DNA from: Felixounavirus LF82P1
DNA length: 64,000 bases
Strand: one strand, 5' to 3'
Sequence record: OZ035762.1
In this document: piece after piece, positions 1 to 64,000 of the stretch
How the letters are laid out: each line of letters begins with the position of its first letter
Position numbering within the stretch: position 1 is the first letter of the stretch
The notes under the pieces: generated by a model
The model's database searches: none
The model's input: the letters and a program-made list of their open reading frames with translations, nothing else
What the model was told of the DNA's origin: nothing
Made by a program: the position numbers and the translations under genes

Positions 1-213
1 TAAGTATGGTACAGAGTTTGTTAAGATGAGGTTTGCACGTTCTGGTAAAGGTTTACTACCCAGAGTCTTGAAAGTCTCATTCCCCATTACTACTAAGTTG
101 TTTTTAGTGAGCCTCTTAAACTCTTGCATATCCTGTTTATGTCGAGGCCACGGCATACCAGTTGGAGTACCAAACTCCCCATTTTCACCACTTGCAAAGA
201 TTAATTTAATCAT
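1..213 (-). CDS. dihydrofolate reductase, N-terminal part (gene continues beyond window start)
   Basis: Minus-strand ATG at 213 overlapping stop of upstream gene (ATGA); translation MIKLIFASGENGEFGTPTGMPWPRHKQDMQEFK... matches DHFR N-terminal motifs; not in ORF track because truncated. Confidence 0.6.
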   Translation of the reverse strand, partial: MIKLIFASGENGEFGTPTGMPWPRHKQDMQEFKRLTKNNLVVMGNETFKTLGSKPLPERANLILTNSVPYL

Positions 214-470
214 TTTGTAAATCCTTTCTTAATGAACCAGTTGATAACATTCTTCACAGCTTTATTGCTATGGTAGATTAAGTGTGGTGTAGGTTGGTAT
301 GAACCATAAGCCCAGAAAGCAATGATTTCATTACATCCTGTACACCTTGTACTCTCTTCAGCAATATGACCGTTGACTATTTCACTTACCTCGCCTTGTA
401 AGTCTGTACACCCACAATGTGGACATCGGATAGGTGTTCCATCAGACTCATAGCAGTGTTCAATTTTCAT
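210..470 (-). CDS. small zinc-ribbon protein (CxxC...CxxC), hypothetical
   Basis: ORF track 86 aa; two Cys pairs (CPHCGC, CTGC). Confidence 0.5.
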   Translation of the reverse strand: MKIEHCYESDGTPIRCPHCGCTDLQGEVSEIVNGHIAEESTRCTGCNEIIAFWAYGSYQPTPHLIYHSNKAVKNVINWFIKKGFTK

Positions 471-986
471 CTATTTAACCTCAAAAACTGGCTCAAGAAC
501 CAATATAAAGTCTACACAGTCATCTTCTTCATCCAGAATACCATCAAAGTTCTTAGGAACGAAGTCGAAGAGGCTCATCACAAAGCAGTCAGAAGTGACC
601 TTGATAGTTCCTCCCATGTTCTCTACAGTTAACACTGTACGACTTTCTTTTACCTCCCTCAGAAGATTACCCACAAAGTCATCTAAGAAATACTTCATTA
701 GTGACTTAAAACCTTTAGGGTAATCTGTACCAGAGTATGTTTCAATCTGCGGTACAAGCTTAACATTTATACTAGTCTTTGTTAAGAACGTTTTAGAGAA
801 CATACTATCAGGTAGCTTACAAACAGTCTTTCCAGTACCTTCATGCTCAATCTCAACAAAACCAGCTTCATCGCCACATGTGACTATTTTAAAAGATGCT
901 TCATTATCACCCTGTGAAGCCATAAACTTTTTAAGCATCGTTTTAAGGAAATCTGCATGAGCATCTTGTAAGTAGATATCAATCAT
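471..986 (-). CDS. hypothetical protein
   Basis: ORF track 171 aa, tightly packed with neighbours on same strand. Confidence 0.5.
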   Translation of the reverse strand: MIDIYLQDAHADFLKTMLKKFMASQGDNEASFKIVTCGDEAGFVEIEHEGTGKTVCKLPDSMFSKTFLTKTSINVKLVPQIETYSGTDYPKGFKSLMKYFLDDFVGNLLREVKESRTVLTVENMGGTIKVTSDCFVMSLFDFVPKNFDGILDEEDDCVDFILVLEPVFEVK

Positions 987-999
987 AGTTAATCACCTA

Positions 1000-1359
1000 T
1001 TATGGGAACAGACACTTAATGTCGTCGTTTTTGAAAACAAAACTCGTGTAGTTATGACCGTCAACATCCAGCCAAACAGCCTGAACATCTACACCATCAA
1101 GATTCTGGTAAAGCTCTTTGATGAAGTGGTCTTTCACAATCTGACTGCTAGTTGTTTCCAGCTTAATGTTCGAGATTGCTGAACCTACAGCCATATAGCC
1201 CATGACACGTTTCTTCTCAGTATGCTTAATCTTACCATCTTTGTAAGCCATAATGAGATTGGAGAGAATCTTCACACCATAATACTTTTCAAGGTGAGTA
1301 GGTACACCATAAAAGCCTAATGCGAAGTTTTCAGAGTGGATAATGTTTTCACGTTTCAT
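1000..1359 (-). CDS. hypothetical protein
   Basis: ORF track 119 aa. Confidence 0.5.
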   Translation of the reverse strand: MKRENIIHSENFALGFYGVPTHLEKYYGVKILSNLIMAYKDGKIKHTEKKRVMGYMAVGSAISNIKLETTSSQIVKDHFIKELYQNLDGVDVQAVWLDVDGHNYTSFVFKNDDIKCLFP

Positions 1360-1360
1360 A

Positions 1361-1690
1361 TTAATCTGCCAGCCTTAAATTGAAATTAACACCAAATTTT
1401 TCACATACTTCCAACATATACTCAAGGGAGACATTACCAGTGAGGTGGATTATGTTGGATACGCGAGCCTGAGAGATACCACAAATTTTAGCAACTTGCT
1501 CTTGAGAAAGACCTCTGGATTTAATCTCTTTCTTAAAACGGTGTGCAACGAAATCTCTCATTTCGTCTACATCCATTGGACAAACATAACTCTCCATTTC
1601 AGCCTCTCTGTCAGCCTCCCAATCATCTTGTGGAGCATAAGGGTCAAAAACTTCATTCATCTTTCTTCTTCCGTTTACGTGAAGTGTCAA
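1361..1690 (-). CDS. helix-turn-helix (XRE-like) DNA-binding protein
   Basis: 109 aa; segment LSQEQVAKICGISQARVSNI resembles HTH_3 motif. Confidence 0.5.
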   Translation of the reverse strand: MTLHVNGRRKMNEVFDPYAPQDDWEADREAEMESYVCPMDVDEMRDFVAHRFKKEIKSRGLSQEQVAKICGISQARVSNIIHLTGNVSLEYMLEVCEKFGVNFNLRLAD

Positions 1691-1865
1691 TTAATGAATC
1701 TATGTTTGTAGCCCTAACCTTTTCACGTTCATCGTTAAGATAATCATCAAGAGCCTTTTCAATCTGTGAATCATCTTGACAGATGACTGTAAATACTGTA
1801 AAGCCGTCTGTATCATCGACTATCTTACCATAACCGCTTCTGGGATGTAACTTTTTAAGAGCCAT
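1653..1865 (-). CDS. hypothetical small protein
   Basis: ORF track 70 aa, overlaps neighbour start; start may be internal. Confidence 0.35.
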   Translation of the reverse strand: MALKKLHPRSGYGKIVDDTDGFTVFTVICQDDSQIEKALDDYLNDEREKVRATNIDSLIDTSRKRKKKDE

Positions 1866-1866
1866 A

Positions 1867-2250
1867 TCAAATACCTGTGCAGCTTCTGTTTTCTAAGAAA
1901 TACTCAACACCATACATAGCTTTTTGCATCAAATCTTCTTTAAACTGGATACGATGATTTAGCATAGCCTGTACATCAATATCTTCATGGTGCTTCTCTT
2001 TAATGTTTGCAGATTGCAGGAAATACTCTGCAAGAACACGATACTGATAGTCAGTTACTTTATCAGTCATCTCTGTCAAAGACTCTTCAGAGATTGGTTT
2101 AAGTAGCTCACCATTAGCTAGAGCAACACCTTTAACAATCTGGCAAGTGTCTTCTGGAACACCTGATAAGTCCACATTTGGAAGTTCTGTTGCATTAACT
2201 GGTAAATTCATTGCCATAACCATTGCAGCAGCTAATAAAACCTTTTTCAT
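1867..2250 (-). CDS. secreted/periplasmic hypothetical protein
   Basis: 127 aa; N-terminal signal-peptide-like MKKVLLAAAMVMAMNLPVNA. Confidence 0.5.
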   Translation of the reverse strand: MKKVLLAAAMVMAMNLPVNATELPNVDLSGVPEDTCQIVKGVALANGELLKPISEESLTEMTDKVTDYQYRVLAEYFLQSANIKEKHHEDIDVQAMLNHRIQFKEDLMQKAMYGVEYFLENRSCTGI

Positions 2251-2279
2251 AATGACCTCAAAGTTATATTAAATTTTGT

Positions 2280-2760
2280 ATTACATTGAGTATAAAAATA
2301 AGCTATAACACCTGACTTGTCAACAGATTTTATAGCTTATTTGGCAGATTTTTTATAAGGCTACTGCCATCCTTCCATACCCTACCTTACCACACCCAAC
2401 CATACCTAACCAAACTACACCATACAATACCTTATTAAAAGACCCTCTTAAAGACCTTTTAAAAAGGTAAGTCTCATTTTAATGTAGCTGAGACTAACTA
2501 CCTGCACCGAACCTCACCTGACCTGACCGCGCCATACCTAACCGCGCTTTACCACACCTCACTTAAAAACCCTATGAGATACTCTATCGAATATAATTTA
2601 AAGACTCTTAAGTGATGTAATCGAATTTTTATGTAGCTCCGATTAACTACCCGCACTTTACCAAACCTCACCCTACCCTACCAGACCTTACCTAACCGCG
2701 CCGTACCTCATTAAAAGACCCTCTTAAAGACCTTTTAAAAAGGAGCCTCCGAAGAGGCTA
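2280..2760. repeat. intergenic repeat block: CA-rich (ACC/CTACC) tracts plus conserved hairpin unit AAAGACCTTTTAAAAAGGTAAGTCTCATTTTAATGTAGCTGAGACT
   Basis: Unit at about 2441-2510 nearly identical to 3961-4030; partial copies 2560-2650 and 2695-2760; inverted repeat AGTCTCA/TGAGACT. Confidence 0.6.
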
Positions 2761-2770
2761 CCTAGTCAAC

Positions 2771-3211
2771 TTAGAAAGGTTTTCTACGTTGCTTGTTAAT
2801 GTTAGCTTTCATAGCAGCTAAATGGTTTTGCTGTTCAATCAGTCGTGAACGTTCTTGATGACTAAGTGCCATAGTATTCACATTCTCAATCGCTTGAGTG
2901 GCTTGCTTTAAAGCACGACCAATCTTACCAGACATTTTACGTTTTGCAATAGTTGCTTGATGCTTAGGTTCAACCACACGATAACCAACACCCATTGAAG
3001 CAACCAGATAAATCTTCTCTTCTTTAAGAAGCTTTTCAATAAACTTCTCAAGTCGGTTTAGACGTGTAAGTGCATAAGCCTTCATTTCATCTTCGTACTT
3101 AACAATGTCACCTTGATAAGTTGGCTTCACAATACCTAAGAAGGTGTCCATCTCAGAATGTGATACAGTGTCACCGTAACTAAACTTTGCTGCTAATGCT
3201 TTTGTATTCAT
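2771..3211 (-). CDS. hypothetical protein
   Basis: ORF track 146 aa. Confidence 0.5.
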   Translation of the reverse strand: MNTKALAAKFSYGDTVSHSEMDTFLGIVKPTYQGDIVKYEDEMKAYALTRLNRLEKFIEKLLKEEKIYLVASMGVGYRVVEPKHQATIAKRKMSGKIGRALKQATQAIENVNTMALSHQERSRLIEQQNHLAAMKANINKQRRKPF

Positions 3212-3213
3212 AA

Positions 3214-3819
<606 letters not shown>

Positions 3820-3839
3820 TTAGTTGATTGTTAAGTTGT

Positions 3840-4140
3840 TTGTAAAGAACCCTCAACAGAAGACTCTTTAGAAACTTGGTAGATTTTTAACGTGGATACT
3901 ACCATCCACCCATACCGTGCCACACCACACCGGACCGTACCATGCCCAACCCTACTACACCAGACCTTATTAAAAGACCCTCTCCAAAGACCTTTTAAAA
4001 AGGTAAGTCTCATTTTAATGTAGCTGAGACTAACTACCCATACATTACCGCACCATATTATACCCTACCCCACCATACTTCACTGCACCGAGCCACGCAT
4101 TACATCACTTAAAAACCCTTTTCAAAGACTCTTAAGTGAT
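3840..4140. repeat. second copy of CA-rich tract + hairpin unit repeat
   Basis: 3961-4030 near-identical to 2441-2510; flanking CCATACC/CTACC tracts. Confidence 0.6.
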
Positions 4141-4355
4141 GCTGGTGAGTACCCGTTGGTTTATGATGCTCAGTATACTCACCAAATTTCCTATGTCAAC
4201 AACTTTTATAAAAAAGTTCTGATAGCTATATGCGTCACGAAACAAAAGATTGTAAACAAGACACCCATTGCAAAAGATGTGTCCAAAAGCTTACTTGCAA
4301 CGTATGACAATACAAAGACAACCAGTATAAATAGAATGACTGTACTGAACATAGT

Positions 4356-5456
4356 TTACTCATAATCCCTAATAACTAGCCCTACAGGAAACTGTAAAGA
4401 ACCTTTACGAGTCATCTTCTGGAACTGAACAGTTAAAGGTTTCCCGATAAACTCTTCAGGATGTTCAGCAAGATACTGTTTCTTCTCGTGTGTAGTTTTC
4501 CATGAAACATCTACAAAGACGTTAGGAAGAGTCTCTACAACGAACTTACCATGACCACGCTTATCGGTCTTTACACCAGTCACTTTAAACTCTTCAGTGT
4601 GCATCTTCTTGTGCTTAATCAAGAAGTATGAACGGTGACAACACTCATAGAAGGAGTCTTCAGAGATTGAACGGTACATTGCACCTTCAAACTTAGCTTC
4701 AACCCACTTATCATGAGCTTCATCAAACTCTTCCCAAGAATTTACACGGATAGTCTGTACAGGAACAACTCTACAGGTATCCCCAAGCTCAACAATAGGT
4801 GAGTTATCAATAACTTCACGACGCTCAGGCCAAGATTTTGAATTGTCACAGATATCATACCAGTAGAATTTAAGAAGGTGACGGTCTGGATTGTCAGCAT
4901 TCTTAATCATAGATACAATATCTTCTAAGTCCCAACCATGAGCATAAATCTCTCCGTCAAAGTCTTCAACTTGCGGATGTAATTTAAGCAACAAAAGCAA
5001 ATCTGGGATTAGTTCTGTTGGAACGTTGTAAACAGTATTCTCACGAGAATAAGCTGTGAAACTGACTGCATCAGCATCTCTTGAAATTCTACAACGGACA
5101 CCATCAAGTTTTGGTTGAGCATCAGCAGGGAACTTCAGATACTTTGCATGACTAACCTTTGCAGCATCATGAGCAAGCTGTACACCTACCTTCTCAGTAT
5201 TCTGTGCAGACTCTTTTGTGTAAGCATAACCTTTGCGGTCAACTTGCTTTTTATACTTAGCAGCAACTTCAAAGAGGGCTTGCTGTTCAGCGTTACGCTC
5301 ATTCTTTTTACCGATGTTTTTAGGCTCTGCTGTATACTCTTCAAACATCATCTTGCCATTTTCTTTACCGTAGGTTGTAATAACTTTGTCACCTACAGCA
5401 ACGCATGACCAGACGTTGAAGGAACCGTCTTTATTTTGTTTGTACAGAATTGTCAT
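4356..5456 (-). CDS. ATP-dependent DNA ligase
   Basis: 366 aa; motif I KLDGVR (adenylation Lys), FDGEIY, EGAMYR, LIKHK nucleotidyltransferase motifs. Confidence 0.75.
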   Translation of the reverse strand: MTILYKQNKDGSFNVWSCVAVGDKVITTYGKENGKMMFEEYTAEPKNIGKKNERNAEQQALFEVAAKYKKQVDRKGYAYTKESAQNTEKVGVQLAHDAAKVSHAKYLKFPADAQPKLDGVRCRISRDADAVSFTAYSRENTVYNVPTELIPDLLLLLKLHPQVEDFDGEIYAHGWDLEDIVSMIKNADNPDRHLLKFYWYDICDNSKSWPERREVIDNSPIVELGDTCRVVPVQTIRVNSWEEFDEAHDKWVEAKFEGAMYRSISEDSFYECCHRSYFLIKHKKMHTEEFKVTGVKTDKRGHGKFVVETLPNVFVDVSWKTTHEKKQYLAEHPEEFIGKPLTVQFQKMTRKGSLQFPVGLVIRDYE

Positions 5457-5758
5457 TTTCTCTTACCACCAATCTCTACGTCGATAACTTGAACATCGCC
5501 AGCAACATCAAACTTATGTATGATGCTTTCCACAGTATAAGTCCAACCATCAATGCGAACCATCTCACCTTCTCGTGGAACTATTGGATTACGTTGAGCT
5601 ACAGTTGTAGTGGAGTGAACAACATCATAACGATAGATATAGTTTACTAGGACTTCCATCGTGAAAACCTCACTCAATAACCGTAGTATGTGATTGTCCA
5701 TTTTTGCCATAGCTGTAAGATGTTGTTGTTTGAGAGTTTGGACATCTGACAACAACAA
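5453..5758 (-). CDS. hypothetical protein
   Basis: ORF track 101 aa. Confidence 0.45.
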   Translation of the reverse strand: MLLSDVQTLKQQHLTAMAKMDNHILRLLSEVFTMEVLVNYIYRYDVVHSTTTVAQRNPIVPREGEMVRIDGWTYTVESIIHKFDVAGDVQVIDVEIGGKRK

Positions 5759-5930
5759 TATCTCTGCTTATAGCATCACCATGTAACTTGTATACTCTGC
5801 AATCTTGCATCTCTGGTGGGAGGCTATAAGAAGCATTTTTATCTTCATAAGAAGGGTTGCAGCCAGATAGAAAAATAACACCAAGCGCAATTACCACTTT
5901 CCACATAACACTACTCCTATTACTGTTCAC
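5670..5930 (-). CDS. putative lipoprotein
   Basis: 86 aa; signal + lipobox-like ...IFLSGC. Confidence 0.45.
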   Translation of the reverse strand: MNSNRSSVMWKVVIALGVIFLSGCNPSYEDKNASYSLPPEMQDCRVYKLHGDAISRDIVVVRCPNSQTTTSYSYGKNGQSHTTVIE

Positions 5931-6162
5931 GATGTTCTACTTCTCTGTACGTTCGTCGATAGTATATAATAAGCTGTGCTAACTCGTTGCTTTTAACATC
6001 TGAACGTAGCAGTTGCCAATCAAAACCTTTACCGACTCTTCCATATAAACTAAACAGTTTTACTTTGCGTTTCATTTTGGTATACCAATACTCAGAAGTC
6101 AATATTAATACGTTCGCCCTTAAGGACTCCAGTACGGTCTCTTGCAATCTTGCCGTCAACAA
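5920..6162 (-). CDS. hypothetical protein
   Basis: ORF track 80 aa. Confidence 0.35.
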   Translation of the reverse strand: MLTARLQETVLESLRANVLILTSEYWYTKMKRKVKLFSLYGRVGKGFDWQLLRSDVKSNELAQLIIYYRRTYREVEHREQ

Positions 6163-6319
6163 TAAGGATATGTGCAGCCCTTAAAGAGTCACTATTAAAA
6201 GCTTTTACGAACTTACTAGGCATCACTACAATGGGCATCTCCTGAATCAACTCTGGAGTATAGCAATTGTCGTGAAGTTGCTGAATAACGTCTGCAAGTG
6301 TCATTTTTGATGTCTCCAA
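6092..6319 (-). CDS. hypothetical protein
   Basis: ORF track 75 aa. Confidence 0.35.
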   Translation of the reverse strand: METSKMTLADVIQQLHDNCYTPELIQEMPIVVMPSKFVKAFNSDSLRAAHILIVDGKIARDRTGVLKGERINIDF

Positions 6320-6510
6320 TACTCAATGTCAATAAGTTCTTGTGCAATGCTTTTAAGGTTACCTTTCAAGAAAACCTTCTCAGAACCTGAAAGAGATGAA
6401 TTGTCAATTAACCTGTTCATTCTCTCAAACAACTTCTGCTTACGATTTTTGATAGTCTCCTTTGAAGCACCTTTCATCATTGCTGCATGGGTTCTTCCAC
6501 GATGGCTCAT
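6301..6510 (-). CDS. hypothetical protein
   Basis: ORF track 69 aa. Confidence 0.35.
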   Translation of the reverse strand: MSHRGRTHAAMMKGASKETIKNRKQKLFERMNRLIDNSSLSGSEKVFLKGNLKSIAQELIDIEYWRHQK

Positions 6511-6561
6511 AAGCCCTCCTATATAAGATACAGTATAAGGTACTCTTCCATGAGCACCTTG

Positions 6562-7125
6562 TCAACTTAGTTTTGCAAACTCTCCGTGGAGTTTAATAGC
6601 AGCTTCACAGTAAGCTTTATGGGCTTCTTCTGGTGTGTCAAACATACCAAGATGATAGTTTTTACCTTGTAAACGTATCATTGCTCGAAACCTTTTACTT
6701 ATCTTCTGTACACCTTTTGGCAACCCAGATGGGGACTTTCTTGACCGATTGCAAGAGTTTTGTGAAGCTGTACAAACCCTTAAATTCAAGTACCTATTGT
6801 CCCAACCGTCCCCATTCTTATGGTCAACCTGTAAGTTTTTATCAGGCAGGTATCCATCCACATATAGTATTGCTAGACGGTTAGCTTGGTAGCCTTTACC
6901 ATCAAGCAATAACTGAACAGACTTGTGACCATCTGTGTTTATCCTATAATTTCCTGCCTTTTTACCTCCAAAACGAGAGTTGAAGTTCTTATTGCCTCGT
7001 GATACCGGCTCTCTAAACTTCCAAGTAAAGACCCCTGTTTCGGGGTCGTAGTCCAATAGCTCCTTAAGACGAATTTCTGTAATCATTTCAACACCATCAA
7101 TGTACTTCCAACCAGCTCTTACCAA
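6562..7125 (-). CDS. HNH homing endonuclease with AP2-like DNA-binding domain
   Basis: 187 aa; motif DHKNGDGWDNRYLNLRVCTASQN; paralog of 16677-17201 (shared YDPETGVFTW N-terminus). Confidence 0.6.
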   Translation of the reverse strand: MVRAGWKYIDGVEMITEIRLKELLDYDPETGVFTWKFREPVSRGNKNFNSRFGGKKAGNYRINTDGHKSVQLLLDGKGYQANRLAILYVDGYLPDKNLQVDHKNGDGWDNRYLNLRVCTASQNSCNRSRKSPSGLPKGVQKISKRFRAMIRLQGKNYHLGMFDTPEEAHKAYCEAAIKLHGEFAKLS

Positions 7126-9796
7126 CCTTACCTGTGCCAGTTACAAGCGTCTCACTCTTCAAACCTAAATTCTTAGATGCCTGACCATACATCCAGTCAG
7201 TTATGGCTTTCACTTCTTGAGTCATACTTTCTGGACATTCCCAACTGTTTTCATCGTGGTATGCCAGCAAAAGCCTAGCACCAATTGCTGGTTTTCGTCC
7301 ATTTAATTTTGTCAACCCTTCTTCACATGCTCTTCTACAAGCAAGGTTAATTGCCTCATTTTGAATCTGAGCCTCCGAACCCATGAGCAAATAATTCAAT
7401 AACTTATGTGGAGATTTACACCACAACCAAGCTCCAGCAACCTTTACGAAGCCACCTTTAGAGATTGCAGCAGTCTTACCAAACACCTCTTCAAGTGCCT
7501 TTTTAGTTGCTTTGTAGTCAGCTTCCAAGTCATCTAACAGCTTCTTAATTTTAGGCAAACGTATAAAGTAAGTTTGTTTAGTCAGTGCACCTTCCTGAGT
7601 AGTTGCAGCTTTAATCGTCTTAGCAAACTTCTCATCCCCTGCACCGAACAGCAGTGCATAGATACCATTCTTAGCTTTCTTACGACCCTTACTAATCTCA
7701 TGGAGAAGATTCTCATCCTGAGTAGCTCGACAAGTCAAGATATCCTGCTCATCATTCAAGCTAAAGTAAATACTGTTCAGTGTATGTGCATCAGTCCCTG
7801 AATAGACAACGTACAGGTCATTCTCAGAGTCATAACGAAGGTACTTATCAATCTCTGGGTTGAGGTACTCATCAAAGTGTTTGCAGTAATAGCGTCCATC
7901 TTCTTGACGAATGAACTCAATTTCTTCTTTACCTTGCGTTACCGCTTTGGTGAAGTCTTTATCACCCATAAAGTTACAAAGAAGAACTAGCTGGGCTGAG
8001 TTCATATCTACAGAGACAACGTTAGTACCTTCCTCACAAATCCACACTGCCCTCATTGGTTCCCCATAGACAGCAGCACCAGACGGTACGTTTACAATAC
8101 CATACTGTGTCATACGTCCAGTTGAAGTACCAAACACCATTGCACCAGCACTAAGGCGACCATCAGGACGAATCTGGTTCAACCAACCTTTTTCATCATC
8201 CTTTGAGTTCTCAATAGTTCTGCGTCGGTGCATCAAAGTGTAGTATTTAGCAATCTTCTGTCCAAGCTCACCTTCAATCGTATCGTAAGATGATTCAGTA
8301 AGTTTTGGTGAAGTACGGATTAAGCAAGGCTCAAGCAAATCTGTGTACTTCTTCACAGACCAGTTATGCTCAATGTACTGTGCACCTTCATGTTCAACAT
8401 AACTTAAACCACAACGTTCTACCATCTCCTGCCACTTAGGATGTTTTGTAATCATCTTTTTATTGTCTTTGAAACGACAAACTTTGACAGGGCGACCGTC
8501 TGAGTCTTTCTTGTAGTTCCAGTCATCTGGAATCCAACCAACTGATTTCAAGTAGTCTTTAACAACTGCTACCTGAGTCATACGAGAAACTTCAAACTCA
8601 ATTGGTGTATATGGTGCATCAATCAAACCTGTGTAGCGACTTGACTCAAGTTCAAAGTGGTTAACAACGTGGCTGTTATAGTACTTCACAGTTTTGACTG
8701 TTTTTACTGGCTTCCAATCTTTGCATTTCTTACCAATCTTTGCGTTTAACTCATTGCAAATTGCACGAGCATCCTTCATTGCTACAAAGCCTTCCTTGTA
8801 CTCTTCACCAGTTACAGAGTTGGTTGGTGTATAGCAATTTCTCTTTTCAATGTTAAAAATCTTTGTAGTTGGTTTACCAAATGGTTTGATTTCATAAGTC
8901 TGCATCTCACCATTACGTACCTGCTGACGATACTTTGTCTTAGGGTACTTGGTGATTCTCTTCAGTCCATCTGCATGACCGAATGCTTCAACATACTCAT
9001 TCCAAGCTTTTGCAAACTCTTCTCCAGTGACTTTACCTTTGGTCTTAATAGTTGGAGGTAGATGTGGTTCAACCTCTGAAGCAAGCTCATTAGTCAACTT
9101 GTCAAGTTCCTTTACATGGAACTCCATAAGCTCTTTATCAGCTTTCCAGCCATTGATAGCTTGTTGACTCATCCAGAAAGATGTTTCTTTAGCTCGCATG
9201 TAGGTTTCATAAGTGTCTATGCCACACTTCTTAAGCTTGAGATATTCATTATCAAGTGCCCGTTTAGTTTTGGCGTTAATACGGATATCTTCTACAACAC
9301 GAGTGAAGATTTCTGCATTCCACACACCCCAATGTTCAATCTCTGGTTTACGAACACCAACACGAGCACCCCATGCAGCCAAACCATGAGCACCTTTATA
9401 ACCCTTTGGAGTTGGTCTATCCATCCACTGAACACGAGACTGGATAAGAGAATCCTGAAAGAAATTACTCCACGGTTTACACTTTGGATTATCAAAGTTC
9501 CATAAATCAGGTGCAATGTGATTGAAAACCCACCAGTCATAACCGAGACCATTATGGATGCAAAGACGTTTTGCCTTTAACGCAAACTCAATACCTTCAC
9601 GTAAGCCACCCTTAATGTACTTGGTATACTTGTGACCGAGGATAGGTTCATCTGTAAAGACCCATACAGGCGGCTCTTCATCGTCAGATTTATAGTCTGC
9701 GAAAGCCATTACGTGCACTTTAGTGAACTCAAGGAGTAAACCATCAGTTTCTGTATCACCAACTAAATGTAAGTTTTTAAAATCTACGTTTTCCAT
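7097..9796 (-). CDS. DNA polymerase, family A (with 3'-5' exonuclease domain)
   Basis: Exo motif DTETDG, HNGLGYDWW; pol motifs VSVDMNSAQL (A), KxxxYALLFGAG (B), YHDE (C); start set at internal ATG 9796 preceded by GAGGGAG RBS. Confidence 0.85.
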   Translation of the reverse strand: MENVDFKNLHLVGDTETDGLLLEFTKVHVMAFADYKSDDEEPPVWVFTDEPILGHKYTKYIKGGLREGIEFALKAKRLCIHNGLGYDWWVFNHIAPDLWNFDNPKCKPWSNFFQDSLIQSRVQWMDRPTPKGYKGAHGLAAWGARVGVRKPEIEHWGVWNAEIFTRVVEDIRINAKTKRALDNEYLKLKKCGIDTYETYMRAKETSFWMSQQAINGWKADKELMEFHVKELDKLTNELASEVEPHLPPTIKTKGKVTGEEFAKAWNEYVEAFGHADGLKRITKYPKTKYRQQVRNGEMQTYEIKPFGKPTTKIFNIEKRNCYTPTNSVTGEEYKEGFVAMKDARAICNELNAKIGKKCKDWKPVKTVKTVKYYNSHVVNHFELESSRYTGLIDAPYTPIEFEVSRMTQVAVVKDYLKSVGWIPDDWNYKKDSDGRPVKVCRFKDNKKMITKHPKWQEMVERCGLSYVEHEGAQYIEHNWSVKKYTDLLEPCLIRTSPKLTESSYDTIEGELGQKIAKYYTLMHRRRTIENSKDDEKGWLNQIRPDGRLSAGAMVFGTSTGRMTQYGIVNVPSGAAVYGEPMRAVWICEEGTNVVSVDMNSAQLVLLCNFMGDKDFTKAVTQGKEEIEFIRQEDGRYYCKHFDEYLNPEIDKYLRYDSENDLYVVYSGTDAHTLNSIYFSLNDEQDILTCRATQDENLLHEISKGRKKAKNGIYALLFGAGDEKFAKTIKAATTQEGALTKQTYFIRLPKIKKLLDDLEADYKATKKALEEVFGKTAAISKGGFVKVAGAWLWCKSPHKLLNYLLMGSEAQIQNEAINLACRRACEEGLTKLNGRKPAIGARLLLAYHDENSWECPESMTQEVKAITDWMYGQASKNLGLKSETLVTGTGKVGKSWLEVH

Positions 9797-10053
9797 TTTT
9801 ACTCCCTCTAAAATCATTAACCTCATACATTACTGCAAAAAATTATAAAAAGCAAGTTGACAATGCACTTGACAAGGTGTTAATCTTTGCGAAGTGGGTT
9901 TTTACTTAAAAGGTTACTTAACAGTTTAACTATACAGATACTTTAAAACTCTTAAAAGATTATTTAATAGCTTTTAAAAAGCTTTAAAGTATAACGTATA
10001 GAATACGTTAAGATAAAAGATTAAAACTTAATAGTTACTTAAAAGAGGCTTAC

Positions 10054-10476
10054 ATGCAGAAAATGTTTGTTCACCCAGACATAGCTGACTTTGTTAGAGC
10101 TTTGCAGAAGTTGGAAGAACTTGACATTGCTGCTCAACGGGAATATGCTCACCATCACAGGAGAATGGTTGATATACAACATGAAATAGAGTTATCTGAA
10201 AACTATGAAGATGACTTAAAATGCTCTGTATTTGAGCATATGAAAGATGTTGCTACAGCGAGACGTAAAGCTAAAGACACAGTTGCTTTACTAGATTCTC
10301 TTAAAAAGAGGTTGCAAAGTGGTACAGACCTGTGTAATCTAGCGTCACTGATTAACGATGTTGAAACTTCTTGGGATAGGCACTATTATCCACGTTCTGA
10401 AAAGACACTTGACTTTTCTTCATCCGAAAACTTAAAATGTTCTAGAAAGAAACTTAACCAACTGAGAGAGAAATAA
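10054..10476 (+). CDS. hypothetical protein
   Basis: ORF track 140 aa; first gene of rightward block. Confidence 0.5.
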   Translation: MQKMFVHPDIADFVRALQKLEELDIAAQREYAHHHRRMVDIQHEIELSENYEDDLKCSVFEHMKDVATARRKAKDTVALLDSLKKRLQSGTDLCNLASLINDVETSWDRHYYPRSEKTLDFSSSENLKCSRKKLNQLREK

Positions 10477-10477
10477 T

Positions 10478-11290
10478 ATGAATACCGATGTAGAAAAGAT
10501 GCTTGAAGAAAAAGGTATTGACGAAGCGTTTTTAATCAATGCCGTAGAAAGCATGGCTATGATTCTTCGTGGTAATAACTACACAGAACAGTTTATGCCT
10601 GCAAGCTATAACCTACCTAAAGATAAGTCTGATAACGGTGCTTTTGCAGAACAGGTTAATATGATGTTGACAGACACTACACTTGCTCTGGCATCTATTG
10701 CGGTTGGTGTTGATGCACTTGCTGAGTTCATTTTTTATGAAATGCAAAAGAATGACTATATCAGAATGTCAGATGAAGATAAGGAACTGTTGCTGACTAA
10801 GGACACTGATTTCATTATTGATACGCTTATCTCATCAACGAGTGCTGTTATGGCTGTTCTTGAGAAGCGCATGGAAGAGAAACTTTCACGATATGAAAAA
10901 CTTGATTGGGGCGTAGAAGAATTAAACCCACGAATCAAAGAGATTATCCAGCAAACTAAAGAGTCTTTGGAAGAAGCTGTTGAGAATGACTCTGTAGCTG
11001 ACATCGAACCACTTCAGGTGAAAGTTGCACTGATGATTCCAGCTATCTCTACGATGATGAATATCGTTGCGCTAGTCCAACTGTCACAGATGATGGGTGT
11101 GAGTATTGAGTTCATTGAGGAGATGACTGGTGGTGTCAGTATGCAAGCAATCAATGATGTTTTGGTGAACATTGGTGCTTCCATCATTGAAGAGAAGCTA
11201 CGCATTAACTTCGGTGATGATTTTGTGAAGCAAATCTCAGCTATGGCTGAAAAAGAGTATTCACAGGCTAATACTGACCAACTGCACTAA
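10478..11290 (+). CDS. hypothetical acidic protein
   Basis: ORF track 270 aa. Confidence 0.5.
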   Translation: MNTDVEKMLEEKGIDEAFLINAVESMAMILRGNNYTEQFMPASYNLPKDKSDNGAFAEQVNMMLTDTTLALASIAVGVDALAEFIFYEMQKNDYIRMSDEDKELLLTKDTDFIIDTLISSTSAVMAVLEKRMEEKLSRYEKLDWGVEELNPRIKEIIQQTKESLEEAVENDSVADIEPLQVKVALMIPAISTMMNIVALVQLSQMMGVSIEFIEEMTGGVSMQAINDVLVNIGASIIEEKLRINFGDDFVKQISAMAEKEYSQANTDQLH

Positions 11291-11307
11291 GTCTTTATAA
11301 ATCTTAC

Positions 11308-11333
11308 AAGCCTCCTTAGTTGGGGGCTTTTTA
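11308..11333 (+). terminator. rho-independent terminator
   Basis: hairpin AAGCCTCC..GGGGGCTT followed by T-run. Confidence 0.5.
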
Positions 11334-11351
11334 GTAATTAATGGAGATAAA

Positions 11352-12095
11352 ATGAGTAATATTATAGCATTTACTGGAAAGGCGCGTTCTGGAAAAGACA
11401 CCTCATGTTCTATTGTGAAGAACATCTTAGAGGATGAGCACGGCTACAATGTTGCAGTAATGGCCTTTGCAGACAACCTTAAACTATCTGCATCAAAGAT
11501 ATTTGACTTGACTTGGAATGACCTGTACGGTGAAACTAAAGAGACTCCGCAGGTATTTGACTTATCATATCATGAACTGATGTTTAAAGTTACGGAAGCT
11601 ATGGAGTTCACCTTCAGGGATGAACGTTACCATATGGACTTCAAGCTTATGTCAGAGTTAACCGGACGATTAATCATGGAGCTTAAGAAGGTTGCTAAAC
11701 CGACTCTATTGACACGTCTGGGGTTTAGTAAAAAGTATAAATTCTCATCAAGACAAATTCAACAGATTTGGGGTACTGAAGTTGTCCGTAAAGTAATGGG
11801 CGACAAGTTCTGGTCTAAAGACCTTGAAAAAAGAATGGTTAGATTCCATGAAATGTGCTCACTTAGAAACCAATATGGCTTTGTCTTAATCAGTGATTTA
11901 AGATTTGACTCTGAAGCTGAATGGCTGAGTAGATTTGCACACCAAACTATTGAAGTAAAAAGAGACAATGTGGACAAAGTTTCATCACATGTTTCAGAAA
12001 ATGGGATTTCTACAAAATATGAGCGTGACATTATTCATAATAATGGTACTCTTGCAGACCTTGAGAACAAGCTAAGAGCCATCATTAAAGTTTAA
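11352..12095 (+). CDS. P-loop kinase, deoxynucleoside monophosphate kinase-like
   Basis: 247 aa; N-terminal GKARSGKDT Walker A resembling T4 gp1-type dNMP kinase. Confidence 0.5.
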   Translation: MSNIIAFTGKARSGKDTSCSIVKNILEDEHGYNVAVMAFADNLKLSASKIFDLTWNDLYGETKETPQVFDLSYHELMFKVTEAMEFTFRDERYHMDFKLMSELTGRLIMELKKVAKPTLLTRLGFSKKYKFSSRQIQQIWGTEVVRKVMGDKFWSKDLEKRMVRFHEMCSLRNQYGFVLISDLRFDSEAEWLSRFAHQTIEVKRDNVDKVSSHVSENGISTKYERDIIHNNGTLADLENKLRAIIKV

Positions 12096-12103
12096 AAGAG
12101 AGA

Positions 12104-12304
12104 ATGAAGATGAGAGTAAAAGACAATTTTAAAGTTATTGACCACCGTTTAGTGGAACTCTCATCTCTTTCCAATGAGGTAATGATTGAACGTCTTAAGA
12201 GAGTTGAATCACGAAGGAAAGAGATTGCAGATGAAATTCATGAACTGGACAAGATTGAAAATGGATTGAAGGCAGAACTACAACGAAGAGGTGCTAATGT
12301 CTAA
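12104..12304 (+). CDS. hypothetical small coiled-coil protein
   Basis: ORF track 66 aa. Confidence 0.4.
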   Translation: MKMRVKDNFKVIDHRLVELSSLSNEVMIERLKRVESRRKEIADEIHELDKIENGLKAELQRRGANV

Positions 12305-14282
12305 AGGTCGTAAATTGAAAGAGGCTGGTCAGTTTGTTGGTCATTGTGCATGTCCACGTTGTGGTTCATCAGATGCTGGTTCAATCTATCATCATGACGA
12401 TGATTCTTATTCAATGACTTGCTTTAGTTGTAACAAAGGTTTCCCAGAGTGGGATTTTGATAAAGGGCAAATCGTGAGCACTTATTCTACTGGTTCAGAC
12501 AATAAAAACCGTACTTTCCGTGGAATGGATTTAGACGATGTAAAAGAAAACCTTGAAGCAATGGACTTAAAGGATAGGAAGATTCCTGCAAAAGTCCTTG
12601 AACGCTTAGGTATCAAGGTTGACATTGACAGTGACGGTGAAATTGATGCGCACTTCTATCCAACTTACAAACGTAATGAAGATGGTAAGCTAGAGCACGT
12701 TGGCTACCGTGTACGTCATCGCTATCCAGAAGACCATCCAAAAGAACACCTACGAGGTAAGCTAAAAGACTTCTCAGGTGGTGTTGGAGACATTAAAGGC
12801 GAACTGGCAATGTTCGGTTCATGGATTGCTCCAGAAGGTGGTAACCGTCTATTCATCTGGGAAGGTGAGATGGAATGTGCGACAGCAATCTATATGACTT
12901 CTCTTGCGATTAAGGACAAGTCTCGTCGTAAGAATTACTGTCACGTATCTGTTCCATCGGGTGCAAACATTAAGTCTATCAAAGACAACTATCAGTACAT
13001 CACATCATTTGACGAGATTTACTTGTGCTTTGATAACGATGAAGCAGGTGCTAAAGCTACCAAAGAGGCTGCTGGTATCCTACCTATTGAGAAGGTTCGT
13101 TTATTCCAGTATCCAGAAGGTGTAAAAGACCTTAACGAATGGTGGACAAAGTTCTATAAAGAAAAAGATACAGTTCTGGAAGGATTTAAGCAGCGTATCT
13201 ACAATGCACCCCGTTACTGCCCTGCTGGTATCAAGAACTTCGCAGATGGTTTTGAGGCAATGAAGAATCGTGGTCAGATTCCATTGATTCCTTTCCCAGA
13301 ATCTTTCGGAGATTTGAACAGACTGACTTATGGTGGTTACGGTTTAGGTGAGATTACAACTCTGGCAGCACCATCTTCAGTGGGTAAATCTGCATACACT
13401 CGTGAAATGATTTATACTGCTTGGAAAGATACCGATTATAATATTGGTGTAATTCCTGTAGAAGATACCTATGAAGAGTTGATGGAGATGCTTTGTGCAA
13501 TCCACCTGAGCAAGCAGATTTCTGAGATTCCTTATGATGAACGTGATTGGGATGAATTGAAGGAGGCACATGCAGAACTATCTAAAGGTCGTCGTATCCA
13601 CATCGTAGACCATCAAGGGGCAATTGACCAAGATAACTTGCTGGAGTTTGTTGACTATCTTGTTAATAGTTTAGACTGTAAGATTATTATTCTTGACCCT
13701 ATTACGTTGGCTCTGTCACGTTCAGATACGGATGAAGAGGAAGTTTTGTCTGAGCTATTGCGTCGTTGCAAACGCTACCAGTATGCACAGGTAAACGTCT
13801 GTCACGTTCGTAAGAGTGCAGGTGGTCAGAAAGCTAACTCTGAAGGTGGAGACATCTCTGAAGAGGATATTAAGGGTTCTGGTGCGTATTTCCAGATTTC
13901 CATGAACAACATTCTGTTAATGCGTAACAAGGTTGACCCAGACCCTGTTAAGAAAAACTTGACAAAAATCAAGTTAACTAAATGCCGTCGTCACGGTAAG
14001 TCAACGGGTATTGCTGGTCATACTTGGTACAATCCAGATACAGGACGTCTCATTAAAGCATCTGGTTGTGGAGTTGACATTGATGGCGCAGCAGAAAATA
14101 TTCGCCAACAGTTTGGTATTGGTGAAGCTGAAGACCATTACGATGACTCTTTGCCACATTATGAGGATGAAGTGTTTGACCGTGAGACTGGTGAAGTCTA
14201 TACTGAAGAGCAGCGTCAAAGCTCAACGATTCCACCTGTATTAAGTGAGGATGCAGATGACTGCCCGTTCGAAACTGAGTGA
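12297..14282 (+). CDS. DNA primase-helicase (T7 gp4-like)
   Basis: Zn-binding CPRCGSSD..CFSCNKG, primase core, helicase Walker A GEITTLAAPSSVGKS; ATG 12297 chosen over GTG 12291. Confidence 0.8.
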   Translation: MSKGRKLKEAGQFVGHCACPRCGSSDAGSIYHHDDDSYSMTCFSCNKGFPEWDFDKGQIVSTYSTGSDNKNRTFRGMDLDDVKENLEAMDLKDRKIPAKVLERLGIKVDIDSDGEIDAHFYPTYKRNEDGKLEHVGYRVRHRYPEDHPKEHLRGKLKDFSGGVGDIKGELAMFGSWIAPEGGNRLFIWEGEMECATAIYMTSLAIKDKSRRKNYCHVSVPSGANIKSIKDNYQYITSFDEIYLCFDNDEAGAKATKEAAGILPIEKVRLFQYPEGVKDLNEWWTKFYKEKDTVLEGFKQRIYNAPRYCPAGIKNFADGFEAMKNRGQIPLIPFPESFGDLNRLTYGGYGLGEITTLAAPSSVGKSAYTREMIYTAWKDTDYNIGVIPVEDTYEELMEMLCAIHLSKQISEIPYDERDWDELKEAHAELSKGRRIHIVDHQGAIDQDNLLEFVDYLVNSLDCKIIILDPITLALSRSDTDEEEVLSELLRRCKRYQYAQVNVCHVRKSAGGQKANSEGGDISEEDIKGSGAYFQISMNNILLMRNKVDPDPVKKNLTKIKLTKCRRHGKSTGIAGHTWYNPDTGRLIKASGCGVDIDGAAENIRQQFGIGEAEDHYDDSLPHYEDEVFDRETGEVYTEEQRQSSTIPPVLSEDADDCPFETE

Positions 14283-14756
14283 TAGCTATAAAAGAGAGGG
14301 GTTCACACCCTTCTTTGAAGAAAAAAGTTTAAATAAATTTCATGAAGAGTGTTTGACAAAGATTGATAGGTTCTATAGAATGCTCCACATGAAATGCGAT
14401 GGAGAAGTTGAAATAGAACAACAGTTCCATCAAAGTATGATTACAGTCATCATTACACTGCCTCAGCATAATATTGGTTGGCTGTTTATAATGAAAGAAA
14501 ATGTGTTTGAATATCAAGTATATCGGAGAATATCATGAAACACTCTAAAGCATTTGAAAAAGTTTTTGGGGATTCCTTAAAAGCCACTGCTGGAAAACCA
14601 GCAAAATACTATGAAGAAAAACGTGTAAGAACTGGAAAAACTGCACGTAAAGCAGCTTCTAAAGATAAGCACAACTTCCAGTAATTAGTATTTGACAATA
14701 GAGTATCAACAAATTAGAATTGGTACTCTTCATAAATTGAGATAGAGGTTTAAATA

Positions 14757-15614
14757 ATGTCTAAAGTTGTTAAAATGAAAGCTCCGGTAGAGAAGTACAA
14801 CGGTACTGAACGTCAAACTCTGCGTTACCTGCTGAAAGATGTCTGGTTTTATTACCTGAACACTTCACCACGTCCGGGTAAAGGTAAATCTATTGACAAG
14901 AAATTCCCAGGAAAAGATTGTAACTACAGCGTATCAATTCTGGCAGAAGACGGTAACAAACTCTTTAAAGAGTTTACTAAGTCTAAGAAGAACCCAGAAG
15001 GTTGGGATAAAGTTACTACTGAAGCAGTTGATGCAGATGACTTCGAAGAGAAGTTTGGTTGCAAACCACCTTTTGAAGCAGACACTTACTACATCTTGAA
15101 AGTAAGTCGTGCAGCAGCTTATAAAGATGGTGCTGTATGGACAGCTAAACAGTCATTCCCTGTAATGCTGATTGAAGAAGTGAATGGTAAGCGTGTAGCT
15201 GTTAAACAGCCGATGAAGAAAATCAAAGCTCAAGCATCTGATAAACATGAAGATGACAAGAACTATGATGTAATTCATCCAGATATTGCAGTTGGTAACG
15301 GTTCTTTTGGTAGTGTGATTCTTTCTACTCACTTCTACACTTTTGAGAACAATGTTCTGACAAAACCTATTCAGGAACAGTTTATCATTGATACTCTTGT
15401 ACCTTACACTGGTGGTAACGGTGCTAACGGTGAACCTGAACTGGATGAAGACGAACTGGCTATGCTTGGTCTTGATGGTGTCGAAGATAACGGTGAAATC
15501 ACTGAAGAAGATGCAACAGACCATAAATCTTCGAATGAGTCTGATGATGGTGATGATGAAGATTTGCCAGACCCAGATGACGAAGAAGATGAAGACTTCG
15601 ATACAGAAGACTAA
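14757..15614 (+). CDS. single-stranded DNA-binding protein-like (acidic C-terminal tail)
   Basis: 285 aa; highly acidic C-terminus ending ..DFDTED as in T7 gp2.5-type SSBs; position next to primase. Confidence 0.45.
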   Translation: MSKVVKMKAPVEKYNGTERQTLRYLLKDVWFYYLNTSPRPGKGKSIDKKFPGKDCNYSVSILAEDGNKLFKEFTKSKKNPEGWDKVTTEAVDADDFEEKFGCKPPFEADTYYILKVSRAAAYKDGAVWTAKQSFPVMLIEEVNGKRVAVKQPMKKIKAQASDKHEDDKNYDVIHPDIAVGNGSFGSVILSTHFYTFENNVLTKPIQEQFIIDTLVPYTGGNGANGEPELDEDELAMLGLDGVEDNGEITEEDATDHKSSNESDDGDDEDLPDPDDEEDEDFDTED

Positions 15615-15676
15615 TCTCTAAAAGTTACTTTAAAGCCCTGTACTTAGTATGGGGCTTTTTCATATGGAGAGCCATA

Positions 15677-16723
15677 ATGGAGAAGTACACATTAACAAAG
15701 CTTCCCGATTCAGTTACACATGTTTTTATTGACTCTGACAGTATTGCCTATAAAGGTGCTTGTGTAGTTGAGAAAGCAAAGTATAAATATGTCAATAAAC
15801 TCACAGCAGAAGAGTCTGAGCCATTTGATAATGCGAAAGATGCTGCAAGATGGTTAGCAGACCAGAGAATCCTTGTGGAAGAGCTTGGCCTGACATTTAA
15901 TGAAGATGAATGGGAAAGGCAGACTTGGAAAGAAGCTAAGAGTGAAAAAGAAGCTATCATGGCTACTCAACAGGTGCTTCAGGAATGGCTTAAGATTGTT
16001 GGTAAAGAAAGAACTTGGGTAGGCTATTTAACAGAGAAAGGTGTGCATAAACATAAAGACATTAAAGGTCTTGAGCACCAATATCAAGGGAACCGTAAAG
16101 ATGCTGTCACACCAACACACTTAGTTGCTTGTCGTGAGTATCTTCTGTCAAGACCAGAGTTCAAACTCTTAAAGGGAGGATTCGAAGCCGATTCAATCGT
16201 AATTGCTAAAGCTGAAAAGATGGGTAAGAAAGCTGCTCTTATGAGTATTGACAAAGACCTTCGACAAGCTGAAGGAACTTATTGTATTGATATGACTTAT
16301 GAAAAGTCACCACTAATTTTTATCGCTGATAATAATGTTGGTAATATCTGGGATTGCCCTATCAAATCAAAACCAAAAGCTGCAAAAACAGTTGGTGTAG
16401 GTTTTAAATTCTTGTGTTATCAGGCTGTTGCCGGAGATAATGCAGACAACTACTTCGGCCTAAAAGGTGCTGGTAAAGTAGCTGTGATGAACGCTTTAGA
16501 GGGTAAAGAGACCTATAAAGAGTGTCTTGACGCTATCTATGAACTCTATGCTAAAAAAGACTCTTATACCTATGTGTCATGGGATGGACAGACTGTTACA
16601 AAGACACCATTGGAGTTAATGGAACAGCATTTCTTCCTAGCTTATCAAGAGCGAAATAAATCAGATATTTTTTCATTTGAAAAGTATGGTTGGACTCCAA
16701 ATGTTGACTCAGCAGATACTTAA
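15677..16723 (+). CDS. 5'-3' exonuclease / flap endonuclease (PIN + H3TH)
   Basis: 348 aa; FIDSDSIAYKG (metal-binding), later GDNADNYFGLKGAGKVA helix-3-turn-helix. Confidence 0.6.
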   Translation: MEKYTLTKLPDSVTHVFIDSDSIAYKGACVVEKAKYKYVNKLTAEESEPFDNAKDAARWLADQRILVEELGLTFNEDEWERQTWKEAKSEKEAIMATQQVLQEWLKIVGKERTWVGYLTEKGVHKHKDIKGLEHQYQGNRKDAVTPTHLVACREYLLSRPEFKLLKGGFEADSIVIAKAEKMGKKAALMSIDKDLRQAEGTYCIDMTYEKSPLIFIADNNVGNIWDCPIKSKPKAAKTVGVGFKFLCYQAVAGDNADNYFGLKGAGKVAVMNALEGKETYKECLDAIYELYAKKDSYTYVSWDGQTVTKTPLELMEQHFFLAYQERNKSDIFSFEKYGWTPNVDSADT

Positions 16724-17201
16724 AGAATATCTACACTATGACCCCGAAACAGGGGTCTTTACGTGGATAAAGAAATCAGCTAACAGAACAGTTATAGGTT
16801 CCATTGCAGGTACACCACATAAGCGAGGTTATATTAGGATAAAAATTAAAAGAAAACCCTATATGGCTCATGATTTAGCAATCCTGTACACAGATGGTTT
16901 CCTACCTAACAGAGTAGACCATCGCAACGGCATTACTAATGATAATCGGAGATTAAATCTAAGGGTTTGCACACAAGCTGAAAACTCTTGGAATAGAAGA
17001 ACACACTCCAACAACACATCTGGAGTTAAGGGTGTATCTTTCTATAAGGCTAACCAAAAATGGAAGGCCAGAGTTATGACACACGGAGTATCTCACTTTC
17101 TGGGGTATTTTGACAGTATTGAAGATGCCAAAGATGCAGTCACAAAGAAAAGAGAAGAACTACATAAAGAGTTTTCAAATCACGGAGAAGCTTATGAATG
17201 A
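16677..17201 (+). CDS. HNH homing endonuclease with AP2-like domain
   Basis: 174 aa; VDHRNGITNDNRRLNLRVCTQAEN; paralog of 6562-7125. Confidence 0.6.
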   Translation: MKSMVGLQMLTQQILKEYLHYDPETGVFTWIKKSANRTVIGSIAGTPHKRGYIRIKIKRKPYMAHDLAILYTDGFLPNRVDHRNGITNDNRRLNLRVCTQAENSWNRRTHSNNTSGVKGVSFYKANQKWKARVMTHGVSHFLGYFDSIEDAKDAVTKKREELHKEFSNHGEAYE

Positions 17202-17695
17202 AGATTAAAGGATTTGGCAATTGCCCTACCTACGGTCATTGGGTATCTTTATGTGGGGAAGTTGACCCCACTAAACATTTTGGCTTTGTCTATTTAGTAC
17301 ACTGTAAGAAGACTGGACAATATTATATAGGAAAGAAACAGCTTAACAGTGTGACCAAAAGAAAAGTTGCTGGGAAGACTCGGAAGAAGGTAGTCACTAA
17401 GGAAAGTGATTGGATGACTTACGAAACCTCTTCTGAGTATATTAAAAAAGATATTGAGAGCTTTGGAAAAGAATTTTTTGACTTTTACATTATCCAAACC
17501 TACTACACAAAAGGTGGCCTAGTCTATGGTGAAGCAAACCTTCAACATAAATTCGATGTAATGACAAAAAGGATTGACTCGAAGCTCAGACTCTTCTACA
17601 ATGCCAATATTGCAGCAATTAAGTTTATTACTAAAGAAACTTATGAAGATGCTGAAAAAAGAATCCATAAGGTAATGAAAGCAAATTGTGCTTGA
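17198..17695 (+). CDS. hypothetical protein, possible GIY-YIG nuclease motif
   Basis: 165 aa; FVYLVHCKKTGQYYIGKK resembles GIY..YIG; weak. Confidence 0.35.
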   Translation: MKIKGFGNCPTYGHWVSLCGEVDPTKHFGFVYLVHCKKTGQYYIGKKQLNSVTKRKVAGKTRKKVVTKESDWMTYETSSEYIKKDIESFGKEFFDFYIIQTYYTKGGLVYGEANLQHKFDVMTKRIDSKLRLFYNANIAAIKFITKETYEDAEKRIHKVMKANCA

Positions 17696-17701
17696 TAACT
17701 A

Positions 17702-17947
17702 TTGAGAGAGAATAAAATGTTTAACAAAAGCAAAGCTGTGAGTCATGTAGCAAAAGTTGACAGCAAGATTGAAGAACTTGAGCGCATCCTTGCAAATGCT
17801 AGAGAGTCAATAATCAAAGAAGTTGAAGCTGTTGAATCTCAAATGCAGCACCTAATGCTTAAACGTCAAGAGCTACGTGAGCATCTAGAATATATTGAAA
17901 CACGAGAGCTAAAAGTTAACAGATTTTTAAGGAGTCCAAATGTTTAA
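17702..17947 (+). CDS. hypothetical coiled-coil protein
   Basis: ORF track 81 aa. Confidence 0.4.
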   Translation: MRENKMFNKSKAVSHVAKVDSKIEELERILANARESIIKEVEAVESQMQHLMLKRQELREHLEYIETRELKVNRFLRSPNV

Positions 17948-18695
17948 CTCAAGAGAAGCAGTAAAAAACTGGAATCTTCGTTGTGGAAACACTCAAAAGC
18001 AACCTTACAGTGATGAGTATTGGGAATCTTTAAAATCCCAGTCTCTGTGTATGCTGGAAGAAGCAAAAGAGCTTGTAAAAGCAATTGAAGAGAAAGACCC
18101 CATTGAGACACTGGATGCTCAGGCAGATTTGCAATATGTTCTTGACGGTTTGATTTACCTGTCACAACATGACCATAACGGTGCTATGAAAGCTGTTTGC
18201 CGTAATAATGACCTGAAGTACACAGATGACTATGAAGAAGCTTTAAAACGTCTTGCAGATATTGAGAAGCGTACTGGTCAAGAGTGTATTATCAGAATGT
18301 CAGTAGTTGATGGTAAAGAGTGGTATGCCATTGTTCGTGCAGCAGATGGGAAGATTATGAAGCAATCGAATCTCCCTAAAGTACAGCTTGGTGAATACAT
18401 TGTAGAACTTGAAAGCCAAGAACTTTTTGTGGTAGTATCTGAGACATGCGTTATCTGCAAAGGTATTGTAGATAGTTTAAAGGATTTGGGTGTAGATGGT
18501 TTTGTAGAAGTTAATCCAATTACCTCTAAAGCAGATAAAGACTTCTGTAAAGAGAATGGACTATGGATTGCAGATATTGTCTATTATGATGGTGAGCAGT
18601 TCCATGTAACCTCATACCCGAAACTGAATTATGATGCTAATAACCTGAAGTGCTGGTTAAAAGGGGTTGGTTATAATGGATTCACAGAACATTAA
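17940..18695 (+). CDS. hypothetical protein
   Basis: ORF track 251 aa. Confidence 0.5.
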   Translation: MFNSREAVKNWNLRCGNTQKQPYSDEYWESLKSQSLCMLEEAKELVKAIEEKDPIETLDAQADLQYVLDGLIYLSQHDHNGAMKAVCRNNDLKYTDDYEEALKRLADIEKRTGQECIIRMSVVDGKEWYAIVRAADGKIMKQSNLPKVQLGEYIVELESQELFVVVSETCVICKGIVDSLKDLGVDGFVEVNPITSKADKDFCKENGLWIADIVYYDGEQFHVTSYPKLNYDANNLKCWLKGVGYNGFTEH

Positions 18696-18999
18696 TAAAG
18701 AGGGTGTGGCTCAGAAGAGCCACTTCTCAAACTACAATATTTCTATGACGGTGTTCATGAATGACCCGTTACTAGAAAAATATGGTGAGACTCCAGATAC
18801 ACTTCTGGACAATGAACAAGTTTTAAAAGCAGTCCTGTACAAATATGGGATTGATATTGAGAAAGAATATTCCTTTGAAATCTGCCAACACAGGAATACT
18901 TTCGGTAAAGTTGTGATGGCTCCACTCTTTATGGGTGTAGAAAGGACTGACTATGGTTGGTTATATCTAAAAAGAAACTTGGAGAAATACCGTGTCTAA
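18676..18999 (+). CDS. hypothetical protein
   Basis: ORF track (18667) trimmed to internal ATG. Confidence 0.4.
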   Translation: MDSQNINKEGVAQKSHFSNYNISMTVFMNDPLLEKYGETPDTLLDNEQVLKAVLYKYGIDIEKEYSFEICQHRNTFGKVVMAPLFMGVERTDYGWLYLKRNLEKYRV

Positions 19000-19330
19000 A
19001 GCAAAAAAGCTATCTTATGATGATATTGTCTCAGGTGCTAAGTTAGGCGTTGACAGCCTCGGACAAGATGTTAAGCACGGGGACACAGTTATGTACTGTG
19101 ATGACCGAAGAGGTAGAAGTGCAATCTTGTTTGGAAGAATTGTTTGCAAGATGCGAGGCAATTACGTTGTTGCAGACATGGATGTGAACGTTACACAAAA
19201 ACTTGAAACACTTATGGATGATAATACATCATCATGGTTCTCCCTGAACTGTATGCACACTTCTTCAGTCACAAAAGTAAGTGATAAGTTTTACGATATG
19301 TGGCAGAATGAGCAAATTTTCAAGATTTAA
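18992..19330 (+). CDS. hypothetical protein
   Basis: ORF track 112 aa. Confidence 0.45.
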   Translation: MSKAKKLSYDDIVSGAKLGVDSLGQDVKHGDTVMYCDDRRGRSAILFGRIVCKMRGNYVVADMDVNVTQKLETLMDDNTSSWFSLNCMHTSSVTKVSDKFYDMWQNEQIFKI

Positions 19331-19335
19331 ACTAG

Positions 19336-19357
19336 GGAGCCTCTTCGGAGGCTCTTT
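19336..19357 (+). terminator. rho-independent terminator
   Basis: GGAGCCTC-TTCG-GAGGCTC hairpin + TTTT. Confidence 0.6.
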
Positions 19358-19376
19358 TCATCTGTAGGATTCAAAA

Positions 19377-21611
19377 ATGATTAAGACAATTAAAAAATCA
19401 AACGGTACAGTAGTAAGCTTTGACCCAGAAAGACTGAATAAGTGGGCATCATGGGCAGATAAACGTGGAATTATCTGGTCAGAAGTCACTATGGAAGCTA
19501 TGAAACGTGTCTATGAGGGTTGCACTACAAAAGAGATGCACCAAGCCATGATTGATGTTTGTGTTGATAAACAAACTCAAGAGTACTCAGATATGGCTGG
19601 ACGACTGCTTTTGGGTATTATCTACAAAGAAGCATTTGGAGGCTTTACTAAGGTTCCTACGCTGGTTACCTTCGTTAAAAATATGGAGAGAGCAGGACTT
19701 TGGGAGAAGATGGACTACTCACAGGAAGAGCTTGAATACCTGCAAGGTTACATTGTGCACTCAAAAGATATATCTTACGGTTATGCAGTCTTGAAACAGT
19801 TCAGAGACAAGTATGGTATCCGTGATATTAAAACGGGAAGACTTTTTGAGTCACCACAATTTATGTTCATGGGTATGGCTATGAAAGCCTTTGAGAAGCA
19901 ACCAAAGCACCGTAGACTGCAAGATGTTATCAAGCTGTACACTTACCTATCTGACCTGAAGATTAACGCTCCTACGCCCTATTTAAACGGGTTAAGAGCA
20001 ACTAAATCAGGTTATGCGTCATGCTGTTTGATTAAGGCAAATGATACTGCTGAGTCTCTTGGTATTGCTGCAAAGGTTGCTTATGATATGACCACAAAGC
20101 AAGCTGGTATTGGTATGCTGATGGAGACACGTACTATTGGTGATGGTATCCGTCAAAATACGATTGAGCACATGGGTAAACTACCTTATTACAAGCTTGT
20201 ACGTTCATCTGTAGAGGCAAACAAACAGAAGAGTCGTGGCGGTTCAGCTAATAACTTCTACACTGCTCTAGACCCGCAGATTGAAGATTTACTGCGTTTG
20301 AAGCACCCTACAACGGTTCCTTCTAAACGTATTAATGAGATGGACTATTCATTCGGCACAAACGATTATTTCTGGCAGTGTGTTCAGTATGATACAGATT
20401 GGTTGCTATTCTCTTACAAAGATGCACCAAAACTCTATGACATGTTCTACACAGCATCTGCTGATGAGTTTGCTATGGCAGTTGGTCATGCAGTACATTC
20501 AGGTGTTAAGCACAGACGAGTCAAGGCTCGTGAAATTGCTAAGCTGTTTATTCAACAGCGTTATGCTACAGGTCGTGTGTATCCATTCTTCACTAACAAT
20601 GCAAACACACATACACCATTTAAAGAACCATTGAAGATGTCAAATCTTTGTATGGAAATTGTGTTGCCAGTGTATGGTTTTGAGAAAGAGACAGACCTTT
20701 ACAGAGACGATGCTGTGAAAGAGGATGGTGAGGTGGCTCTTTGCTTCCTAGCTAGTTTGGTTGCAGGGAGAATTTCAGAAGATGAATACGCTGACGTTGC
20801 TTATTATGCTCTTGCAATGGTTGACTCCGTTATTGACCTTATGGATTATCCGTATCCGTCGATGCGTAACCATGTTCAGAAGCGTCGTTCTGTTGGGATT
20901 GGCCTTACAAATGTGGCTCATTACCTTGCGAAGAACTACGTGAACTACTCTTCACGAGCAGGTAAAACGAAACTTCATGAACTGGCAGAGATGCACTCTT
21001 ACTATCTGCATGAAGCCTCTCTGAGACTTGCTAAAGAGCGTGGCGTTCCAGAGTACATGAAGTTCACTAAGTATCCTGAAGGCTGGGTTCCTCCAAAGAC
21101 AGCTAACAAGAAGATTGATGAAAAGCATGATGCAAAACTACGATATGATTGGGATGACTTAGCACAACGTATCAAAGAAAATGGTGGAATCCGAAACTCT
21201 GTATTAGAAGCTTACATGCCTAATGAGAGTTCTTCACTGGCAACTAATACGACAAATGGCTTGTACCCAATTCGTGACTTTATTTTAACTAAAAAGTCTG
21301 CAACTGGTAACGTGCTGTTTATTGTTCCAGATTATGAAGAGTTGAAGTATGTATATGAAATTGCTTGGGGTATTGACACCTTTGACCTGATTGATTGTTA
21401 TGCAATTGTTCAAAAGTTCACTGGTCAAGCTATCTCTTCAGATTTCTATGTTGACTACGCAAAAGCTAAGAAGGTATCATTGGCTCAAGCTTTGAAGTAC
21501 ATGATTTATGCCAACTCGGTAGGTATGAAAACCATGTACTACCTTAACAGTCGCATTGGTGTAGGTAAATCTGCACTGCAAGATGCTTATTGCGAGGGTT
21601 GTGGTGTTTAG
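19377..21611 (+). CDS. nrdA: ribonucleoside-diphosphate reductase alpha subunit (class I)
   Basis: 744 aa; N-terminal ATP-cone, NLCMEI active-site motif, C-terminal CEGCG. Confidence 0.85.
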   Translation: MIKTIKKSNGTVVSFDPERLNKWASWADKRGIIWSEVTMEAMKRVYEGCTTKEMHQAMIDVCVDKQTQEYSDMAGRLLLGIIYKEAFGGFTKVPTLVTFVKNMERAGLWEKMDYSQEELEYLQGYIVHSKDISYGYAVLKQFRDKYGIRDIKTGRLFESPQFMFMGMAMKAFEKQPKHRRLQDVIKLYTYLSDLKINAPTPYLNGLRATKSGYASCCLIKANDTAESLGIAAKVAYDMTTKQAGIGMLMETRTIGDGIRQNTIEHMGKLPYYKLVRSSVEANKQKSRGGSANNFYTALDPQIEDLLRLKHPTTVPSKRINEMDYSFGTNDYFWQCVQYDTDWLLFSYKDAPKLYDMFYTASADEFAMAVGHAVHSGVKHRRVKAREIAKLFIQQRYATGRVYPFFTNNANTHTPFKEPLKMSNLCMEIVLPVYGFEKETDLYRDDAVKEDGEVALCFLASLVAGRISEDEYADVAYYALAMVDSVIDLMDYPYPSMRNHVQKRRSVGIGLTNVAHYLAKNYVNYSSRAGKTKLHELAEMHSYYLHEASLRLAKERGVPEYMKFTKYPEGWVPPKTANKKIDEKHDAKLRYDWDDLAQRIKENGGIRNSVLEAYMPNESSSLATNTTNGLYPIRDFILTKKSATGNVLFIVPDYEELKYVYEIAWGIDTFDLIDCYAIVQKFTGQAISSDFYVDYAKAKKVSLAQALKYMIYANSVGMKTMYYLNSRIGVGKSALQDAYCEGCGV

Positions 21612-21666
21612 TTTTAACAATTATGAGGGTCGTAAAAGACCCTCTAAAAATAACTTTGGAGAGACC

Positions 21667-21924
21667 ATGAAAGATTTAATAGAAAAACATGAGCGACCAA
21701 TATACTTGCTCTACAAACCCCGCAAAACATTGTACTATGTGAGCAGCACAGGTATCATGATAAAGCAGAATGATGACTTATGGGTCACTGGAGCCTCTTA
21801 TATCTCTACAGCAGATGGTAAAATTTACGCAAGACCTTATGAGATGTTTAACAAAGAAAATTGGGAAGTTTTAGACAGAAAACAAGCCTTAGAAATGATA
21901 AAGAAAGGAGAAATCACGCTATGA
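21667..21924 (+). CDS. hypothetical protein
   Basis: ORF track trimmed to ATG after nrdA stop. Confidence 0.35.
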   Translation: MKDLIEKHERPIYLLYKPRKTLYYVSSTGIMIKQNDDLWVTGASYISTADGKIYARPYEMFNKENWEVLDRKQALEMIKKGEITL

Positions 21925-22994
21925 TTAACCAGCACCCAATCTTTTTAGGTGGTGAGAGAAAAACTTTTGACTCACTTAATAAACACTACCCAAAAATCTT
22001 TGAACTTTATAAACAACAAAAAGCACAAGACTGGTCAGAAGATGAGTTCCCTTTTGAACAATCACGTCTTGATTTTGAGAGTGTCCCAGCATCAATGTCA
22101 GGTGTAATGCTTGAGATTCTTAAGTGGCAGTGGGAAGCAGATACTCAAGTTGCTAAGAGCTTGGCATTTGCCTTTGCACCATTTATCTCTGATGACATCT
22201 ATGCAACTGCAATTATGAAGCAGTCTGAGATTGAAAACCTACATGCCCTTACTTACTCAGAGATTGTAAGGCAATGTATTAAAAACCCTGAAACAATCTT
22301 AGATGAGATTAACCAGAATGTTGCTGTGCAAGACCGATTAAAAACTGTGAATCGTGTTCTTGAAGAATTACTGGATGAAGGTATAAACTATCGTCTGAGT
22401 TATGTGCGTGATTCACTTCTGGACAAAGACCCTTTACACTTCCATAAAGTGATTCTGAAAGGGCTGTTTGCAGTGACTGCACTTGAAGGTATATCTTTTA
22501 TGGCATCCTTTGCATGTACTTTTGCACTTGATGCTCAAGATAAATTTCAGGGTATTGCTCAAGCTGTGCAGAAGATTATGCTTGATGAAATCCTTCACAC
22601 TAAAATTGATATTGAAGTTTTAAAAGAAACTTTAAGAGATGATGAGTGGCAGAAAGCTTTTCAACAAATTCTTCCAGAGATTAAAGTAATCTTAGATGAA
22701 GTAGTTGAAAGTGAAGAGAAATGGTCGTATTATATCTTCTCCGAAGGACGTGCTGTAGTTGGCTTAAATACAAAGCTTCTTCATGAGTGGGTTTACTATA
22801 ATGCTGCCCCACTGTATGATATGTTTGGCATTCCCAGAGATTTTGTAGCTCCTAAAGAACCACCTTTGAAGTACATGATTAAGAAGATGGAAATTGATAA
22901 AGAGCAGAATGCTAATCAGGAGCAACAGAACGGTGCGTACCTATTGAATACTGTTGTAGATGATTTGAATAGTGGATTTTTAGAGGTTCCTTAA
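21921..22994 (+). CDS. nrdB: ribonucleoside-diphosphate reductase beta subunit
   Basis: di-iron/tyrosyl-radical protein features; start at ATG 21921 with AAAGGAG RBS; directly follows nrdA. Confidence 0.8.
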   Translation: MINQHPIFLGGERKTFDSLNKHYPKIFELYKQQKAQDWSEDEFPFEQSRLDFESVPASMSGVMLEILKWQWEADTQVAKSLAFAFAPFISDDIYATAIMKQSEIENLHALTYSEIVRQCIKNPETILDEINQNVAVQDRLKTVNRVLEELLDEGINYRLSYVRDSLLDKDPLHFHKVILKGLFAVTALEGISFMASFACTFALDAQDKFQGIAQAVQKIMLDEILHTKIDIEVLKETLRDDEWQKAFQQILPEIKVILDEVVESEEKWSYYIFSEGRAVVGLNTKLLHEWVYYNAAPLYDMFGIPRDFVAPKEPPLKYMIKKMEIDKEQNANQEQQNGAYLLNTVVDDLNSGFLEVP

Positions 22995-23236
22995 TGACTT
23001 ATGTAATTTACTCCAAAACTGGATGCCCTCAGTGCGAGACTGCAAAGAATTTTGCAAAAGCTCGTGGTATTGACCATGTTGTGAGAATGTTAGGGCAGGA
23101 CTATGAACTATCAGACCTGATTGATATTGCACAGATGCCAGTTCGTCAGATGCCATTCATCATGAAAACTGATGGGCAAAACCTAAAACCTGTTGGTACG
23201 CTACAGAATTTTATGGCAGAGGTGAATAATGCTTAA
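22994..23236 (+). CDS. glutaredoxin-like (NrdH-type) redoxin
   Basis: 80 aa; CPQC active site near N-terminus; between nrdB and nrdD. Confidence 0.6.
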   Translation: MTYVIYSKTGCPQCETAKNFAKARGIDHVVRMLGQDYELSDLIDIAQMPVRQMPFIMKTDGQNLKPVGTLQNFMAEVNNA

Positions 23237-23435
23237 ACGCATTTGGGAAGGTTTGGTTGTTGATGCACCAGCTATTGTGATTGGTATGCTTATCGTTAAC
23301 CTATTTACTGATTTTGAACAAGGTTCATTGTTTGGAGCCATGTTACTATGGGTTATCTTTGAAATATTAGAGATACAGTTAGGCATCACTGAAAAACTGA
23401 GAAAACTCGTTTCTAAGTTTTCTAAAAAGATTTAG
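23229..23435 (+). CDS. small membrane protein
   Basis: 68 aa hydrophobic. Confidence 0.35.
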   Translation: MLKRIWEGLVVDAPAIVIGMLIVNLFTDFEQGSLFGAMLLWVIFEILEIQLGITEKLRKLVSKFSKKI

Positions 23436-23440
23436 AATGA

Positions 23441-23465
23441 AAGGGTCTCTTCGGAGACCTTTTTA
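23441..23465 (+). terminator. rho-independent terminator
   Basis: AAGGGTCTC-TTCG-GAGACCTT + T-run. Confidence 0.6.
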
Positions 23466-23483
23466 GCATGTAAAGGGGCAATA

Positions 23484-25628
23484 ATGAACAAAGTACAGAT
23501 TATTAAAAAGAACGGCTCACTTGAAGAACCTGATATCAAAAAAGTTTTAGCAGCAGTAGCTAAGTCAGCTAACAGGGTTGGATATAAAGAACTTCCACCA
23601 GATGTTACCCAAGCTCTTGAGTCAGCATTCATGAGGATTTTGGTAAAGTCCACTAAGCAGAATAATTTGCTTATCTCGGTAAATGATATTCACAGTATTG
23701 TTGAAGGTGCTTTGGCAGAAGTTAATCACGAGATTTATGAGTCTTACTCAACATACAGAAATTACCGTAAAGAGGTTGCTCAAAATTGGGATGAACTCTA
23801 CCAGAAGACTAAAGATACACTCTTCTTAGGTGACCGTGAAAATGCTAACTTTGACAGCAGTTTAATTTCTACGAAAGGTTCAATTATCCGTGGTTACCTG
23901 ACTAAAGAAATCTTTAAACAGTACCATTTAACACCAGAGGAACTTGAAGCCATTGAAAAAGGATTTATCTATATCCATGATTTAAGAGACCTAATTTTTG
24001 GTGGTATCAACTGTTGCCTGTTTGACATTGGTAAAGTCCTGAAAGGTGGCTTTGAAATGTCTGGCATCGAATATTGTGAACCAAAGTCTGTACTGTCGGC
24101 CTTACAGGTTATAGGTGACGTAGTTCTTTCAGCAACTGCACAGCAATTTGGTGGTTTTACTTTAGCAGAGATTGATAAGGTACTTGTGCCGTATGCTAAG
24201 AAGTCTCTACGCTATCATGCTGAGAAAGCAGCATCTTATGGTATTCCTAAAGAACATTACCACAATTATGTCATGGAGCAGCTACAGATTGAACTGACTC
24301 AAGGTTTCCAGTCACTTGAAATGAAACTAAACACTGTACCTTGTAGCCGTGGGGATTTTGCATTCACAACTTTGACATTCGGGCTACTTGACTCAGATAT
24401 GTCCAATGAAGATAACCGACTGCAATATATGATTGCAAGTACTCTCCTAGATGTTCGTATGAATGGACAAGGTAAGAGCAAGAAACCTGTTGTATTCCCT
24501 AAACTGGTTTATATTTATGACCAGAAGAGACATAATGAGAATATCTGTCAAGGCCACCTGTACAGTAAAGCTATAGAGTGTTGCTCTAAAGCGATGTATC
24601 CAGATTTCTTAAGTGTATCTGGTCATGGTGCTGTAGCAGAGGCTTTTGAGCGTTCTGGCAAGGTTATTTCGCCGATGGGTTGCCGAGCGTTCTTATCTCC
24701 GTATCTTAACGAGAATGGGGAAGAGTTCTACGTTGGTCGTGCTAACATTGGTGCTGTATCTTTGAACTTACCAATGATTTACCAGTATTCTAAAGAGAAT
24801 GGTTTAGATTTCTGGAAAGAGCTTGATAAGTACCTAGAGATGATTCGCAGTTTCCACAAGAAACGCTACGAAATGATTGCTAATATGCCAGCAAGTTCTA
24901 ACCCTCTTGCATTCACACAAGGTGGTCTGTACAAAGGGACTAAGAAACCTACTGACAAGGTTGGTTGGGATATCGTGAAGTCCTTCACAGCTTCTTTTGG
25001 GGTTACTGCTCTTGATGAACTGTCTGTTCTTGCTGAAGGTAAACGACTTCATGAAGTTGGAAGATATAGTTTTGCATACGATGTTCTGGAATACATCAAC
25101 ATGAAAACTGAAGAGTTTAAGAACGAAGATGGCTTCTTGTATGCGGTATATGGCACTCCAGCAGAATCACTTTGTGGAACTCAGTTAAAACAGTTCAGAG
25201 ATATGTTTGGCGTTATTAAAGGTGTCTCTGACAAGGAATACTTTACAAACAGTTTCCATATGAATGTTGCAGCAGACATCTCACCATTTGAGAAGCAGGA
25301 CTTAGAAGAGCCATTCTTCCATATCTGTAGAGGTGGCAGAATCCAGTATGTAAGGGTAGCTAACCCAGAAAACTTAACAGCACTTAAAAGTTGTATTACC
25401 AGAGGGATGTTGAAGGGTTTTTATCAGGGACTTAACTTTGACTTAGCAATCTGTGAACATTGTGGTAACAGACCAAAGGCTGATGTTGAAGAATGTGAGG
25501 TTTGCCATTCACATGATATCTCTGTGATTAACAGGGTGTGCGGGTATCTTGGGTGGACCAAGATTAAAGGTGAATCCCGAATGAACGATGCAAAAATCGC
25601 TGAGATTCGTGATAGAGTCTCTATGTAA
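23484..25628 (+). CDS. nrdD: anaerobic ribonucleoside-triphosphate reductase
   Basis: 714 aa; C-terminal Zn ribbon CEHCG..CEVC and glycyl-radical motif RVCGYLG. Confidence 0.85.
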   Translation: MNKVQIIKKNGSLEEPDIKKVLAAVAKSANRVGYKELPPDVTQALESAFMRILVKSTKQNNLLISVNDIHSIVEGALAEVNHEIYESYSTYRNYRKEVAQNWDELYQKTKDTLFLGDRENANFDSSLISTKGSIIRGYLTKEIFKQYHLTPEELEAIEKGFIYIHDLRDLIFGGINCCLFDIGKVLKGGFEMSGIEYCEPKSVLSALQVIGDVVLSATAQQFGGFTLAEIDKVLVPYAKKSLRYHAEKAASYGIPKEHYHNYVMEQLQIELTQGFQSLEMKLNTVPCSRGDFAFTTLTFGLLDSDMSNEDNRLQYMIASTLLDVRMNGQGKSKKPVVFPKLVYIYDQKRHNENICQGHLYSKAIECCSKAMYPDFLSVSGHGAVAEAFERSGKVISPMGCRAFLSPYLNENGEEFYVGRANIGAVSLNLPMIYQYSKENGLDFWKELDKYLEMIRSFHKKRYEMIANMPASSNPLAFTQGGLYKGTKKPTDKVGWDIVKSFTASFGVTALDELSVLAEGKRLHEVGRYSFAYDVLEYINMKTEEFKNEDGFLYAVYGTPAESLCGTQLKQFRDMFGVIKGVSDKEYFTNSFHMNVAADISPFEKQDLEEPFFHICRGGRIQYVRVANPENLTALKSCITRGMLKGFYQGLNFDLAICEHCGNRPKADVEECEVCHSHDISVINRVCGYLGWTKIKGESRMNDAKIAEIRDRVSM

Positions 25629-25637
25629 AACTTGACA

Positions 25638-25677
25638 AGGTGATGTGGGTCTTGATAGGCTTACATCACCTTTTTTA
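25638..25677 (+). terminator. rho-independent terminator
   Basis: GGTGATGT...ACATCACC hairpin + TTTTTT. Confidence 0.55.
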
Positions 25678-25782
25678 TTGGATGTTAGATATGGCAGAGA
25701 GTATTATTGGGTTGTTCATAGGTTCTGTCTTACTAGGGTTCTTTTTAGGACTCTCTTATTGTGAATTGAAAGGTAAGTTAAA

Positions 25783-25983
25783 ATGTTTAAGATATCAAAA
25801 GCGTTGATATACATACTCCATATTCTAGTCTTCTTCTTTGGGGTTAGTGTTATGGTATGGGGTTTTTCAGACCCACAATGGGGTTTCTCATATCATGGTC
25901 AGATGGATTTATGGTCATGCTTCAAGCCATTTTTAGGGTTAGTCATAGCATTCAGTGCATTGCCAACTAAGGTGAAATTATGA
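25783..25983 (+). CDS. small membrane protein
   Basis: 66 aa, two hydrophobic segments. Confidence 0.35.
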   Translation: MFKISKALIYILHILVFFFGVSVMVWGFSDPQWGFSYHGQMDLWSCFKPFLGLVIAFSALPTKVKL

Positions 25984-26375
25984 TTAAGTTGAACAAAAAA
26001 CAGTTAGAGTGGATTAAAGATTATGCCTCAGAGTGTGGCTCTTGCGAAAAGAATCACGTAAGATATTCAACATTCCATACGACCTTCACATTGTACATCA
26101 GCGACAACGTTCTAAGTGATTCTGTAGAAGATGGTGTAGCATTGCCTAATGAATTGCTTGACAAATTAGCTGTAGTCACTGGAACTTGGTCTGAAGAAGA
26201 CGGTCATGAACTATCTAACGATGTTGTTTTCTACAGTCTTGAAAATATTATGAATCCAGAGTACATTATGCTAATGACTTGCGCACAAGATTGTGTACCA
26301 TTACAAAACTTCATTAAAGAACACTGTGAAGAATTTATTACTAAACAGGTTCCTTGTCAGGTGGTGTTTGAATGA
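25980..26375 (+). CDS. hypothetical protein
   Basis: ORF track 131 aa. Confidence 0.45.
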   Translation: MIKLNKKQLEWIKDYASECGSCEKNHVRYSTFHTTFTLYISDNVLSDSVEDGVALPNELLDKLAVVTGTWSEEDGHELSNDVVFYSLENIMNPEYIMLMTCAQDCVPLQNFIKEHCEEFITKQVPCQVVFE

Positions 26376-26671
26376 GTAAAACAATTCGAAGAAAAGGTTT
26401 AAAGAACGTTCATGGACTCTATGAGTGGAGAAATGAGGTACGTAACAGAGAAAATGCTTCAGATGTCTACTTCCATTCTGATATGATGTCCAGAAAAGGT
26501 GGCTCTTATGACTTTACAAGTCAACCTTGTAGGGAGATTAAGAAGGCTACTAAACGTCTTACAAGAACACAAATCAGGCAGCTTTCTAAGACATCCTTCT
26601 TAGATGAAGACTTTGACATTGATAGCAAGTCTCCAAAGAAAGCTGCTAAGAACACTTATATGTATTGGTGA
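26372..26671 (+). CDS. hypothetical basic protein
   Basis: ORF track 99 aa. Confidence 0.45.
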   Translation: MSKTIRRKGLKNVHGLYEWRNEVRNRENASDVYFHSDMMSRKGGSYDFTSQPCREIKKATKRLTRTQIRQLSKTSFLDEDFDIDSKSPKKAAKNTYMYW

Positions 26672-26680
26672 GGTAACTAG

Positions 26681-27166
26681 ATGAATTACATGGAGATTCG
26701 ACCATTTGACACAGCTAATGGTGAAGGGGTTCGTGTAAGCCTCTTCGTAGCTGGTTGTAAGCATCACTGTGAAGGTTGTTTTAACAGGGAGTCTTGGAAG
26801 TTTAATGCTGGTAAAGAGTTCACTTATGCAAACCTTTATGGCATCATTAAGTTAATGGATGATAATGCCATCAGTGGGCTGTCAATACTTGGTGGAGAAC
26901 CTCTGGATGATAGAAACATTCAAGAGGTTACCAACATATGCAAACGTATTAAAACCGTTTACCCAGAAAAATCTATCTGGCTCTGGACAGGTTTTCAGTT
27001 ACATGAAAAAATTCACCTTGATGTGATGAAATATGTTGACGTGGTGATTGATGGTAAGTATGATTCGTCTAAACCAACAGTTAAACCATATCGTGGTTCT
27101 GATAACCAAAACCTCTGGAGAAAAGAGTACGGATGGCAAGGTGATTGTCAGTGGAGAGCAGAGTGA
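26681..27166 (+). CDS. nrdG: anaerobic RNR activating enzyme (radical SAM)
   Basis: 161 aa; CKHHCEGCFN radical-SAM cluster motif. Confidence 0.75.
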   Translation: MNYMEIRPFDTANGEGVRVSLFVAGCKHHCEGCFNRESWKFNAGKEFTYANLYGIIKLMDDNAISGLSILGGEPLDDRNIQEVTNICKRIKTVYPEKSIWLWTGFQLHEKIHLDVMKYVDVVIDGKYDSSKPTVKPYRGSDNQNLWRKEYGWQGDCQWRAE

Positions 27167-27262
27167 TTATTCTGGCAAATGGACTAAGGTATAACTCCAA
27201 TTGGTATCACTGAAGAAGAACTTCATAAGTTCTGTATTAAACTTTAATGAGAGAGACTAAAA

Positions 27263-27529
27263 ATGGGAATTTTAGGTAATATGAAAGCTGGATTCTTGAA
27301 GGCATTGGCAAAAGCAGCAGCAATTGTTTCTATGACTGGAAAGCAGGTCGGTGTAGATGCTTCAGCGGTTGCACAGGTTCTTACAAGCCAAATTGAACAG
27401 CAGCCTTACATCTACGTAGGGCGTGGTAAAGGTGGTAAGAAACAAGCCCACCGCCAATCTGGTGCAGCAGCTATTAAACGAGCAGCTAAGAAAGCTCGTA
27501 ACCGTAAACGTAATAAGAAGGCTAAATAA
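27263..27529 (+). CDS. small protein with strongly basic C-terminus
   Basis: 88 aa; C-terminal KRAAKKARNRKRNKKAK. Confidence 0.4.
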   Translation: MGILGNMKAGFLKALAKAAAIVSMTGKQVGVDASAVAQVLTSQIEQQPYIYVGRGKGGKKQAHRQSGAAAIKRAAKKARNRKRNKKAK

Positions 27530-27531
27530 TC

Positions 27532-27852
27532 ATGAGCAAAGTTTATAACACTCGTAAATTACAGATTTTCTTACTGTGCCAGTTTATGGCTAGAGAGCAT
27601 AACTCCTACTATTGTGGTACAGGATTCATTAGTGATAATGATGGCTCATATCTCCCATTCAAAGAGGCTGTAAAACTCTTCAATGAAGAGAAAAGCTCTG
27701 AGAAAGATATTGAAAAGGTTAAATTAACCTATAGTAAGAAAGACAAGAAGATTATCTGCCTAGATAACTTTGTGAAAGTTACCAAAGAAACTAAAGAGTT
27801 AATGGAAGAAAGTGAAATTCCATTCACAAGAATCTTGAAAGTAGCTCAGTAA
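27532..27852 (+). CDS. hypothetical protein
   Basis: ORF track 106 aa. Confidence 0.4.
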   Translation: MSKVYNTRKLQIFLLCQFMAREHNSYYCGTGFISDNDGSYLPFKEAVKLFNEEKSSEKDIEKVKLTYSKKDKKIICLDNFVKVTKETKELMEESEIPFTRILKVAQ

Positions 27853-27865
27853 GCAGATACTATAA

Positions 27866-27889
27866 GGGAACTGTAAAGGTTCCCTTTTT
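27866..27889 (+). terminator. rho-independent terminator
   Basis: GGGAAC-TGTAAAG-GTTCCC + TTTTT. Confidence 0.6.
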
Positions 27890-27903
27890 ATTTTGGAGAT
27901 AAC

Positions 27904-28419
27904 ATGTATCTGTCAAACCTGAAACGTTCTGCTGCAATGTCAGTGTTAAGACTCAGTTTTGATGAGCGTCAAGAGTTTATAGACTCCCACAAATATGACC
28001 CTTCAAATTCTAATCACATGGTTCTTTGGAATCGTGATAACTTCCGTGAAAGAGCACTTGTCCGTTATTACCCACACTACACAATAGATAACCTGTATGA
28101 ATGGTGTGTTGTGAAGAACACCATTGCAACACTGAACAATCTTTGCAGGTATACGGGTAAGCAAACATTTACATTAGGTCATCACAAACCTGTTACAAAA
28201 GGTGGTGAACATCACTGTGCAAACTGGTTTATCCAAACTAAAGCTGATAACCAGAAGCAAGGAGATAGCCTCCTAAGTATCCCTAAGATGACCTATGAAG
28301 AGCAAGAGAAATATATCAAAAATAATATGCCAGATGTGCTTGACAACAACTATACAGATTTGGCAATATCTCTCCTGTTGAAGTTCGAGACAGTTTATAG
28401 GGCAACTTATAATGGCTAA
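27904..28419 (+). CDS. HNH endonuclease
   Basis: 171 aa; LGHHKPVTKGGEHHCANWFIQTKADN HNH-like motif. Confidence 0.5.
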   Translation: MYLSNLKRSAAMSVLRLSFDERQEFIDSHKYDPSNSNHMVLWNRDNFRERALVRYYPHYTIDNLYEWCVVKNTIATLNNLCRYTGKQTFTLGHHKPVTKGGEHHCANWFIQTKADNQKQGDSLLSIPKMTYEEQEKYIKNNMPDVLDNNYTDLAISLLLKFETVYRATYNG

Positions 28420-28690
28420 AGAAAAGTGGGAGATTTTACCATTAGTCAGTGAAGGAGGTAATGGTTGTGAAATGTACATGATACGTGGTCATGTTCCAGA
28501 GCCAATTGCACTTGAGATGGTAAACAACTTTACAGATGGTTCTTACAAAGACTTAGGCGAACCAACTGTCAAGCAACAATGGGTTAAACCTGTACCAGAC
28601 AGCACAGGTAACTGTAGTGTACTTTATCACGTTGTAGACCCTGCAAAATGCAAATCTGCAATGGCAGTAACAAACGTAACTTTTGATTGA
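28412..28690 (+). CDS. hypothetical protein
   Basis: ORF track 92 aa. Confidence 0.4.
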   Translation: MAKEKWEILPLVSEGGNGCEMYMIRGHVPEPIALEMVNNFTDGSYKDLGEPTVKQQWVKPVPDSTGNCSVLYHVVDPAKCKSAMAVTNVTFD

Positions 28691-29583
28691 GAGAGAAAAC
28701 TATGAAAACATCTATCCGTGTTACAGTTCATTCACCAACTAAAGGAACTCATGAAGAAGAGTTTAACATCATCCAATTTCCTTCTGGTGAGATTGGTGGA
28801 CACTTTTCGCCAGAGTTTGTTGATTTCACTGCTTATGCAGCATCATCCATCAACAATGTGATTATGATTGTAAAAGGTTATGATAAGGATACATTGTTTG
28901 CTGTGGCACTTGCTAAAGAAGCAATTGATGATTTAATTCCTCATGATTATGCTTTAAAGACTGTCATCTTTTACTACTTACCAAATGCACGTTATGACCG
29001 TCACATGTTTAAAGGCGACGCAGCAGCTTTAAAGGTTTTTGCTAAACAGGTAAATGCAATGGGATTTGGTGCAGTCTGTGCAGTTGACCCTCACAGTTAC
29101 GTTCCAGATAACCTGTTTAACTGCTTCCAGAGTATTCCTCAAAAGGAGATTGCAGTCCACTATGCAAATGACCCACTGGTTGATTACTTAGTAGCCCCAG
29201 ATGCAGGTGCTGCTAAGAAGGTTGCAGAGACCGCTAAAGAGGTGGATAAACCATATATCACAATGTCTAAGGTGCGTAACCTTAAGACTGGTGAAATTAC
29301 TGGTATGCGAATCCTTGATGATGTTGATTTGACAGATAAAACCGTCATGATTCTGGATGATATCTGTGATGGTGGTCGAACCTTCATAGAAGCAGCTAAG
29401 CATCTTCGTGAAGCAGGTGCAAAACGTGTGGAACTCTATGTAACACATGGTATCTTCTCTAAAGATGTTGAAAACCTTCTTGACAATGGCATTGACCACA
29501 TCTACACTACAAACTCTTTAGGGGAAGCTAAAGACCGTGGCTTAACACATTATGGTCAAGTTACTGTAGCAAACCTTGATTGA
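28687..29583 (+). CDS. ribose-phosphate pyrophosphokinase-like (Prs fold; possible ADP-ribose pyrophosphokinase of NAD+ reconstitution pathway)
   Basis: 298 aa; PRTase-type motif VMILDDICDGGRT and PDAGAAKK; adjacent to NAMPT-like gene. Confidence 0.65.
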   Translation: MREKTMKTSIRVTVHSPTKGTHEEEFNIIQFPSGEIGGHFSPEFVDFTAYAASSINNVIMIVKGYDKDTLFAVALAKEAIDDLIPHDYALKTVIFYYLPNARYDRHMFKGDAAALKVFAKQVNAMGFGAVCAVDPHSYVPDNLFNCFQSIPQKEIAVHYANDPLVDYLVAPDAGAAKKVAETAKEVDKPYITMSKVRNLKTGEITGMRILDDVDLTDKTVMILDDICDGGRTFIEAAKHLREAGAKRVELYVTHGIFSKDVENLLDNGIDHIYTTNSLGEAKDRGLTHYGQVTVANLD

Positions 29584-29592
29584 AACTTTATA

Positions 29593-29613
29593 GGGGCTTA
29601 AAAGCCCCATTTT
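29593..29613 (+). terminator. hairpin / weak terminator
   Basis: GGGGCTT-AAA-AGCCCC then ATTTT. Confidence 0.4.
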
Positions 29614-29628
29614 GAGAGAGATTAAAAG

Positions 29629-31410
29629 ATGACTAAATCACTTTATGCAGTACCAGCAGGTTTAAATGCAGATGCTTACAAATCTGGTCATGTTTACCAG
29701 TATCCTAGCGCAACAGAGTACTTGATGTTCAATCTGACACCACGTAGCGACAAATGGTTTAACAGCCCCTTAGCAATTGACGGTGTAGTAGCTTTTGGTA
29801 TTCAACGTTTTGTTAAAGATTACTTGATAGACCACTGGAATGCCACTTTCTTTGAACGTGATAAAAAAGAAGCAATTGACGAAATCTTAGAAGTCATGAA
29901 TGGTGTTCTGGGTAAAGATGCTATAGGTCGAGAGCATTGGGAAGCACTTCACGACTTAGGCTATCTACCAGTTGAAGTATACGCTGTAGAAGAAGGCACA
30001 GTTGTCCCTATGCGTGTTCCGATGATTGTTTTCCAGAACACTGTTTCAGGTTTCCATTGGGTAGCAGGTTATCTGGAAGATGCTTTCTCTGCTGAGATTT
30101 GGAAGGCTTGTACCATTGCAACTATTGCATTGCACTACAAACGTATCTGTAAGAAGTGGGCTGACCTTACTTGTGACAACGACTTGCATTTACCTTATCA
30201 GTGCCATGACTTTGCTATGCGTGGTATGTCCGGCTTTACTGATGACGCATTTAACGCTGTAGGCCACTTAACCAGCTTTAAAGGAACTGATAGCTTTCCT
30301 GCTGTGTATACGGCTAAACGAATCTATGGACAGTCCTACCCAATCTCTGATATTGGTAGCTCTGTACCAGCCACTGAGCACTCTGTAATGTGTGCAAACA
30401 TTGCTTGGGAAGGTGGTAATGAGTTGATTGAAGAAGAAAGACGCTTTAAAGGTGAGTTACAAACCTTCCGTCGTTTCTTAACAGAAACTTACCCAACGGG
30501 TATTGCAAGTATTGTTTCAGATACTTATAACTTCTGGAGAACTGTGTCAGAAATCTTACCAGCACTCCGTAAAGAAATTATGGAACGTGACGGTAAGCTG
30601 GTAATTCGCCCTGACTCTGGAGACCCTGTACATATTGTCACAGGTTACAAAGCAATCCACTTAGAGTGTGCTAAAAAGGCTTATTACGAGCACCTAAGCA
30701 AGCTAGAGGCAAGTGATACAATGCTGAACTCTGTCCTGAACATGAAGCTTGAAAACATTAACTATGGTATTGCTGGATGGCTACTGTCAGAAGGCTACGA
30801 AATGGTTGTTGACAGAGAAGACTTTGAAGTTGCTGATACGGTGATGTTGAAGAATGCTTATATGGTTGGTTCTGCAAACGTTGTAACACGTCCTGTAGCT
30901 GAGATTGATGGGGCTATTAAGACACTGTATAACATCTTTGGAGGAACTATCAACTCTAAAGGTTTTAAAGTACTGGATGAGCATATCGGGCTTATTTATG
31001 GCGACTCTATCACGTTGGAACGTGCAAACGAAATACTGAAGCGTTTGTATGAAATGGGTTTTGCAAGCTCTAACGTAGTGTTTGGTGTAGGTTCTTACAC
31101 TTACCAGTACATGACTCGTGACACCTTTGCATTTGCTGTCAAAGCAACTCTTGCAAGCATTGGTGGTAAAGAGATTATGCTTGCAAAAGACCCTAAAACA
31201 GATAGTGGTGTTAAGAAGTCTGCTTTTGGTGGTGTAGCACCTATGTGGGATGGTGAAAATCTGAAAGCTGTAGATGGCTATGGGTTCCAGAGCTTTGCAG
31301 ATGCACTTGAACACCCAGCTTGTGCTTTGCGTCTAGTCTTTAGCGACTCTGAGCAGTTCGGTTACACAACTCTTGGTGATATTCGAAATAATATTGACAA
31401 GCAGCTTTAA
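29629..31410 (+). CDS. nicotinamide phosphoribosyltransferase-like (NadV/NAMPT family)
   Basis: 593 aa; NAMPT-like overall length and motifs (..GSDSxxxY.., HSVM, RPDSGD); paired with Prs-like gene. Confidence 0.7.
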   Translation: MTKSLYAVPAGLNADAYKSGHVYQYPSATEYLMFNLTPRSDKWFNSPLAIDGVVAFGIQRFVKDYLIDHWNATFFERDKKEAIDEILEVMNGVLGKDAIGREHWEALHDLGYLPVEVYAVEEGTVVPMRVPMIVFQNTVSGFHWVAGYLEDAFSAEIWKACTIATIALHYKRICKKWADLTCDNDLHLPYQCHDFAMRGMSGFTDDAFNAVGHLTSFKGTDSFPAVYTAKRIYGQSYPISDIGSSVPATEHSVMCANIAWEGGNELIEEERRFKGELQTFRRFLTETYPTGIASIVSDTYNFWRTVSEILPALRKEIMERDGKLVIRPDSGDPVHIVTGYKAIHLECAKKAYYEHLSKLEASDTMLNSVLNMKLENINYGIAGWLLSEGYEMVVDREDFEVADTVMLKNAYMVGSANVVTRPVAEIDGAIKTLYNIFGGTINSKGFKVLDEHIGLIYGDSITLERANEILKRLYEMGFASSNVVFGVGSYTYQYMTRDTFAFAVKATLASIGGKEIMLAKDPKTDSGVKKSAFGGVAPMWDGENLKAVDGYGFQSFADALEHPACALRLVFSDSEQFGYTTLGDIRNNIDKQL

Positions 31411-31423
31411 AAGTATATGATAA

Positions 31424-31447
31424 GAGGCTCCTACGGGAGCCTTTTTA
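31424..31447 (+). terminator. rho-independent terminator
   Basis: GAGGCTCC-TACG-GGAGCCTT + T-run. Confidence 0.6.
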
Positions 31448-31463
31448 ATTTCTGGAGAAAACT

Positions 31464-31799
31464 ATGAAAATCAAAGAGATGAACATTAACGTTGTCCTAG
31501 AAGAACGTTGGGAAAACATTAAGAAACCTGAAAATGGTCATAAATTCCTTAACAAAATTTTAGTAGCAGCTAAAGAAGAACTAACGGGTAAGGTTGCAGC
31601 AGCAATCACAATAAAGGTTTGTGTAAAGGGTCTTTCAGACAATCACCAATTTGCACTTGACGAGTTTAAAGAAAGCTTCTACAATCCAAACAAACAGATG
31701 CTTGAAAGTAACTTTGCAGTATCTACAAGTATCGTCCATGACAGAAGCTTTATCCTTTACAAGAATATGAGAGGTGAGTCATGCAAGCATATTGGATAG
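31464..31799 (+). CDS. hypothetical protein
   Basis: ORF track 111 aa. Confidence 0.45.
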   Translation: MKIKEMNINVVLEERWENIKKPENGHKFLNKILVAAKEELTGKVAAAITIKVCVKGLSDNHQFALDEFKESFYNPNKQMLESNFAVSTSIVHDRSFILYKNMRGESCKHIG

Positions 31800-31957
31800 A
31801 AATTTTACTGTCACTTGGTAGTGTAGCAGTATTTGTCTACCTCCTTTGCAAGTACTTTGCAGAGCACAAAAAATGTGACTACTGTAATGGAGAGGGGTAC
31901 ATAAGGGCAGGATGTTGCCCTATGTGTGGTGGTTCTGGTAAAATGTTTAATAAGTAA
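31781..31957 (+). CDS. small membrane-anchored zinc-ribbon protein (58 aa)
   Basis: Below ORF-track cutoff; ATG 31781; hydrophobic N-terminus then CDYCNGEG..CCPMCGG. Confidence 0.3.
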   Translation: MQAYWIEILLSLGSVAVFVYLLCKYFAEHKKCDYCNGEGYIRAGCCPMCGGSGKMFNK

Positions 31958-31985
31958 TTTAACAGTAAACTGAGAGGAAAGTATT

Positions 31986-34352
31986 ATGCGCATGGTAAAC
32001 GACCACGCAGAAGTGATTAAGAGTTCAACTTCTTTAGAGACGTCTCAAGCAAAGATTACAATGACACCTGAAATGTTCAGCCTTTTGAGTTCTGGTGTAT
32101 ACACATTTAAAGAAAGGGCAGTTATTCGTGAACTGTCATGTAACGCAGTAGATGCTCAGAAAGAAGCTGGAAAAGAGAACATCCCATTCCATGTGCATTT
32201 ACCTACTCGTTTTGAGCCTTACTTTGAAGTTCGTGATTTTGGAACTGGATTAACTCATGACAAAGTTATGAGCTTGTACCTAAACTACGGGGCTTCTACA
32301 AAGAATGATTCCAATGACTACATTGGTGCAATGGGTATCGGCTCAAAGTCACCATTTGCAATTGCTCAGTCATTCACAGTATCTAGCTATGTTGATGGTG
32401 TTGTTAATAAGTACTCTGTTTACCTTGAGAATGGTATCCCTCAAGTAACTAAGCTGACAACTAACCCAACAAAAGAACCTAATGGTTTAGCTGTACGTGT
32501 GGCAGTTGCTGACCACCGTATCTCAAAGTTCTTTGAAGAAGCTGGTAATGTATACTCATACTTTGCTGTAAAACCAGAAAGTAATATTGTGTACGACGAT
32601 GTATTAGCAGATATGAACGTCATTGCCCGTGAAGAGGGTGTTTATGATGCCATGATTCATAAGCAAAGTTGGCGTTCTAGTGGTAACAGGACAGAGTTTA
32701 ATGTGGTGATGGGTAACATTTCCTACCCTGTTAACATGGAAGCATTACTTGGTGATGACTTCTTCAAAGTATTGCCAGAATTTTTCCGTAGGAGCGTAGA
32801 CCTTGTAAACATCTACATGCCTATTGGTTCAGTTGCTATTGCAGCTTCTCGTGAAGCATTGCAGATGAATGACACGACAAAAAATGTTATCATTGAGGCT
32901 ACTAAAAAGATAACTGAAGCCATTACAAAGGATGTTATCAAGAAAGTTAATAGCCAACCTACACTCATGGATGCTGCACAGGCTTATGCTGAGTTACGTT
33001 TGAACTCACGAGAGATGTTTAATGCTGTGTGTCCAAAGCTAGAGTGGGGAGGCGTTAAGCTTGATTCTCTGGAAGAAGAATTGCTAAACATTCGTCGTGG
33101 GATTATCTACGCAGAAGACGGCTCAGTCATTTATGAACGTGACGGTAAAGGTAATATTAAGGTTGACAGTAAAGGAAACAACATTCCTAAAGTGGACTAC
33201 CTATACAATCCAGTTGCTTATGTCAAGTTCAACTCTTTAGAGAGTAAGATTCGTGCAACAGCACTTTCCTACACTCAAGAGGCAAGTATGTTCAATATCT
33301 TTGGTGCAATGCGTAAAAGCCAAATTGAACAGTTTTTGTTCGTGATTAATGACCGTCGCAATAAAAACGGAACTGAGAAGACTGTAGGACGCAATCAAAT
33401 CTTGCGTGGTGCATGTCGAGACTACGCCAACGAGTCAAGTCTGTTTCACAGATACAATGGTATTGTGTTTGTATTCTCGACTGAAAAAGAGCTAGATGAC
33501 TTAATCAACCTACACAAACTTGATAAAAGCTTGTTAAAGATTGTGAAAATGTCTGATAAGGAGCACCATTACCAGCGCAAAGAAGCTGTAAGGGGTGTTG
33601 TAAAACTCTGGAAAGCTGTTCCAGCAGAAGGTGTAGCTTCCTATAAAGAGGTTTCAGAGGACTTTGATACAATTGAAGAACCTCAGCTTTACATTAAGGC
33701 AGTTGGTGACACAGTTGATGGCGAATGTTTTTGCTCATCTCCAGAAGATGTAGCTAAGTCAGTCGCTAATGTTCTAGGGAAGACAGTCTATGTTTTCCGA
33801 AAAGCAAATTGGAAAAAGATACCAGAAGACTGGATTGAAGTAGATGAGAAGCTCTTGAACGACAGCTTAACTGATGTTCACTGGATTAATCATAACAGGT
33901 ATATGACACGTATCTATATGAATGGTGTTCTTGACCTTACAAGCAGTTGGATTATCGCCAGAAACTTTACATTCAATAACAGGAAGATTTCTCGTGGTTA
34001 TTGCTATTCACGAGATACTAACAAAACTATCTTCCTAGAAGGCAATGAAGATGCTGTAGAGGCAATGTTCGGTAAAATCCAATACGTTGCTGCACCATTT
34101 GCATACACTTATACTGTTAGTGTATTGAAAACTTTGAAAGACTGTCTTGACAATGATACAAAGCTTTACAAGAAAATTAAGAAAGCTGGTGACCGCATGG
34201 TCATTAAGGTGACAAACTACCTTTCAAAAAGAAAACAAGAAAACTTCTTGCTTTCTCATTTAGATTGGAATAAAGTGTCGCCTATCGAAGTGAGTAAGTT
34301 CTTAGGCTTTGATGTGAAGTGTGTTCCAGAAGGGACTACAATTTACGATTAA
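31986..34352 (+). CDS. rIIA: rIIA-like protein (GHKL ATPase-like N-terminus)
   Basis: 788 aa; ELSCNAVDA N-box-like motif, DFGTGL, size and adjacency to rIIB-like gene. Confidence 0.6.
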   Translation: MRMVNDHAEVIKSSTSLETSQAKITMTPEMFSLLSSGVYTFKERAVIRELSCNAVDAQKEAGKENIPFHVHLPTRFEPYFEVRDFGTGLTHDKVMSLYLNYGASTKNDSNDYIGAMGIGSKSPFAIAQSFTVSSYVDGVVNKYSVYLENGIPQVTKLTTNPTKEPNGLAVRVAVADHRISKFFEEAGNVYSYFAVKPESNIVYDDVLADMNVIAREEGVYDAMIHKQSWRSSGNRTEFNVVMGNISYPVNMEALLGDDFFKVLPEFFRRSVDLVNIYMPIGSVAIAASREALQMNDTTKNVIIEATKKITEAITKDVIKKVNSQPTLMDAAQAYAELRLNSREMFNAVCPKLEWGGVKLDSLEEELLNIRRGIIYAEDGSVIYERDGKGNIKVDSKGNNIPKVDYLYNPVAYVKFNSLESKIRATALSYTQEASMFNIFGAMRKSQIEQFLFVINDRRNKNGTEKTVGRNQILRGACRDYANESSLFHRYNGIVFVFSTEKELDDLINLHKLDKSLLKIVKMSDKEHHYQRKEAVRGVVKLWKAVPAEGVASYKEVSEDFDTIEEPQLYIKAVGDTVDGECFCSSPEDVAKSVANVLGKTVYVFRKANWKKIPEDWIEVDEKLLNDSLTDVHWINHNRYMTRIYMNGVLDLTSSWIIARNFTFNNRKISRGYCYSRDTNKTIFLEGNEDAVEAMFGKIQYVAAPFAYTYTVSVLKTLKDCLDNDTKLYKKIKKAGDRMVIKVTNYLSKRKQENFLLSHLDWNKVSPIEVSKFLGFDVKCVPEGTTIYD

Positions 34353-34431
34353 AGTGTTTGACAAGGGGCTTTGAAGCCCCTTAGAATAGCATCACAAAAT
34401 GATTTATTAACTAACAAGAGAGAGTAATAAG

Positions 34432-35541
34432 ATGACTACTAAAACTAAAGCACAGATTGACGCAGAAATTTACAAACTGGTTAAAGAAGGTAAGCTGACT
34501 AAAACAGCTATTGCACAGAAATTTAATACTTCAACCCGTTCAGTTGGTCGTGCTGTAGAGCGTCATGAAGCAACTTTAAAAGGGGATAAGAAGGCAACTT
34601 CTACACCAGCTACGAAGACTTTGAAGCAAGTTGCTAAGACATTTAAAAAGAAAGCTGACAAACCAGTTGAAAAGGTCGTTAAAGATGCTGTACAGAAAGC
34701 TCCAGTAAATAAACTGCATGAAGCTATGCAGAAAGATGACAAAATTGAGTACATGATTACTGGCGACTCTGTAATTATGACTTATGGTTCAGAATCTGAA
34801 ATTGTTGAGTCTACTCATCCGAACTATCAAGAGATTGTAGTTCATGTTGTGAAAGGTGAGTTCAAGAAAGCCTTTGAACTGATGAATATTCGTAAGTCTA
34901 TCGAAAACTTCACTCAGGGTGCTATCACAATCAAAGGTGACAAGCTATTCTACGGTGCTGTTGAGATGCGTTCTACTCTGGTTGACCGTATTCTTCACAT
35001 GATGAAGACTGGAGATAAAGGCTTTGAACGCCTTGTGATGTTCTTCGAAAAACTGATGGAAAACCCATCTAAAGACTCTGTAGAACAACTTTGGGGCTTT
35101 GTATCTCACCTTGATGTTGAAATTGATGAAGAAGGCTACATCATTGGTTGGAAGAAAGTATCTACTCGTGAAGGTAAGCTGGTTGACTCCCACACCTACA
35201 AAGTTCCTAACGATTTGGGTAACATTGTAGAGATGCCACGTTGGATGGTTGATAATAACCGTAACGTGACTTGCTCTCAAGGTCTTCATGTTGGTGCTTG
35301 GGATTATGTTCGTAGCTTCTCAGGTGATACAATCCTGAAAGTTCGTGTCCACCCACGAGATGTTGTATCTGTTCCAACTGATTACAATGATATGAAAATG
35401 CGTTCATCACGTTATGAAGTTGCAGCTATCGTTGATAGCCAGCGTAATGTTCTGAAAGCATGGGATGGCAAGACTGAAGCTCTACATGTTATCGTTGGTA
35501 CTGCTGGCGAACTTATTTCTCAGCGTAAACGTGAAATCTAA
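34432..35541 (+). CDS. rIIB: rIIB-like protein
   Basis: 369 aa directly downstream of rIIA-like gene; N-terminal HTH-like segment. Confidence 0.5.
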   Translation: MTTKTKAQIDAEIYKLVKEGKLTKTAIAQKFNTSTRSVGRAVERHEATLKGDKKATSTPATKTLKQVAKTFKKKADKPVEKVVKDAVQKAPVNKLHEAMQKDDKIEYMITGDSVIMTYGSESEIVESTHPNYQEIVVHVVKGEFKKAFELMNIRKSIENFTQGAITIKGDKLFYGAVEMRSTLVDRILHMMKTGDKGFERLVMFFEKLMENPSKDSVEQLWGFVSHLDVEIDEEGYIIGWKKVSTREGKLVDSHTYKVPNDLGNIVEMPRWMVDNNRNVTCSQGLHVGAWDYVRSFSGDTILKVRVHPRDVVSVPTDYNDMKMRSSRYEVAAIVDSQRNVLKAWDGKTEALHVIVGTAGELISQRKREI

Positions 35542-35557
35542 TAAGTAATTCTCTTAA

Positions 35558-35582
35558 AAGGCTGCTTCGGCGGCCTTTTTTA
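35558..35582 (+). terminator. rho-independent terminator
   Basis: GC-rich hairpin (GGCTGC-TTCG-GCGGCC) + TTTTTT. Confidence 0.55.
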
Positions 35583-35642
35583 TTTGTATTTTGTGCAGAG
35601 TGCTGTATAATTGTTGTCACGATAAACTAAACAGGAGAACCA

Positions 35643-36191
35643 ATGAAGAAATTGATTATAGGTTTGTGCTTAATGTTTACAGCACACTTATCTTATGCAG
35701 TTGACTGCCCAGAGCTATCAATTAGCCAAAAAGTGAACATGTTAAAAGCTTACCAGTATGGCGAGAATAACATGGGTAAAGGTTGGGGTATCACTCTAGC
35801 AGCTATAGCCTTACAAGAGTCAGAGTTAGGTCTGAAGGTAGAAAATAAAAAGACACATGATTATGGTATTTTCCAGAATCACTTGAAGACTGTTGTAAAG
35901 CGTAACAAAATTAGCCCTAATGTGGCTAAAAAGAAACTCTTAAGAGACTTTGATTATGCTGCGAAGGAAACTCACAAAGAGCTTGAGTTTTGGACAAAGG
36001 TGCATGGTCAGCCAAAGTCAAAGAAGACTTTACAAAAAGTTTTAGCATCATATAATGCTGGGTATTCGTACAGAATCCCTAAAGCTAAGAAGTATTCTCA
36101 AGATGTCTATAACAACATGAAAGTAATTGCTCAATGTGAATTTGCAACAAACATTTCTAAGGTAAATCATGAAAAAATTAAGAAAGTCTGA
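35643..36191 (+). CDS. secreted lytic transglycosylase (SLT domain)
   Basis: 182 aa; signal peptide; SLT motifs ALQESELG (catalytic E-S), GIFQ, ASYNAGYSY. Confidence 0.6.
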   Translation: MKKLIIGLCLMFTAHLSYAVDCPELSISQKVNMLKAYQYGENNMGKGWGITLAAIALQESELGLKVENKKTHDYGIFQNHLKTVVKRNKISPNVAKKKLLRDFDYAAKETHKELEFWTKVHGQPKSKKTLQKVLASYNAGYSYRIPKAKKYSQDVYNNMKVIAQCEFATNISKVNHEKIKKV

Positions 36192-36864
36192 TGAAGTACT
36201 GTGTCATGCTTATGACTTACATCCTCATGAGTTAGGTCTTGATTCCTGTGTATGGTCTCCAGAACAGTGTAGGGATTTTGAAGACACTGCAAGAGAAGTT
36301 GTATGTTCACTTGAAGAGTTCCACACATCAGAACCAATTGTGAACGTTGTGGACAAAGAGACTGGACAATCTATAGGAGTAAGTCGTGATAGCTTAGTCA
36401 TAGTCAATAAAGACCTTGTAGAAAAAGGGAATCTCATCTTAGCAGATATTGATGGTGTTCTTACAAATTTTAATCACGAAGATTGTTCAACGGAATTGAC
36501 TGATGGGTCATTCTCACAGTACACTAATCTTCTTGATTCTGTAAGAGCAAAACCAACGTATGTTTTTAGTATTATTGATGCAATTGCTAATCATGCTGCC
36601 ATTGGACTCTTGACAGCGAGAGGTGAATCTCAGAGAATACCTACTGAGATGTTTTTAAGGCATAACATAGAGCATGACTACATGCTTTTTATGCGTGGTT
36701 TTGGAACTAACTCTATAAGTGCAGAAAGTTTGAAAGTGAGGATGATTCAGTCTTGCATCCTGCCTTACTTTAATATAGTATGTTTTATAGAAGACACAGA
36801 GAAGAATGTGCAGAAGGTGAACAGAATCCTTCCACACATTAAAACCATGTTAGTTAAACATTGA
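36169..36864 (+). CDS. hypothetical protein
   Basis: ORF track 231 aa. Confidence 0.45.
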   Translation: MKKLRKSDEVLCHAYDLHPHELGLDSCVWSPEQCRDFEDTAREVVCSLEEFHTSEPIVNVVDKETGQSIGVSRDSLVIVNKDLVEKGNLILADIDGVLTNFNHEDCSTELTDGSFSQYTNLLDSVRAKPTYVFSIIDAIANHAAIGLLTARGESQRIPTEMFLRHNIEHDYMLFMRGFGTNSISAESLKVRMIQSCILPYFNIVCFIEDTEKNVQKVNRILPHIKTMLVKH

Positions 36865-36874
36865 GAGAAAACTT

Positions 36875-37339
36875 ATGAACAATATCATTACGGTAGCACT
36901 GGACGATACGGTAAACAAATCTGCAATAGTTCGTAAAATGATTCAAGGTAACTTTGAAGGTAAAATTTTTCGTGCTGTTAATGTAAAAGCTGATGGCAGC
37001 ATTCGTGAATATCGTGCATTATTGAATGTTAAAAAACACGTAAAAGGTGCTGGTTCAACTACTGCACACAAAGAAAACCTGATGACTATCTATGATATGG
37101 GCAAGGCTTCAGAGTTAGGTGCTGAAGGTATCGTTAAAGAAGGTGCTCCGTATCGCTCTTTCAATCTGGAAACTACTCTTATGCTTTCCTTTACAAGTGG
37201 TTCTAAAACAATCACTTATCTCTTTACTGATGCTGCAACGGTATCTGCTATTAAGGATAGCACTGTCAAAGCTGGCGTAGTTGCTGCTGCAAAAGCTTCT
37301 TCGATGGCTGCGAATATCCTTGCTAAAGTCCTCGGTTAA
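36875..37339 (+). CDS. hypothetical protein
   Basis: ORF track 154 aa. Confidence 0.45.
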   Translation: MNNIITVALDDTVNKSAIVRKMIQGNFEGKIFRAVNVKADGSIREYRALLNVKKHVKGAGSTTAHKENLMTIYDMGKASELGAEGIVKEGAPYRSFNLETTLMLSFTSGSKTITYLFTDAATVSAIKDSTVKAGVVAAAKASSMAANILAKVLG

Positions 37340-37351
37340 GGTTAAGATACA

Positions 37352-37372
37352 GGCTCCTTCGGGAGCCTTTTT
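37352..37372 (+). terminator. rho-independent terminator
   Basis: GGCTCC-TTCG-GGAGCC + TTTTT. Confidence 0.6.
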
Positions 37373-37391
37373 CATTTTAGGAGATTGTTAA

Positions 37392-37739
37392 ATGACATTT
37401 AAAGAGTTCTGTCAAGCTACTTTCATAATTGTTTTCTTAGTTGGTGCAGGTGTCTGGGGAGGATACTCTTACAGAGACTATCAAGTTGCTGAAACTGAGC
37501 TAAATAATGAGAAACTAATAAGTGTTGCTAAAGATGCTTATCAGGAAGGTTTAGCCACACTCAGCACCAATTACAAAAATGATTTGAAAGATGTGCTTGC
37601 TAAGAATAAGCATACAAAAGAGGTACTAACATATGAAAAAACTAAGCCAGAGTTTTATAATGTTTGTGTTACTGATAACTATGTCAGGGTGTTCAACGAA
37701 CAAAGTGAGCAGTACATTCAAAAACTCCCAAGTAAGTGA
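37392..37739 (+). CDS. i-spanin-like (Rz-type) protein
   Basis: 115 aa; N-terminal TM segment then coiled-coil-like region; o-spanin-like ORF starts inside its 3' end. Confidence 0.5.
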   Translation: MTFKEFCQATFIIVFLVGAGVWGGYSYRDYQVAETELNNEKLISVAKDAYQEGLATLSTNYKNDLKDVLAKNKHTKEVLTYEKTKPEFYNVCVTDNYVRVFNEQSEQYIQKLPSK

Positions 37740-37902
37740 GGGTGATAAGTACACCCAAGAAGAATCACGGTATATCATCAAAGGCAACACAGGCAGCGAT
37801 GTAGCAGCAGCCCTTGAGTTCTATCGTGACGGCTTTTACCAGTGCACAATCAAAGCTAACAACCTTATTGACATGATTTTATTAGGGAATAAGCAGCAAT
37901 GA
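37633..37902 (+). CDS. o-spanin-like (Rz1-type) lipoprotein, overlapping
   Basis: 89 aa; signal + lipobox LLITMSGC; starts within previous ORF in another frame. Confidence 0.5.
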   Translation: MKKLSQSFIMFVLLITMSGCSTNKVSSTFKNSQVSEGDKYTQEESRYIIKGNTGSDVAAALEFYRDGFYQCTIKANNLIDMILLGNKQQ

Positions 37903-38168
37903 CAGAGAATCAAGATACTTTTTACGTAGAAGGGTACTTACTGTTACCACGACCAAAAGAGACTTATATGCGAATTGATTTCTCACCAACCATTATGGAT
38001 AATGTGATGTGCCATATCTTTATGCAAGGTGTCACAGCACAGCTTAAACATGTTGGTAAAGAGTGCAAAATAAAGGTTGACACTCATCCAGAAATCAAAG
38101 AGAATCACTACACATGGTTCTTACCAGATTCTAAAGAAATCTTAGCAGTTCTTAAAACGAGGAAGTAA
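37899..38168 (+). CDS. hypothetical protein
   Basis: ORF track 89 aa. Confidence 0.4.
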   Translation: MTENQDTFYVEGYLLLPRPKETYMRIDFSPTIMDNVMCHIFMQGVTAQLKHVGKECKIKVDTHPEIKENHYTWFLPDSKEILAVLKTRK

Positions 38169-38170
38169 CT

Positions 38171-38497
38171 ATGCAGATTAATGGAAGAGACTTTGTAGCC
38201 GTTTACTATGAGAAAGGTAAAGAAGTTGGCGTAGCACAAGTATCTTACGGCAATGGTAAGTGGCTATATGGAACAATCGCAGTAGTAGGAACAAGAAGTG
38301 ATACAAAAACCTTTAAAGATTGTGTTGACCTTCTTGAAGAATCCATCCAGAATCATTGGTGTCTGATATGGATGACTGATAACGAAGTGATGGAGCGTTT
38401 CAAAAAGATTGATATCAACATTGACAGTATTGAGCATGTTGATTTATATGAACTAACTGAGAAGGTAAACTATGAAAGTAATACTAGCCAGAGATAA
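38171..38497 (+). CDS. hypothetical protein
   Basis: ORF track 108 aa. Confidence 0.4.
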   Translation: MQINGRDFVAVYYEKGKEVGVAQVSYGNGKWLYGTIAVVGTRSDTKTFKDCVDLLEESIQNHWCLIWMTDNEVMERFKKIDINIDSIEHVDLYELTEKVNYESNTSQR

Positions 38498-38699
38498 AAA
38501 GACACGAAAACTTATAAGGTCAGCAGTATTCATTGGACGAAATGAGGTCATCCCATTTACAGCAAATGATGTGATAGCTTACAGGAAGAACTTAGTATTC
38601 ACTGACTGCTTACGTGGCTTCATCTCTGAACCATTGGAAGACTTTAAAAGTCGTTGTGGTAAAGGTATCATCATTCAAGAGGCAATTATTCATGGCTGA
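38472..38699 (+). CDS. hypothetical protein
   Basis: ORF track 75 aa. Confidence 0.35.
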   Translation: MKVILARDKKTRKLIRSAVFIGRNEVIPFTANDVIAYRKNLVFTDCLRGFISEPLEDFKSRCGKGIIIQEAIIHG

Positions 38700-38892
38700 C
38701 TTCTGTAAAGACTGTTCTATCGAAATGTTCGGACGTGATACAGGTGACTTAAAAGGTCTTATCACTGAAGATGATTTTAAAGCTGGTTATGCAATGCCAG
38801 TAATCTGTGAAGGTTGTGGGTGCATCTGGGTAGACCATGAGGGGCAACGTGTAAAACCTTCAGAAGATAAAGAATCTTGGGAGAGATGCTAA
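38692..38892 (+). CDS. small Cys-rich protein
   Basis: ORF track (38614) trimmed to ATG overlapping upstream stop; CKDC..CEGCGC. Confidence 0.35.
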   Translation: MADFCKDCSIEMFGRDTGDLKGLITEDDFKAGYAMPVICEGCGCIWVDHEGQRVKPSEDKESWERC

Positions 38893-39678
38893 ATGGGTAT
38901 TGTAAAAATCATCAATGGTGATATCTTTGCTGCATTTGATAAAGGTAAGTTTGACATCATTGGTCATGGTTGTAACTGCATGAACCTAATGGGCGCAGGT
39001 ATCGCTGACAAGATTTCTAAACTTTACCCAAAAGCATATGAGACCGATACAGAAGTTTATCTCTATGCAGGTGGTATAGGTCACAAACCCTGTGAGAATT
39101 TACTAGGTAATTTCTCTGTAGCACGCTTAAAACAAGGTCGTATAGCTAACCTTTACACTCAGCTTAAGACTGGTAAAGATGCCCGATACAGTGCTTTAGA
39201 GTCATCTTTGAAACAGCTTAACAGATACTGTGAAGTCAATCAGTTGAAGAAAGTTGGTTTACCTATGATTGGTGCAGGTATCGGTGGACTTGACCCTCAA
39301 GCCGTCACAGTTATCATCAATCAGGTGATGAAGAGTGTAGATGTTTATCTATATGTCTATGAAGGAGAGATGTACCACAAGTTACTCTCAGGTTGGAAGA
39401 ACTACTGTGAACCAGAATACTTTGCAGGTGTAGCAGTGTTCACAGATAACGCAGTTACCCTCTTCAGACGAAGAAAAGGTAAGATACATCAAAGTAACCC
39501 TCCGGTTGAAAAGATGTCTCTAAGTAACGCTCTAGTTACCCACCTGTCAAAGAGCAATCACAGAATTGCTGTAACATTTGGTAGTGATGCAGAAGCTTAT
39601 ATCTATGCAAGAACTGATGAGGATATTGAGGCAATCTTCTCTTCACCAGAAGTTACCTTCTTAGACGCAAAGAACTAA
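38893..39678 (+). CDS. macro-domain protein (ADP-ribose binding/processing)
   Basis: 261 aa; N-terminal IINGDIF..DIIGHGCNC..GAGIA pattern typical of macro domains; second Gly-rich stretch MIGAGIGG. Confidence 0.5.
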   Translation: MGIVKIINGDIFAAFDKGKFDIIGHGCNCMNLMGAGIADKISKLYPKAYETDTEVYLYAGGIGHKPCENLLGNFSVARLKQGRIANLYTQLKTGKDARYSALESSLKQLNRYCEVNQLKKVGLPMIGAGIGGLDPQAVTVIINQVMKSVDVYLYVYEGEMYHKLLSGWKNYCEPEYFAGVAVFTDNAVTLFRRRKGKIHQSNPPVEKMSLSNALVTHLSKSNHRIAVTFGSDAEAYIYARTDEDIEAIFSSPEVTFLDAKN

Positions 39679-40106
39679 GAAACTCTGTAGGATATTCACA
39701 ATAGCCTAAGCCTTTCTTATCTGGTAAATTTTTCAGGTAAGGAGGGCTTTTTCATTTCAGATTTGTGCAGGTAGATTTCTCTACAGAACTCTATAGAGAA
39801 AATTTTGAACTCCAAAGAGAAAATTCATTTTCAAACTGTGCAGGTAATCTCCAAAGAGCTTTTTCATTTTCAAAACGTGCAGACCCCGCTCAGGTCGGGC
39901 AAGAAAAATCATTTTAGAATTGTGCAGGTAGGTTTTTATAGACAGCCAGCCCAACCCCTCTCCCCCTCTTACTCCCCCTCTCCCCAAAAGTCAAGAGAAA
40001 AATTTGTAGCGGATTGAAAAATAATTCTTGATTTGCGTTCTGTTTTGTGGTAGTCGTGCGCACCCGTTTCATTACAGTTTTGCCAAAAATATTTTTAAAA
40101 TTTTTA

Positions 40107-40135
40107 TTGACTCTTTGAACGTGGTTATCTAATAT
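40107..40135 (+). promoter_or_regulatory. sigma70-like promoter TTGACT-N17-TAATAT
   Basis: Consensus-like -35/-10 with 17-nt spacer immediately upstream of first conserved leader cassette. Confidence 0.5.
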
Positions 40136-40198
40136 TTACATCAACGGGGAGGGAATGACCTTTCCCACTAAATAAAATCCTAAACTGGAGATTCAAAA

Positions 40199-40387
40199 AT
40201 GGCATCAAGAAAAATTAAAGTTGGCGATGAGGTTAACATTAAGCACGAATACTCTTACAAAATGCTAACTATACGCTCTTATAAGGTTTATCAGGTGGAA
40301 GCTATCCACAAAGATAATACTTTTTCCTTAAAAGGGTATAGCGAACGTTTCCCTGCTGAACTCTTTGAGAAATGGAGCGCGAAATAA
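40199..40387 (+). CDS. hypothetical small protein (array member)
   Basis: 62 aa; preceded by type A cassette. Confidence 0.45.
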   Translation: MASRKIKVGDEVNIKHEYSYKMLTIRSYKVYQVEAIHKDNTFSLKGYSERFPAELFEKWSAK

Positions 40388-40593
40388 TGCTTTACAGTCG
40401 TGAATTGATGGTTACAACTAACGTTAACACAAAGGTAAAACGTTTTTACATGCAAATTTGTGGCGTATGGTCTAGAATATCAGAAGCTGACTATTGCAAC
40501 TATGTAGAAACAGCTATAAACTCTAATTGCTACCTTACAAGAAATACTAAGAATTTTACAAGGCAAACAGCGATTTACTATTACGATAAATAA
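40387..40593 (+). CDS. hypothetical small protein (array member)
   Basis: ORF track 40372 trimmed to ATG overlapping upstream stop (TAATG). Confidence 0.4.
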   Translation: MLYSRELMVTTNVNTKVKRFYMQICGVWSRISEADYCNYVETAINSNCYLTRNTKNFTRQTAIYYYDK

Positions 40594-40683
40594 AAAGTAC
40601 TTTACATGGGGCTTATAGTTCGATAAAGTAAGCCCCAGATAAAGAGCTTTACCAAATTAACCCTTAAACTAGGAGATTCAAAA

Positions 40684-41064
40684 ATGGCATATCGTGCACC
40701 TAAATTCATCAACAAAGACAACTTTCGCAACGCACTGGAGAAGTCACTTGATGAAAATTTTAAAGGCAACATTATCGTTGTTCACGCATTCAATTTTAAG
40801 TATGATGTAAACGGGAATAGAATCAACCATTACACGGCAACCATGTTAGATGGCACACTATCAAGTGAAAAAGCTGTACTGAATGCACTTGCTGGACGTG
40901 GTAAAAACCTGATAAAATGCGATAAGAGACGTTATCAGGGTGGCGCATATGGTTATGATGATGCTATTTATCATCTTGAAAATATGGGCTATCAAGTAGA
41001 AAAAGCTGGAGCATCACAAATCATCGGTAGTGATGGTTATGTAACTATCTTCAAAATTAACTGA
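40684..41064 (+). CDS. hypothetical small protein (array member)
   Basis: 126 aa; type B cassette upstream. Confidence 0.45.
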   Translation: MAYRAPKFINKDNFRNALEKSLDENFKGNIIVVHAFNFKYDVNGNRINHYTATMLDGTLSSEKAVLNALAGRGKNLIKCDKRRYQGGAYGYDDAIYHLENMGYQVEKAGASQIIGSDGYVTIFKIN

Positions 41065-41152
41065 TAAAGTACTTTACAAGGGGCTTATAGTTCGATAAAG
41101 TAAGCCCCAGATAAAGAGCTTTACCACTAAATCCTAAATTGGAGATTCAAAA

Positions 41153-41410
41153 ATGGCTATTATCAAAAACGTTGTAATTCCTGCAAAAACTCGTGATGAC
41201 GCTCGCATCATGGCGAAAAAGTTAGGCGGGAAAGTGGTTGACAACGGAAAACAATCCGCTGTAAGGTGGAACGTGAAGTCGGATAAGCAATTAACCTTAA
41301 AACGTAATTCAAACAACCTTTTTAAAGGTGTAAAATCACTCGGTAAAGTGAACGTGTTTACCAAAAAAGGCTATAAAATGCACTTATCATTAACTGGCAA
41401 TTTAATCTGA
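41153..41410 (+). CDS. hypothetical small protein (array member)
   Basis: 85 aa; type B cassette upstream. Confidence 0.45.
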   Translation: MAIIKNVVIPAKTRDDARIMAKKLGGKVVDNGKQSAVRWNVKSDKQLTLKRNSNNLFKGVKSLGKVNVFTKKGYKMHLSLTGNLI

Positions 41411-41505
41411 TAAAGTACTTTACAAGGGGCTTAAAAGTTGGTATCTTAAGCCCCAGATAAAGAGCTTTACCACTAAATCAAGTCCTTAAACTAGGAGATT
41501 CAAAA

Positions 41506-42018
41506 ATGAAAACTGTAGACGCTACCTTTGAAGTTGTAAAAGAAAAATTTTCCATCATTTACGAAGCGGTAAATTGCTACGAAGCAAGCCATAATCTCGA
41601 TAATTGGGAGTTTACAAACGACCATCAAGGCGGTGTGACTGTTAAAAATCCCAACTGTCAGCGTAATGATTTTAAATATGCAATCCCTTTGCATTACAGC
41701 CTTAAACAGCTTTCAAGTGACTATGCAAAACAAGGCCGGGAAAATCCATCAAAAGAGGCTTACACAAGCTTACAGAAAGAACTAGAAAGAGATTTAGAGG
41801 CTTCAGAATACAACCTTGCCGCGAAAGTTGTCGATGCAAATGGTCAAACAATTTTAGACAGTTTTTATATCGGTTACGCTTTTGATTGGTGCTATAGTGA
41901 CGGCGATGATTTAGATGACAGGCTAAAAGAAGAAGTGAACAACTCAGACGCAGAATCTGAAGTATTAGAACGTTTGGAATCATTAAAAGACTCAGTGATG
42001 AATATCTTTAAGGACTAA
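41506..42018 (+). CDS. hypothetical protein (array member)
   Basis: 170 aa; type B cassette upstream. Confidence 0.45.
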   Translation: MKTVDATFEVVKEKFSIIYEAVNCYEASHNLDNWEFTNDHQGGVTVKNPNCQRNDFKYAIPLHYSLKQLSSDYAKQGRENPSKEAYTSLQKELERDLEASEYNLAAKVVDANGQTILDSFYIGYAFDWCYSDGDDLDDRLKEEVNNSDAESEVLERLESLKDSVMNIFKD

Positions 42019-42106
42019 ATAGATTTCTTTACACGGGGTTATCAAGCTGGTAAGATAGCCCCAGATAAAGAGCTTTACCACTAAATCCTAAACTGGAGAT
42101 TCTAAA

Positions 42107-42403
42107 ATGAAATTATCGAATAAAGTTCGTGAAAATCTAAGCAAGTTACTCAACAAAATTGATTTTATCGAGACATCAAGAAATAGTCATGATGTTATGG
42201 AATGGTTACACGGCAAAATAAAAGGCCGTCGTGTAGTGATTTGCTTATGGAATAGTTGCAGGGAATATAAAAAACCTGTATTGCAAGTTAATATTTATGA
42301 TGATACTTTTAAAAGTCCTGTAAAGTCTAAAAGCGATTTATTAGAATCCTATGAGATAACTGTAAATGGCAAAGTATCACGTAAAGAGGAAACACCATGT
42401 TAA
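42107..42403 (+). CDS. hypothetical small protein (array member)
   Basis: 98 aa; type B cassette upstream. Confidence 0.45.
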   Translation: MKLSNKVRENLSKLLNKIDFIETSRNSHDVMEWLHGKIKGRRVVICLWNSCREYKKPVLQVNIYDDTFKSPVKSKSDLLESYEITVNGKVSRKEETPC

Positions 42404-42729
42404 TGACTGGTATCACTGCAATCATTGCCATTTTCGCGCTATATAAGGCATATAAAGCCTATAATCTAGCAAATAAGGCAATCACACAGCAGGTCAGCAA
42501 TAACCTTGTAGAGAGCTTTCTAGGGCGTCTCAGTGATGAGCAAATAAAGCGGCTAGAGATGAGCTTCAGATACAAAGCGAAAACCTATCAGATAAGTGAC
42601 ATCTTCAAAGATGATTTTCAGTTAATCGATGATTATAATTCACTAATAAATGCTTTAAATATCAGTGACTTAAAAGACTACTACGCTGTAATTGTTCAAG
42701 AATTGAGCAAACGAAAACAAAACTGTTGA
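42397..42729 (+). CDS. hypothetical small membrane protein (array member)
   Basis: 110 aa; N-terminal hydrophobic segment; overlaps upstream stop. Confidence 0.4.
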   Translation: MLMTGITAIIAIFALYKAYKAYNLANKAITQQVSNNLVESFLGRLSDEQIKRLEMSFRYKAKTYQISDIFKDDFQLIDDYNSLINALNISDLKDYYAVIVQELSKRKQNC

Positions 42730-42754
42730 CACTGGTTTTTAGATAGATTAAATT
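42726..42754 (+). promoter_or_regulatory. sigma70-like promoter TTGACA-N17-TAAATT
   Basis: Consensus -35 and A/T-rich -10 just upstream of type A leader. Confidence 0.5.
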
Positions 42755-42817
42755 ACACATCAACGGGGAGGGAATGACCTTCCCCACTAAATAAAGTCCT
42801 AAACTGGAGATTCTAAA

Positions 42818-43021
42818 ATGGCTATTATTAACGGTTTAACCATTGAAACTACACACATCAAAGATATCAAAGTTGGCGATATAGTCCTTTCCCACGGCGT
42901 AGAAAAAACTGTCACTGCAAAGGATATCAAAGAGGATTCTTTCATGGGTAGGACTCTTTTCGGTGATTCTTATTGCTTAGGTTACCTTGCAGTTTTAAAA
43001 GTTGTCAAAAATAACAAATAA
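42818..43021 (+). CDS. hypothetical small protein (array member)
   Basis: 67 aa; type A cassette upstream. Confidence 0.45.
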   Translation: MAIINGLTIETTHIKDIKVGDIVLSHGVEKTVTAKDIKEDSFMGRTLFGDSYCLGYLAVLKVVKNNK

Positions 43022-43105
43022 AGTACTTTACAAGGGGCTTATAAGTCTGTAAAGTAAGCCCCAGATAAAGAGCTTTACACAATCCTTAAACTAGGAGATT
43101 AAAAA

Positions 43106-43354
43106 ATGATGAATTATTTCAATATCCCTGATACCTGCCGACTGTTGACACGAGAAGAAAACTTGGGTAAACCTTTTCTTTACCACATGCCAGATAACAC
43201 ACCAAAAACTTATAGTTACAATGTCAACCGTTTTACCGCATACGCTGCAAAGAACGGTTATAAGTTGGTCACTCAAAAAGTAATGCTGGTTACAATCGCT
43301 GACGAGGTTCCTACGGTTGCAGTTAAACTAATTTTCTCAAAGAAAGTTAAATAA
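43106..43354 (+). CDS. hypothetical small protein (array member)
   Basis: 82 aa; type B cassette upstream. Confidence 0.45.
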   Translation: MMNYFNIPDTCRLLTREENLGKPFLYHMPDNTPKTYSYNVNRFTAYAAKNGYKLVTQKVMLVTIADEVPTVAVKLIFSKKVK

Positions 43355-43438
43355 AGTACTTTACAAGGGGCTTATAGTTCGATAAAGTAAGCCCCAGATA
43401 AAGAGCTTTACACAATCCTTAAACTAGGAGATTCAAAA

Positions 43439-43981
43439 ATGAAATGCTATCACGGAACTACTCAAGAAAATTTCCTCAACCTGATTAATAACGGTGATAA
43501 ACCATCAGGCGCATGGAATTGTTCGGATATGGACGGCAATTTTTACGTGTATCCAGAAAATAAAATCTATGGCGACGATGAGGAAGAAATAGCATCAGAG
43601 GGCATTCAGCAAGCTCTAGGCAATGCCACTATCACCGCAGCTTTTCAGATGAAGACTCAAAATATTGTTATCTTAGAACTCGATATTCCAGAGGATGAGC
43701 TAAATGATGATTATTCTTGTGATAATATGTCGAGTGTAGCAAGTTTTACAGAGTACTTTGATGTAAATTGGATTAAAAAGGTCTATACAACAGAGTTTAA
43801 CGCTATGTATTCACCTTTTTGTCTTCCTTCATTGGATAACCCAAATTTAAACTATCTTGATGAGTCTCTGGAGCTTCTTGCTAAAAGTGTTCAACAGTCG
43901 GACAGTATTCAGGTTTTTTGTGACATCATGGATACACTGACAGGAAACATTGCAGAAGAGGATTTAAAGAGCTTTTTCTAA
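43439..43981 (+). CDS. hypothetical acidic protein (array member)
   Basis: 180 aa; type B cassette upstream. Confidence 0.45.
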   Translation: MKCYHGTTQENFLNLINNGDKPSGAWNCSDMDGNFYVYPENKIYGDDEEEIASEGIQQALGNATITAAFQMKTQNIVILELDIPEDELNDDYSCDNMSSVASFTEYFDVNWIKKVYTTEFNAMYSPFCLPSLDNPNLNYLDESLELLAKSVQQSDSIQVFCDIMDTLTGNIAEEDLKSFF

Positions 43982-44047
43982 AAACCTATGCAATCACCTT
44001 ATAAACACTAATCAGCCCCTTGTAGGGGCTTTTAGAGGGCTTAAATC

Positions 44048-44281
44048 ATGCTTACAACCATTTACCTCATCCTTTCCATCTGTAATGGTCATTCATGTGA
44101 TTTTAAAGGGCTTGAAGAGTTTACAGGAAGTAAAGAAAATGCTATTCAAGTTTGCCAGATAGCAAGACAAGACTATCCCGCTAGTGATGATATACAATGT
44201 TACTTTAAGACAGAAGATGAAGACGGTATCTATTTTGACAGCGTAGATGGTCAGTATGAAATTATCATTGAAAAAGACTAG
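44048..44281 (+). CDS. hypothetical small protein (array member)
   Basis: 77 aa; preceded by hairpin AGCCCCTTGTAGGGGCT rather than conserved cassette. Confidence 0.4.
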   Translation: MLTTIYLILSICNGHSCDFKGLEEFTGSKENAIQVCQIARQDYPASDDIQCYFKTEDEDGIYFDSVDGQYEIIIEKD

Positions 44282-44372
44282 ACAAGCCTGATAAAAATCT
44301 GTAAATTGTCAATCAACGGGGAGGGAATGACCTTCCCCACTAAGTACAATCCTTAAACTAGGAGATTCAAAA

Positions 44373-44714
44373 ATGGCTTATGTAACCGTAATTACCGATA
44401 AAGAAAATTCATCTTGGTCAACTCAAGTAAGTGATAAGATGTCACCTATGCAGTGCCTAAAATACTTTGAACAGTGGAACAAAGGCGAGGACACAAGCCC
44501 CTTTCAAGTGATGCAGATTATCCATGTAGATAACGAAGGGAATAAAACGGTTTTAAATAGTGAGTACTACGCAAGCCGTTTTGAAACGAGAAGTAAAACA
44601 ATGAAGCTTTTACGTGAATCCGGTTACTCCCATATCGCCGCGCTAATCTGGGATGACCTGCTAAAAAGTCAGCGTATCAGCTATGTAAAACCTGAAAAAA
44701 TATTCATCAGTTAA
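44373..44714 (+). CDS. hypothetical small protein (array member)
   Basis: 113 aa; type A cassette upstream. Confidence 0.45.
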   Translation: MAYVTVITDKENSSWSTQVSDKMSPMQCLKYFEQWNKGEDTSPFQVMQIIHVDNEGNKTVLNSEYYASRFETRSKTMKLLRESGYSHIAALIWDDLLKSQRISYVKPEKIFIS

Positions 44715-44933
44715 TCAATAACTTACAAAAAACTTTTAAAAAAGTGTTGACAATACCCATTGACATTGGTAACTTTGTTCGAGGGGGTTATCTAAAAGGG
44801 ATTCACTTAAAAGATTCTTTATAGATAAGCTCAAAAAATTACTTGCAATCAACTATCAAAACAAGTAAATTACTAATCAACGGGAAGGCAATAACCTCCC
44901 CACTAAATAAAGTCCTAAACTGGAGATTCTAAA

Positions 44934-45464
44934 ATGAACAAATTTCAAGCTATCAACTTCATTCGTTCAAATGCTGTAATGTCTAAGCCTGTAAAAGATA
45001 CATACGAATTCCGTTGTAATGGGGTACATTTCGCAACAATCACCAAATCAGAAAACGGGGCTTATTACGTTCATCGTCGTAATGTCTCAACCGTTGTAGT
45101 CTCTCACTTTATGCAAGCTGTAGCGGAATTATTACCGTTATTCTTAGAGATTTATCTAGATGAGTGTAAAAACGTTCACAACCACGTTAAAAACCTTTTA
45201 AACGGTTATAAAATGGCTTATGAACGCTCTATCAAGTCACTAAACAAGTTTTACAATGCACCTGCAAATACTGTTTCAATGGCTTATGATGTAAACGGTG
45301 AGTTAGTTAGTCTCTTTAAAGTGGAAGAAATTAAACTGTATAATTTACGTCCTAGTGGTTACTCTAAGACTCTTGGTGAAGGTTTATCCTTTAATATCAA
45401 GAACTTAGAAAAAACTTTAAAAGACATTGAAAAAGATATTGACGAGACAATCAAAAGTCTGTAA
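44934..45464 (+). CDS. hypothetical protein (array member)
   Basis: 176 aa; variant type A cassette (GGGAAGG..CCTCCCC). Confidence 0.45.
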   Translation: MNKFQAINFIRSNAVMSKPVKDTYEFRCNGVHFATITKSENGAYYVHRRNVSTVVVSHFMQAVAELLPLFLEIYLDECKNVHNHVKNLLNGYKMAYERSIKSLNKFYNAPANTVSMAYDVNGELVSLFKVEEIKLYNLRPSGYSKTLGEGLSFNIKNLEKTLKDIEKDIDETIKSL

Positions 45465-45529
45465 ATTGTCAATCAACGGGGAGGGAATGACCTTCCCCAC
45501 TAAATAAAATCCTAAACTGGAGATTCAAA

Positions 45530-45793
45530 ATGGAACACGTCGAACTGACCACACTTTTACAAATTGCAACTGACAAAGAAGATGTAGCACTGTTTCACCG
45601 TATTGAAAGCGATTTGTTCAATGGTGAAATCATCAAAGAGTCTTACGAAGTTGTCGGATTCAAAGACGGTAAAGCGTTCGGATTCTTTGACCTCGACAAA
45701 GGCAAAGCGGTTACAAAATATGATGTTTTATCTTGTGAGATTCTGACAAAATACAACGAAAAAAGACTTGCAACATACGCCAACATGCAGTAA
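45530..45793 (+). CDS. hypothetical small protein (array member)
   Basis: 87 aa; type A cassette upstream. Confidence 0.45.
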   Translation: MEHVELTTLLQIATDKEDVALFHRIESDLFNGEIIKESYEVVGFKDGKAFGFFDLDKGKAVTKYDVLSCEILTKYNEKRLATYANMQ

Positions 45794-45859
45794 ATTACTA
45801 ATCAACGGGAGGCGATAACCTCCCCACTAAATAAAACCCTTAAACTAGGAGATTCAAAA

Positions 45860-46108
45860 ATGGCAACTATCCGCGCTACTGTCAATGCCTATGGCTGTTA
45901 TACTCTGGACGTTAAATTCGATATTGGTGGAACTGATGAGTGTTTTTCATTAGTGAAGACAGTTATCAAACAAGTTATTCCAGATTATAACCCTACTGAT
46001 GACTTCTGGAAAGATGCTGTAAAAGAGGTATTAAACGACGAGCATCACTATCATTACTGGGGTGACTTGATTGTTTCCCTGTACTACAATAAACAAGGTT
46101 ACAACTAA
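45860..46108 (+). CDS. hypothetical small protein (array member)
   Basis: 82 aa; variant type A cassette upstream. Confidence 0.45.
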   Translation: MATIRATVNAYGCYTLDVKFDIGGTDECFSLVKTVIKQVIPDYNPTDDFWKDAVKEVLNDEHHYHYWGDLIVSLYYNKQGYN

Positions 46109-46146
46109 TCGACGCAGCGGGGCTAAATAGCCCCAGATACCTCAAC

Positions 46147-46169
46147 AGCCCCTCATAGGGGCTTTTTTA
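46147..46169 (+). terminator. rho-independent terminator closing the small-gene array
   Basis: AGCCCCTC-ATAG-GGGCT + TTTTTT; preceded by second hairpin GGGGCTAAATAGCCCC. Confidence 0.6.
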
Positions 46170-46599
46170 CGTCTATCCAATCCTTATACAATCCCTTTCC
46201 CTCACCTTTCCAGAATCTTATCAGACCTTAAAAGCAATAACTCTATAGTCTACGCTATAACCTCTTATCAAATCAACTTAAATATAAGCCCATAACCCGA
46301 AAGGGAAGGGCAACCGTTTAAACGCTCTATAAAGCTCTATAACAGCCTTATCAACCTAACTTAAGGGATTGCATTAACTCACCCTAAAAAGCCCTTTATA
46401 AAGCTTCCCAGAGACTTAAAAGAATCTTATAAGGGTGTAAGCTTTATCGTCTCGTTAGTATTCTTGTGAATATCTAAAAAGGCTTGATAGTGTCTAAAAA
46501 GTATGTTATAGGGGCTATAAAGTTACTTTGAAGTAGCTTAAAAGTTACGTAAAAGAGGCTATAAAGATACGTAAATGCTAGCCCCCTTAACATCTTCTT

Positions 46600-47660
46600 A
46601 ACAAATTCTTAACAATCCCTACACAGTTATGCTTGTTAGAGACTTGTTAGTCCCTTGTTAAATCTCTGTTAAGACCACGTAAAAGCCTTGTAAGAGTCTT
46701 TGGCATAGCCTTTAAAGCTCCTGTAAAGCCTTATAAAAAGGTGTCTGCATAGTTGGGGTGTAATTACTAGGAAGAGGTTTAAAAGAGCTTACAAGGAGCT
46801 ATAGAGAGCTTTTAAAAGGGCTATTTAAAGAGTCACTAAGAGGGAAAGGGAACGATAAGAAAAGAGATAGTGACCGTGTTAATAGCTTGTTAAAAAGATT
46901 AGACACTTGTTAGAAACTTGTTAATTATCTTAACAAAATAACTCTTAAAAATTAACTTGTTAGCTCTTGTTAGTCATCTGTTAAGAGACTATAAAGACCA
47001 TGTATCGACTGTTAAGAACTTGTTACAGCTTTGTTAGTTCTGTTAAGAGTCTGTTAAGACCTCTGAAGAGATGTTAAGAGGATGTAATAGTTGTTAAGAG
47101 ATTGTTAATGATATTTTAAAATTCTGAAAAGGGGGGTGTTACAGGGATGTTAAGGGCTACCAAGCAGATATACATCTTCTACAGATATTTTTCAGTTCCT
47201 TCAGAGACCCTAAAAAATGACTTGATAGTCCTATTTTATAAAAATTTTAAGATTCTGAATAATTACCTATACAGCCTTTTAAAAATACAGGTAATAACAG
47301 GCTTATAAGATACCTTGTTAGTACCGTGTTAGACCTTGTGAGATAAGGTCTGTAAAGATATTCCTGTTAAGTTTGTTAAAACAGTCTATATAGAGGCTTA
47401 GTAGCACCTAGTGAACACCTATAGAGAGTATCATAGCTTACCTAGAGATTAAGAGGTGTATAGGAGCTTCTAAGAGGGTATAGAGAGAGGGTTAAGGTGA
47501 TTGTATAGGTTGTTAAGAAGGCTTGTTAGAGGGCTAGTTAGAAGGGTTATACAGAGGTCTATTAAGACCACTAGATAGATACTAAGATACTATATAGTAC
47601 TATATAACTATATAGAGAGTAAGATTAAGAAGGTTGTTAAGAAGGGTAGATATTTTGTTC
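46600..47660. repeat. ORF-free iteron-like region: more than 30 copies of YTGTTARR (TTGTTAAGA / TTGTTAGA) plus CTATAAAG/ATAGAGAG motifs
   Basis: No ORF of 60 aa or more on either strand between 46109 and 47747; dense short direct repeats in both orientations. Confidence 0.7.
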
Positions 47661-47711
47661 ACATATGATGGTGACCCAGAGGTTGGGACAACCGATAAAA
47701 TTTTATAAAAG

Positions 47712-47734
47712 TAAAAAGCCCCCAATTAAGGAGG
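47712..47734 (-). terminator. rho-independent terminator (minus strand)
   Basis: On minus strand: AGCCTCC-TTAATT-GGGGGCT hairpin followed by T-run. Confidence 0.5.
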
Positions 47735-47747
47735 CTCTTAAGATATT

Positions 47748-48371
47748 TTAAATCAGTGTTTCCAGAACTGTTTTTAGGGATGACTTAGTTGTCTGATAAA
47801 AATGAGTGAATCCGTTGTTATTATCGAATATCTGCATCATGATATCATCTCCCTTGATTGGATACACTCGGATATCATAGTGAAACCCATTAAAGACAGC
47901 AGAACCATTACAGAACACACTAAAATCATCCACTGAGATGTACTCTTCATGACCTGTGATTTTTATACAAACGCCTTTACTCGGTCTCTTAGGGTTGATA
48001 TCTTCCATCACAGAAATACTCTGTCCACCAAGAGATACCATAGTGACCACTTTACGGTTCTTCTGTTTAAAGTACATCTTAACTTTCTGCAAAGTGTCTT
48101 CATAGAATGGATAAGACCTTTCTACAAAGATTCCTTCAAGTGGCTCTTTACCATTTTCAACTTCTCGGTTATGCCGTACTGCAAAGATAATTTGTTCGAA
48201 CCAGTCAAGATTTTCTTCGGAGAGTGCTTCTCGAACATCACTCCAGTCAAGTACTAGGTAGTTACCTTCAACTTCTTTTAAGTTATCTTTTTCCATAGAT
48301 ATCACACCATTATCGTAAAACTTGATATTCTGGTACTGCGAATTTATTACTATTGTTCTTGATGAGGTCAT
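47748..48371 (-). CDS. hypothetical protein
   Basis: ORF track 207 aa; true start may be internal ATG at 48296. Confidence 0.45.
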   Translation of the reverse strand: MTSSRTIVINSQYQNIKFYDNGVISMEKDNLKEVEGNYLVLDWSDVREALSEENLDWFEQIIFAVRHNREVENGKEPLEGIFVERSYPFYEDTLQKVKMYFKQKNRKVVTMVSLGGQSISVMEDINPKRPSKGVCIKITGHEEYISVDDFSVFCNGSAVFNGFHYDIRVYPIKGDDIMMQIFDNNNGFTHFYQTTKSSLKTVLETLI

Positions 48372-48774
48372 CCTCTGAAACTAAAAATGTAATACCACAT
48401 AAGTGTCTGTAACGACTATCATACTCGAATATCTTAAACAGATATTTACCATCATGATAAACCTGTTGCACTTCACCTTCTGCAACAATCTCGCCTGTAA
48501 TAAAATTTTTTAGTTTATACACATTACCAACCTTAGGTACTGTTTTCATCTCAGGCTCTTTTAGTGCTACGCCTATTTTTACATCACCGAGTAAATGAGA
48601 ACTCTCAAAAGCTACGTGTTTCATATAGGCTTCTGAGCATTCCCAAATAAAACAATGTACAAGAACCTTAGCAGCATGTCTTGAGCAGTTCAACTTATCA
48701 CAAATTTCTGTGTACATCTCATCTTTAGTAGAATTGTCAAGCATTGCTCTTTGCACTACTTCTTTAATTTTCAT
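48310..48774 (-). CDS. hypothetical protein
   Basis: ORF track 154 aa. Confidence 0.45.
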   Translation of the reverse strand: MKIKEVVQRAMLDNSTKDEMYTEICDKLNCSRHAAKVLVHCFIWECSEAYMKHVAFESSHLLGDVKIGVALKEPEMKTVPKVGNVYKLKNFITGEIVAEGEVQQVYHDGKYLFKIFEYDSRYRHLCGITFLVSEDDLIKNNSNKFAVPEYQVLR

Positions 48775-49192
48775 AAGCTCTCCGAATAACCCTATTAAGC
48801 ATCTCTAAAGTCAGCTTTCCAGATTCTAAATGTGGCATGATGAGTTTTAAAGCTTTTTCAACATCATTCACAACATCTATTATACCTTCTGCATAGGCTT
48901 CTACAAGGATATCTTTTACGTTTTGTTGGTTACCTTTTTGTGGTATCACTAGACGCATATCAAAATCATTTGCTTGAGGATGGTCACTGCCACGCCAATA
49001 ACCCTCTTTGTTAAAGCTGATGTAGTTACCGTGGTAAAAGTGTATACCATTAACTTTAAACTTTTCCAGTACAAGGCATTGAATGGGGTATTCAGTATAC
49101 CAATCCCTGACTCCTAGAGCCTTCACTGTTGCGATATACTTCTGTGTTTTTGCATCTATGATGTCAAGTTCTCGACCAGCAATGATTTGCAT
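48764..49192 (-). CDS. hypothetical protein
   Basis: ORF track 142 aa. Confidence 0.45.
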   Translation of the reverse strand: MQIIAGRELDIIDAKTQKYIATVKALGVRDWYTEYPIQCLVLEKFKVNGIHFYHGNYISFNKEGYWRGSDHPQANDFDMRLVIPQKGNQQNVKDILVEAYAEGIIDVVNDVEKALKLIMPHLESGKLTLEMLNRVIRRAYEN

Positions 49193-49246
49193 ATTCGCTA
49201 CCTTCTAAGTTCTATAAAGGGGCTATCAAGTAACCCCCTCAAGTTA

Positions 49247-49471
49247 CTACTCAGACTTTTCAGTCTTCTTATCGGATTTCTTGCTAGTCTTCTTCTCAGC
49301 TTTCTGCTCAGGTTCCTTCTCAGAAGTTGCCTTGATAACCATATCAAGAAGTTCTGATAAGTCACTCTTCAGAAGCGTTACAGGCTGCTCATTATAGAAG
49401 TTTTTGTCAAGATAAACTTTAAACTCTTCTATAGAAGGAAATCCAAAAATTGGTACAGGTGTCTTAATCAT
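49247..49471 (-). CDS. hypothetical small protein with Lys-rich C-terminus
   Basis: ORF track 74 aa. Confidence 0.4.
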   Translation of the reverse strand: MIKTPVPIFGFPSIEEFKVYLDKNFYNEQPVTLLKSDLSELLDMVIKATSEKEPEQKAEKKTSKKSDKKTEKSE

Positions 49472-49547
49472 TACTTAGTCTCTCCATAGGCATCTTTTAA
49501 GATTGCCTTGTTAATCATTTCAGCGATTGCAAAACGAATACATACAG

Positions 49548-50081
49548 CTATAATTGTAGGTTGCATTCTTTACTTACCTCTTCAAGTTTAACCTCAGAGT
49601 CCTTAAGTCGTTTCTTATGAACTCTGAATCTCATTAGTGAGATGATGATACCAACTAAAGGAGCAGTATACAAGTACCAGATATCATGTAGCTTTGCAGT
49701 AATCTGTGTAATGGTCAAGTCTTGAGCTATGTAGCTGATTGCTGATACGGCTAGTAATGTTGCTAAGAAGAAAACCAGTATCATAACAATATTCAGACAA
49801 CCTCTGGCGTGGTATTCATGCTTAATGCACTTATTCTTCTCTTCAACAACCCTGTTGTAGTCATTTGTAAAGTCTCTGTAGAAAGCTTTCAAGTATTCTT
49901 GAGTGTAGCCTTCAAAGCAACCTGTACCGTACCAATAATCACCACCAAAATGTGCTATGATACCAGTATCCCCATTTGGTTTGGTTACTCTTAAAGAAGT
50001 ATGGTGGCGAGTATCCTGATAGTCTATCTTATATCTTTCTTCGTAAATCATTTCCCAACCCCTCTCAATCGTTTGTTCCAT
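49548..50081 (-). CDS. membrane protein
   Basis: 177 aa; TM segment IVMILVFFLATLLAVSAISYI. Confidence 0.45.
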   Translation of the reverse strand: MEQTIERGWEMIYEERYKIDYQDTRHHTSLRVTKPNGDTGIIAHFGGDYWYGTGCFEGYTQEYLKAFYRDFTNDYNRVVEEKNKCIKHEYHARGCLNIVMILVFFLATLLAVSAISYIAQDLTITQITAKLHDIWYLYTAPLVGIIISLMRFRVHKKRLKDSEVKLEEVSKECNLQL

Positions 50082-50266
50082 TCAAGGTCAACAAATCTTT
50101 GCAGAACTTTTCCTCTAGGTGTTACACCTTTTAAATCTGCATCGTAACAATGGTAAAAGTCACCTTCAGCGTGCTTACCATAGCATTTTCTTATATTCTG
50201 GCTTCTGCGATACTGTTCTAACAAGGACAGTTTGTAGTAATCTTCAACTGTAGTTAGTTTTTTCAT
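50048..50266 (-). CDS. hypothetical protein
   Basis: ORF track 72 aa. Confidence 0.35.
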   Translation of the reverse strand: MKKLTTVEDYYKLSLLEQYRRSQNIRKCYGKHAEGDFYHCYDADLKGVTPRGKVLQRFVDLEWNKRLRGVGK

Positions 50267-50808
50267 TCTTTCACCATAGCATTTCTGAACTGGCGTTGTG
50301 TTTCTCTTGTAATTTCGTTTGGGGTAAACCCTGCTTTTAGCATATCTCTGAAAAGAACTTCTAAGTGGTCCCTCTCAATGATGTAAATAGCATTCTGAAT
50401 AGCTGTTTTACGCTCCTTCAGGTCACTACTAATTTCTTCGCACTTACTGGTAAGTTCTGTATCAACTTTCTTATAGACTGGCATAACATGTGCGTAGCAA
50501 CCTTTATTAGTCTCCATGAAAAATTTAAAAGATTCTTCAGAATCCTTTAGAGCAATCCCTATAAAGTTTTTGTAAGCACCTGTGAAAGATAAGGAATCAA
50601 TCTCAGCAGTTGAGTATACAGTCCCTGCACACAGTCTTGCAGAAGTACTGAATGTGTGGTTTGGTGTTGTGTCAAAGTCTAAGTTCTTCAGTGGTCGGAA
50701 ATAAACTGTACCATTGTGTGAGATGTGTGTTACAACAGCCTCAACACTCTTTGAAGGATTCTGTTTAACATACAAAATAATTTTATCGTGTTCTTTCACT
50801 TTAGCCAT
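50263..50808 (-). CDS. hypothetical protein
   Basis: ORF track 181 aa. Confidence 0.45.
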   Translation of the reverse strand: MAKVKEHDKIILYVKQNPSKSVEAVVTHISHNGTVYFRPLKNLDFDTTPNHTFSTSARLCAGTVYSTAEIDSLSFTGAYKNFIGIALKDSEESFKFFMETNKGCYAHVMPVYKKVDTELTSKCEEISSDLKERKTAIQNAIYIIERDHLEVLFRDMLKAGFTPNEITRETQRQFRNAMVKE

Positions 50809-50880
50809 ATCTACTCTCCAGAAACTAAAAAGGGAACTACCTCTCGATAGCTCCCATCATAGTCAATATTGTATACTCGG

Positions 50881-51462
50881 TCAAGAGTATTTTTTAGGCA
50901 GCAATGCACTGCGCTTGTTACTCTCTTCACTCAATAGTGCAATGAAATCATCACTTTTACCTTTCCACGGGCTGAATGAAGGGATATGTTCGCGGATAGC
51001 CTCAATCACTGTTTTAAGTGCTGTGTTCTTCATCCACCAATCAGAATCTGCTGATGCTACCACGTAGTATCCACCGTCATCAGTTAAAATTGGCTCTGAA
51101 ATACATGGCGAAATCAAAGTGGTGATGATTGAACCATTGTTCATGTAGTATGTACGCTTAATAACCTTTTCAAGAAGCTTGTGTAGGTCACCAAACAGTG
51201 TGACAAGCTCTTTATGGTCAATGTCTTTTTCGAGGCTTGCTCGATACTTCAATAGTGCAGCATCAACTTCTCTGTCATTGAATTTGAAGTATTGTACTTC
51301 ATCAACAAGGCAAACACTGATATTGTTGACATTCATAGTCAACTTACAGACTTTTGCAGGAGAATTGATACTTGGTTGAAAAAGTGCAACACAACCTTCA
51401 ATGTTCCCAAAATGTTGGACTAGTGTTACTTGTGGGGTAATATTCTGTTGCTCTTCGGACAT
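50881..51462 (-). CDS. hypothetical protein
   Basis: ORF track 193 aa. Confidence 0.45.
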   Translation of the reverse strand: MSEEQQNITPQVTLVQHFGNIEGCVALFQPSINSPAKVCKLTMNVNNISVCLVDEVQYFKFNDREVDAALLKYRASLEKDIDHKELVTLFGDLHKLLEKVIKRTYYMNNGSIITTLISPCISEPILTDDGGYYVVASADSDWWMKNTALKTVIEAIREHIPSFSPWKGKSDDFIALLSEESNKRSALLPKKYS

Positions 51463-51806
51463 TACAGTTTCCTCATTAAATACTTTTTAAGTTGTGTGTT
51501 AGGTTTCTCAAAAACTTCTATAGAAGATATCTTGACAGATTCACCACGCATACCTGTATGTTTGAATATATAGTACTCTAGCATTCCTATATACTTTGCT
51601 GGTAAGTCATGTTTGACATACACCGTTACAGAATCTTCAAATTCAACAACCTTTGTACCATCTTTGTAGTTAAACTCTTTAGGATGATTGTAGTTATCTA
51701 TGTCATACATTAAAAAGAGTCTTTTACGTTGTAAGTCAAGCTTATTTGTTAAAGACTCTTTGATATCTGAGAAGTTTTTGTACACTGTGACATGGAGCTT
51801 ACTCAT
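51462..51806 (-). CDS. hypothetical protein
   Basis: ORF track 114 aa. Confidence 0.45.
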   Translation of the reverse strand: MSKLHVTVYKNFSDIKESLTNKLDLQRKRLFLMYDIDNYNHPKEFNYKDGTKVVEFEDSVTVYVKHDLPAKYIGMLEYYIFKHTGMRGESVKISSIEVFEKPNTQLKKYLMRKL

Positions 51807-52092
51807 CGTTAAACTCTCTGACGAAGAAATAGTTGACTTTGTTATTACCTACCATAAGGTCAAAGCAGGTATTCTCAAAAGGTTTGTTGTAGGCATCATA
51901 GGTAGTGTATGTATCAGCTACTTGTTTAGTATTGAGCTTTTTACTTGATGGGTTTAAGAGGCCACCATACAGTTTCTTGATAGCCTCTTCTACAACAGAC
52001 CAGATAATTTCGTCAGTAATTTCTTCGTACAGGTCAAGTTCACGCTCTAGTGAGAAGTCACAAATAGGGAAAACAACCTGTACTTTACTCAT
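51799..52092 (-). CDS. hypothetical protein
   Basis: ORF track 97 aa. Confidence 0.45.
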   Translation of the reverse strand: MSKVQVVFPICDFSLERELDLYEEITDEIIWSVVEEAIKKLYGGLLNPSSKKLNTKQVADTYTTYDAYNKPFENTCFDLMVGNNKVNYFFVREFNDE

Positions 52093-52481
52093 TAACGAAT
52101 AACCTGTGAGACTTGAATTGCTTCGGTTACTGACAAGTCACCTACTTTCTCTTCTTTGATAAAAGTGAAGGTAAGTTCAACGGGTTCTTGCTCTTCTTGC
52201 TCAACTGGAATACCGTTAAGCTCATCGCGGATTGATTGAGTTGTCCAGTCTTCTCCACCATCTGGATAATGGATGGCATAAAGAGGAAACTCCATATCAT
52301 ACCAGCCAAATACAGGGCAACCATCTTCATCATCTCGCACTCTGCGAAGGGTGCTACCTGAGTCTGTAAAACGAAGACTAATATTACCGTTACACTCAAA
52401 AATTATTGCATCAGCGAGACCAATATCTTCTCGACCATCATGAGCAAAAGTGTCAACTTTTACTTGAATCTCTTTATTCAT
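52092..52481 (-). CDS. hypothetical protein
   Basis: ORF track 129 aa. Confidence 0.45.
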   Translation of the reverse strand: MNKEIQVKVDTFAHDGREDIGLADAIIFECNGNISLRFTDSGSTLRRVRDDEDGCPVFGWYDMEFPLYAIHYPDGGEDWTTQSIRDELNGIPVEQEEQEPVELTFTFIKEEKVGDLSVTEAIQVSQVIR

Positions 52482-52872
52482 AAAAACCTCTCTCTGCTTG
52501 TTCGATTTTTGCTCTTAAAGTTTCGCAATGCTGTAAATGGTAGTTAGCTTCTTGTTCATGTGTTGCTAACTGCCTTTCCAGAACAGATTTATAGTAACCT
52601 GCAAGTTGCTCTTTTGTCAATGGGTGCTCTGAAATAATATCAAGTCCACTTTCACCAAGAGGGTTGAATTGTCCATGTTCGTTGACATTGTAAGTCTCAA
52701 ACTTGAACAGGCCATTGTTCACAGACTCAATAGGCGACAGTTCAACAAGTTCTACAGTAAACCGTGTATACACCTTGTCGCCTCTTGAAACAACATTGTT
52801 TCCTACAATGCGTACAAGAGAACCATTACGAGTGTATTTAAAAGTTCCAAAGTCACTAGCCCAAAGTTTCAT
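52474..52872 (-). CDS. hypothetical protein
   Basis: ORF track 132 aa. Confidence 0.45.
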   Translation of the reverse strand: MKLWASDFGTFKYTRNGSLVRIVGNNVVSRGDKVYTRFTVELVELSPIESVNNGLFKFETYNVNEHGQFNPLGESGLDIISEHPLTKEQLAGYYKSVLERQLATHEQEANYHLQHCETLRAKIEQAERGFYE

Positions 52873-52891
52873 AGTTTTCTCCTTAGAAAAT

Positions 52892-52913
52892 AAAAAAGGC
52901 TCCCGAAGGAGCC
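52892..52913 (-). terminator. rho-independent terminator (minus strand)
   Basis: GGCTCC-TTCG-GGAGCC hairpin with T-run on minus strand, downstream of lysozyme gene. Confidence 0.55.
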
Positions 52914-52923
52914 TATGAAGATA

Positions 52924-53388
52924 TTACTTTGGATATACACTGTCAAGATAAATGTCAGCTTCCATTCTACGTCTGTTTTTCAGGCCGTTTGAAGTGACTT
53001 TCTGACCTTTGACTGTAACCTTGTTCCACCACTGCATAGCCTCTGCACAACCTACCTTATTACCAGCGTTGTGGCGCTTGATAAATGTGGAATCCTGCAT
53101 AGCTGTGATACCAATGTTGTATGTTTCACTTACAAGTGCGTCAAACTCATTCTGAGAAGTTGGAACCTTGATGGCTTTGTTCACTGCTGCAACGAACTTT
53201 TCAACATCTGCGAGAAGATACTGTTCAGCTTGTTCAGCGGTAATCTTCATACCCATCTTAACAGGTTTACCAGCAATACGGATAGTCCCGTACCCAATTG
53301 TTGGGATTCCAGCAGAATCTTCGTAAGCCTCTAGCTTAAGACCTTCAAAGAACTTAATAGCTTCTAAACCTTTTCTTGAGAGTTGCAT
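52924..53388 (-). CDS. lysozyme (T4 e-type, glycoside hydrolase family 24)
   Basis: 154 aa; N-terminal GLEAIKFFEGLKLEAYEDSAGIPTIGYGT with catalytic Glu/Asp/Thr pattern. Confidence 0.75.
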   Translation of the reverse strand: MQLSRKGLEAIKFFEGLKLEAYEDSAGIPTIGYGTIRIAGKPVKMGMKITAEQAEQYLLADVEKFVAAVNKAIKVPTSQNEFDALVSETYNIGITAMQDSTFIKRHNAGNKVGCAEAMQWWNKVTVKGQKVTSNGLKNRRRMEADIYLDSVYPK

Positions 53389-54521
53389 TATGCCTCCCCT
53401 GCTGGGTTAACAGTAACTGTTGCTGCATTAGATGTTACAGAACCACCTGCACCAGTAACTACACAGGTGTAGCTTCCTGCATCAGCAGCGGTTGCACCTT
53501 CTTTGGTGTAAGTTGCAGTAGTTGCATCGAGGATGTCTTCCTCACCTTTCTTCCACTGGTAACCTGTCGCACCTGTTGCCACAACATTCAGCGTTAAGGT
53601 ATCACCTTCAGTGATTTCTTGATTGGTTGGCTGTTGAGTGATTACTGGAAGTGCATTCACAGTTACTACAGCAGCATTAGATTCCACTACACCACCTGCA
53701 CCTGTTACAACGCAAGTGTATGAACCAGCATCTGCTGGCAGCGCACCAGACTTGCTATAGGTAGCATCTGTAGCCGAAGGAATGTCAGAGCCATCTTTCT
53801 TCCACTGGTAGCCTGTTGCACCTGTTGCAGTCACTTCCAAGTTAATGCTTTCACCCTCATTGATGGTCTGGCTAGAAGGTTGCTGTGTAATCACAGGCAG
53901 TGCGTTGACAGTAACTGTTGCCGCATCTGAGGTAACACTTGTCCCAGCCTCTCCAGACACAACACAAGTATAGGAACCAGCATCAGAAGGTGCTACAGAC
54001 TGTTTTGTGTAGGTTGCAGATGTGGCGCTAGTGATATCCTCACCATTCTTTTTCCATTGATATCCAGTGGCATTAGTTGCAATAACGCTTAGGGTAAGTG
54101 TGCCACCTTCATTTACTGTTTGGTTGGTTGGTTGCTGAGTGATTGATGGTGGCTTGATAGCATCCTTCAGCTTAGCATTCAACATTGAGAATGGCTTAAC
54201 TCTTGCCAACCATTCACAATAAACTGTATCAACGTCTTTACCATTGATAATTGCATATTGTAAGTCCATGAAGAAGTCAGAAGTTCTCATTTGAGCGCCG
54301 ATGCTGTAAAGCAACTCATCACTAAATGGGACTTTATAGTCGGGTTTGTAGTCAAACTTCTCAACTTCTGCAATATCAGCTTCAGGCCAATATGAACTAT
54401 AGGTAAGTGGTAAAATAGCCTCTTGATATGTTCTAAAATCATATCTCTTACCAGCCTTTACATTTGCAATGAAACCCTTCACAAACTCTTTGAAGTCTGG
54501 GTAAGTCTTTGCTTTAATCAT
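53388..54521 (-). CDS. protein with three tandem Ig-like domains
   Basis: 377 aa; three repeats ending ..TGATGYQWKK..DAGSYTCVV..; N-terminal domain paralogous to 54518-54889. Confidence 0.55.
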   Translation of the reverse strand: MIKAKTYPDFKEFVKGFIANVKAGKRYDFRTYQEAILPLTYSSYWPEADIAEVEKFDYKPDYKVPFSDELLYSIGAQMRTSDFFMDLQYAIINGKDVDTVYCEWLARVKPFSMLNAKLKDAIKPPSITQQPTNQTVNEGGTLTLSVIATNATGYQWKKNGEDITSATSATYTKQSVAPSDAGSYTCVVSGEAGTSVTSDAATVTVNALPVITQQPSSQTINEGESINLEVTATGATGYQWKKDGSDIPSATDATYSKSGALPADAGSYTCVVTGAGGVVESNAAVVTVNALPVITQQPTNQEITEGDTLTLNVVATGATGYQWKKGEEDILDATTATYTKEGATAADAGSYTCVVTGAGGSVTSNAATVTVNPAGEA

Positions 54522-54889
54522 TTCTTTTTAGCCTCTAAATGTGCGTTTAGTCTAAAATAACCTTTGTGATGCGGAGATACATCACCAACAACAATACCTT
54601 TAACCTTATAGCCTTTACCAATTACATACTGGATATCCATAAGGAATCTTCCAAGACCAACAATATGGAACATTGGATATAATAGATTCTCAGAATCTGG
54701 AATATTGATTTCAGGTTTGTAGGTGCGTTGTTCGCTTGTTGGTGTAATATCTTCTTCAGGCCATTTACTGAGTCTCCATGTCAAAGGTGTTGGGATAACA
54801 TCATTAAGGTTGTACCTTTCACCATTTTGCACGGAATTGATATAGGATTGTAGGAAGCAATAAAAGTCTTTTGCACTCTTAGCTTTCAT
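54518..54889 (-). CDS. hypothetical protein, paralog of N-terminal domain of Ig-like protein
   Basis: 123 aa; shared N-terminal pattern with 53388-54521. Confidence 0.45.
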   Translation of the reverse strand: MKAKSAKDFYCFLQSYINSVQNGERYNLNDVIPTPLTWRLSKWPEEDITPTSEQRTYKPEINIPDSENLLYPMFHIVGLGRFLMDIQYVIGKGYKVKGIVVGDVSPHHKGYFRLNAHLEAKKK

Positions 54890-54936
54890 TAAATATCCTT
54901 ATAAATAGTTAAAGGGGCATCAGCCCCTATTCACAC

Positions 54937-55527
54937 TTAAGCTTTGGTCTTAAGTAGGTTCTTAAGTTTTTTAAGATTCATACTCTCATCAAACTTAAAA
55001 CCAAATCCATTGACATAATCAATGAACTCGGATTTCTTACTGAGTGACAATGCGTAACTCATATCAAAGTTCTTACTTGTTTCTGCGTCTGGACTAGAGT
55101 TCACATCAAATGAAATTTCTGTAGGCTCTTGCTTACTTTTCCTCATATTATCAACCAACAAACATGTATAGTTTGCTGGATAGAAGTTTACACTACCATC
55201 AACGTAGCTGTACTTATTATTATGGATAAGGTTGGAAAATACCTTAAGGAATGTTTCTGAGTCGTGGCAAACAAGTTTGAATTGGCTGCTCTCTCCAAGC
55301 GCAACTAATGAGTACGGACTTTCACTATCAAAGTCATAATTTGGATTCGATGCCGTCACTGTTACACGCATCAAGTTATTAGCAATAGTCTTCTGTTTAA
55401 AAGAATTTTGAACATAGTGAAGACCTCTATCACACTGATTGACTAGCTCTTTAAGTAGGTCATTTGCATATGGTGAATTAATTGATACAGAGCCATCACT
55501 ATTGTAATTAAAACTTACTGTTAACAT
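54937..55527 (-). CDS. hypothetical protein
   Basis: ORF track 196 aa. Confidence 0.45.
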   Translation of the reverse strand: MLTVSFNYNSDGSVSINSPYANDLLKELVNQCDRGLHYVQNSFKQKTIANNLMRVTVTASNPNYDFDSESPYSLVALGESSQFKLVCHDSETFLKVFSNLIHNNKYSYVDGSVNFYPANYTCLLVDNMRKSKQEPTEISFDVNSSPDAETSKNFDMSYALSLSKKSEFIDYVNGFGFKFDESMNLKKLKNLLKTKA

Positions 55528-55754
55528 TTTTCAGTTCTCCTGCGATTTATGATTTTGCTGCAATAGAGAAACGAAGTAAACTCACTGGAAGAAACCATTA
55601 AGTGTTGTTCACTAGATTGAGCCATTGCCCTGAAATACATTCCAGTCAAAGCATCATAGTGACTATTCTTTCCAATTGAGGTTATATAGCCATGACTCTT
55701 TGCAGTTTGATATAAATCTATAATATCTGCGATTTCTAATTGGGAACTACACAT
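55521..55754 (-). CDS. hypothetical protein
   Basis: ORF track 77 aa. Confidence 0.35.
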   Translation of the reverse strand: MCSSQLEIADIIDLYQTAKSHGYITSIGKNSHYDALTGMYFRAMAQSSEQHLMVSSSEFTSFLYCSKIINRRRTEKC

Positions 55755-55918
55755 AGATAATCCTCTTGTCTTCTGTAATTTTGAAAGAACAGGTACAGAC
55801 CAATTTCAGAGGATGAATAGTAGATTGACTCTACCCTTTTTGATTCCTTACAGTGATTGGTATTCTTACCTTTCTTCGGTTTATTTGATTTTCTCATTAA
55901 GTCTCCTTTGTAGAACAA
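55736..55918 (-). CDS. hypothetical basic protein
   Basis: ORF track 60 aa. Confidence 0.3.
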   Translation of the reverse strand: MFYKGDLMRKSNKPKKGKNTNHCKESKRVESIYYSSSEIGLYLFFQNYRRQEDYLCVVPN

Positions 55919-56146
55919 GGCAGACCTACAGCTTTAAGTAAGATGGTACAGTAATCCATACAACAAGTCAAGAACTATTGCAAGTTAAAAAAGTTGTTGA
56001 CAAAGTACTTGACAAGGTGTAGGCTTATAAATACTTAGAAGATTACTTAAAAGGTTCCTCTAAAAAGGCTATTTAAACAGATATCTTTCTGGATATCTAT
56101 CTTTTATCTTAAAAGCCTTTTAAGAGGTCTTATAAGAGGCATACCA

Positions 56147-56518
56147 ATGAAAAACAGAACAAACAAAGGCCAGTTTAAAAAAGGCCAATCTGGAAACCCA
56201 TCTGGAAGACCAAAAGGCTCTCGCAACAAAAGCTCACTTGTAAAAGCTCAACTGACCATTGACAATTCTGCTGAGTTTGCTGCAAAGTTATTTGAAGCGA
56301 TTGTTACAAGGGATGCTGCTAAGCTTGCAGAGTTCGGGTTAAACACAGATGACGTAACCATCAAGAGTATGATTGAGGTCGGTAAAACTATCTTTACTCA
56401 CTCAGCAGGTGAGATGAAAGCACTTGCAGCAGACACTAAGAAGACTCCTGATAATGGTGGTCAACAACAGACAGATAACAAACCAACGTTCTCTGCTGTA
56501 GCGACTCTTAAAAAATAA
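56147..56518 (+). CDS. hypothetical protein with GNPSGRPKG motif
   Basis: 123 aa; N-terminal KKGQSGNPSGRPKGSRNK. Confidence 0.45.
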   Translation: MKNRTNKGQFKKGQSGNPSGRPKGSRNKSSLVKAQLTIDNSAEFAAKLFEAIVTRDAAKLAEFGLNTDDVTIKSMIEVGKTIFTHSAGEMKALAADTKKTPDNGGQQQTDNKPTFSAVATLKK

Positions 56519-56599
56519 TTTTAAAAGGTGTTGACAGACTCTATAAAGTTGCTCTAAAGTCTGTCACATCAAACAACAAATGAGAGAAGAGAGTAAAAT

Positions 56600-58015
56600 A
56601 TGAGCGAATTATTTAAACATGCGCACCTTCATGCAGGTCGAACTGAAAATGGTGCTGTAAACCATACTTCATCAATGTCTGCTCTTGTAGACTTTTACAA
56701 AGCTGCTGGTTCAAGCCGTAGCAATGTAGAAATCTTACCAGACCTGTTCTACAAAGCTTTGCGTGAGGATGTTGATGTTGCAGTTCGTATTTTACTGCAT
56801 ATGCGAGATGTACGAGAAGGTATGGGTGAGCGTAAAGCCTTCAGAACTGTTTTGCTTCAAGCAATTGAAGATAAAGTTTTAGAGCCTACACAGGTTCTTC
56901 GCATTATGGATAAGATTGCAGAACTTGGTCGTTTTGATGACTTCAAAATCTTCGTAGGTACTCGTTTCGAGACAGATGCCTTCAAACATTTAGAAGCAGC
57001 ATTACTAGACCCTGCAACAGCAGGTTTGGCAGCTAAGTGGTTACCACGAGTAAAACCACGTCACAAACAGTTTGTAAAACGTTTCTGCAAGTTTGCAAAC
57101 TTGAGTGAGAAGGAGTATCGCACACTGTTATCTGCACTGTCTGATACGGTTGAGCAAAAAATCTCTGCTAATGAGTTTGGTAAGATTGACTACAGTAAGA
57201 TTCCTTCACTTGCTGCTGCACGTTACCAAAAACTCTTTAACCGTAAAGATGGAGAACGCTACAAAGCTTACATTGAGTCCTTATCAAAGGGCGAGACTAA
57301 GATTAATGCTGGTGCTGTTTATCCATACGATGTGATTAAATCTGTTAAGTATGGTAATGCAGATGTTGCTAATGAGCAGTGGAAAGCACTACCAAACTGG
57401 ATGGCAGAGGGTGAAAACATTCTATGTATGTCTGATGTTTCAAGTTCAATGTCTTGGGTGAATTTTGGTTCAATTACTGCTCTTGATATTGGTGTTTCAC
57501 TTGCATTGTATGTAGCAGAACGTAATACAGGTTGCTTTAAGAATGAGTTGATGGTTTATTCAACAAACCCTCACTTCATTGAACTGAGTGGTGATTTACG
57601 AAACCGTCATCGTCAGGTGATGCGACACGTTGAATATGGCTCAACTAACTTACAAGCAGCTTTTGACCGTATTCTTGAGACAGGTAAAAGAAACAACTTG
57701 ACTCAGAAAGATATGCCAAGTAAGCTTATCATCTTCTCCGATATGGAGTTCAATCAGGTTGATGGAGCTAACGGTCGTACAAACTTTGAAGCAATTCAGA
57801 GTAAGTACAAAAAAGCTGGATATGAGATGCCACAACTGGTATTCTGGTACTTAGCAAACCGTAATGGTACTTGCGAAGTATCTGTTAAGGATAACGGTGT
57901 AGCAATGGTATCAGGGTTCTCTCCAGCCACTTTAAAAGCTCTGCTTGGTGGTGAGAAGTTTGACCCAATCAGTGTAATGCTCAAAGCAGTAATGATTGAC
58001 CGTTATATCTGGTAA
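56600..58015 (+). CDS. Ro60-like protein (TROVE-like N-terminus + von Willebrand A domain)
   Basis: 471 aa; C-terminal vWA MIDAS motif CMSDVSSSM then ..GSTN.. and ..FSDMEF..; N-terminal helical region resembling TROVE. Confidence 0.55.
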   Translation: MSELFKHAHLHAGRTENGAVNHTSSMSALVDFYKAAGSSRSNVEILPDLFYKALREDVDVAVRILLHMRDVREGMGERKAFRTVLLQAIEDKVLEPTQVLRIMDKIAELGRFDDFKIFVGTRFETDAFKHLEAALLDPATAGLAAKWLPRVKPRHKQFVKRFCKFANLSEKEYRTLLSALSDTVEQKISANEFGKIDYSKIPSLAAARYQKLFNRKDGERYKAYIESLSKGETKINAGAVYPYDVIKSVKYGNADVANEQWKALPNWMAEGENILCMSDVSSSMSWVNFGSITALDIGVSLALYVAERNTGCFKNELMVYSTNPHFIELSGDLRNRHRQVMRHVEYGSTNLQAAFDRILETGKRNNLTQKDMPSKLIIFSDMEFNQVDGANGRTNFEAIQSKYKKAGYEMPQLVFWYLANRNGTCEVSVKDNGVAMVSGFSPATLKALLGGEKFDPISVMLKAVMIDRYIW

Positions 58016-58033
58016 AAAGTTTTAAAAAGGGTA

Positions 58034-58062
58034 TTGACAATGTGTTTAATACCCTTTAATAT
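58034..58062 (+). promoter_or_regulatory. sigma70-like promoter TTGACA-N17-TAATAT upstream of tRNA cluster
   Basis: Consensus -35, 17-nt spacer, TAATAT -10. Confidence 0.5.
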
Positions 58063-58180
58063 GTTCTACATAGAAGCGAAATGAGAGCTTTTCTAAGATA
58101 CTGAAAAATATTTTAAAAAAGCTCTTGACAACCACTAAAAAATAATGTTAAAGTGGTTACATAGAGTTTGAAAAGTTTAT

Positions 58181-58257
58181 CTCTGTTTAGCTCAGCTTGG
58201 TAGAGCGTTCCGTTTGGGGCGGTAAGGCCGGAGGTTCAAGTCCTCCAACAGAGACCA
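58181..58257 (+). tRNA. tRNA-Pro (anticodon TGG)
   Basis: acceptor CTCTGTT/AACAGAG, anticodon loop TTTGGGG, T-arm GGAGG-TTCAAGT-CCTCC, CCA encoded. Confidence 0.8.
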
Positions 58258-58264
58258 AATTAAT

Positions 58265-58342
58265 GTTCCAGTAGACAAAATGGTATAGTCACCACTCTTT
58301 CAAAGTGGACATCTGAGGGTTCAAATCCCTTCTGGAACGCCA
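58265..58342 (+). tRNA. tRNA-Glu (anticodon TTC)
   Basis: acceptor GTTCCAG/CTGGAAC, anticodon stem CCACT/AGTGG loop CTTTCAA, T-loop TTCAAAT, CCA. Confidence 0.75.
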
Positions 58343-58344
58343 GT

Positions 58345-58425
58345 TTTGACAGAAGACCAAATACAGCAAACTTAATCTTATTCATCTGAAGGTAAATCGG
58401 ACAAAGAAGAGATTTGGTCTGGTCA
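58345..58425 (+). repeat. structured repeat copy 1 (AGACCAAAT ... ATTTGGTCT helix enclosing about 45-nt insert)
   Basis: 9-bp inverted repeat; conserved AGAAGACC..TACAGCAA box. Confidence 0.45.
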
Positions 58426-58433
58426 TTAAGAAT

Positions 58434-58510
58434 TGCGGGTATAGAGAAAGGGCGTCTCACATGTCTCATTAGCATGGTATCGGCAGGTTCGACTCCTGCA
58501 CCCGCCTCCA
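58434..58510 (+). tRNA. tRNA with anticodon CAT (Met/Ile-lysidine type), atypical acceptor
   Basis: D-stem GAGA/TCTC, anticodon stem CATGT/GCATG loop CTCATTA, T-arm GCAGG-TTCGACT-CCTGC, CCA; 1-72 pairing imperfect. Confidence 0.45.
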
Positions 58511-58583
58511 AATTTACAGAAGACCGTTTACAGCAACATTTATTAAATTTTTAGCGGAAAAATTGAAAGATACGGTCTGGTAA
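58511..58583 (+). repeat. structured repeat copy 2 (AGACCGT ... ACGGTCT helix)
   Basis: Box AAATTTACAGAAGACCGTTTACAGCAA identical to copy 4. Confidence 0.45.
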
Positions 58584-58593
58584 TACTAAACAT

Positions 58594-58670
58594 GGTTAGG
58601 AAGCACATAAGGTATGTGCGGTCGCCTGTTAAGCGAATGGCACAGGGTTCGAATCCCTGACTAACCGCCA
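58594..58670 (+). tRNA. tRNA-Asn (anticodon GTT)
   Basis: acceptor GGTTAGG/ACTAACC, D-stem GCAC/GTGC, anticodon loop CTGTTAA, T-arm CAGGG-TTCGAAT-CCCTG, CCA. Confidence 0.75.
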
Positions 58671-58739
58671 AATTTAGGAGAGAAGCGATTGCTCACCGAT
58701 TTGTAAGGTGCAAGTCCTTAGCCTGAATAGAAATTAAAT

Positions 58740-58827
58740 GTGTCGTTATCCCGTAGATGGTAGCGGTGGGGACTGTAAATCCCTTGTCATTGAGACTCGG
58801 TAGGTTCGACTCCTACACGGCACACCA
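58740..58827 (+). tRNA. tRNA-Tyr (anticodon GTA), long variable arm
   Basis: acceptor GTGTCGT/ACGGCAC, anticodon stem GGGGA/TCCCT loop CTGTAAA, variable arm about 15 nt, T-arm GTAGG-TTCGACT-CCTAC, CCA. Confidence 0.75.
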
Positions 58828-58832
58828 ATAAA

Positions 58833-58910
58833 GGTTATGTAGTTTAATTTGGTTAAAATACTCCCCTGTCACGGGAGATGATGAGGGTTCAAATCCCTTC
58901 GTAACCGCCA
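58833..58910 (+). tRNA. tRNA-Asp (anticodon GTC)
   Basis: acceptor GGTTATG/CGTAACC, anticodon stem CTCCC/GGGAG loop CTGTCAC, T-loop TTCAAAT, CCA. Confidence 0.8.
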
Positions 58911-58965
58911 ATTTTGAGAGGGCTATTTAGCCCCTCCCTTAAAGGGTTCTTACGAGTATCCTTTA

Positions 58966-59046
58966 AAGGAGCAGAAGACCAAATACAGCAAGTTACTTAA
59001 AATTTCAAGCCAATTTAATTTTGAAAAATTTAAAACTTGGTCTGGC
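58966..59046 (+). repeat. structured repeat copy 3 (AGACCAA ... TTGGTCT helix)
   Basis: Same conserved box AGAAGACCAAATACAGCAA; compensatory stem changes vs copies 2/4. Confidence 0.45.
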
Positions 59047-59051
59047 TCAAC

Positions 59052-59190
59052 AAATTTACAGAAGACCGTTTACAGCAAAACTTAAACAATCTATTTCTCG
59101 GTAAAGAAAAGGCGAAGGTTCGATTCCTTCACTCGGCAGATGTCGAGTTGGTGTAATGGTAGCACTTAAGATGATAAACAACGGTCTGGT
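59052..59190 (+). ncRNA. candidate Y-RNA-like element: terminal helix (AGACCGTT/AACGGTCT) enclosing a circularly permuted tRNA-like module
   Basis: Order T-arm GAAGG-TTCGATT-CCTTC (59114-59130), acceptor 3' ACTCGGC, 4 nt, acceptor 5' GTCGAGT (7 bp complementary), D-arm-like GGTGTAATGGTAGCAC; no anticodon arm. Confidence 0.35.
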
Positions 59191-59338
59191 AATTATCTTT
59201 GTAGATAAGTTATTAAGCTTACCTGTGAGTATGCGACCACAAAGGGTGAAAGGGTAAATTCTAGATTTAAACCCAAAAAGGCACATCGCTACAGACCTTA
59301 AGCAAGTCTGGGTAGCTTATCTACAAAGATAATTTAAT

Positions 59339-59414
59339 GGAAGTGTAGCAGAATGGTGATGCGGCAGACTTTTAATCTGACAGGCGATGGGTTCGAATCC
59401 CTCCACTTCTACCA
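59339..59414 (+). tRNA. tRNA-Lys (anticodon TTT)
   Basis: acceptor GGAAGTG/CACTTCT, anticodon loop CTTTTAA, T-loop TTCGAAT, CCA; paralog of Lys-CTT tRNA with compensatory anticodon-stem change. Confidence 0.7.
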
Positions 59415-59418
59415 ATAT

Positions 59419-59495
59419 GGTTCAGTCGCAGATAAGGTAATGCAAGGGTCTCATAAGCCCTATGAATGTGGGTTCGAATCCCATCTGAACCTCCA
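59419..59495 (+). tRNA. tRNA-Met (anticodon CAT)
   Basis: acceptor GGTTCAG/CTGAACC, anticodon stem AGGGT/GCCCT loop CTCATAA, T-arm GTGGG-TTCGAAT-CCCAT, CCA. Confidence 0.75.
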
Positions 59496-59497
59496 AT

Positions 59498-59572
59498 TGT
59501 GGGTTAGCATAAATGGTAATGCAAACGGCTGATAACCGTTAGAAGAGGGTTCGATACCCTCACCTACAACCA
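59498..59572 (+). tRNA. tRNA-Ile (anticodon GAT)
   Basis: acceptor TGTGGGT/ACCTACA, D-stem GCAT/ATGC, anticodon stem AACGG/CCGTT loop CTGATAA, T-arm GAGGG-TTCGATA-CCCTC, CCA. Confidence 0.75.
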
Positions 59573-59587
59573 AGTTCAATAAAGTTG

Positions 59588-59616
59588 TTGACATTGAGAT
59601 GTGACTACTTTATAGT
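59588..59616 (+). promoter_or_regulatory. sigma70-like promoter TTGACA-N17-TATAGT inside tRNA cluster
   Basis: Near-consensus -35 and -10 with 17-nt spacer. Confidence 0.55.
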
Positions 59617-59820
59617 AACCTTAGTTTTCGTTGCGTAGCGTCTATTTTGCAAATTTAAAATAAATGCAAACGACAATGTTTTTCTGGCAGTAGCTTGATA
59701 GGCTAAACACCAGTGAGGTCTTCCAATCCCTCATCAAAGAATTTGGCGTACTCGCCCACGGTATGATTAATAAGGTGGGCATCTTTAAGGGCTTTCTAAG
59801 AGAGTCTTTAAAGATAATTA

Positions 59821-59902
59821 CGGGGCGTATCTCAGCGGTCTTCTAAACCGCCGTTAACCGAGTAAGTGGAGTATGCGGGTTCGAGTCCTGCCGCCTCGAC
59901 CA
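59821..59902 (+). tRNA. atypical tRNA-like gene, anticodon loop CTTCTAA (TCT, Arg-type), D-arm apparently absent
   Basis: acceptor CGGGGCG/CGCCTCG, perfect anticodon arm GCGGT-CTTCTAA-ACCGC, T-arm GCGGG-TTCGAGT-CCTGC, CCA; only 7 nt between acceptor and anticodon stem, 23-nt region before T-arm. Confidence 0.4.
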
Positions 59903-60045
59903 ATTTAGTTAGCAGATTACTTAGACGACCTAAGCGGGTCTTCCTGTAGGGAGGTGGTCTGTATCTCATGTTTTCCAGAACATGTAAATAATCTGAGAAG
60001 GGGCTTTACAGTGTTGAGATAATACGGTAAGCTTCGAATTATAGT

Positions 60046-60128
60046 ATGGGACGATGTTAAGACTCTAAGGCATGAGCAACGGCCTCCAAAACCGTTTCAA
60101 AGGGGTTCAACTCCTCCGTCCCATGCCA
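60046..60128 (+). tRNA. tRNA-Trp (anticodon CCA), atypical extended D region
   Basis: acceptor ATGGGAC/GTCCCAT, anticodon loop CTCCAAA with stem ACGGC/ACCGT, T-loop TTCAACT, CCA; about 8 extra nt before D-stem. Confidence 0.45.
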
Positions 60129-60141
60129 AAGTCTTATTAGG

Positions 60142-60229
60142 GGTAGGTAGCGGCTAATGGCAGCCAAACAGTCTTGAAAACTGTTGCCACTGTAGAGATA
60201 CGGTGAGGGTTCGACTCCTTTACTTACCG
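60142..60229 (+). tRNA. tRNA-Ser (anticodon TGA), long variable arm
   Basis: acceptor GGTAGGT/ACTTACC, 3-bp D-stem, anticodon arm ACAGT-CTTGAAA-ACTGT, about 20-nt variable arm, T-loop TTCGACT; CCA not encoded. Confidence 0.7.
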
Positions 60230-60388
60230 CCTAATAAGATTTTTAAAGCCAAGCTTCATTCGGATGTTGCTTTGGTATCCCTCGTGTATTGTCGTACACA
60301 CTGATAAAACACCTAGTAGGTGTCACGGAGAAGAGATAATATCAAGCTCTCCAAAGGTTCTAGTCACCGGATTAAACAAGACTATGCA

Positions 60389-60412
60389 AAGACCTTTTAG
60401 GTCTTTTTAGAG
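60389..60412 (+). terminator. hairpin + T-run inside tRNA cluster spacer
   Basis: AAGACC-TTTT-AGGTCTT followed by TTTT. Confidence 0.4.
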
Positions 60413-60487
60413 GGCTTCTAAGGTTATTACAGCTTGTTGTGGAACCTTGTTGCTTAGGTTCTTAGAAGTTCTCTAAAAAGATTTAAT

Positions 60488-60565
60488 GGGAGATTGACGG
60501 TAATTGGTAAACCTATCTCGCTTAGAACGAGATGTTTGAGGGTTCGAATCCCTTGTCTCCTACCA
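60488..60565 (+). tRNA. tRNA with anticodon TAG (Leu by anticodon), short variable arm
   Basis: acceptor GGGAGAT/GTCTCCT, anticodon arm ATCTCG-CTTAGAA-CGAGAT, T-arm GAGGG-TTCGAAT-CCCTT, discriminator A, CCA. Confidence 0.6.
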
Positions 60566-60572
60566 AATTAAT

Positions 60573-60648
60573 GCAGGTGTAGCAAAATGGTTATGCGGCT
60601 GACTCTTAATCAGTAAGACGATGGGTTCAATTCCCTCCACCTGTACCA
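60573..60648 (+). tRNA. tRNA-Lys (anticodon CTT)
   Basis: acceptor GCAGGTG/CACCTGT, anticodon arm GCTGA-CTCTTAA-TCAGT, T-loop TTCAATT, CCA. Confidence 0.75.
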
Positions 60649-60654
60649 AACAAT

Positions 60655-60730
60655 GGGGTCATAGTTTATATGGTTAAAATTCGAGTTTTGCAAACTTGGG
60701 AACTGAGTTCAATTCTCAGTGACTCCACCA
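60655..60730 (+). tRNA. tRNA-Ala (anticodon TGC)
   Basis: acceptor GGGGTCA/TGACTCC (G3-U70), anticodon arm CGAGT-TTTGCAA-ACTTG, T-arm CTGAG-TTCAATT-CTCAG, CCA. Confidence 0.75.
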
Positions 60731-60736
60731 ATTAGT

Positions 60737-60811
60737 GCATCCATAGTTTAAACGGGAAAATTACAGTCTTCCAAACTGAGGTTGAGGGTTCGATTCCCTC
60801 TGGATGCTCCA
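60737..60811 (+). tRNA. tRNA-Gly (anticodon TCC)
   Basis: acceptor GCATCCA/TGGATGC, anticodon loop CTTCCAA, T-arm GAGGG-TTCGATT-CCCTC, CCA. Confidence 0.8.
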
Positions 60812-60825
60812 AATTAAGGTGTGAT

Positions 60826-61239
60826 ATGAAAATATGCAGTACTTGCAGAATACCAAAAGATGAAAGCTTATTCCATAAGAATAAGAACAAGAAAGACGGT
60901 CTTCAAAGTCAATGCAAAGATTGTGCAAGACTCCGTGATGCAAAGAGTTATCAAGCAAATGATAAAAGGAAAGAGGCTATTAAAAGCACTCGTAACTTCA
61001 AGAGAGAGCATAACAAGACTCTAGCTAGAAGGTACAAAGCTTTATGCAAATGTCATATATGTGGTGAGAAAGAACCAGTTGCACTGGATTTACACCATAC
61101 AGACCCTTCCCAGAAAGATTTGAATCCTGCATCACTTTATTCATACTCCACAAAAAGATTAAAAGATGAAATCAGAAAGTGCATTGTCTTGTGCGCTAAC
61201 TGTCACAGAAAAGTACATGCTGGTATCATAAAAGTTTAA
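60826..61239 (+). CDS. HNH homing endonuclease inserted in tRNA cluster
   Basis: 137 aa; CxxC..CxxC and HNH motif CHICG..LDLHH..CANCHRKVH. Confidence 0.65.
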   Translation: MKICSTCRIPKDESLFHKNKNKKDGLQSQCKDCARLRDAKSYQANDKRKEAIKSTRNFKREHNKTLARRYKALCKCHICGEKEPVALDLHHTDPSQKDLNPASLYSYSTKRLKDEIRKCIVLCANCHRKVHAGIIKV

Positions 61240-61240
61240 T

Positions 61241-61317
61241 GCTGCTTTCGTATAATTGGCTATTACACATCCCTTGTAAGGATGGAAATGCAGGTTCGAG
61301 TCCTGTGAGCAGCACCA
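61241..61317 (+). tRNA. tRNA-Thr (anticodon TGT)
   Basis: acceptor GCTGCTT/GAGCAGC, anticodon arm CATCC-CTTGTAA-GGATG, T-arm GCAGG-TTCGAGT-CCTGT, CCA. Confidence 0.8.
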
Positions 61318-61412
61318 ATTCAGAGGTCAAGTGAAAGACCGCTGGTGTCAACTGAAGACCGTAACAAATTCCACGGAGTTGAGTTAGCGGCACAACTTCA
61401 GACCTCTTTCAT
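61318..61412 (+). ncRNA. candidate structured RNA (about 95-nt imperfect rod-like hairpin) between tRNA-Thr and tRNA-Val
   Basis: Nested inverted repeats CAGAGGTCAAGT/ACTTCAGACCTCT, CCGCT/AGCGG, TCAACT/AGTTGA, CCGT/ACGG; contains GAAGACCGT box. Confidence 0.3.
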
Positions 61413-61487
61413 ACTCGCTTAGTTTATATGGTAAAACATCACCCTTACAAGATGAAGAAAAAGGTTCAAGTCCTTTAGTGAGTACCA
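61413..61487 (+). tRNA. tRNA-Val (anticodon TAC)
   Basis: acceptor ACTCGCT/AGTGAGT, D-stem GTTT/AAAC, anticodon loop CTTACAA, T-arm AAAGG-TTCAAGT-CCTTT, CCA. Confidence 0.7.
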
Positions 61488-61488
61488 T

Positions 61489-61566
61489 GTTCCAGTATCC
61501 CAATTGGCAGAGGATGCAAGCTCAAACCTTGTACTAGTGACGGTTCGAATCCGTCTTGGAACACCA
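61489..61566 (+). tRNA. tRNA with anticodon CAA (Leu by anticodon), short variable arm
   Basis: acceptor GTTCCAG/TTGGAAC, D-loop AATTGGCAG, anticodon arm GCAAG-CTCAAAC-CTTGT, T-arm GACGG-TTCGAAT-CCGTC, discriminator A, CCA. Confidence 0.6.
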
Positions 61567-61571
61567 ATTTT

Positions 61572-61647
61572 GCAGGATTAGTTCAAATGGATAGAGCAAC
61601 AGTCTACGAAGCTGTTAATAGGGGTTCGAATCCCTTATCCTGCGCCA
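61572..61647 (+). tRNA. tRNA-Arg (anticodon ACG)
   Basis: acceptor GCAGGAT/ATCCTGC, D-stem GTTC/GAGC, anticodon arm ACAGT-CTACGAA-GCTGT, T-loop TTCGAAT, CCA. Confidence 0.8.
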
Positions 61648-61666
61648 ATTTAAAGAGGCTATTTAG

Positions 61667-62224
61667 ATGAGATATTTGAAGTATGCTTCATGGATTTTCT
61701 TAGCTTTGTTAGAACCATTTGCAGCAATCTTAGCAGTTATCTTAGCACCTTTTGTAGTTCCATTTTACAGTGAGAAGAAAGGACACTTACCTTTCGGATT
61801 TAGATGGATGGAAACTTATGACAACCCAATTGATGGTGATGAAGGTCACGTTAAAAGATGGGCTAATATTAGATGGATTGGTAAGCTTGGTGTCTATATG
61901 CAGAGAGTCGGTTGGCTCTGGAGAAACAAAGCTTATAACTTCTCTTACCATGTGTTAGGAAGAGATGTAAAAGATGTTACTAAGTGGAAAGGTAATATCA
62001 ACGTAAGTTCTAACCCTGAAGATAATCAGACAGGTTATCTCCTAATGTGGAACAGCAATGCTTGGGGATTATTCGCTTTTATACCATCAATTAAAATCTT
62101 TGGTAAACAGTTCTACTGGAGAATTTATATTGGGTGGAAGCTAAAAAGTGTTGTCCCAGAAGAAAGAGCATTCTCAAGGGAAAGAGTTATGTTGGCATTC
62201 TTTATTCATCCACTAAGAAATTAA
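61667..62224 (+). CDS. hypothetical membrane protein
   Basis: 185 aa; N-terminal hydrophobic segments. Confidence 0.5.
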   Translation: MRYLKYASWIFLALLEPFAAILAVILAPFVVPFYSEKKGHLPFGFRWMETYDNPIDGDEGHVKRWANIRWIGKLGVYMQRVGWLWRNKAYNFSYHVLGRDVKDVTKWKGNINVSSNPEDNQTGYLLMWNSNAWGLFAFIPSIKIFGKQFYWRIYIGWKLKSVVPEERAFSRERVMLAFFIHPLRN

Positions 62225-62232
62225 AGATTTAA

Positions 62233-62308
62233 AGGGGATTAGTTTACAAGGTTAAAACCTCGGTCTTTGAAATCGAAGAAGTTGGTTCAATTCCAACATC
62301 CCCCGCCA
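62233..62308 (+). tRNA. tRNA-Gln (anticodon TTG)
   Basis: acceptor AGGGGAT/ATCCCCC with unpaired 1-72, D-stem GTTT/AAAC, anticodon arm TCGGT-CTTTGAA-ATCGA, T-arm GTTGG-TTCAATT-CCAAC, CCA. Confidence 0.7.
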
Positions 62309-62310
62309 AT

Positions 62311-62389
62311 GCTCCATTACTCCAATTGGCAGAGAGGCCAGACTTAAAATCTGTGTTATGTATCGGTTCGAATCCGATATGGAGTACCA
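62311..62389 (+). tRNA. tRNA with anticodon TAA (Leu by anticodon), short variable arm
   Basis: acceptor GCTCCAT/ATGGAGT, D-loop AATTGGCAG, anticodon loop CTTAAAA, T-arm ATCGG-TTCGAAT-CCGAT, discriminator A, CCA; paralog of CAA tRNA. Confidence 0.55.
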
Positions 62390-62394
62390 AATTT

Positions 62395-62470
62395 AGCGGT
62401 ATAGCATAACTGGCAATGCAACAGTCTCTGAAGCTGTCTTATTAAGGTTCAAATCCTTATGCCGCTGCCA
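62395..62470 (+). tRNA. tRNA-Gln (anticodon CTG)
   Basis: acceptor AGCGGTA/TGCCGCT, D-stem GCAT/ATGC, anticodon arm ACAGT-CTCTGAA-GCTGT, T-arm TAAGG-TTCAAAT-CCTTA, CCA. Confidence 0.7.
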
Positions 62471-62501
62471 CTTCTAAGGGTTCTTACGAGAGTCCTTAAA
62501 T

Positions 62502-62577
62502 GTGGCCTTATCATAAATGGTAATGACCCATGCTGTGAACATGGTCTATACGGGTTCAAATCCCGTAGGTCACCCCA
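62502..62577 (+). tRNA. tRNA-His (anticodon GTG)
   Basis: acceptor GTGGCCT/AGGTCAC, D-stem TCAT/ATGA, anticodon arm CCATG-CTGTGAA-CATGG, T-arm ACGGG-TTCAAAT-CCCGT, discriminator C, CCA. Confidence 0.8.
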
Positions 62578-62583
62578 ATTTAT

Positions 62584-62659
62584 AGTCCAAGTAGCTTATA
62601 TGGTTAAAGCGCGTGTCTGAAAAACATGAGAAGAGGGTTCAAATCCCACTGGACTACCA
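62584..62659 (+). tRNA. tRNA-Phe (anticodon GAA)
   Basis: D-stem GCTT/AAGC, anticodon arm CGTGT-CTGAAAA-ACATG, T-loop TTCAAAT; acceptor boundaries uncertain by 1-2 nt. Confidence 0.6.
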
Positions 62660-62675
62660 ATTTCAAAGGTGCTTA

Positions 62676-63410
62676 ATGAAAGAGATGACAGAACAAGGTA
62701 AGGAGATTTTTAATCTCTTAAAAACCGGTAAAGGGTTTTCTAACCCACTTATTACTGGTGCAGCAGTTCTCGGTGGAACCGTAGCTGCTTCTACATCACT
62801 TGTAAGCTCTATTAGTTCTGTAACAGACCCTACAATGCAGGAGAAACTTGTTGCTGCTGGACTTACAACAGTCCTTCTAAACAGCTTTACAACAAGCCTT
62901 ACAAGCACTACAGCAACTACTAAAACTCTGACAGACTACGGTCAAAAGTCTATTGATGAGTTTTCATCACGTATGCAGGTAGCAAAGGGGTATTCCAATG
63001 TTATGGGTGCAGCAGGAGAACAAGTTGGTTGTACACCATTCAGTGGTATCATGGGTGTTGCTACAGAGTATGGTCAAAAAGCTATTGACATGATGAACAG
63101 TACACTAGATAGTGTTAATGGTGTGTTAAGTGACTTACAAGATGCTATTGATAAGGGTCTTGATACTGTTTCTGATTTAGCTAATCAGGCTGTTAGTAAG
63201 ATTAATGAAGGTATTTCAAAGATTACAGCTTATGCAGATGAAGTTGTGCAGATGATTGAAGAAGAAGCTTCCCTTATTGCAGAGTACCTTAAAACGAATA
63301 TCAATGGGTTCTTAGCAGGTATCTTACCAGACTGGTTTGATGATGCCTGTAAAACTGGTGTGATTGACACTATTGCAACACCAGAAATGAAGAGCGCATT
63401 ACAGAAATAA
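62676..63410 (+). CDS. hypothetical Ser/Thr-rich protein
   Basis: ORF track 62613 trimmed to first ATG downstream of tRNA-Phe (AAGGTG RBS-like). Confidence 0.5.
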   Translation: MKEMTEQGKEIFNLLKTGKGFSNPLITGAAVLGGTVAASTSLVSSISSVTDPTMQEKLVAAGLTTVLLNSFTTSLTSTTATTKTLTDYGQKSIDEFSSRMQVAKGYSNVMGAAGEQVGCTPFSGIMGVATEYGQKAIDMMNSTLDSVNGVLSDLQDAIDKGLDTVSDLANQAVSKINEGISKITAYADEVVQMIEEEASLIAEYLKTNINGFLAGILPDWFDDACKTGVIDTIATPEMKSALQK

Positions 63411-63412
63411 AT

Positions 63413-63505
63413 GGAAGATTAACCCTAAAAGGTAAGGGAGCAGTTTGCTAAACTGCCAGTAGCTGAGAAATCGGTGTACCAGTTCAAGTCTGGTATCTTC
63501 CTCCA
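63413..63505 (+). tRNA. tRNA-Ser (anticodon GCT), long variable arm
   Basis: acceptor GGAAGAT/ATCTTCC, 3-bp D-stem, anticodon arm GCAGT-TTGCTAA-ACTGC, long variable arm, T-arm ACCAG-TTCAAGT-CTGGT, CCA. Confidence 0.8.
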
Positions 63506-63509
63506 ATTT

Positions 63510-63585
63510 GAATCCGTGACAGAAATGGCTATGTGCCTGTCTGCAAAACAGGTTTATAAGGGTTCGAGTCCCTTCGGATTCTCCA
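63510..63585 (+). tRNA. tRNA-Cys (anticodon GCA)
   Basis: acceptor GAATCCG/CGGATTC, anticodon arm CCTGT-CTGCAAA-ACAGG, T-arm AAGGG-TTCGAGT-CCCTT, CCA. Confidence 0.8.
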
Positions 63586-63621
63586 AGTTATTTTACTCTC
63601 TCTCAATTAAAATAATAATAA

Positions 63622-63682
63622 TGCCCTGCTATAAGTATTCTTCCTTTCGCTACCGAAGAGTATTTTTAGACAGGGCTTTTTT
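63622..63682 (+). terminator. rho-independent terminator (long imperfect hairpin + T6) ending tRNA cluster
   Basis: GCCCTGCTATAAGTATTCTTC...GAAGAGTATTTTTAGACAGGGC + TTTTTT. Confidence 0.55.
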
Positions 63683-63747
63683 ACAGAGTTATACTTTATA
63701 GGAAGACTTATACAGTATGTCTCTGACGTACATTGTGGTTTCTCCTT

Positions 63748-63771
63748 GACGGTCTCTGTGCCGTCTTTTTT
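63748..63771 (+). terminator. rho-independent terminator
   Basis: GACGG-TCTCTGTG-CCGTC + TTTTTT. Confidence 0.55.
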
Positions 63772-63807
63772 AAGGGGAAACATGGTTAATTATTTGGAGA
63801 AAACATA

Positions 63808-64000
63808 ATGAGTGAGACCGTTTACAAAGAACTTTATGAAGCTAATAAAAAGCTAGAATTTATGCAGAACACTATCATGGCAATTGCAGATAGATTATCT
63901 GTAGCAACAGGTATTGATATTAAAGAAGCATCTATGGATGCACTTCTTGATGCTGTTGATGCAAAGTTCGAAGTTAAGAAAGAAGAGACTGCTACAGACT
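63808..64000 (+). CDS. hypothetical protein, N-terminal part (continues beyond window)
   Basis: ATG 63808 preceded by GGAGAAAAC; open to window end. Confidence 0.4.
   Translation, partial: MSETVYKELYEANKKLEFMQNTIMAIADRLSVATGIDIKEASMDALLDAVDAKFEVKKEETATD

What the first reader, a model, noticed from the sequence alone, without database searches (positions are those of the whole stretch)
28687..31410. Adjacent Prs-like and NAMPT-like genes: NAD+ salvage or NAD+ reconstitution (anti-depletion) module
A PRPP-synthetase-fold protein (298 aa; MILDDICDGGRT and PDAGAAKK motifs) lies directly upstream of a 593-aa NAMPT-family protein. The pairing matches phage NAD+ pathways: either classical NadV-based salvage with PRPP supplied by Prs, or the recently described reconstitution route in which a Prs-like enzyme pyrophosphorylates ADP-ribose and a NAMPT-like enzyme joins it to nicotinamide, countering NAD+-depleting defence systems. 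The NAMPT-like protein is about 100 aa longer than typical NadV.
Basis: partly seen in the sequence, partly recalled or inferred. Interest (0 to 1): 0.6.

Follow-up and report, generated by a model that had tools for sequence, protein, structure and literature searches.

The report
Known phage NAD+ rebuilding operon (NARP1)
These two adjacent genes are the already described phage NARP1 pathway (Adps plus Namat), which rebuilds NAD+ from ADP-ribose and nicotinamide after a bacterial defence system has cleaved it; this copy sits in a Felix O1-like coliphage and is nearly identical to the one tested by deletion in phage Bas63.

Summary
The window is 100% identical to Felixounavirus LF82P3 here. 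The pair is orthologous to genes 79-80 of phage Bas63, the operon in which NARP1 was discovered: Namat is 98% identical and Adps 78% identical. The Adps is also 291/293 identical to the phage wV8 entry in that paper's homolog table. The Namat carries the published adenine "selectivity clamp" (GSYTYQYMTRD; K42-W43) and all catalytic-core residues. The Adps keeps the catalytic lysine (K190) and the acceptor-site residues, lacks the C-terminal PRPS segment, and falls far below every canonical Prs equivalog cut-off. The classical Prs/NadV salvage reading is therefore disfavoured. The extra ~100 aa come mainly from two insertions, including a confidently folded Ounavirinae-specific subdomain (residues ~340-427) with no fold match, also present in Bas63. 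Side observations: the 5' third of adps is a mosaic allele, and a Macro-domain gene lies 7.5 kb downstream. Verdict: already known, low interest.

The parts
27864..27886 (+). Terminator-like hairpin plus T-run. Probable upstream boundary of the transcription unit that contains NARP1.
   Evidence: 9-bp stem, 4 GC pairs, T-rich tail. A rho-independent terminator is annotated at the equivalent place in phage ASO1B.
27904..28419 (+). 171-aa ORF (ortholog of Bas63_0077), function unknown, weak HNH-endonuclease similarity. It lies between the upstream terminator and adps, so it is possibly co-transcribed. It is not shown to be part of the pathway.
   Evidence: phrog_3500 (unknown function) and weak phrog_2214 HNH match, E 2e-6; no Pfam family.
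28412..28690 (+). 92-aa ORF (ortholog of Bas63_0078), function unknown. It overlaps the preceding ORF by 8 nt and ends 11 nt before adps. Found only in Ounavirinae among phage records.
   Evidence: phrog_4726, unknown function; 230 phage records, all Felix O1-like.
28702..29583 (+). adps: ADP-ribose pyrophosphate synthetase (PRPS-like), 293 aa. Shine-Dalgarno-like GAGAGAG at 28689-28695.
   Evidence: 78% identical to Bas63_0079. 291/293 identical to the wV8 entry of the published Prs/Adps homolog table. K190 and F26/R97/H131/D167/D219/D220/D223 are conserved with ICP1 and SPbetaL1 Adps. 122 bits on TIGR01251, against 423 for E. coli Prs.
29593..29608 (+). Intergenic GC-rich hairpin (GGGGCT-TAAA-AGCCCC) followed by ATTTTG, between adps and namat. 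It could be a weak attenuator or an RNA-stability element. This is the site where relatives carry an HNH homing-endonuclease gene.
   Evidence: MFE -12.6 kcal/mol for the 45-nt spacer, z = -2.9. Conserved in Bas63 and replaced by an HNH gene in ASO1B.
29629..31410 (+). namat: nicotinamide ADP-ribose transferase (NAMPT family), 593 aa.
   Evidence: 98% identical to Bas63_0080. Best solved relative is SPbetaL1 Namat 9w5w/9w5x, E 5e-128. The AF2 model (pLDDT 93.4) superposes on 9w5x with TM 0.95. SCH motif G488-S-Y-T-Y-Q-Y-M-T-R-D498 and SCL K42-W43 are present. Catalytic residues D15, Y17, F195, R198, D221, H251, R327 and D329 are conserved.
30646..30909 (+). Lineage-specific insertion in Namat (residues ~340-427), predicted to be a compact alpha/beta subdomain of unknown function.
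31422..31445 (+). Terminator-like hairpin (10-bp stem) plus T-run, 12 nt after the namat stop. Probable end of the transcription unit. It is overlapped by a strong sigma-70-like promoter (31394-31421, 11/12 matches) for the next genes.
   Evidence: A promoter is annotated at the equivalent place in ASO1B.

Best explanation
The two genes are the NARP1 counter-defence pathway of a Felix O1-like coliphage (Felixounavirus LF82P3). When a host defence NADase (SIR2, TIR or SEFIR type, e.g. SIR2-HerA/Nezha, DSR, type I Thoeris, Kongming) cleaves NAD+ into ADP-ribose and nicotinamide, two steps follow. [quoted passage not shown] Second, Namat (29629-31410), a NAMPT-fold dimer, displaces the pyrophosphate with nicotinamide and regenerates NAD+ directly. 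An adenine-stacking clamp (W43 from the beta1-beta2 loop, Y490 and Y494 from the GSYTYQYMTRD helix) favours ADPR-PP over PRPP. Shown here: gene integrity, orthology, synteny, conservation of the published catalytic and specificity residues, and the predicted fold. Shown elsewhere for orthologs or homologs: the chemistry (SPbetaL1 and ICP1 enzymes in vitro) and the in vivo counter-defence (Bas63 deletion of genes 79-80). Inferred: that this particular allele pair has the same activity.
For: The window is 100% identical to Felixounavirus LF82P3 over the finding, and 252 phage records, essentially all Felix O1-like, carry the pair. Namat is 98% and Adps 78% identical to Bas63_0080/0079, with equal lengths. 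The neighbourhood is collinear: NrdG, four small ORFs, adps, namat, rIIA, rIIB. In Bas63, deleting genes 79-80 costs about 20-fold plating on SIR2-HerA, NAD+ is no longer restored, and ADPR-PP appears only with the wild-type phage. Escape also persists in a pncC nadR double-deletion host, which argues against an NMN route. The window's Adps is 291/293 identical to the wV8 entry in the published Prs/Adps homolog table, and the Felix O1-type Namats there are labelled 'Adps-associated'. Namat shows the SCH signature GSX-Phi-X-Phi-X-Phi-TRD as GSYTYQYMTRD. Canonical NadV/Nampt differ at this stretch: H. ducreyi GAQTYQRNTRD and Xanthomonas GGALLQKVDRD. The SCL K42-W43 is identical to Bas63. All 20 ligand-contact positions mapped from SPbetaL1 Namat are identical or conservatively substituted in the window protein. 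In Adps, the residues equivalent to ICP1 F18, R87, H121, D161, K185, D212, D213 and D216 are conserved, and the C-terminal PRPS segment is missing. On NCBIfam, Adps scores 122 bits on the Prs subfamily model, like the characterised Adps proteins (98 and 106) and unlike E. coli Prs (423). It is far below all Prs equivalog cut-offs. The AF2 Namat model (pLDDT 93.4) matches the SPbetaL1 Namat crystal structures best (TM 0.95), ahead of H. ducreyi NadV and human NAMPT.
Against: No biochemical assay exists for any Felix O1-type enzyme: the Bas63 proteins did not purify well, so the in vitro work used SPbetaL1 and ICP1 homologs that are only 26-31% (Adps) and 46% (Namat) identical. The window's Adps differs from the genetically tested Bas63 allele in its N-terminal ~100 residues (about 63% aa identity against the same-type FelixO1 allele; 57-63% nt identity against Bas63). 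ICP1 F92, an adenine contact, is Met in both Felix O1-type alleles. Namat homologs can still make NMN from PRPP in vitro, so some classical salvage activity is not excluded. The 88-aa insertion has no known role.
Confidence: 0.93

Rival explanations
1. Classical NAD+ salvage: the first enzyme is a true PRPP synthetase and the second a NadV/Nampt that makes NMN, which host NadR or PncC then converts to NAD+. This would boost NAD+ for phage metabolism regardless of defence.
For: The annotation of nearly all database relatives reads this way. Pfam, PHROG and NCBIfam names are Prs and NAPRTase/NAMPT, and the Namat passes the PRK09198 cut-off. Namat homologs retain about half of human Nampt's NMN-forming activity in vitro.
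Against: Bas63 still overcomes SIR2-HerA in a pncC nadR double-deletion host. SPbetaL1 Adps gave no Prs-type product, and Namat made only NAD+ when both substrates were offered. The window's Adps fails every Prs equivalog cut-off, for example 104 against 296 bits. The window's Namat has the ADPR-PP clamp that NadV/Nampt lack. The same NCBIfam model also accepts the proven SPbetaL1 Namat (594 bits), so that name does not discriminate.
Confidence: 0.04
2. NARP2-type pathway: a Nampt acting with a phage NMN adenylyltransferase, rebuilding NAD+ from PRPP, nicotinamide and ATP.
For: The second gene belongs to the same NAMPT superfamily as KVP40 NadV.
Against: NARP2 Nampts occur in phages without Adps and form a separate clade. 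Here an Adps gene sits 45 nt upstream. No cytidylyltransferase-type or Nudix domain was found in the neighbours or in any of the 20 otherwise unassigned ORFs of at least 180 aa that were scanned. None is annotated in genes 0052-0161 of the collinear Bas63 genome, the part inspected. Published Table S2 labels the Felix O1-type proteins 'Adps-associated'.
Confidence: 0.01
3. Modified NARP1: the divergent N-terminal allele of Adps and/or the extra Namat subdomain change substrate range (other ADPR derivatives) or regulation, so the system is not functionally equivalent to the Bas63 or SPbetaL1 system.
For: The first ~270 nt of adps are only 57-63% identical to Bas63, while the rest of the operon is 86-100% identical. 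The insertion is a confident, fold-orphan subdomain.
Against: All mapped substrate and catalytic residues are identical between the window and Bas63 alleles. The window-type allele is the majority allele in Felix O1-like phages: about 160 records above 90% identity, against about 90 records at 60-80%. The Namat insertion is also present in the functional Bas63 protein.
Confidence: 0.02

Closest known systems
NARP1 of Escherichia phage JohannRWettstein (Bas63), genes 79-80 (Adps QXV81770.1, Namat QXV81771.1); Osterman et al., 'Phages reconstitute NAD+ to counter bacterial immunity'
   Same: Same genus (Felixounavirus), same gene order and neighbours, and same protein lengths (293 and 593 aa). 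Namat is 98% identical, including both insertions and the clamp residues. The Adps C-terminal catalytic domain is about 97% identical, and the intergenic hairpin is conserved.
   Different: The N-terminal ~100 residues of Adps are a different allele: overall identity is 78%, with 57-63% nt identity in the first 270 nt. The window lacks the 345-nt ORF Bas63_0081 just downstream of namat.
NARP1 of Bacillus phage SPbetaL1 (biochemically characterised Adps and Namat; Namat crystal structures 9W5W/9W5X)
   Same: Two-gene operon with Adps upstream. The catalytic Lys (K162 = K190 here) and the Namat catalytic core and SCH motif are conserved. The predicted Namat fold superposes with TM 0.95.
   Different: Only 31% (Adps) and 46% (Namat) identity. 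SPbetaL1 Namat is 491 aa and lacks the ~17-aa and ~88-aa insertions. Its SCL uses R40 for adenine stacking, whereas the Felix O1 type has K42-W43. Its PP loop reads DDLSSFGGTF against DDICDGGRTF here.
Vibrio phage ICP1 Adps (UniProt F1D1Q1; apo, substrate and product structures, PMC13586617)
   Same: F18, R87, H121, D161, K185, D212, D213, I214, C215, D216, G217 and F221 are all conserved in the window protein (F26, R97, H131, D167, K190, D219-G224, F228). The C-terminal PRPS filament/allosteric segment is lacking.
   Different: 31% identity. F92 is Met here, A218-A219-S220 reads G-R-T, and the lid residue F223 is Glu.
Canonical Prs (E. coli b1207) and NadV/Nampt (H. ducreyi NadV 9KE8, Xanthomonas and human NAMPT)
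   Same: Same folds and the same phosphoribosyl/pyrophosphoryl-transfer chemistry. The catalytic His of Nampt (H251 here) and the PRPS catalytic-loop Lys are conserved.
   Different: Adps is 23% identical to E. coli Prs and is below all Prs equivalog cut-offs. NadV/Nampt lack the two aromatic SCH residues (Q/R or G/K in their place).
NARP1-AP (Adps-Adpp-Namat, Vibrio phage Gary; bioRxiv 10.64898/2026.01.28.702374)
   Same: The core Adps and Namat are the same. The window also encodes a Macro-domain protein (38893-39678) that is 29% identical to the Macro protein embedded in the NARP1 operon of the related Vibrio phage Cody.
   Different: Here the Macro gene lies 7.5 kb away, not in the operon. 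It carries an extra ~100-aa C-terminal region. It belongs to a Macro family present in 2,850 phage records, including T4-like phages, which are not known to carry NARP1 (my own knowledge; not checked here). A link to NARP1 is therefore unproven.

Membership tests
NARP1 (Adps + Namat) | [quoted passage not shown] | tested here: met
   The genes are 45 nt apart on the same strand. Adps is 78% identical to Bas63 Adps and 291/293 identical to the wV8 entry of the published Prs/Adps homolog table. I did not recompute a phylogeny.
NARP1 (Adps + Namat) | Adps catalytic-loop lysine (SPbetaL1 K162 / ICP1 K185) and acceptor-site residues (ICP1 F18, R87, H121, D161, D212, D213, D216) | tested here: met
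   K190, F26, R97, H131, D167, D219, D220 and D223 are present in the window protein. ICP1 F92 is Met here, as in Bas63, and is absent in SPbetaL1.
NARP1 (Adps + Namat) | Adps lacks the C-terminal alpha11-alpha12 PRPS segment used for filamentation and allostery | tested here: met
   In alignment A1 the window protein ends 11 columns before the C terminus of E. coli Prs and lacks a further 8 residues in the preceding gapped stretch. The feature is described in PMC13586617.
NARP1 (Adps + Namat) | [quoted passage not shown] | tested here: met
   G488-S-Y-T-Y-Q-Y-M-T-R-D498, with Y490 and Y494 at the positions of SPbetaL1 F392 and Y396. Phi3 is Met rather than the commonest Asn/Val.
NARP1 (Adps + Namat) | Namat SCL (beta1-beta2 loop) supplies a third adenine-stacking residue (Arg at position 3, or the residue after Lys/Tyr) | tested here: met
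   TPR-S-D-K42-W43, identical to Bas63, which the paper cites as the Lys-plus-next-residue case.
NARP1 (Adps + Namat) | Nampt-like catalytic core (SPbetaL1 D13, Y15, F189, R192, D215, catalytic His, R306, D308) | tested here: met
   D15, Y17, F195, R198, D221, H251, R327 and D329 are present. The AF2 model has TM 0.95 to 9W5X.
NARP1 (Adps + Namat) | Enzymatic activities: ADPR + ATP gives ADPR-PP; ADPR-PP + nicotinamide gives NAD+ | not testable with these tools
   Shown in vitro only for the SPbetaL1, ICP1, DyoEdafos and P. foliorum enzymes. ADPR-PP was detected in vivo for Bas63.
NARP1 (Adps + Namat) | Protects the phage from NAD+-depleting defence systems | not testable with these tools
   Shown by deletion of the orthologous operon in Bas63. 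Not done for this phage.
Canonical ribose-phosphate pyrophosphokinase (Prs) | Scores above the curated cut-off of an NCBIfam Prs equivalog model | tested here: not met
   The best equivalog, NF002095, scores 104.5 bits against a cut-off of 296. Only the broad TIGR01251 subfamily model is just passed (122 against 113). E. coli Prs scores 423-533 bits.
NARP2 (Nampt + Nmnat) | A phage NMN adenylyltransferase partner and no Adps | tested here: not met
   Adps is present. No Nmnat-type domain was found in the neighbours or in the 20 ORFs of at least 180 aa that were scanned, and none is annotated in Bas63 genes 0052-0161, the part inspected. Small ORFs elsewhere in the window were not scanned.
NARP1-AP (NARP1 with Macro-domain ADPR-1''-phosphate phosphatase Adpp) | A Macro-domain phosphatase gene within the NARP1 operon (within two genes) | tested here: not met
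   The flanking ORFs have no Pfam family and only unknown-function PHROGs.
NARP1-AP (NARP1 with Macro-domain ADPR-1''-phosphate phosphatase Adpp) | An Adpp-type (Poa1p-like) Macro protein encoded anywhere in the phage | tested here: inconclusive
   ORF 38893-39678 has a Macro domain (32.4 bits, cut-off 22). It is 29% identical to the in-operon Macro protein of Vibrio phage Cody, and its best solved relative is OARD1/TARG1. The family is widespread, including in T4-like phages, which are not known to carry NARP1 (my own knowledge; not checked here).

The most novel reading that the evidence does not exclude
Felix O1-like phages may run an extended, dispersed version of NARP1 with three unexplored features. 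(i) The Ounavirinae-specific ~88-aa fold-orphan subdomain inserted in Namat could have a function of its own, such as regulation, docking to the Adps hexamer, or evasion of a host inhibitor. (ii) The Macro-domain 'phosphatase' 7.5 kb downstream could act as a distal Adpp that feeds ADPR-1''-phosphate, the product of aRES-type defence, into the pathway; published surveys that looked only within two genes of NARP1 would have missed it. (iii) The mosaic replacement of the Adps N-terminal domain could reflect selection by a host factor that targets Adps.
Probability: 0.12. Interest if true: 0.45.

Novelty: already known. Interest (0 to 1): 0.15.

Why it matters
NARP1 is a major phage answer to the many bacterial defence systems that kill infection by destroying NAD+. 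Recognising it matters for correct annotation: nearly all database relatives are still labelled 'ribose-phosphate pyrophosphokinase' and 'nicotinamide phosphoribosyltransferase'. It also matters for predicting the host range of Felix O1-like phages, which are candidates for therapy against E. coli and Salmonella. This instance adds no new biology, because it is the same operon, in the same genus, as the one in which the pathway was discovered. What could be useful is small: a corrected start codon, a description of the lineage-specific Namat insertion, the two-allele structure of adps, and the distal Macro-domain gene as a testable candidate for an aRES-resistant variant.

Tried and rejected
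1. I guessed the Bas63 accession as MZ501111, which is Bas51. I found MZ501086 by stepping through the alphabetically ordered BASEL accessions.

2. I looked for KVP40 NadV as a canonical reference in the last 50 kb of NC_005083. It is not there, so I used H. ducreyi NadV (9KE8) and Xanthomonas Nampt from the PDB alignments instead.

3. A full-text search for '9KE8' gave only unrelated papers.

4. NCBIfam and PHROGs have no Adps- or Namat-specific models. PRK09198 accepts both the window protein and the proven SPbetaL1 Namat, so library names cannot separate Namat from Nampt.

5. phrog_12872 looked like an Adps-Namat fusion family, which would have been a Rosetta stone. The Shigella phage Ag3 protein behind it is 547 aa and, judged from the profile positions matched, lacks the Adps C-terminus and about 240 N-terminal Namat residues. 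It is more likely a deletion fusion than a functional fusion, and I did not use it as evidence.

7. I considered whether the upstream 171-aa and 92-aa ORFs are accessory NARP1 genes. Neither has an informative family, and at least the 92-aa ORF is confined to Ounavirinae among phage records, so there is no evidence either way.

8. I did not build my own Prs/Adps phylogeny. The published tables already contain a 99.3% identical sequence.
Full report
**Observation.** One search confirms two long, intact ORFs on the + strand at the stated coordinates: 28687-29583 (298 aa from a TTG) and 29629-31410 (593 aa). Both quoted motifs are present. Pfam assigns the first to Pribosyltran/Pribosyl_synth and the second to NAPRTase + NAMPT_N.

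The first gene most likely starts at the ATG at 28702, giving 293 aa:
- The TTG overlaps the TGA of the upstream ORF.
- A GAGAGAG Shine-Dalgarno-like element lies 6-7 nt before the ATG.
- The Bas63 ortholog is annotated from the equivalent ATG with the same length.

**Source and relatives.** The 2.7-kb segment is 100% identical to Felixounavirus LF82P3. It is found at 80-97% identity in 252 phage records, essentially all Felix O1-like phages of Escherichia, Salmonella, Shigella and Citrobacter. Almost all are annotated 'ribose-phosphate pyrophosphokinase' and 'nicotinamide phosphoribosyltransferase'. The window is collinear with Escherichia phage JohannRWettstein (Bas63, MZ501086) from the nrd genes through rIIA/rIIB to the tRNA array.

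**Identity with the discovered NARP1.** Bas63 genes 79-80 are the operon in which NAD+ reconstitution pathway 1 was discovered (bioRxiv 10.1101/2024.02.11.579819):
- Deletion makes the phage sensitive to SIR2-HerA and abolishes NAD+ recovery.
- ADPR-PP appears only in cells infected by the wild-type phage.
- Escape persists in a host lacking pncC and nadR, which argues against an NMN route.
- In vitro, with the SPbetaL1 homologs, Adps pyrophosphorylates ADPR but shows no Prs activity.
- Namat makes NAD+ from ADPR-PP + nicotinamide and prefers ADPR-PP over PRPP.

The window's Namat is 98% identical to Bas63_0080 over all 593 residues. The window's Adps is 78% identical to Bas63_0079 over all 293 residues. 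The paper's supplementary tables list the phage wV8 Adps, which is 291/293 identical to the window's protein. They also label the Felix O1-type Namats 'Adps-associated'. This exact allele pair is therefore already catalogued.

**Namat family signatures.** The Namat structural paper (PMC12774641) defines a 'selectivity clamp'. [quoted passage not shown]
- The window has GSYTYQYMTRD (Y490, Y494) and SCL K42-W43, identical to Bas63.
- Canonical enzymes differ at the SCH stretch: H. ducreyi NadV GAQTYQRNTRD and Xanthomonas Nampt GGALLQKVDRD.
- All 20 ligand-contact positions mapped from SPbetaL1 Namat are identical or conservatively substituted, and the catalytic His (H251) is present.
- An AlphaFold2 model built on 40 homologs has mean pLDDT 93.4.
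- It matches the SPbetaL1 Namat crystal structures best (TM 0.95). H. ducreyi NadV and human NAMPT come next.

**Adps family signatures.** In the ICP1 Adps structures (PMC13586617), the key residues F18, R87, H121, D161, K185, D212, D213 and D216 correspond to F26, R97, H131, D167, K190, D219, D220 and D223 in the window protein. All of these are identical between the window and Bas63 alleles. ICP1 F92 is Met in both. The protein ends before the C-terminal PRPS segment, as described for Adps.

On NCBIfam it scores 122 bits on the broad Prs subfamily model. That is like the characterised ICP1 and SPbetaL1 Adps (98 and 106 bits) and unlike E. coli Prs (423 bits). It fails every Prs equivalog cut-off. 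The curated libraries hold no Adps- or Namat-specific models, and PRK09198 accepts the proven Namat too, so library names cannot decide between the readings.

**Anatomy of the locus.**
- Terminator-like hairpins at 27864-27886 and 31422-31445 bracket four tightly packed genes: a 171-aa ORF with weak HNH similarity, a 92-aa ORF, adps and namat.
- The corresponding terminator and a downstream promoter are annotated in phage ASO1B.
- A conserved GC-rich hairpin (29593-29608) sits in the 45-nt adps-namat spacer.
- In ASO1B an HNH homing-endonuclease gene replaces this hairpin, and several other relatives carry an HNH gene within the region.
- No Macro, RyR or Nmnat domain is found in the flanking genes. 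This is the plain two-gene NARP1, not NARP1-AP, a RyDEP-containing version or NARP2.

**The extra 100 residues.** Relative to SPbetaL1 Namat, the additional length comes mainly from two insertions. One lies after the catalytic His (residues ~258-274). The other lies after the RPDSGDP strand (~340-427).
- Among 50,697 phage records it occurs only in Ounavirinae.
- Metagenomic Namat homologs carry insertions of other lengths at the same two sites.
- Three of those have sequences that look unrelated to the Ounavirinae type, so these sites appear to be insertion hot spots.
- Because the insertions are present in the functional Bas63 protein, they do not argue for a different enzyme.

**Mosaic adps.** The first ~270 nt of adps are only 57-63% identical to Bas63, while the rest of the operon is 86-100% identical.
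- Felix O1 itself carries the Bas63-type N-terminus joined to a window-type C-terminus.
- By tblastn, about 160 records carry the window-type allele (above 90% identity) and about 90 carry a protein 60-80% identical. The latter band includes the Bas63/FelixO1 type and the more distant Moogle/Sf-type genera.
- Nucleotide and amino-acid identity are similarly low (about 60%). This looks like recombinational replacement by an old, divergent allele rather than recent rapid evolution.
- The mapped functional residues are unchanged.

**Conclusion.** It is, however, the already published NARP1 operon in the very genus where it was discovered, so novelty and interest are low. The residual uncertainty is only that no Felix O1-type enzyme has been assayed in vitro.

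The most novel reading still open (probability about 0.12) is that the lineage-specific Namat subdomain, the Adps N-terminal alleles and a distal Macro-domain gene add functions not yet described. That gene (38893-39678) is 29% identical to the in-operon Macro protein of Vibrio phage Cody.

Noticed in passing
window 38893-39678 (+): A 261-aa ORF (ortholog of Bas63_0095, 'putative phosphatase') with an N-terminal Macro domain (PF01661, 32.4 bits). Its best solved relative is human OARD1/TARG1. It is 29% identical over 164 aa to the Macro protein embedded between Adps and Namat in Vibrio phage Cody, an Adpp-like protein of the NARP1-AP type. It could be a distal ADPR-1''-phosphate phosphatase feeding NARP1. 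However, the family occurs in 2,850 phage records, including T4-like phages, which are not known to carry NARP1 (my own knowledge; not checked here). The C-terminal ~100 aa are specific to Felix O1-like phages.
   Followed up: partly
window 28702-29150 (5' part of adps): Mosaic allele. This part is only 57-78% identical at the nucleotide level to Bas63, against 86-100% for the rest of the operon. Felix O1 has the Bas63-type N-terminus with a window-type C-terminus. At least two or three 5' alleles circulate in the genus: megablast matches begin at query position 1, 69 or 291.
   Followed up: partly
window 29584-29628 (adps-namat spacer); L012 2406-2897: In phage ASO1B a ~490-bp HNH homing-endonuclease gene sits between adps and namat and replaces the conserved intergenic hairpin seen in the window. 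Several other relatives (skuden, radambza, GEC_vB_BS, VpaE1_ev78) also carry an annotated HNH gene within the matched region, at a position I did not check.
   Followed up: partly
window 31411-31463, versus L006 18355-18757: Bas63 has an additional 345-nt ORF (bas63_0081) directly downstream of namat. It is absent from the window, where namat is followed after 53 nt by the ortholog of bas63_0082.
   Followed up: no
L013 2264-3907 (Shigella phage Ag3 orf00149); phrog_12872: A 547-aa protein/PHROG family whose N-terminal part matches Adps (window residues 62-232) and whose C-terminal part matches Namat (residues 243-587). It looks like a deletion fusion that lacks the Adps C-terminus and the Namat N-terminal domain, so it is probably inactive rather than a functional fusion.
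   Followed up: partly
proteins P0069, P0072, P0073, P0085, P0111-P0118: Chromosomal 495-496-aa 'nicotinate phosphoribosyltransferase' proteins of Klebsiella, Cronobacter, Erwinia, Phytobacter and Kosakonia, on contigs up to 6.3 Mb, are 39-48% identical to the window's Namat. The three included in the alignment (P0069, P0073, P0085) carry the Namat-type SCH motif (GSYTYQYNTRD or GSFTYQYNTRD). This suggests bacterial or prophage NARP1 in Enterobacteriaceae, in line with the bacterial NARP1 reported in PMC12774641. Their neighbourhoods were not examined.
   Followed up: no
proteins P0092, P0099, P0105: Metagenomic Namat homologs (577-583 aa) carry a ~75-aa insertion at the same site as the Ounavirinae insertion. 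Its sequence looks unrelated (…TPHG..G……YNRYDKQYY..DG…), which suggests independent insertions at a structural hot spot.
   Followed up: no
window 11352-12095 (+): A 247-aa deoxynucleotide monophosphate kinase (PF21448, E 5e-21). Phage dNMP kinases are the trigger used by the Kongming (KomABC) NAD+-depleting defence described in PMC12774641, so the same phage carries both a potential trigger and the NARP1 countermeasure.
   Followed up: no
window 58181-63585 (+): An array of 25 tRNA genes interspersed with small ORFs, as in Bas63. Compared with the Bas63 annotation there are differences: tRNA-Arg(acg) at 61572-61647, and Ser(gct) at 63413-63505 where Bas63 is annotated Arg.
   Followed up: no
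window 27904-28419 (+): A 171-aa ORF immediately upstream of the NARP1 genes, with an HNH-like motif (…GHHKPVTKGGEHHCANW…) and a weak PHROG HNH-endonuclease match (E 2e-6). It is possibly a degenerate homing endonuclease sharing the transcription unit.
   Followed up: no

What the first reader, a model, noticed from the sequence alone, without database searches (positions are those of the whole stretch)
38893..39678. Macro-domain protein at the end of the early block, possible ADP-ribosylation counter-defence
The N-terminus (IINGDIF...DIIGHGCNC...GAGIA) follows the macro-domain pattern for ADP-ribose binding or hydrolysis. In phages such domains are candidates for reversing host ADP-ribosylation or degrading ADP-ribose-derived signals. 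It is encoded in the same genome as the NAD+ module.
Basis: inference. Interest (0 to 1): 0.45.

Follow-up and report, generated by a model that had tools for sequence, protein, structure and literature searches.

The report
Phage macrodomain hydrolase with orphan tail domain
This gene of a FelixO1-like phage does encode a macrodomain (ADP-ribose-processing) enzyme of a family that other phages use to undo bacterial ADP-ribose-based defences; it is an ordinary member of a now-known kind, apart from an extra C-terminal domain of unknown role.

Summary
ORF 38893..39678 (+, 261 aa) has a macro domain at aa 1-157: Pfam PF01661 scores 32.4 bits against a cut-off of 22, and the AF2 model's nearest folds are TARG1, DarG and Poa1p. 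The window is a Felixounavirus.

The domain belongs to the widespread phage Poa1p-like family (PHROG 335). Two members have assigned roles:
- T4 Tk.4/AdfM is needed to escape DarTG2.
- Vibrio phage Gary Adpp is an ADPR-1''-phosphate phosphatase that lets NARP1 beat aRES.

The Felix domain is closer to T4 AdfM (34% identity) than to Adpp (27%). It shares AdfM's short active-site loop, whereas macros in or beside NARP1 operons have longer loops. It nevertheless forms its own clade. The phage also carries NARP1 about 7.5 kb upstream.

My best reading is an AdfM-like remover of DarT2 ADP-ribose from phage ssDNA (~0.45). The main rival is Adpp acting in trans for NARP1 (~0.25).

They form a confidently folded domain found only in Ounavirinae-type phages, with no sequence or structural relatives. 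It is under purifying selection but evolves much faster than the macro domain (dN/dS 0.20 vs 0.01).

New member of a known kind; moderate-to-low interest.

The parts
38893..39678 (+). Complete CDS, 261 aa, two domains (macro + orphan C-terminal domain).
   Evidence: ORF list. PHROG 335 match over aa 1-260, E=5e-113. AF2 pLDDT 89.4, pTM 0.88. Annotated as 'putative phosphatase', 'O-acetyl-ADP-ribose deacetylase' or 'hypothetical' in relatives.
38893..39363 (+). Macro domain (aa 1-157), Poa1p-like / T4 Tk.4 family. Key residues are H25 (38965-38967), N28 (38974-38976), the G34-A35-G36 loop, Q90 (39160-39162), K95, and the P124-x-I-G-A-G-I-G-G loop.
   Evidence: Pfam PF01661 at 32.4 bits, above GA 22. 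Foldseek matches to TARG1, DarG and Poa1p. 34% identity to T4 Tk.4, E=3e-24. Invariant residues from alignments. The H-x-C-N-C motif aligns to Poa1p H23/N26. Q90 aligns to TARG1 K84. dN/dS 0.011.
39364..39675 (+). C-terminal domain (aa 158-261): a helix followed by a six-stranded beta unit and a short helix. It is restricted to Ounavirinae-type phages and its function is unknown.
38880..38885 (+). Shine-Dalgarno GGAGAG, 9 nt before the ATG. The ATG directly follows the TAA of the upstream 66-aa ORF.
   Evidence: Read directly from the sequence.
39708..39749 (+). Intrinsic terminator closing the transcription unit (17-bp stem, 8-nt loop, T-run).
   Evidence: Terminator scan. The same element is annotated as a terminator in ASO1A and KhF3.
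28687..31410 (+). NARP1 operon: Adps-like (28687..29583) and Namat-like (29629..31410). It is a possible functional partner if the macro domain acts as an ADPR-1''-P phosphatase. It is not in the same transcription unit.
   Evidence: Pfam Pribosyltran/Pribosyl_synth and NAPRTase/NAMPT_N. NARP1 was defined on genes 79-80 of Bas63, a Felixounavirus. The order Namat - rIIA - rIIB - ... - macro+CTD is conserved in divergent relatives.

Best explanation
The gene encodes a catalytically competent macrodomain hydrolase of the phage Poa1p-like / T4 Tk.4 family, fused to a lineage-specific C-terminal domain.

Proposed mechanism: the macro domain binds the ADP-ribose moiety through its two glycine-rich loops. 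It then hydrolyses the bond at C1'' of the distal ribose.

Most likely substrate: ADP-ribose attached by the host toxin DarT2 to thymidine in single-stranded phage DNA. On this reading the protein acts like T4 AdfM, an orphan antitoxin that keeps phage DNA replicable on hosts carrying DarTG2.

Proposed residue roles:
- Gln90 sits where TARG1 and DarG have their catalytic lysine. It would position the distal ribose, as shown for Gln85 of SCO6735.
- Asn28 corresponds to the asparagine needed for activity in PhiKZ AdfM.

Because the chemistry is the same (loss of the C1'' substituent), the enzyme may also dephosphorylate ADPR-1''-phosphate. It could thereby serve the phage's own NARP1 pathway.

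Shown here: fold, family membership, conserved active-site residues, purifying selection, synteny. Inferred: substrate, counter-defence role, role of the C-terminal domain.
For: 1. Macro fold and family.
2. Best characterised relative by sequence is T4 Tk.4: 34% identity, 82 bits, E=3e-24, aligned end to end. Deleting it sensitises T4 to DarTG2.
3. DarG is the only hit in PADLOC (E=4e-13). It is also the only hit in NCBIfam (E=1.5e-12). TARG1 and DarG are the top structural neighbours.
4. Asn28 is invariant across the Felix clade, T4 AdfM, PhiKZ AdfM (N23, whose mutation reduces activity) and DarG.
5. Gln90 aligns to TARG1 K84 and DarG K80. SCO6735 has Gln85 there, Q85A is dead, and the enzyme removes ADPr from thymidine in DNA. 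The missing lysine therefore does not argue against DNA de-ADP-ribosylation.
6. The loop after Gln90 is 10 residues long, as in T4-type macros. Every macro in or beside a NARP1 operon has a 13-17 residue loop. At 60%-identity cluster level, NARP1 lies within 10 kb for 0 of 17 short-loop clusters and 7 of 25 long-loop clusters (Fisher p=0.03).
7. There is no darT or other ART gene nearby, so it is an orphan, as expected for a phage anti-toxin.
8. Very strong purifying selection on the macro part (dN/dS 0.011).
Against: - No experiment exists on this protein or on any Felixounavirus versus DarTG2; literature searches found none.
- T4 AdfM's role is genetic only and comes from a preprint. Its enzymatic activity was not assayed.
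- T4 AdfM is itself 35% identical to the biochemically proven ADPR-1''-P phosphatase Gary Adpp. Similarity to Tk.4 therefore does not fix the substrate.
- In the tree the two-domain Ounavirinae clade (98% support) is separate from both the T4 and Gary clades, and deep nodes are unresolved.
- The phage carries NARP1, and the Felix loop has a basic residue (K95) where Gary/Ceto have Arg and T4 has Pro.
- The NCBIfam DarG score is far below its cut-off (47.5 against 250).
- PhiKZ AdfM, the biochemically proven one, is a true DarG-like macro with the lysine. That is a different subfamily.
Confidence: 0.45

Rival explanations
1. Adpp acting in trans. The macro domain is an ADPR-1''-phosphate phosphatase. 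RES-domain defences (aRES) cleave NAD+ to nicotinamide plus ADPR-1''-P, which the phage's NARP1 enzymes cannot use. The macro enzyme would remove the phosphate to give ADPR, which Adps and Namat (28687..31410) rebuild into NAD+.
For: - NARP1 is present in the window. It was defined experimentally in the congeneric Bas63.
- Gary Adpp is a Poa1p-like macro of the same family and is 27% identical to the Felix domain (52 bits, E=5e-14).
- The Felix N-terminus carries the Poa1p H-x-C-N-C motif, including the His that corresponds to Poa1p H23.
- aRES occurs in E. coli, Klebsiella and Enterobacter.
- The order Namat - rIIA - rIIB - ... - macro+CTD is conserved across deep Ounavirinae divergence.
- K95 matches the Arg of Gary/Ceto in the loop after Gln90.
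Against: - The gene is not in the NARP1 operon. It lies 7.5 kb, at least 9 genes and three terminators downstream.
- Macros in or beside NARP1 operons lie within about 0.4-7 kb, mostly within 2 kb, and always have a 13-17 residue loop, whereas Felix has the 10-residue T4-type loop.
- The Felix domain is less similar to Adpp than to T4 Tk.4.
- The synteny is lineage-wide vertical inheritance, so it counts as a single observation.
Confidence: 0.25
2. A hydrolase for another ADP-ribosylated macromolecule. Candidates are ADP-ribosylated mRNA (CmdTAC-type defence), ADP-ribosylated host or phage proteins, or products of a phage-encoded ADP-ribosyltransferase. The C-terminal domain would supply the target specificity.
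For: - The nearest solved relative by sequence, TARG1, acts on proteins as well as DNA, and SCO6735 acts on both.
- Macro domains as a superfamily accept many C1''/C2''-linked substrates.
- The fast-evolving extra domain could be a targeting module.
Against: - No ART gene was found among the ten neighbouring ORFs.
- No member of this phage family has been linked to protein or RNA substrates.
- The CmdTAC paper reports no macrodomain counter-defence.
- The C-terminal domain's charge is not conserved (pI 4.8-9.5). That argues against a conserved nucleic-acid-binding role.
Confidence: 0.12
3. A housekeeping 'phosphatase' or deacetylase of small ADP-ribose metabolites (Appr-1''-p from RNA repair, or O-acetyl-ADP-ribose from sirtuins). 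This is what current database annotation implies, with no role in counter-defence.
For: - Annotated as 'putative phosphatase' or 'O-acetyl-ADP-ribose deacetylase' in relatives.
- Poa1p-like motif.
- A HAD/polynucleotide-kinase-like gene lies 2 kb upstream (36169..36864). This hints at RNA-end repair functions in the region.
Against: - These annotations are transferred from the T4 'A1pp motif' note, not tested.
- No Tpt1/KptA or 2H phosphoesterase partner was seen among the neighbours.
- Both characterised family members act in counter-defence.
Confidence: 0.08
4. A non-catalytic ADP-ribose reader or sponge, for example one that sequesters ADPR-derived immune signals.
For: Some macro domains only bind ligand. 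The canonical catalytic Lys and Asp of TARG1 are absent.
Against: - Gln at the Lys position is catalytically essential in the active enzyme SCO6735.
- The Asn and His of active relatives are invariant.
- Family members are active enzymes.
- Known phage sponges for ADPR-derived signals belong to other folds (my own knowledge).
Confidence: 0.04

Closest known systems
T4 Tk.4 = AdfM (anti-DarT factor Macrodomain; preprint 10.1101/2025.11.20.689424)
   Same: - 34% identity over the whole macro domain.
- Same motifs: HGCNC, NLYTQ, P-x-IGAGIG.
- Same 10-residue loop after the Gln.
- Orphan gene with no adjacent toxin, in a virulent myovirus of enterobacteria.
   Different: - T4 Tk.4 is a single 155-aa domain, whereas this protein has an extra 104-aa C-terminal domain.
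- The two form separate clades.
- The loop has TGKD here instead of PGPN.
- T4-type loci show no NARP1 within 10 kb, whereas this phage has NARP1.
Adpp of Vibrio phage Gary (KNV71_gp137), the ADPR-1''-P phosphatase of NARP1-AP (preprint 10.64898/2026.01.28.702374)
   Same: - Same Poa1p-like phage macro family: 27% identity, E=5e-14.
- H-x-C-N-C motif and Gln at the catalytic-Lys position.
- Basic residue in the loop (R in Gary, K95 here).
- The phage also encodes Adps and Namat.
   Different: - Adpp sits between adps and namat, whereas this gene is 7.5 kb away in another transcription unit.
- Adpp has a 17-residue loop, against 10 here.
- Adpp has no C-terminal domain.
DarG antitoxin of DarTG2, and PhiKZ gp104 AdfM (PMC13309987)
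   Same: - Macro fold, and top structural match.
- Conserved Asn (PhiKZ N23 = N28 here).
- Like DarG, a two-domain architecture with the macro domain N-terminal.
   Different: - DarG and PhiKZ AdfM have the catalytic Lys in FPTK; here it is Gln.
- Similarity is weak: PDB phmmer E=8e-4 to 5e-3, against 1e-24 for PhiKZ AdfM.
- The C-terminal domain is unrelated to DarG's DarT-binding domain in both sequence and fold.
- There is no adjacent darT.
SCO6735 of Streptomyces coelicolor (PDB 5E3B; PMC9411070)
   Same: - ALC1-like macrodomain with Gln in place of the catalytic Lys.
- That Gln is essential.
- The enzyme removes thymidine-linked ADP-ribose from DNA.
   Different: - Very low sequence similarity (E=0.49).
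- It is bacterial and chromosomal.
- It has an extra mobile loop not examined here.
Yeast Poa1p (PDB 6LFQ) and human TARG1/OARD1 (PDB 4J5R)
   Same: - Nearest solved structures.
- The N-terminal H-x-C-N-C ... G-x-G-I-A motif aligns with Poa1p, including H23.
- The C-terminal half aligns with TARG1.
   Different: - Poa1p S30 is Leu here.
- TARG1 K84 and D125 are Gln and Gly here.
- Both are eukaryotic and single-domain.

Membership tests
Macro domain superfamily (Pfam PF01661) | Profile match above the curated gathering score | tested here: met
   32.4 bits against 22; E=1e-7; aa 25-141 cover profile positions 2-117 of 118.
Macro domain superfamily (Pfam PF01661) | Three-layer alpha/beta/alpha macro fold | tested here: met
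   AF2 pLDDT 89.4. Foldseek TM 0.8-0.85 (normalised to the target) to TARG1 and DarG; 224 PDB matches at E<=1e-3, the top-ranked ones nearly all macro domains.
Macro domain superfamily (Pfam PF01661) | Two glycine-rich ADP-ribose/phosphate-binding loops | tested here: met
   M33-G34-A35-G36-I-A38 and P124-x-I-G127-A-G129-I-G-G are invariant or nearly so in the family.
ALC1-like macro hydrolases (TARG1 / DarG) | Closest structural neighbours belong to this class | tested here: met
   The nine best-ranked Foldseek PDB hits are TARG1, Taq DarG, Mtb DarG and Poa1p.
ALC1-like macro hydrolases (TARG1 / DarG) | Catalytic lysine (TARG1 K84, DarG K80) | tested here: not met
   Gln90 aligns to that position and is invariant in the family. 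The Gln variant is active in SCO6735.
ALC1-like macro hydrolases (TARG1 / DarG) | TARG1 Asp125 partner of the dyad | tested here: not met
   A Gly in IGAGIGG aligns to D125. DarG also lacks this residue.
DarG antitoxin (NCBIfam NF048014; PADLOC DarG) | Equivalog score cut-off | tested here: not met
   47.5 bits against a cut-off of 250; only profile positions 4-150 of 338 match.
DarG antitoxin (NCBIfam NF048014; PADLOC DarG) | C-terminal DarT-binding (ssDNA-mimic) domain | tested here: not met
DarG antitoxin (NCBIfam NF048014; PADLOC DarG) | Adjacent darT toxin gene | tested here: not met
   Ten flanking ORFs have no DarT or ART hit in PADLOC or Pfam.
T4 Tk.4-type AdfM | End-to-end homology of the macro domain with shared motifs and the short post-Gln loop | tested here: met
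   34% identity, E=3e-24. HGCNC, NLYTQ and IGAGIG are shared. The loop is 10 residues in both.
T4 Tk.4-type AdfM | Same clade as T4 Tk.4 (orthology) | tested here: inconclusive
   NJ tree: the Ounavirinae two-domain clade has 98% support and the T4 clade 87%. They are not sisters, and the deep nodes have 1-47% support.
T4 Tk.4-type AdfM | Single-domain ~155-aa architecture | tested here: not met
   261 aa, with an added 104-aa domain.
T4 Tk.4-type AdfM | Required for plating on DarTG2 hosts; removes ADPr from dT in ssDNA | not testable with these tools
   Needs phage genetics and enzymology. No published data for Felixounavirus were found.
Adpp (NARP1-AP ADPR-1''-P phosphatase) | Homology to Gary KNV71_gp137 | tested here: met
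   27% identity, 52 bits, E=5e-14. This is weaker than the match to T4 Tk.4.
Adpp (NARP1-AP ADPR-1''-P phosphatase) | Encoded within the NARP1 operon (within two genes of adps/namat) | tested here: not met
   The macro start is 7.5 kb downstream of the namat end. rIIA, rIIB and three terminators lie between them. In related contigs the distance from the macro start to the centre of the adps/namat match is 8.4-9.8 kb.
Adpp (NARP1-AP ADPR-1''-P phosphatase) | NARP1 (adps + namat) present in the same genome | tested here: met
   28687..29583 and 29629..31410. NARP1 was defined in Bas63, a Felixounavirus.
Adpp (NARP1-AP ADPR-1''-P phosphatase) | Extended (13-17 residue) loop after the active-site Gln, seen in every macro in or beside a NARP1 operon that was sampled (an empirical feature found here, not part of a published definition) | tested here: not met
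   The Felix loop is 10 residues. NARP1 lies within 10 kb for 0 of 17 short-loop clusters and 7 of 25 long-loop clusters, p=0.03.
Adpp (NARP1-AP ADPR-1''-P phosphatase) | ADPR-1''-P phosphatase activity; rescue of NARP1 on aRES hosts | not testable with these tools
   Needs LC-MS enzymology and plaque assays.

The most novel reading that the evidence does not exclude
The fast-evolving, fold-orphan C-terminal domain could be a second, stoichiometric counter-defence module. On this reading it binds and blocks a host immune protein while the macro domain removes that protein's product. The target could be DarT2, in analogy to the unrelated toxin-binding domain of DarG, or an NAD+-cleaving effector such as aRES. 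The Ounavirinae protein would then be a convergently built two-function orphan antitoxin. Alternatively, one enzyme could serve both the anti-DarTG2 and the NARP1-support roles.
Probability: 0.15. Interest if true: 0.6.

Novelty: new member of a known kind. Interest (0 to 1): 0.3.

Why it matters
Felixounaviruses are common therapeutic and model coliphages and Salmonella phages, and Bas63 is the phage in which NARP1 was discovered. If this macro enzyme neutralises DarTG2, supplies ADPR to NARP1 on aRES hosts, or does both, it would be a host-range determinant. It would also be a simple genetic handle for testing how the two recently described roles of one macro family (AdfM and Adpp) relate to each other.

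In practical terms:
- The current database label 'phosphatase' should read macrodomain ADP-ribosyl hydrolase, candidate anti-defence.
- The C-terminal domain deserves to be recorded as a separate domain of unknown function.

Tried and rejected
- DarG membership: rejected. The score is far below the cut-off, there is no DarT-binding domain and no neighbouring toxin.
- Nucleic-acid binding by the C-terminal domain: disfavoured, because its charge is not conserved (pI 4.8-9.5).
- Conserved partnership with the upstream small ORF: rejected. The upstream gene differs in the divergent relatives: a Zn-ribbon in two, an unrelated 103-aa protein in the third.
- Literature on Felixounavirus, Ounavirinae or Bas63 versus DarTG: none found.
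- CmdTAC link: the paper reports no macrodomain counter-defence.
- Assigning function by phylogeny: the deep nodes are unresolved, so it did not decide between AdfM and Adpp.
- Structured RNA in or after the gene: only one sub-threshold Rfam hit.
Full report
**What is there.** The window is a Felixounavirus genome segment, 99.9% identical over the 2.5-kb query (window 38000-40500) to Felixounavirus NRG857CP1. A GGAGAG Shine-Dalgarno lies 9 nt upstream, and the start codon directly follows the stop of a 66-aa upstream ORF. A strong intrinsic terminator at 39708-39749 follows the gene, and the same element is annotated in homologous phages. The gene is the last of a co-directional unit that begins after a terminator at 37351-37368. 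That unit also contains Rz-like spanin genes, so 'early' expression is plausible but not shown.

**Macro domain.**
- Pfam Macro (PF01661) matches aa 25-141 at 32.4 bits, against a gathering score of 22.
- PHROG 335 ('phosphatase') matches the whole protein at E=5e-113.
- DarG is the only hit in NCBIfam (47.5 bits, far below the 250-bit equivalog cut-off). It is also the only hit in PADLOC (E=4e-13, macro part only).
- An AlphaFold2 model built on 30 homologues is confident (pLDDT 89.4, pTM 0.88). Its nearest solved structures are TARG1, Thermus and Mycobacterium DarG, and yeast Poa1p (E about 1e-9 to 1e-8, TM about 0.8).

**Active site.** Across 30 family members the invariant residues are H25, G26, N28, C29, M33, G36, A38, P46, G72, N86, L87, T89, Q90, P124, G127 and G129.
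- The motif H-G-C-N-C...M-G-A-G-I-A aligns with Poa1p I-H-S-C-N-C...G-G-G-I-A, including Poa1p H23.
- N28 is also conserved in DarG and in PhiKZ AdfM, where the N23 mutation reduces activity.
- Q90 occupies the position of the catalytic lysine of TARG1 (K84) and DarG (K80).
- This substitution is not disabling. The ALC1-like enzyme SCO6735 has Gln85 there, Q85A is inactive, and the enzyme removes ADP-ribose from thymidine in DNA (PMC9411070).

**Which known phage function?** Macro domains are very common in myoviruses (PMC9503650), and this family is found in about 2,800 of 50,697 phage records. Two members now have assigned roles.
- (i) T4 Tk.4, renamed AdfM. Transposon and clean-deletion data show it is needed for growth on DarTG2 hosts, but its enzymology has not been done (preprint 10.1101/2025.11.20.689424). 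The gene lies between tk and vs, as do the T-even hits. The Felix macro domain aligns with it end to end (34% identity, 82 bits, E=3e-24).
- (ii) Adpp of Vibrio phage Gary, encoded between adps and namat. It dephosphorylates ADPR-1''-P, the product of the RES-domain defence aRES, so that NARP1 can rebuild NAD+ (preprint 10.64898/2026.01.28.702374). The Felix domain is 27% identical to it (52 bits).

T4 Tk.4 and Gary Adpp are themselves 35% identical (77 bits). The two 'functions' therefore sit in one family, and similarity alone cannot decide between them.

PhiKZ AdfM is the biochemically proven DNA de-ADP-ribosylase (PMC13309987). It is a true DarG-like macro with the FPTK lysine and belongs to a different subfamily.

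**Link to the NAD+ module.**
- The window carries an adjacent PRPS-like gene (28687..29583) and NAMPT-like gene (29629..31410).
- This is the pair shown in Bas63, a Felixounavirus, to be Adps and Namat of NARP1 (10.1101/2024.02.11.579819).
- The macro gene starts 7.5 kb downstream of namat, beyond rIIA, rIIB and three terminators.
- The order namat - rIIA - rIIB - ... - macro+CTD is conserved in two divergent metagenomic relatives whose macro domains are 38-43% identical.
- The same order holds across the ends of the linear genome record of Erwinia phage phiEa104.
- This is lineage-wide synteny and counts as a single observation, but it keeps the Adpp-in-trans idea alive.

**Discriminating tests run here.**
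- (a) Phylogeny. The two-domain Ounavirinae proteins form their own clade (98% bootstrap). It is separate from the T4 clade (87%) and the Gary/Ceto clade (100%). Deep nodes are unresolved. A second macro found inside a NARP1 operon (Vibrio phage K460) falls elsewhere, so such operon macros look polyphyletic in this weakly supported NJ tree.
- (b) Active-site loop. I compared 79 IMG/VR loci with 10-kb flanks. The loop from Q90 to the conserved Tyr is 10 residues in the Felix and T4 types. Every macro with NARP1 genes nearby has a 13-17 residue loop. At 60%-identity cluster level, leaving out the Felix type, NARP1 lies within 10 kb for 0 of 17 short-loop clusters and 7 of 25 long-loop clusters (Fisher p=0.03).
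- The Felix type is the only short-loop cluster with NARP1 within 10 kb, and it is also among the most distant from it.
- Against this, the Felix loop has a basic residue (K95; K or R in the seven two-domain relatives I read). Gary and Ceto have Arg at that position and T4 has Pro.

On balance the sequence features lean to the T4/AdfM type, but only modestly.

- Residues 158-261 fold confidently as a helix followed by six beta-strands and a short helix.
- Among viral models only the SUSP2 orthologue matches.
- In 1.84 billion protein representatives, only macro+CTD proteins of the same lineage match, plus hits to large repeat proteins that look spurious; the one I read is a beta-propeller-type repeat protein.
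- The domain is unrelated to DarG's DarT-binding domain.
- It diverges much faster than the macro domain: 54/23/16% against 82/53/43% identity for three relatives.
- Among eight Felixounaviruses, dN/dS is 0.20 for this domain against 0.011 for the macro domain. It is therefore constrained but plastic.
- Its net charge is not conserved (pI 4.8-9.5), which argues against a conserved nucleic-acid-binding role.
- A rapidly evolving protein-binding module is an attractive but untested idea. Candidate partners are a defence protein or the NARP1 enzymes.

**Context checks.** Ten neighbouring ORFs have no DarT, ART or other defence-related match, so the macro gene is an orphan rather than part of a phage-borne toxin-antitoxin pair. 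The upstream small ORF is not conserved in the divergent relatives. No structured RNA was detected.

**Verdict.** This is a genuine, strongly conserved macrodomain ADP-ribosyl hydrolase of the phage Poa1p-like / Tk.4 family.
- Most probable job (about 0.45): removing DarT2-made ADP-ribose from thymidines of phage ssDNA, i.e. AdfM-like.
- Main rival (about 0.25): dephosphorylating ADPR-1''-P for the phage's own NARP1, i.e. Adpp in trans.
- The two are chemically similar and not mutually exclusive.

It is a new member of a known kind and is already annotated as a macro protein or 'phosphatase' in public records. The only unusual feature is the orphan C-terminal domain. Interest is moderate to low. 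Its value lies in a cheap, decisive experiment in Bas63 and in correcting the annotation.

Noticed in passing
window 39750-39930 (intergenic, after the terminator): There are three exact-pattern copies of a 22-nt motif, TCATTTYMRAWYTGTGCAGGTA, at 39752, 39825 and 39909. A fourth, degenerate copy lies near 39863. About 0.02 matches are expected by chance. They sit inside a roughly 520-bp gene-free gap that is conserved in related phages. They could be iterated protein-binding sites or a phage-specific promoter or regulatory array.
   Followed up: partly
window 28687-31410: A PRPS-like and a NAMPT-like gene pair lies directly upstream of rIIA. This is the NARP1 (Adps + Namat) NAD+ reconstitution operon first described in the congeneric phage Bas63.
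   Followed up: partly
L003 (T4 tk.4) vs L014 (Vibrio phage Gary KNV71_gp137); loci L019-L097: T4 AdfM (anti-DarTG2) and Gary Adpp (ADPR-1''-P phosphatase) are 35% identical (E=2e-23), so they belong to one family with two assigned roles. The length of the loop after the active-site Gln tracks NARP1 adjacency: NARP1 lies within 10 kb for 0 of 17 clusters with a 10-residue loop and 7 of 25 clusters with a 12-17-residue loop (the NARP1-adjacent ones all have 13-17). This may be a substrate-specificity marker.
   Followed up: partly
window 38692-38892: A 66-aa ORF with CxxC...CxxCxC cysteines (a likely zinc ribbon) has its stop codon abutting the macro start codon. One divergent relative has a different Zn-ribbon ORF in the same place, and another has an unrelated 103-aa ORF.
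   Followed up: partly
window 36169-36864 and 35643-36191: A HAD-type 'polynucleotide kinase'-like protein (PHROG 3970) and a weak SLT-like protein lie just downstream of rIIB. Both are conserved in the same position in divergent Ounavirinae-like contigs.
   Followed up: no
window 37392-37902: The Rz-like i-spanin and an overlapping o-spanin ORF lie in the same co-directional unit as the macro gene. This makes the 'early block' label uncertain.
   Followed up: no
window 58181-63585: An array of 25 tRNA genes is interspersed with small ORFs of DUF7338 and DUF7217. A 471-aa DUF2828/DUF7788 protein (56600..58015) lies immediately upstream.
   Followed up: no
L012 (Vibrio phage K460) 1-6122: In K460 the Adps-macro-Namat operon lies just downstream of rIIA and rIIB. 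Felixounaviruses have the same neighbourhood of genes (rII, NARP1, macro) in a different order.
   Followed up: no

What the first reader, a model, noticed from the sequence alone, without database searches (positions are those of the whole stretch)
40100..46175. Hyperplastic array of 15 small ORFs, each with its own conserved promoter / stem-loop / RBS cassette
Between 40.1 and 46.1 kb nearly every small ORF (62-180 aa, no recognisable domains) is preceded by one of two conserved cassettes ending in the identical translation-initiation context CCTAAACTGGAGATTCAAAAATG. Type A has a sigma70-like promoter (e.g. TTGACT-N17-TAATAT at 40107, TTGACA-N17-TAAATT at 42726) followed by the leader hairpin GGGGAGGG-AATGA-CCTTCCCC, whose variants GGGAAGG..CCTCCCC keep pairing. 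Type B is AAAGTACTTTACAAGGGGCTTATAGTTCGATAAAGTAAGCCCC, with -35-like TTTACA, a hairpin whose stem covaries (GGGGCTTA/TAAGCCCC vs GGGGTTATC/GATAGCCCC), and -10-like TAAAGT. This resembles the promoter-early-stem-loop cassettes of plastic regions in large virulent phages and is a likely reservoir of host-takeover or anti-defence genes.
Basis: partly seen in the sequence, partly recalled or inferred. Interest (0 to 1): 0.65.

Follow-up and report, generated by a model that had tools for sequence, protein, structure and literature searches.

The report
Repeated promoter-hairpin gene cassettes, Felix-O1-like phage
A 6-kb stretch of a Felix-O1-like E. coli phage carries 15 small genes, 12 of them behind one of two repeated "promoter + RNA hairpin + ribosome site" modules. 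These modules also appear to act as recombination points where related phages gain and lose genes, an arrangement so far described only in T4-like phages.

Summary
The window is a Felixounavirus. Between 40.1 and 46.17 kb on the + strand lie 15 small ORFs, and 12 are preceded by a repeated cassette: 6 type A and 6 type B. The cassettes occur nowhere else in the 64 kb (12 matches against 0.2 expected).

Across about 190 type B and 124 type A copies from relatives, the conserved positions are those that sigma-70 contacts. Type A has an A-tract, TTGACA, a variable 17-nt spacer and TAAATT. Type B has TTTACA, then TAnnnT at 17-18 nt in 68 of 69 variants.

The hairpins are kept through G·U wobbles and a few compensatory changes. 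They are more stable on the sense strand, so they act as RNA. Neither hairpin has a U-tract.

No record among 256 relatives covers 80% or more of the array, against 210 of 276 for a neighbouring block. Homology breakpoints cluster in the cassettes (24 of 31, P~1e-9). Chimeric and empty cassettes exist.

All 15 proteins lack Pfam domains. One (ORF J) has an ADP-ribosyltransferase fold.

Best reading: PeSL-like early expression and recombination cassettes, a new member of a kind known from T4-like phages. Promoter firing and hairpin function remain untested.

The parts
39708..39749 (+). Intrinsic terminator that closes the upstream operon (Felix O1 t13). Left boundary of the array.
   Evidence: 17-pair stem followed by a T-run. 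Listed as t13 in Whichard 2010.
40090..40198 (+). Type A cassette 1. AT-rich upstream region, -35 TTGACT at 40107, -10 TAATAT at 40130, leader hairpin 40146-40166, initiation site 40179-40201.
40199..40387 (+). ORF A, 62 aa, phrog_15633, function unknown.
40387..40593 (+). ORF B, 68 aa from the ATG at 40387 (TAATG overlap with ORF A). No cassette of its own. phrog_5293.
   Evidence: Orthologues start with ATGCTTTACAG.
40591..40683 (+). Type B cassette 1. Upstream stop codon, -35 TTTACA at 40601, -10 TAAAGT at 40624, hairpin 40608-40636 with outer helix 40600-40644, then leader and initiation site.
40684..41064 (+). ORF C, 126 aa, phrog_4495.
41062..41152 (+). Type B cassette 2. -35 at 41073, -10 TAAAGT at 41096, hairpin 41080-41108.
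41153..41410 (+). ORF D, 85 aa, very basic (pI 10.8), phrog_5089.
41408..41505 (+). Type B cassette 3. -35 at 41419, extended -10 TGG-TATCTT at 41442, hairpin 41426-41454.
41506..42018 (+). ORF E, 170 aa, acidic, phrog_4190. The structure model is confident but has no clear structural relative. The family also occurs in unrelated large phages.
42016..42106 (+). Type B cassette 4, the variant hairpin GGGGTTATC/GATAGCCCC. -35 at 42028, extended -10 TGG-TAAGAT at 42051.
42107..42403 (+). ORF F, 98 aa, phrog_4401. Always paired with ORF G.
42397..42729 (+). ORF G, 110 aa, hydrophobic N-terminus, overlaps ORF F, no cassette. Its stop codon TGA lies inside the next -35 hexamer.
42710..42817 (+). Type A cassette 2. 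A-tract, -35 TTGACA at 42726, -10 TAAATT at 42749, hairpin 42765-42785.
42818..43021 (+). ORF H, 67 aa, phrog_3623.
43019..43105 (+). Type B cassette 5. -35 at 43027, -10 TAAAGT at 43050, hairpin 43034-43062.
43106..43354 (+). ORF I, 82 aa, phrog_9030.
43352..43438 (+). Type B cassette 6. -35 at 43360, -10 at 43383, hairpin 43367-43395. One of the two recombination partners in the LF82P5-type deletion.
43439..43981 (+). ORF J, 180 aa, acidic. Predicted ADP-ribosyltransferase fold. Counterpart by position and length of Bas63 gp107.
   Evidence: Literature.
44014..44030 (+). GC hairpin with a weak T tail between ORF J and ORF K. Possibly an internal attenuator.
44048..44281 (+). ORF K, 77 aa, hydrophobic N-terminus, no cassette. 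Its stop codon TAG lies inside the next -35 hexamer (TAGACA).
44265..44372 (+). Type A cassette 3. -35 TAGACA at 44279, -10 TAAATT at 44302, hairpin 44318-44338.
44373..44714 (+). ORF L, 113 aa, phrog_4318.
44735..44832 (+). Extra module without an ORF. A-tract, TTGACA (44748), 17 nt, TAACTT, then a 49-nt hairpin (44784-44832). Conserved in relatives.
   Evidence: Annotated as promoter plus terminator in ASO1A.
44833..44933 (+). Type A cassette 4. -35 TTGCAA at 44843, -10 TAAATT at 44866, hairpin 44882-44901 with one bulge or mismatch.
44934..45464 (+). ORF M, 176 aa, phrog_4725. Its stop codon TAA forms the first three bases of the next -10 hexamer.
45425..45529 (+). Type A cassette 5. -35 TTGACG at 45439, -10 TAAATT at 45462, hairpin 45478-45498.
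45530..45793 (+). ORF N, 87 aa, phrog_7022. Absent from LF82P3, Felix O1 and Bas63.
45755..45859 (+). Type A cassette 6. -35 TTGCAA at 45768, -10 TAAATT at 45791, hairpin 45807-45825.
45860..46108 (+). ORF O, 82 aa, phrog_4559.
46117..46141 (+). Vestigial type-B-like hairpin (GGGGCTAAATAGCCCCAGATA) at the end of the array.
   Evidence: Read directly from the sequence.
46147..46170 (+). Intrinsic terminator (Felix O1 t23). Right boundary of the array.

Best explanation
The array is the plastic early-gene region of a Felix-O1-like phage. It is built from self-contained expression modules of the form cassette plus one or two small ORFs. Each cassette most likely does two jobs.

1. Expression.
- Each cassette carries a host sigma-70 promoter, so each module is transcribed on its own by unmodified E. 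coli RNA polymerase. It also carries a standard strong ribosome-binding site, GGAG placed 8 nt before the ATG and partly held in a small 3-4 bp hairpin.
- In type A the promoter overlaps the end of the upstream gene. The predicted transcript starts at the CA of the invariant ATCAAC, so the GC-rich hairpin sits about 3 nt from the 5' end. There it would protect the mRNA from 5'-end-dependent decay.
- In type B the hairpin spans the promoter spacer and the -10 hexamer. It therefore exists only in RNA read through from upstream. There it would act as a 3' stabiliser, processing site or attenuator for the upstream cistron, while the cassette's own transcript starts just after it.

2. Recombination.
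- The 90-110 bp of near-identical sequence repeated head-to-tail gives sites for homologous recombination and gene conversion.
- These events delete, insert and swap cassette-bounded genes without breaking their expression signals.

What is shown: the repeats themselves, the promoter-like conservation pattern, hairpin maintenance on the sense strand, variable gene content, and breakpoints and chimeric cassettes.

What is inferred: promoter activity and timing, the start sites, what the hairpins do, and the recombination mechanism.
For: Identity of the window: it is a Felixounavirus.

Not chance: the cassettes are far above expectation and confined to the array.

Type A promoter, from 84 distinct upstream sequences:
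- An A-tract near -45.
- TTGACA conserved at 96/84/96/70/58/69%.
- A 17-nt spacer that is unrelated between cassettes.
- TAAATT conserved at 98/98/92/85/77/100%.
- An invariant ATCAAC.

Type B promoter:
- In the 13-nt hairpin loop the only invariant bases are the T and A of the -10 hexamer; its last T is conserved in 90% or more.
- TAnnnT lies 17 or 18 nt after TTTACA in 68 of 69 distinct variants, with nine or more different inner triplets.
- 34 of 69 variants have a TGn extended -10.
- The scan tool of the 12 window cassettes promoter-like.

Hairpins:
- Type B is paired in 97.8% of cells, with GC to UA at one pair and CG to UG in 30 of 64 sequences.
- All 40 distinct type A hairpins fold.
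- The sense strand is more stable than the antisense for both types (P=0.001 and 6e-5).
- The type B read-through structure has -16 to -20 kcal/mol and z-scores of -2.9 to -6.

Plasticity:
- 0 of 256 records cover 80% or more of the array. The figures are 210 of 276 for the adjacent 6.2-kb block and 201 of 256 for the downstream non-coding region.
- Arrays between the same anchors range from 3.4 to 8.2 kb, with modules present or absent.

Recombination:
- 24 of 31 unique homology breakpoints fall in 25% of the sequence (P=1.4e-9).
- LF82P5 has a single cassette homologous to both 40594-40686 and 43348-43441, in place of seven genes.
- A chimeric cassette occurs where ORF N is missing.
- Identical cassette variants sit at non-orthologous sites within one genome.
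- The same gene sits behind type A in one phage and type B in another.
- Empty cassettes exist.

Deep conservation: the type B cassette next to gene E is about 78% identical in Erwinia phages, where protein E is only about 44% identical.
Against: - No transcription start site or reporter data exist for any Ounavirinae cassette.
- The Felix O1 RT-PCR is mixed. ORFs 16, 20, 21 and 22 peak at 5 min, but 14, 17, 19 and 23 peak at 25 min.
- The type B hexamers are only 9 of 12 matches to the consensus.
- Covariation is modest. Two pairs have changes on both sides, probably from few events. RNAalifold found no consensus for type A because of indels.
- Breakpoints at gene boundaries are also what selection against broken genes would leave, whatever the mechanism.
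- Gene order is largely collinear.
- The invariant leader GAGCTTTAC is not explained.
Confidence: 0.75

Rival explanations
1. The array is a single operon with intercistronic RNA elements. Only the first cassette (40107), and perhaps a few type A sites, are promoters. The type B repeats would be purely RNA-level elements (3' stabilisers, RNase III or RNase E processing sites, or attenuators) fused to a standard ribosome site. Their -35/-10 look would be incidental.
For: - The type B hairpin plus its outer helix is a strong structure that exists only in read-through RNA.
- G·U wobbles show selection at the RNA level.
- The type B hexamers are imperfect at 9 of 12.
- The array is bracketed by terminators, like a single unit.
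Against: - The only invariant loop bases are the T and A of the -10 hexamer, and its last T is conserved in 90% or more.
- TAnnnT keeps its 17-18 nt distance from TTTACA in 68 of 69 variants, whatever the stem variant or loop length.
- Half of the variants carry a TGn extended -10.
An RNA-only role does not predict any of these. The RNA role and the promoter role are also compatible with each other.
Confidence: 0.12
2. The cassettes are operators of a phage-controlled regulon. The invariant stretches (CCCCAGATAAAGAGCTTTAC, ATCAAC plus hairpin, TCCTAAACTGGAGATT) would mainly be binding or cleavage sites for a phage-encoded protein. That protein would switch the whole array on or off together, acting as a translational repressor or a site-specific RNase in the manner of T4 RegA or RegB. 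Promoter activity would be secondary.
For: - A 20-nt stretch is exact in all six type B copies and in 43 stretches of viral contigs.
- The cassette is better conserved than the proteins it drives.
- The initiation site is specific to the array and is not used elsewhere in 64 kb.
- The small hairpin at the ribosome site is kept through a paired T...A insertion in 323 distinct contexts.
Against: - No candidate regulator was identified.
- Part of the invariance is explained by the outer helix CUUUA/UAAAG and by the stem.
- Frequent gene conversion between copies would by itself keep them identical.
- Whichard 2010 found no proteins that modify the polymerase.
Confidence: 0.1
3. The repeats are selfish mobile elements (MITE-like or homing-associated) that spread through intergenic sites. 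Expression signals would be a side effect.
For: - There are many copies per genome.
- A short direct repeat, CTTTAC, flanks the type B hairpin.
- Felix-O1-like phages carry homing endonucleases.
Against: - All copies have the same orientation, sit exactly between a stop codon and the next ATG, and are confined to one array.
- There are no terminal inverted repeats and no transposase.
- No copies were found outside Ounavirinae records, apart from a few with odd labels.
- Type A promoters are embedded in the coding ends of upstream genes.
Confidence: 0.03

Closest known systems
PeSLs (promoter-early stem-loops) of T4-like phages phi1/RB49, and of PST/T4 and nt-1/KVP40 (Arbiol 2010, PMC2839356; Comeau 2014, PMC4122927)
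   Same: - About 100 bp of conserved intergenic sequence with a sigma-70 consensus promoter, an AT-rich upstream region, a G-tract/C-tract stem-loop, a Shine-Dalgarno site and an ATG.
- The stem-loop lies between or over the -35 and -10 hexamers (as in type B) or downstream of the -10 (as in type A).
- The cassettes are concentrated in a hyperplastic region of small genes without known relatives.
- Insertions and deletions between close relatives are bounded by cassettes, and chimeric cassettes sit at the junctions (one search compared).
   Different: - A different phage subfamily (Ounavirinae, about 88 kb).
- Only two discrete, highly uniform sequence classes, arranged in a single array.
- The whole leader and initiation site are conserved, not just the promoter.
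- Type A promoters overlap upstream stop codons.
- Promoter activity, terminator activity and mini-circles were shown by experiment for PeSLs and have not been tested here.
Host-takeover module of Bacillus phage SPO1 (Stewart et al. 1998, from my own knowledge)
   Same: A cluster of about two dozen small early genes, each or nearly each behind a strong host-type promoter and a strong ribosome site, with little similarity to known proteins.
   Different: - It lies in the terminal redundancy of SPO1. Here the physical genome ends are elsewhere.
- No repeated hairpin cassette and no cassette-mediated shuffling was described for it.
Morons of lambdoid phages (gene with its own promoter and terminator; Juhala et al. 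2000, from my own knowledge)
   Same: Independent transcription units for accessory genes, which differ between relatives.
   Different: - Morons are single insertions with unrelated signals and true terminators.
- They are not a tandem array of homologous cassettes.
5'-terminal stabilising stem-loops (E. coli ompA leader; Emory, Bouvet and Belasco 1992, from my own knowledge) and intercistronic 3' stabilisers (REP elements, T7 RNase III sites)
   Same: A stable hairpin within a few nucleotides of the predicted 5' end (type A), or directly after a cistron (type B, in read-through RNA).
   Different: - No half-life or processing data exist here.
- The distance to the 5' end depends on a predicted start site.
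- The type B helix (5 + 9 bp) is shorter than typical RNase III substrates.

Membership tests
PeSL-type regulatory cassette | Sigma-70 consensus-like -35 and -10 hexamers at 16-18 nt spacing | tested here: met
   The hexamers are conserved, the spacers vary, and the spacing is 17 nt (18 nt in 8 type B variants).
PeSL-type regulatory cassette | [quoted passage not shown] | tested here: met
   type A has an A-tract (85-94% A) about 10 nt upstream of the -35; type B has ATAAAGTAC directly upstream, a weaker signal.
PeSL-type regulatory cassette | Stable stem-loop with a G-tract and C-tract, at a set position relative to the promoter | tested here: met
PeSL-type regulatory cassette | Shine-Dalgarno site and start codon of the downstream gene at the 3' end | tested here: met
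PeSL-type regulatory cassette | Concentration in a hyperplastic region of small genes without known relatives | tested here: met
PeSL-type regulatory cassette | Insertions, deletions and replacements between relatives bounded by cassettes, with chimeric cassettes at the junctions | tested here: met
PeSL-type regulatory cassette | Measured promoter activity and attenuator or terminator activity | not testable with these tools
   Needs reporter fusions or start-site mapping.
PeSL-type regulatory cassette | Formation of excised mini-circles | not testable with these tools
   Needs inverse PCR on lysates.
Intrinsic (rho-independent) terminator | GC-rich hairpin followed directly by a U-tract | tested here: not met
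   no cassette hairpin qualifies. The tails are ACTAAAT (type A) and AGATAAAG (type B). The 'terminator' labels in records ASO1A and XTG1 are therefore doubtful.
5'-terminal mRNA stabiliser hairpin | Hairpin within about 4 unpaired nucleotides of the 5' end of the primary transcript | tested here: inconclusive
   The hairpin begins 10 nt after the -10 hexamer. With a start at the CA of ATCAAC it would be 3 nt from the 5' end, but the start site is only predicted.
Integron-like gene cassette array | Site-specific integrase with attI and attC sites | tested here: not met
   No integrase domain among the ORFs of the array. The repeats are promoter-bearing direct repeats, not attC-like.
MITE or transposable element | Terminal inverted repeats, target-site duplications and scattered insertion sites | tested here: not met
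   one orientation, one array, positioned exactly between stop codon and ATG.
ADP-ribosyltransferase superfamily (ORF J only) | ART fold | tested here: met
   [not shown]
ADP-ribosyltransferase superfamily (ORF J only) | Catalytic H-Y-E (or R-S-E) residues and NAD-dependent activity | tested here: inconclusive
   H5-G-T, Y36/Y38 and E80 are conserved and lie on predicted strands. I did not superpose them on a known active site, and the activity is untested.

The most novel reading that the evidence does not exclude
The array could be a gene-capture and gene-display platform that needs no recombinase and keeps its own copies uniform.
- Cassettes would be kept near-identical by gene conversion, so that any cassette-flanked gene can be excised (as a circle), lost, regained or exchanged between co-infecting Ounavirinae.
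- The invariant leaders (the 5' hairpin of type A, and AGAUAAAGAGCUUUAC plus the small hairpin at the ribosome site) would also make all captured genes one post-transcriptional regulon. An as yet unknown phage or host RNA-binding factor would control it.
Probability: 0.2. Interest if true: 0.6.

Novelty: new member of a known kind. Interest (0 to 1): 0.4.

Why it matters
- It extends PeSL-type architecture from T4-like phages to the Felix O1 group. Members of this group are widely used for Salmonella and E. coli typing, biocontrol and therapy. That suggests tandem promoter-hairpin cassettes are a general way for virulent phages to organise and exchange accessory genes.
- It gives a concrete map for engineering: 12 predicted start sites, module boundaries, and natural deletion junctions. 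Whole modules differ between natural relatives, so the cassettes are natural landing pads.
- It corrects database annotation. The cassette hairpins are labelled as terminators in some records.
- It points to candidates for host-takeover or counter-defence screens: ORF J, with an ADP-ribosyltransferase fold, next to a macro-domain gene, and the widely exchanged ORF E.

Tried and rejected
- My first gapped pattern for type B had the wrong spacing and found nothing. A regex and nhmmer harvest replaced it.
I relied on folding each sequence separately and on comparing sense with antisense.
- Rfam gave no family hit. Pfam gave nothing for any of the 15 ORFs. PHROGs gave only families of unknown function.
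- I considered that the array lies at the first-injected end of the genome. Rejected: the mapped terminal repeats of UAB_Phi87 lie in the tRNA region.
- I considered that type B is a T4-like middle promoter, because TACTTTA resembles a MotA box. Rejected: it ends 19 nt before the -10 rather than about 12, and no MotA- or AsiA-like function is known in Felix O1.
- The cassette hairpins as intrinsic terminators: no U-tracts.
- One broad literature query was useless. The phiEa21-4 genome paper is not held. The wV8 paper does not mention repeats or promoters.
- I did not resolve whether any SUSP1 'Fit' gene from CRISPRi-ART lies in the array, because that record has no locus tags.

Full report
**Source and context.**
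The window is a Felix-O1-like E. coli myophage (Felixounavirus, Ounavirinae). A megablast of 40000-46200 hits 256 phage records, nearly all from this group, at up to 97% identity. The array lies directly after a macro-domain gene at 38893-39678 (Pfam Macro) and that gene's terminator at 39708-39749, which is Felix O1 't13'. It ends at the terminator at 46147-46163, which is 't23'. It corresponds to Felix O1 genes 14-23 and to Bas63 genes 98-111.

**Check of the observation.**
There are 15 + strand ORFs of 62-180 aa. Twelve are preceded by a repeat.
- Type A precedes the ATGs at 40199, 42818, 44373, 44934, 45530 and 45860.
- Type B precedes the ATGs at 40684, 41153, 41506, 42107, 43106 and 43439.
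- ORFs B, G and K have no cassette. Each is the second gene of a two-gene module, and F-G and J-K are kept as pairs wherever they occur in relatives.

The initiation motif matches 12 times against 0.20 expected, and the type A leader 4 times against 0 expected. All copies are inside the array and none elsewhere in the 64 kb. The other 11 sites are near-identical.

**Anatomy of type A.**
I harvested 124 copies (40 distinct hairpins, 84 distinct upstream regions) from 56 related loci. The consensus is:
- an A-tract about 10 nt upstream of the -35 hexamer;
- TTGACA, conserved at 96/84/96/70/58/69%;
- a 17-nt spacer whose sequence is unrelated between cassettes;
- TAAATT, conserved at 98/98/92/85/77/100%;
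- an invariant ATCAAC;
- the hairpin.

Conserved hexamers at fixed spacing around a free spacer are the signature of a sigma-70 promoter. In the window the -35 or -10 hexamer often contains the stop codon of the upstream gene: TGA in TTGACA, TAG in TAGACA, TAA in TAAATT. If transcription starts at the CA of ATCAAC (an inference), the hairpin lies 3 nt from the 5' end. All 40 distinct hairpin variants fold, at -7.5 to -16.6 kcal/mol. The differences are mainly G·U wobbles, indels and register shifts.

**Anatomy of type B.**
About 190 copies gave 64 distinct sequences for alignment A1.
- TTTACA is invariant except for one T-to-C change at its second base.
- The stem is paired in 97.8% of cells. 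There is GC to UA at one pair (in the Erwinia/Hafnia lineage) and CG to UG in 30 of 64 sequences.
- A variant class has lost one base pair from both arms.
- Within the 13-nt loop the only invariant bases are the T and A that start the -10 hexamer. The last T of that hexamer is conserved in 90% or more.
- TAnnnT lies 17 nt (60 variants) or 18 nt (8 variants) after TTTACA among 69 distinct variants, with many different inner triplets. 34 of 69 carry a TGn extended -10.

The sequence is therefore constrained in two ways at once, as a promoter and as a hairpin. Folding shows an additional outer helix, CUUUA (part of the -35) paired with UAAAG (in the invariant AGATAAAG), around a 3x3 internal loop. 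The whole structure has -16 to -20 kcal/mol and z-scores of -2.9 to -6. The predicted start is the CA directly after the stem. The hairpin would then be present only in RNA read through from the upstream gene, and the cassette's own leader is essentially unstructured.

**Features common to both types.**
- The hairpins are more stable on the sense strand than on the antisense strand (type A 29 of 39, P=0.001; type B 52 of 74, P=6e-5; about 8% G·U pairs). This points to an RNA function on the transcribed strand.
- Neither hairpin is followed by a U-tract. The 'rho-independent terminator' labels in records ASO1A and XTG1 are therefore unlikely to be right.
- The ribosome site is GGAG placed 8 nt before the ATG. 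It sits in a small hairpin, UCC(U)-AAACU-(A)GGA. The extra U and the extra A always occur together in 323 distinct contexts. This fits a conserved pairing, but close linkage could also explain it.
- No Rfam family matches.

**Plasticity.**
- No record among 256 covers 80% or more of the array in one place; the best is 62%. By comparison, 210 of 276 do so for the neighbouring 6.2-kb rIIA-pnk block, and 201 of 256 for the 1.7-kb region downstream.
- Between the same two anchors the array measures 3.4 kb in LF82P3, 3.7 kb in LF82P5, 4.4 kb in Felix O1, 6.5 kb here and in Bas63, and 8.2 kb in Citrobacter phage Michonne.
- Gene families run A B C D E F G H I J K L M N O here. LF82P5 has A B J K L P M N O, although its flanks are 98.7% identical. 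Felix O1 has B E F G Q R L M O. Bas63 has B C D E F G Q R H J K L M O. In Michonne, D is duplicated and A has moved.
- Order is mostly collinear. The variation lies in the presence or absence of modules.

**Evidence for recombination at the cassettes.**
- Of 31 unique homology breakpoints against nine relatives, 24 lie in cassette zones that make up 25% of the array (P=1.4e-9).
- LF82P5 has one type B cassette homologous to both 40594-40686 and 43348-43441, where this phage has seven genes.
- Where ORF N is absent (LF82P3, Felix O1), ORF O sits behind a chimeric cassette. Its promoter half comes from the end of ORF M and its hairpin is of the ORF O type.
- The same type B variant precedes different genes in different phages. 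Identical variants occur at non-orthologous positions within one genome: in Felix O1 before E and R, which are the 57-bp repeats noted in 2010; in Bas63 before E and J, and before C and R; in Michonne before D, J and L. This pattern indicates gene conversion.
- Genes C, J, L, M and Q are preceded by different cassette types, or by none, in different phages.
- Two 'empty' cassettes, each with an ATG fused directly to the next cassette, mark deletions.
- Caveat: selection against disrupted genes would also enrich breakpoints at gene boundaries.

**Distribution.**
Type B matches 288 phage records, about 5 copies each, including Erwinia and Hafnia Kolesnikvirus. Type A matches 250 records. The cassette upstream of gene E is about 78% identical in Erwinia phages, where protein E is about 44% identical. 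The cassette is thus under stronger constraint than its cargo.

**Proteins.**
- None of the 15 has a Pfam domain. Each matches, over most or all of its length, a PHROG family of unknown function.
- ORF E models well (pLDDT 87) but has no clear structural relative. Its family also occurs in unrelated ~146-kb myophages and in some siphophages, which indicates horizontal exchange.
- ORFs G and K have hydrophobic N-termini, and ORF D is very basic.
- The 'host-takeover or anti-defence' label therefore has one supporting case and is otherwise open.

**Literature.**
- Whichard et al. 2010 listed the 57-bp (type B) and 39-bp (type A promoter) direct repeats of Felix O1 without interpreting them. They reported five other candidate promoters, and RT-PCR peaks at 5 min for ORFs 16, 20, 21 and 22 but at 25 min for ORFs 14, 17, 19 and 23.
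- In the held library, PeSLs are described only for T4-like phages. No paper there applies the concept to Felix-O1-like phages.

**Conclusion.**
The feature is real and far from chance. It is best explained as an array of PeSL-like early expression and recombination cassettes. It meets all six sequence-level defining features of PeSLs tested here. The two experimental features (activity, mini-circles) could not be tested. I rate it a new member of a known kind. Interest is moderate (0.4): it is a clean extension of a known principle to an applied phage group, with testable predictions, but it is not surprising to a specialist.

Noticed in passing
window 39752-39987: Four copies of TCATTTnnnAnnTGTGCAGGTA spaced 39-57 nt apart, followed by a C-rich tract (CCAGCCCAACCCCTCTCCCCCTCTTACTCCCCCTCTCCCC). 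They lie between the upstream terminator and the first cassette promoter and are about 95% conserved in Felix O1. Bas63 annotates two small minus-strand ORFs here. Possibly a protein-binding or regulatory region.
   Followed up: no
window 46200-47700: A 1.5-kb stretch with no ORF above 53 aa. It holds about 20 copies of CTTGTTA(A/G) / TGTTAAGA in both orientations, plus TATAAAG-type repeats. 201 of 256 relatives cover at least 80% of the 46100-47800 query that contains it. It looks like iterons, so it may be an origin of replication or a binding array.
   Followed up: partly
window 44735-44832: A promoter without an ORF (A-tract, TTGACA, 17 nt, TAACTT) followed by a 49-nt hairpin (-20 kcal/mol, z -3.2). 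It is conserved in Felix O1, Bas63 and the LF82 phages. Possibly a small RNA or a cassette that has lost its gene. Some records annotate a 29-aa ORF here.
   Followed up: partly
window 38893-39678 and 43439-43981: A macro-domain gene (Pfam Macro, E=1e-7) sits directly upstream of an array that contains a protein with an ADP-ribosyltransferase fold (ORF J). They could form an ADP-ribosylation writer and eraser pair. They are not adjacent, and ORF J is absent from Felix O1.
   Followed up: partly
[not shown]
   Followed up: partly
L051 (Citrobacter phage Michonne) about 2750-2990; L022 about 1101: 'Empty' cassettes. In Michonne a type B cassette has its ATG fused directly to the next type B cassette, through the shared CTTTACA. 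In L022 a 7-codon stub is fused into the spacer of a type A promoter. Both are scars of gene loss.
   Followed up: yes
window 46117-46141: GGGGCTAAATAGCCCCAGATA after the last ORF looks like a decayed type B hairpin, just before the array's terminator.
   Followed up: no
records MZ726791 (ASO1A) and KT184316 (XTG1): The type A leader hairpins are annotated as rho-independent terminators, and in XTG1 on the minus strand. They have no U-tract and lie directly downstream of a promoter, so these labels are probably wrong.
   Followed up: yes
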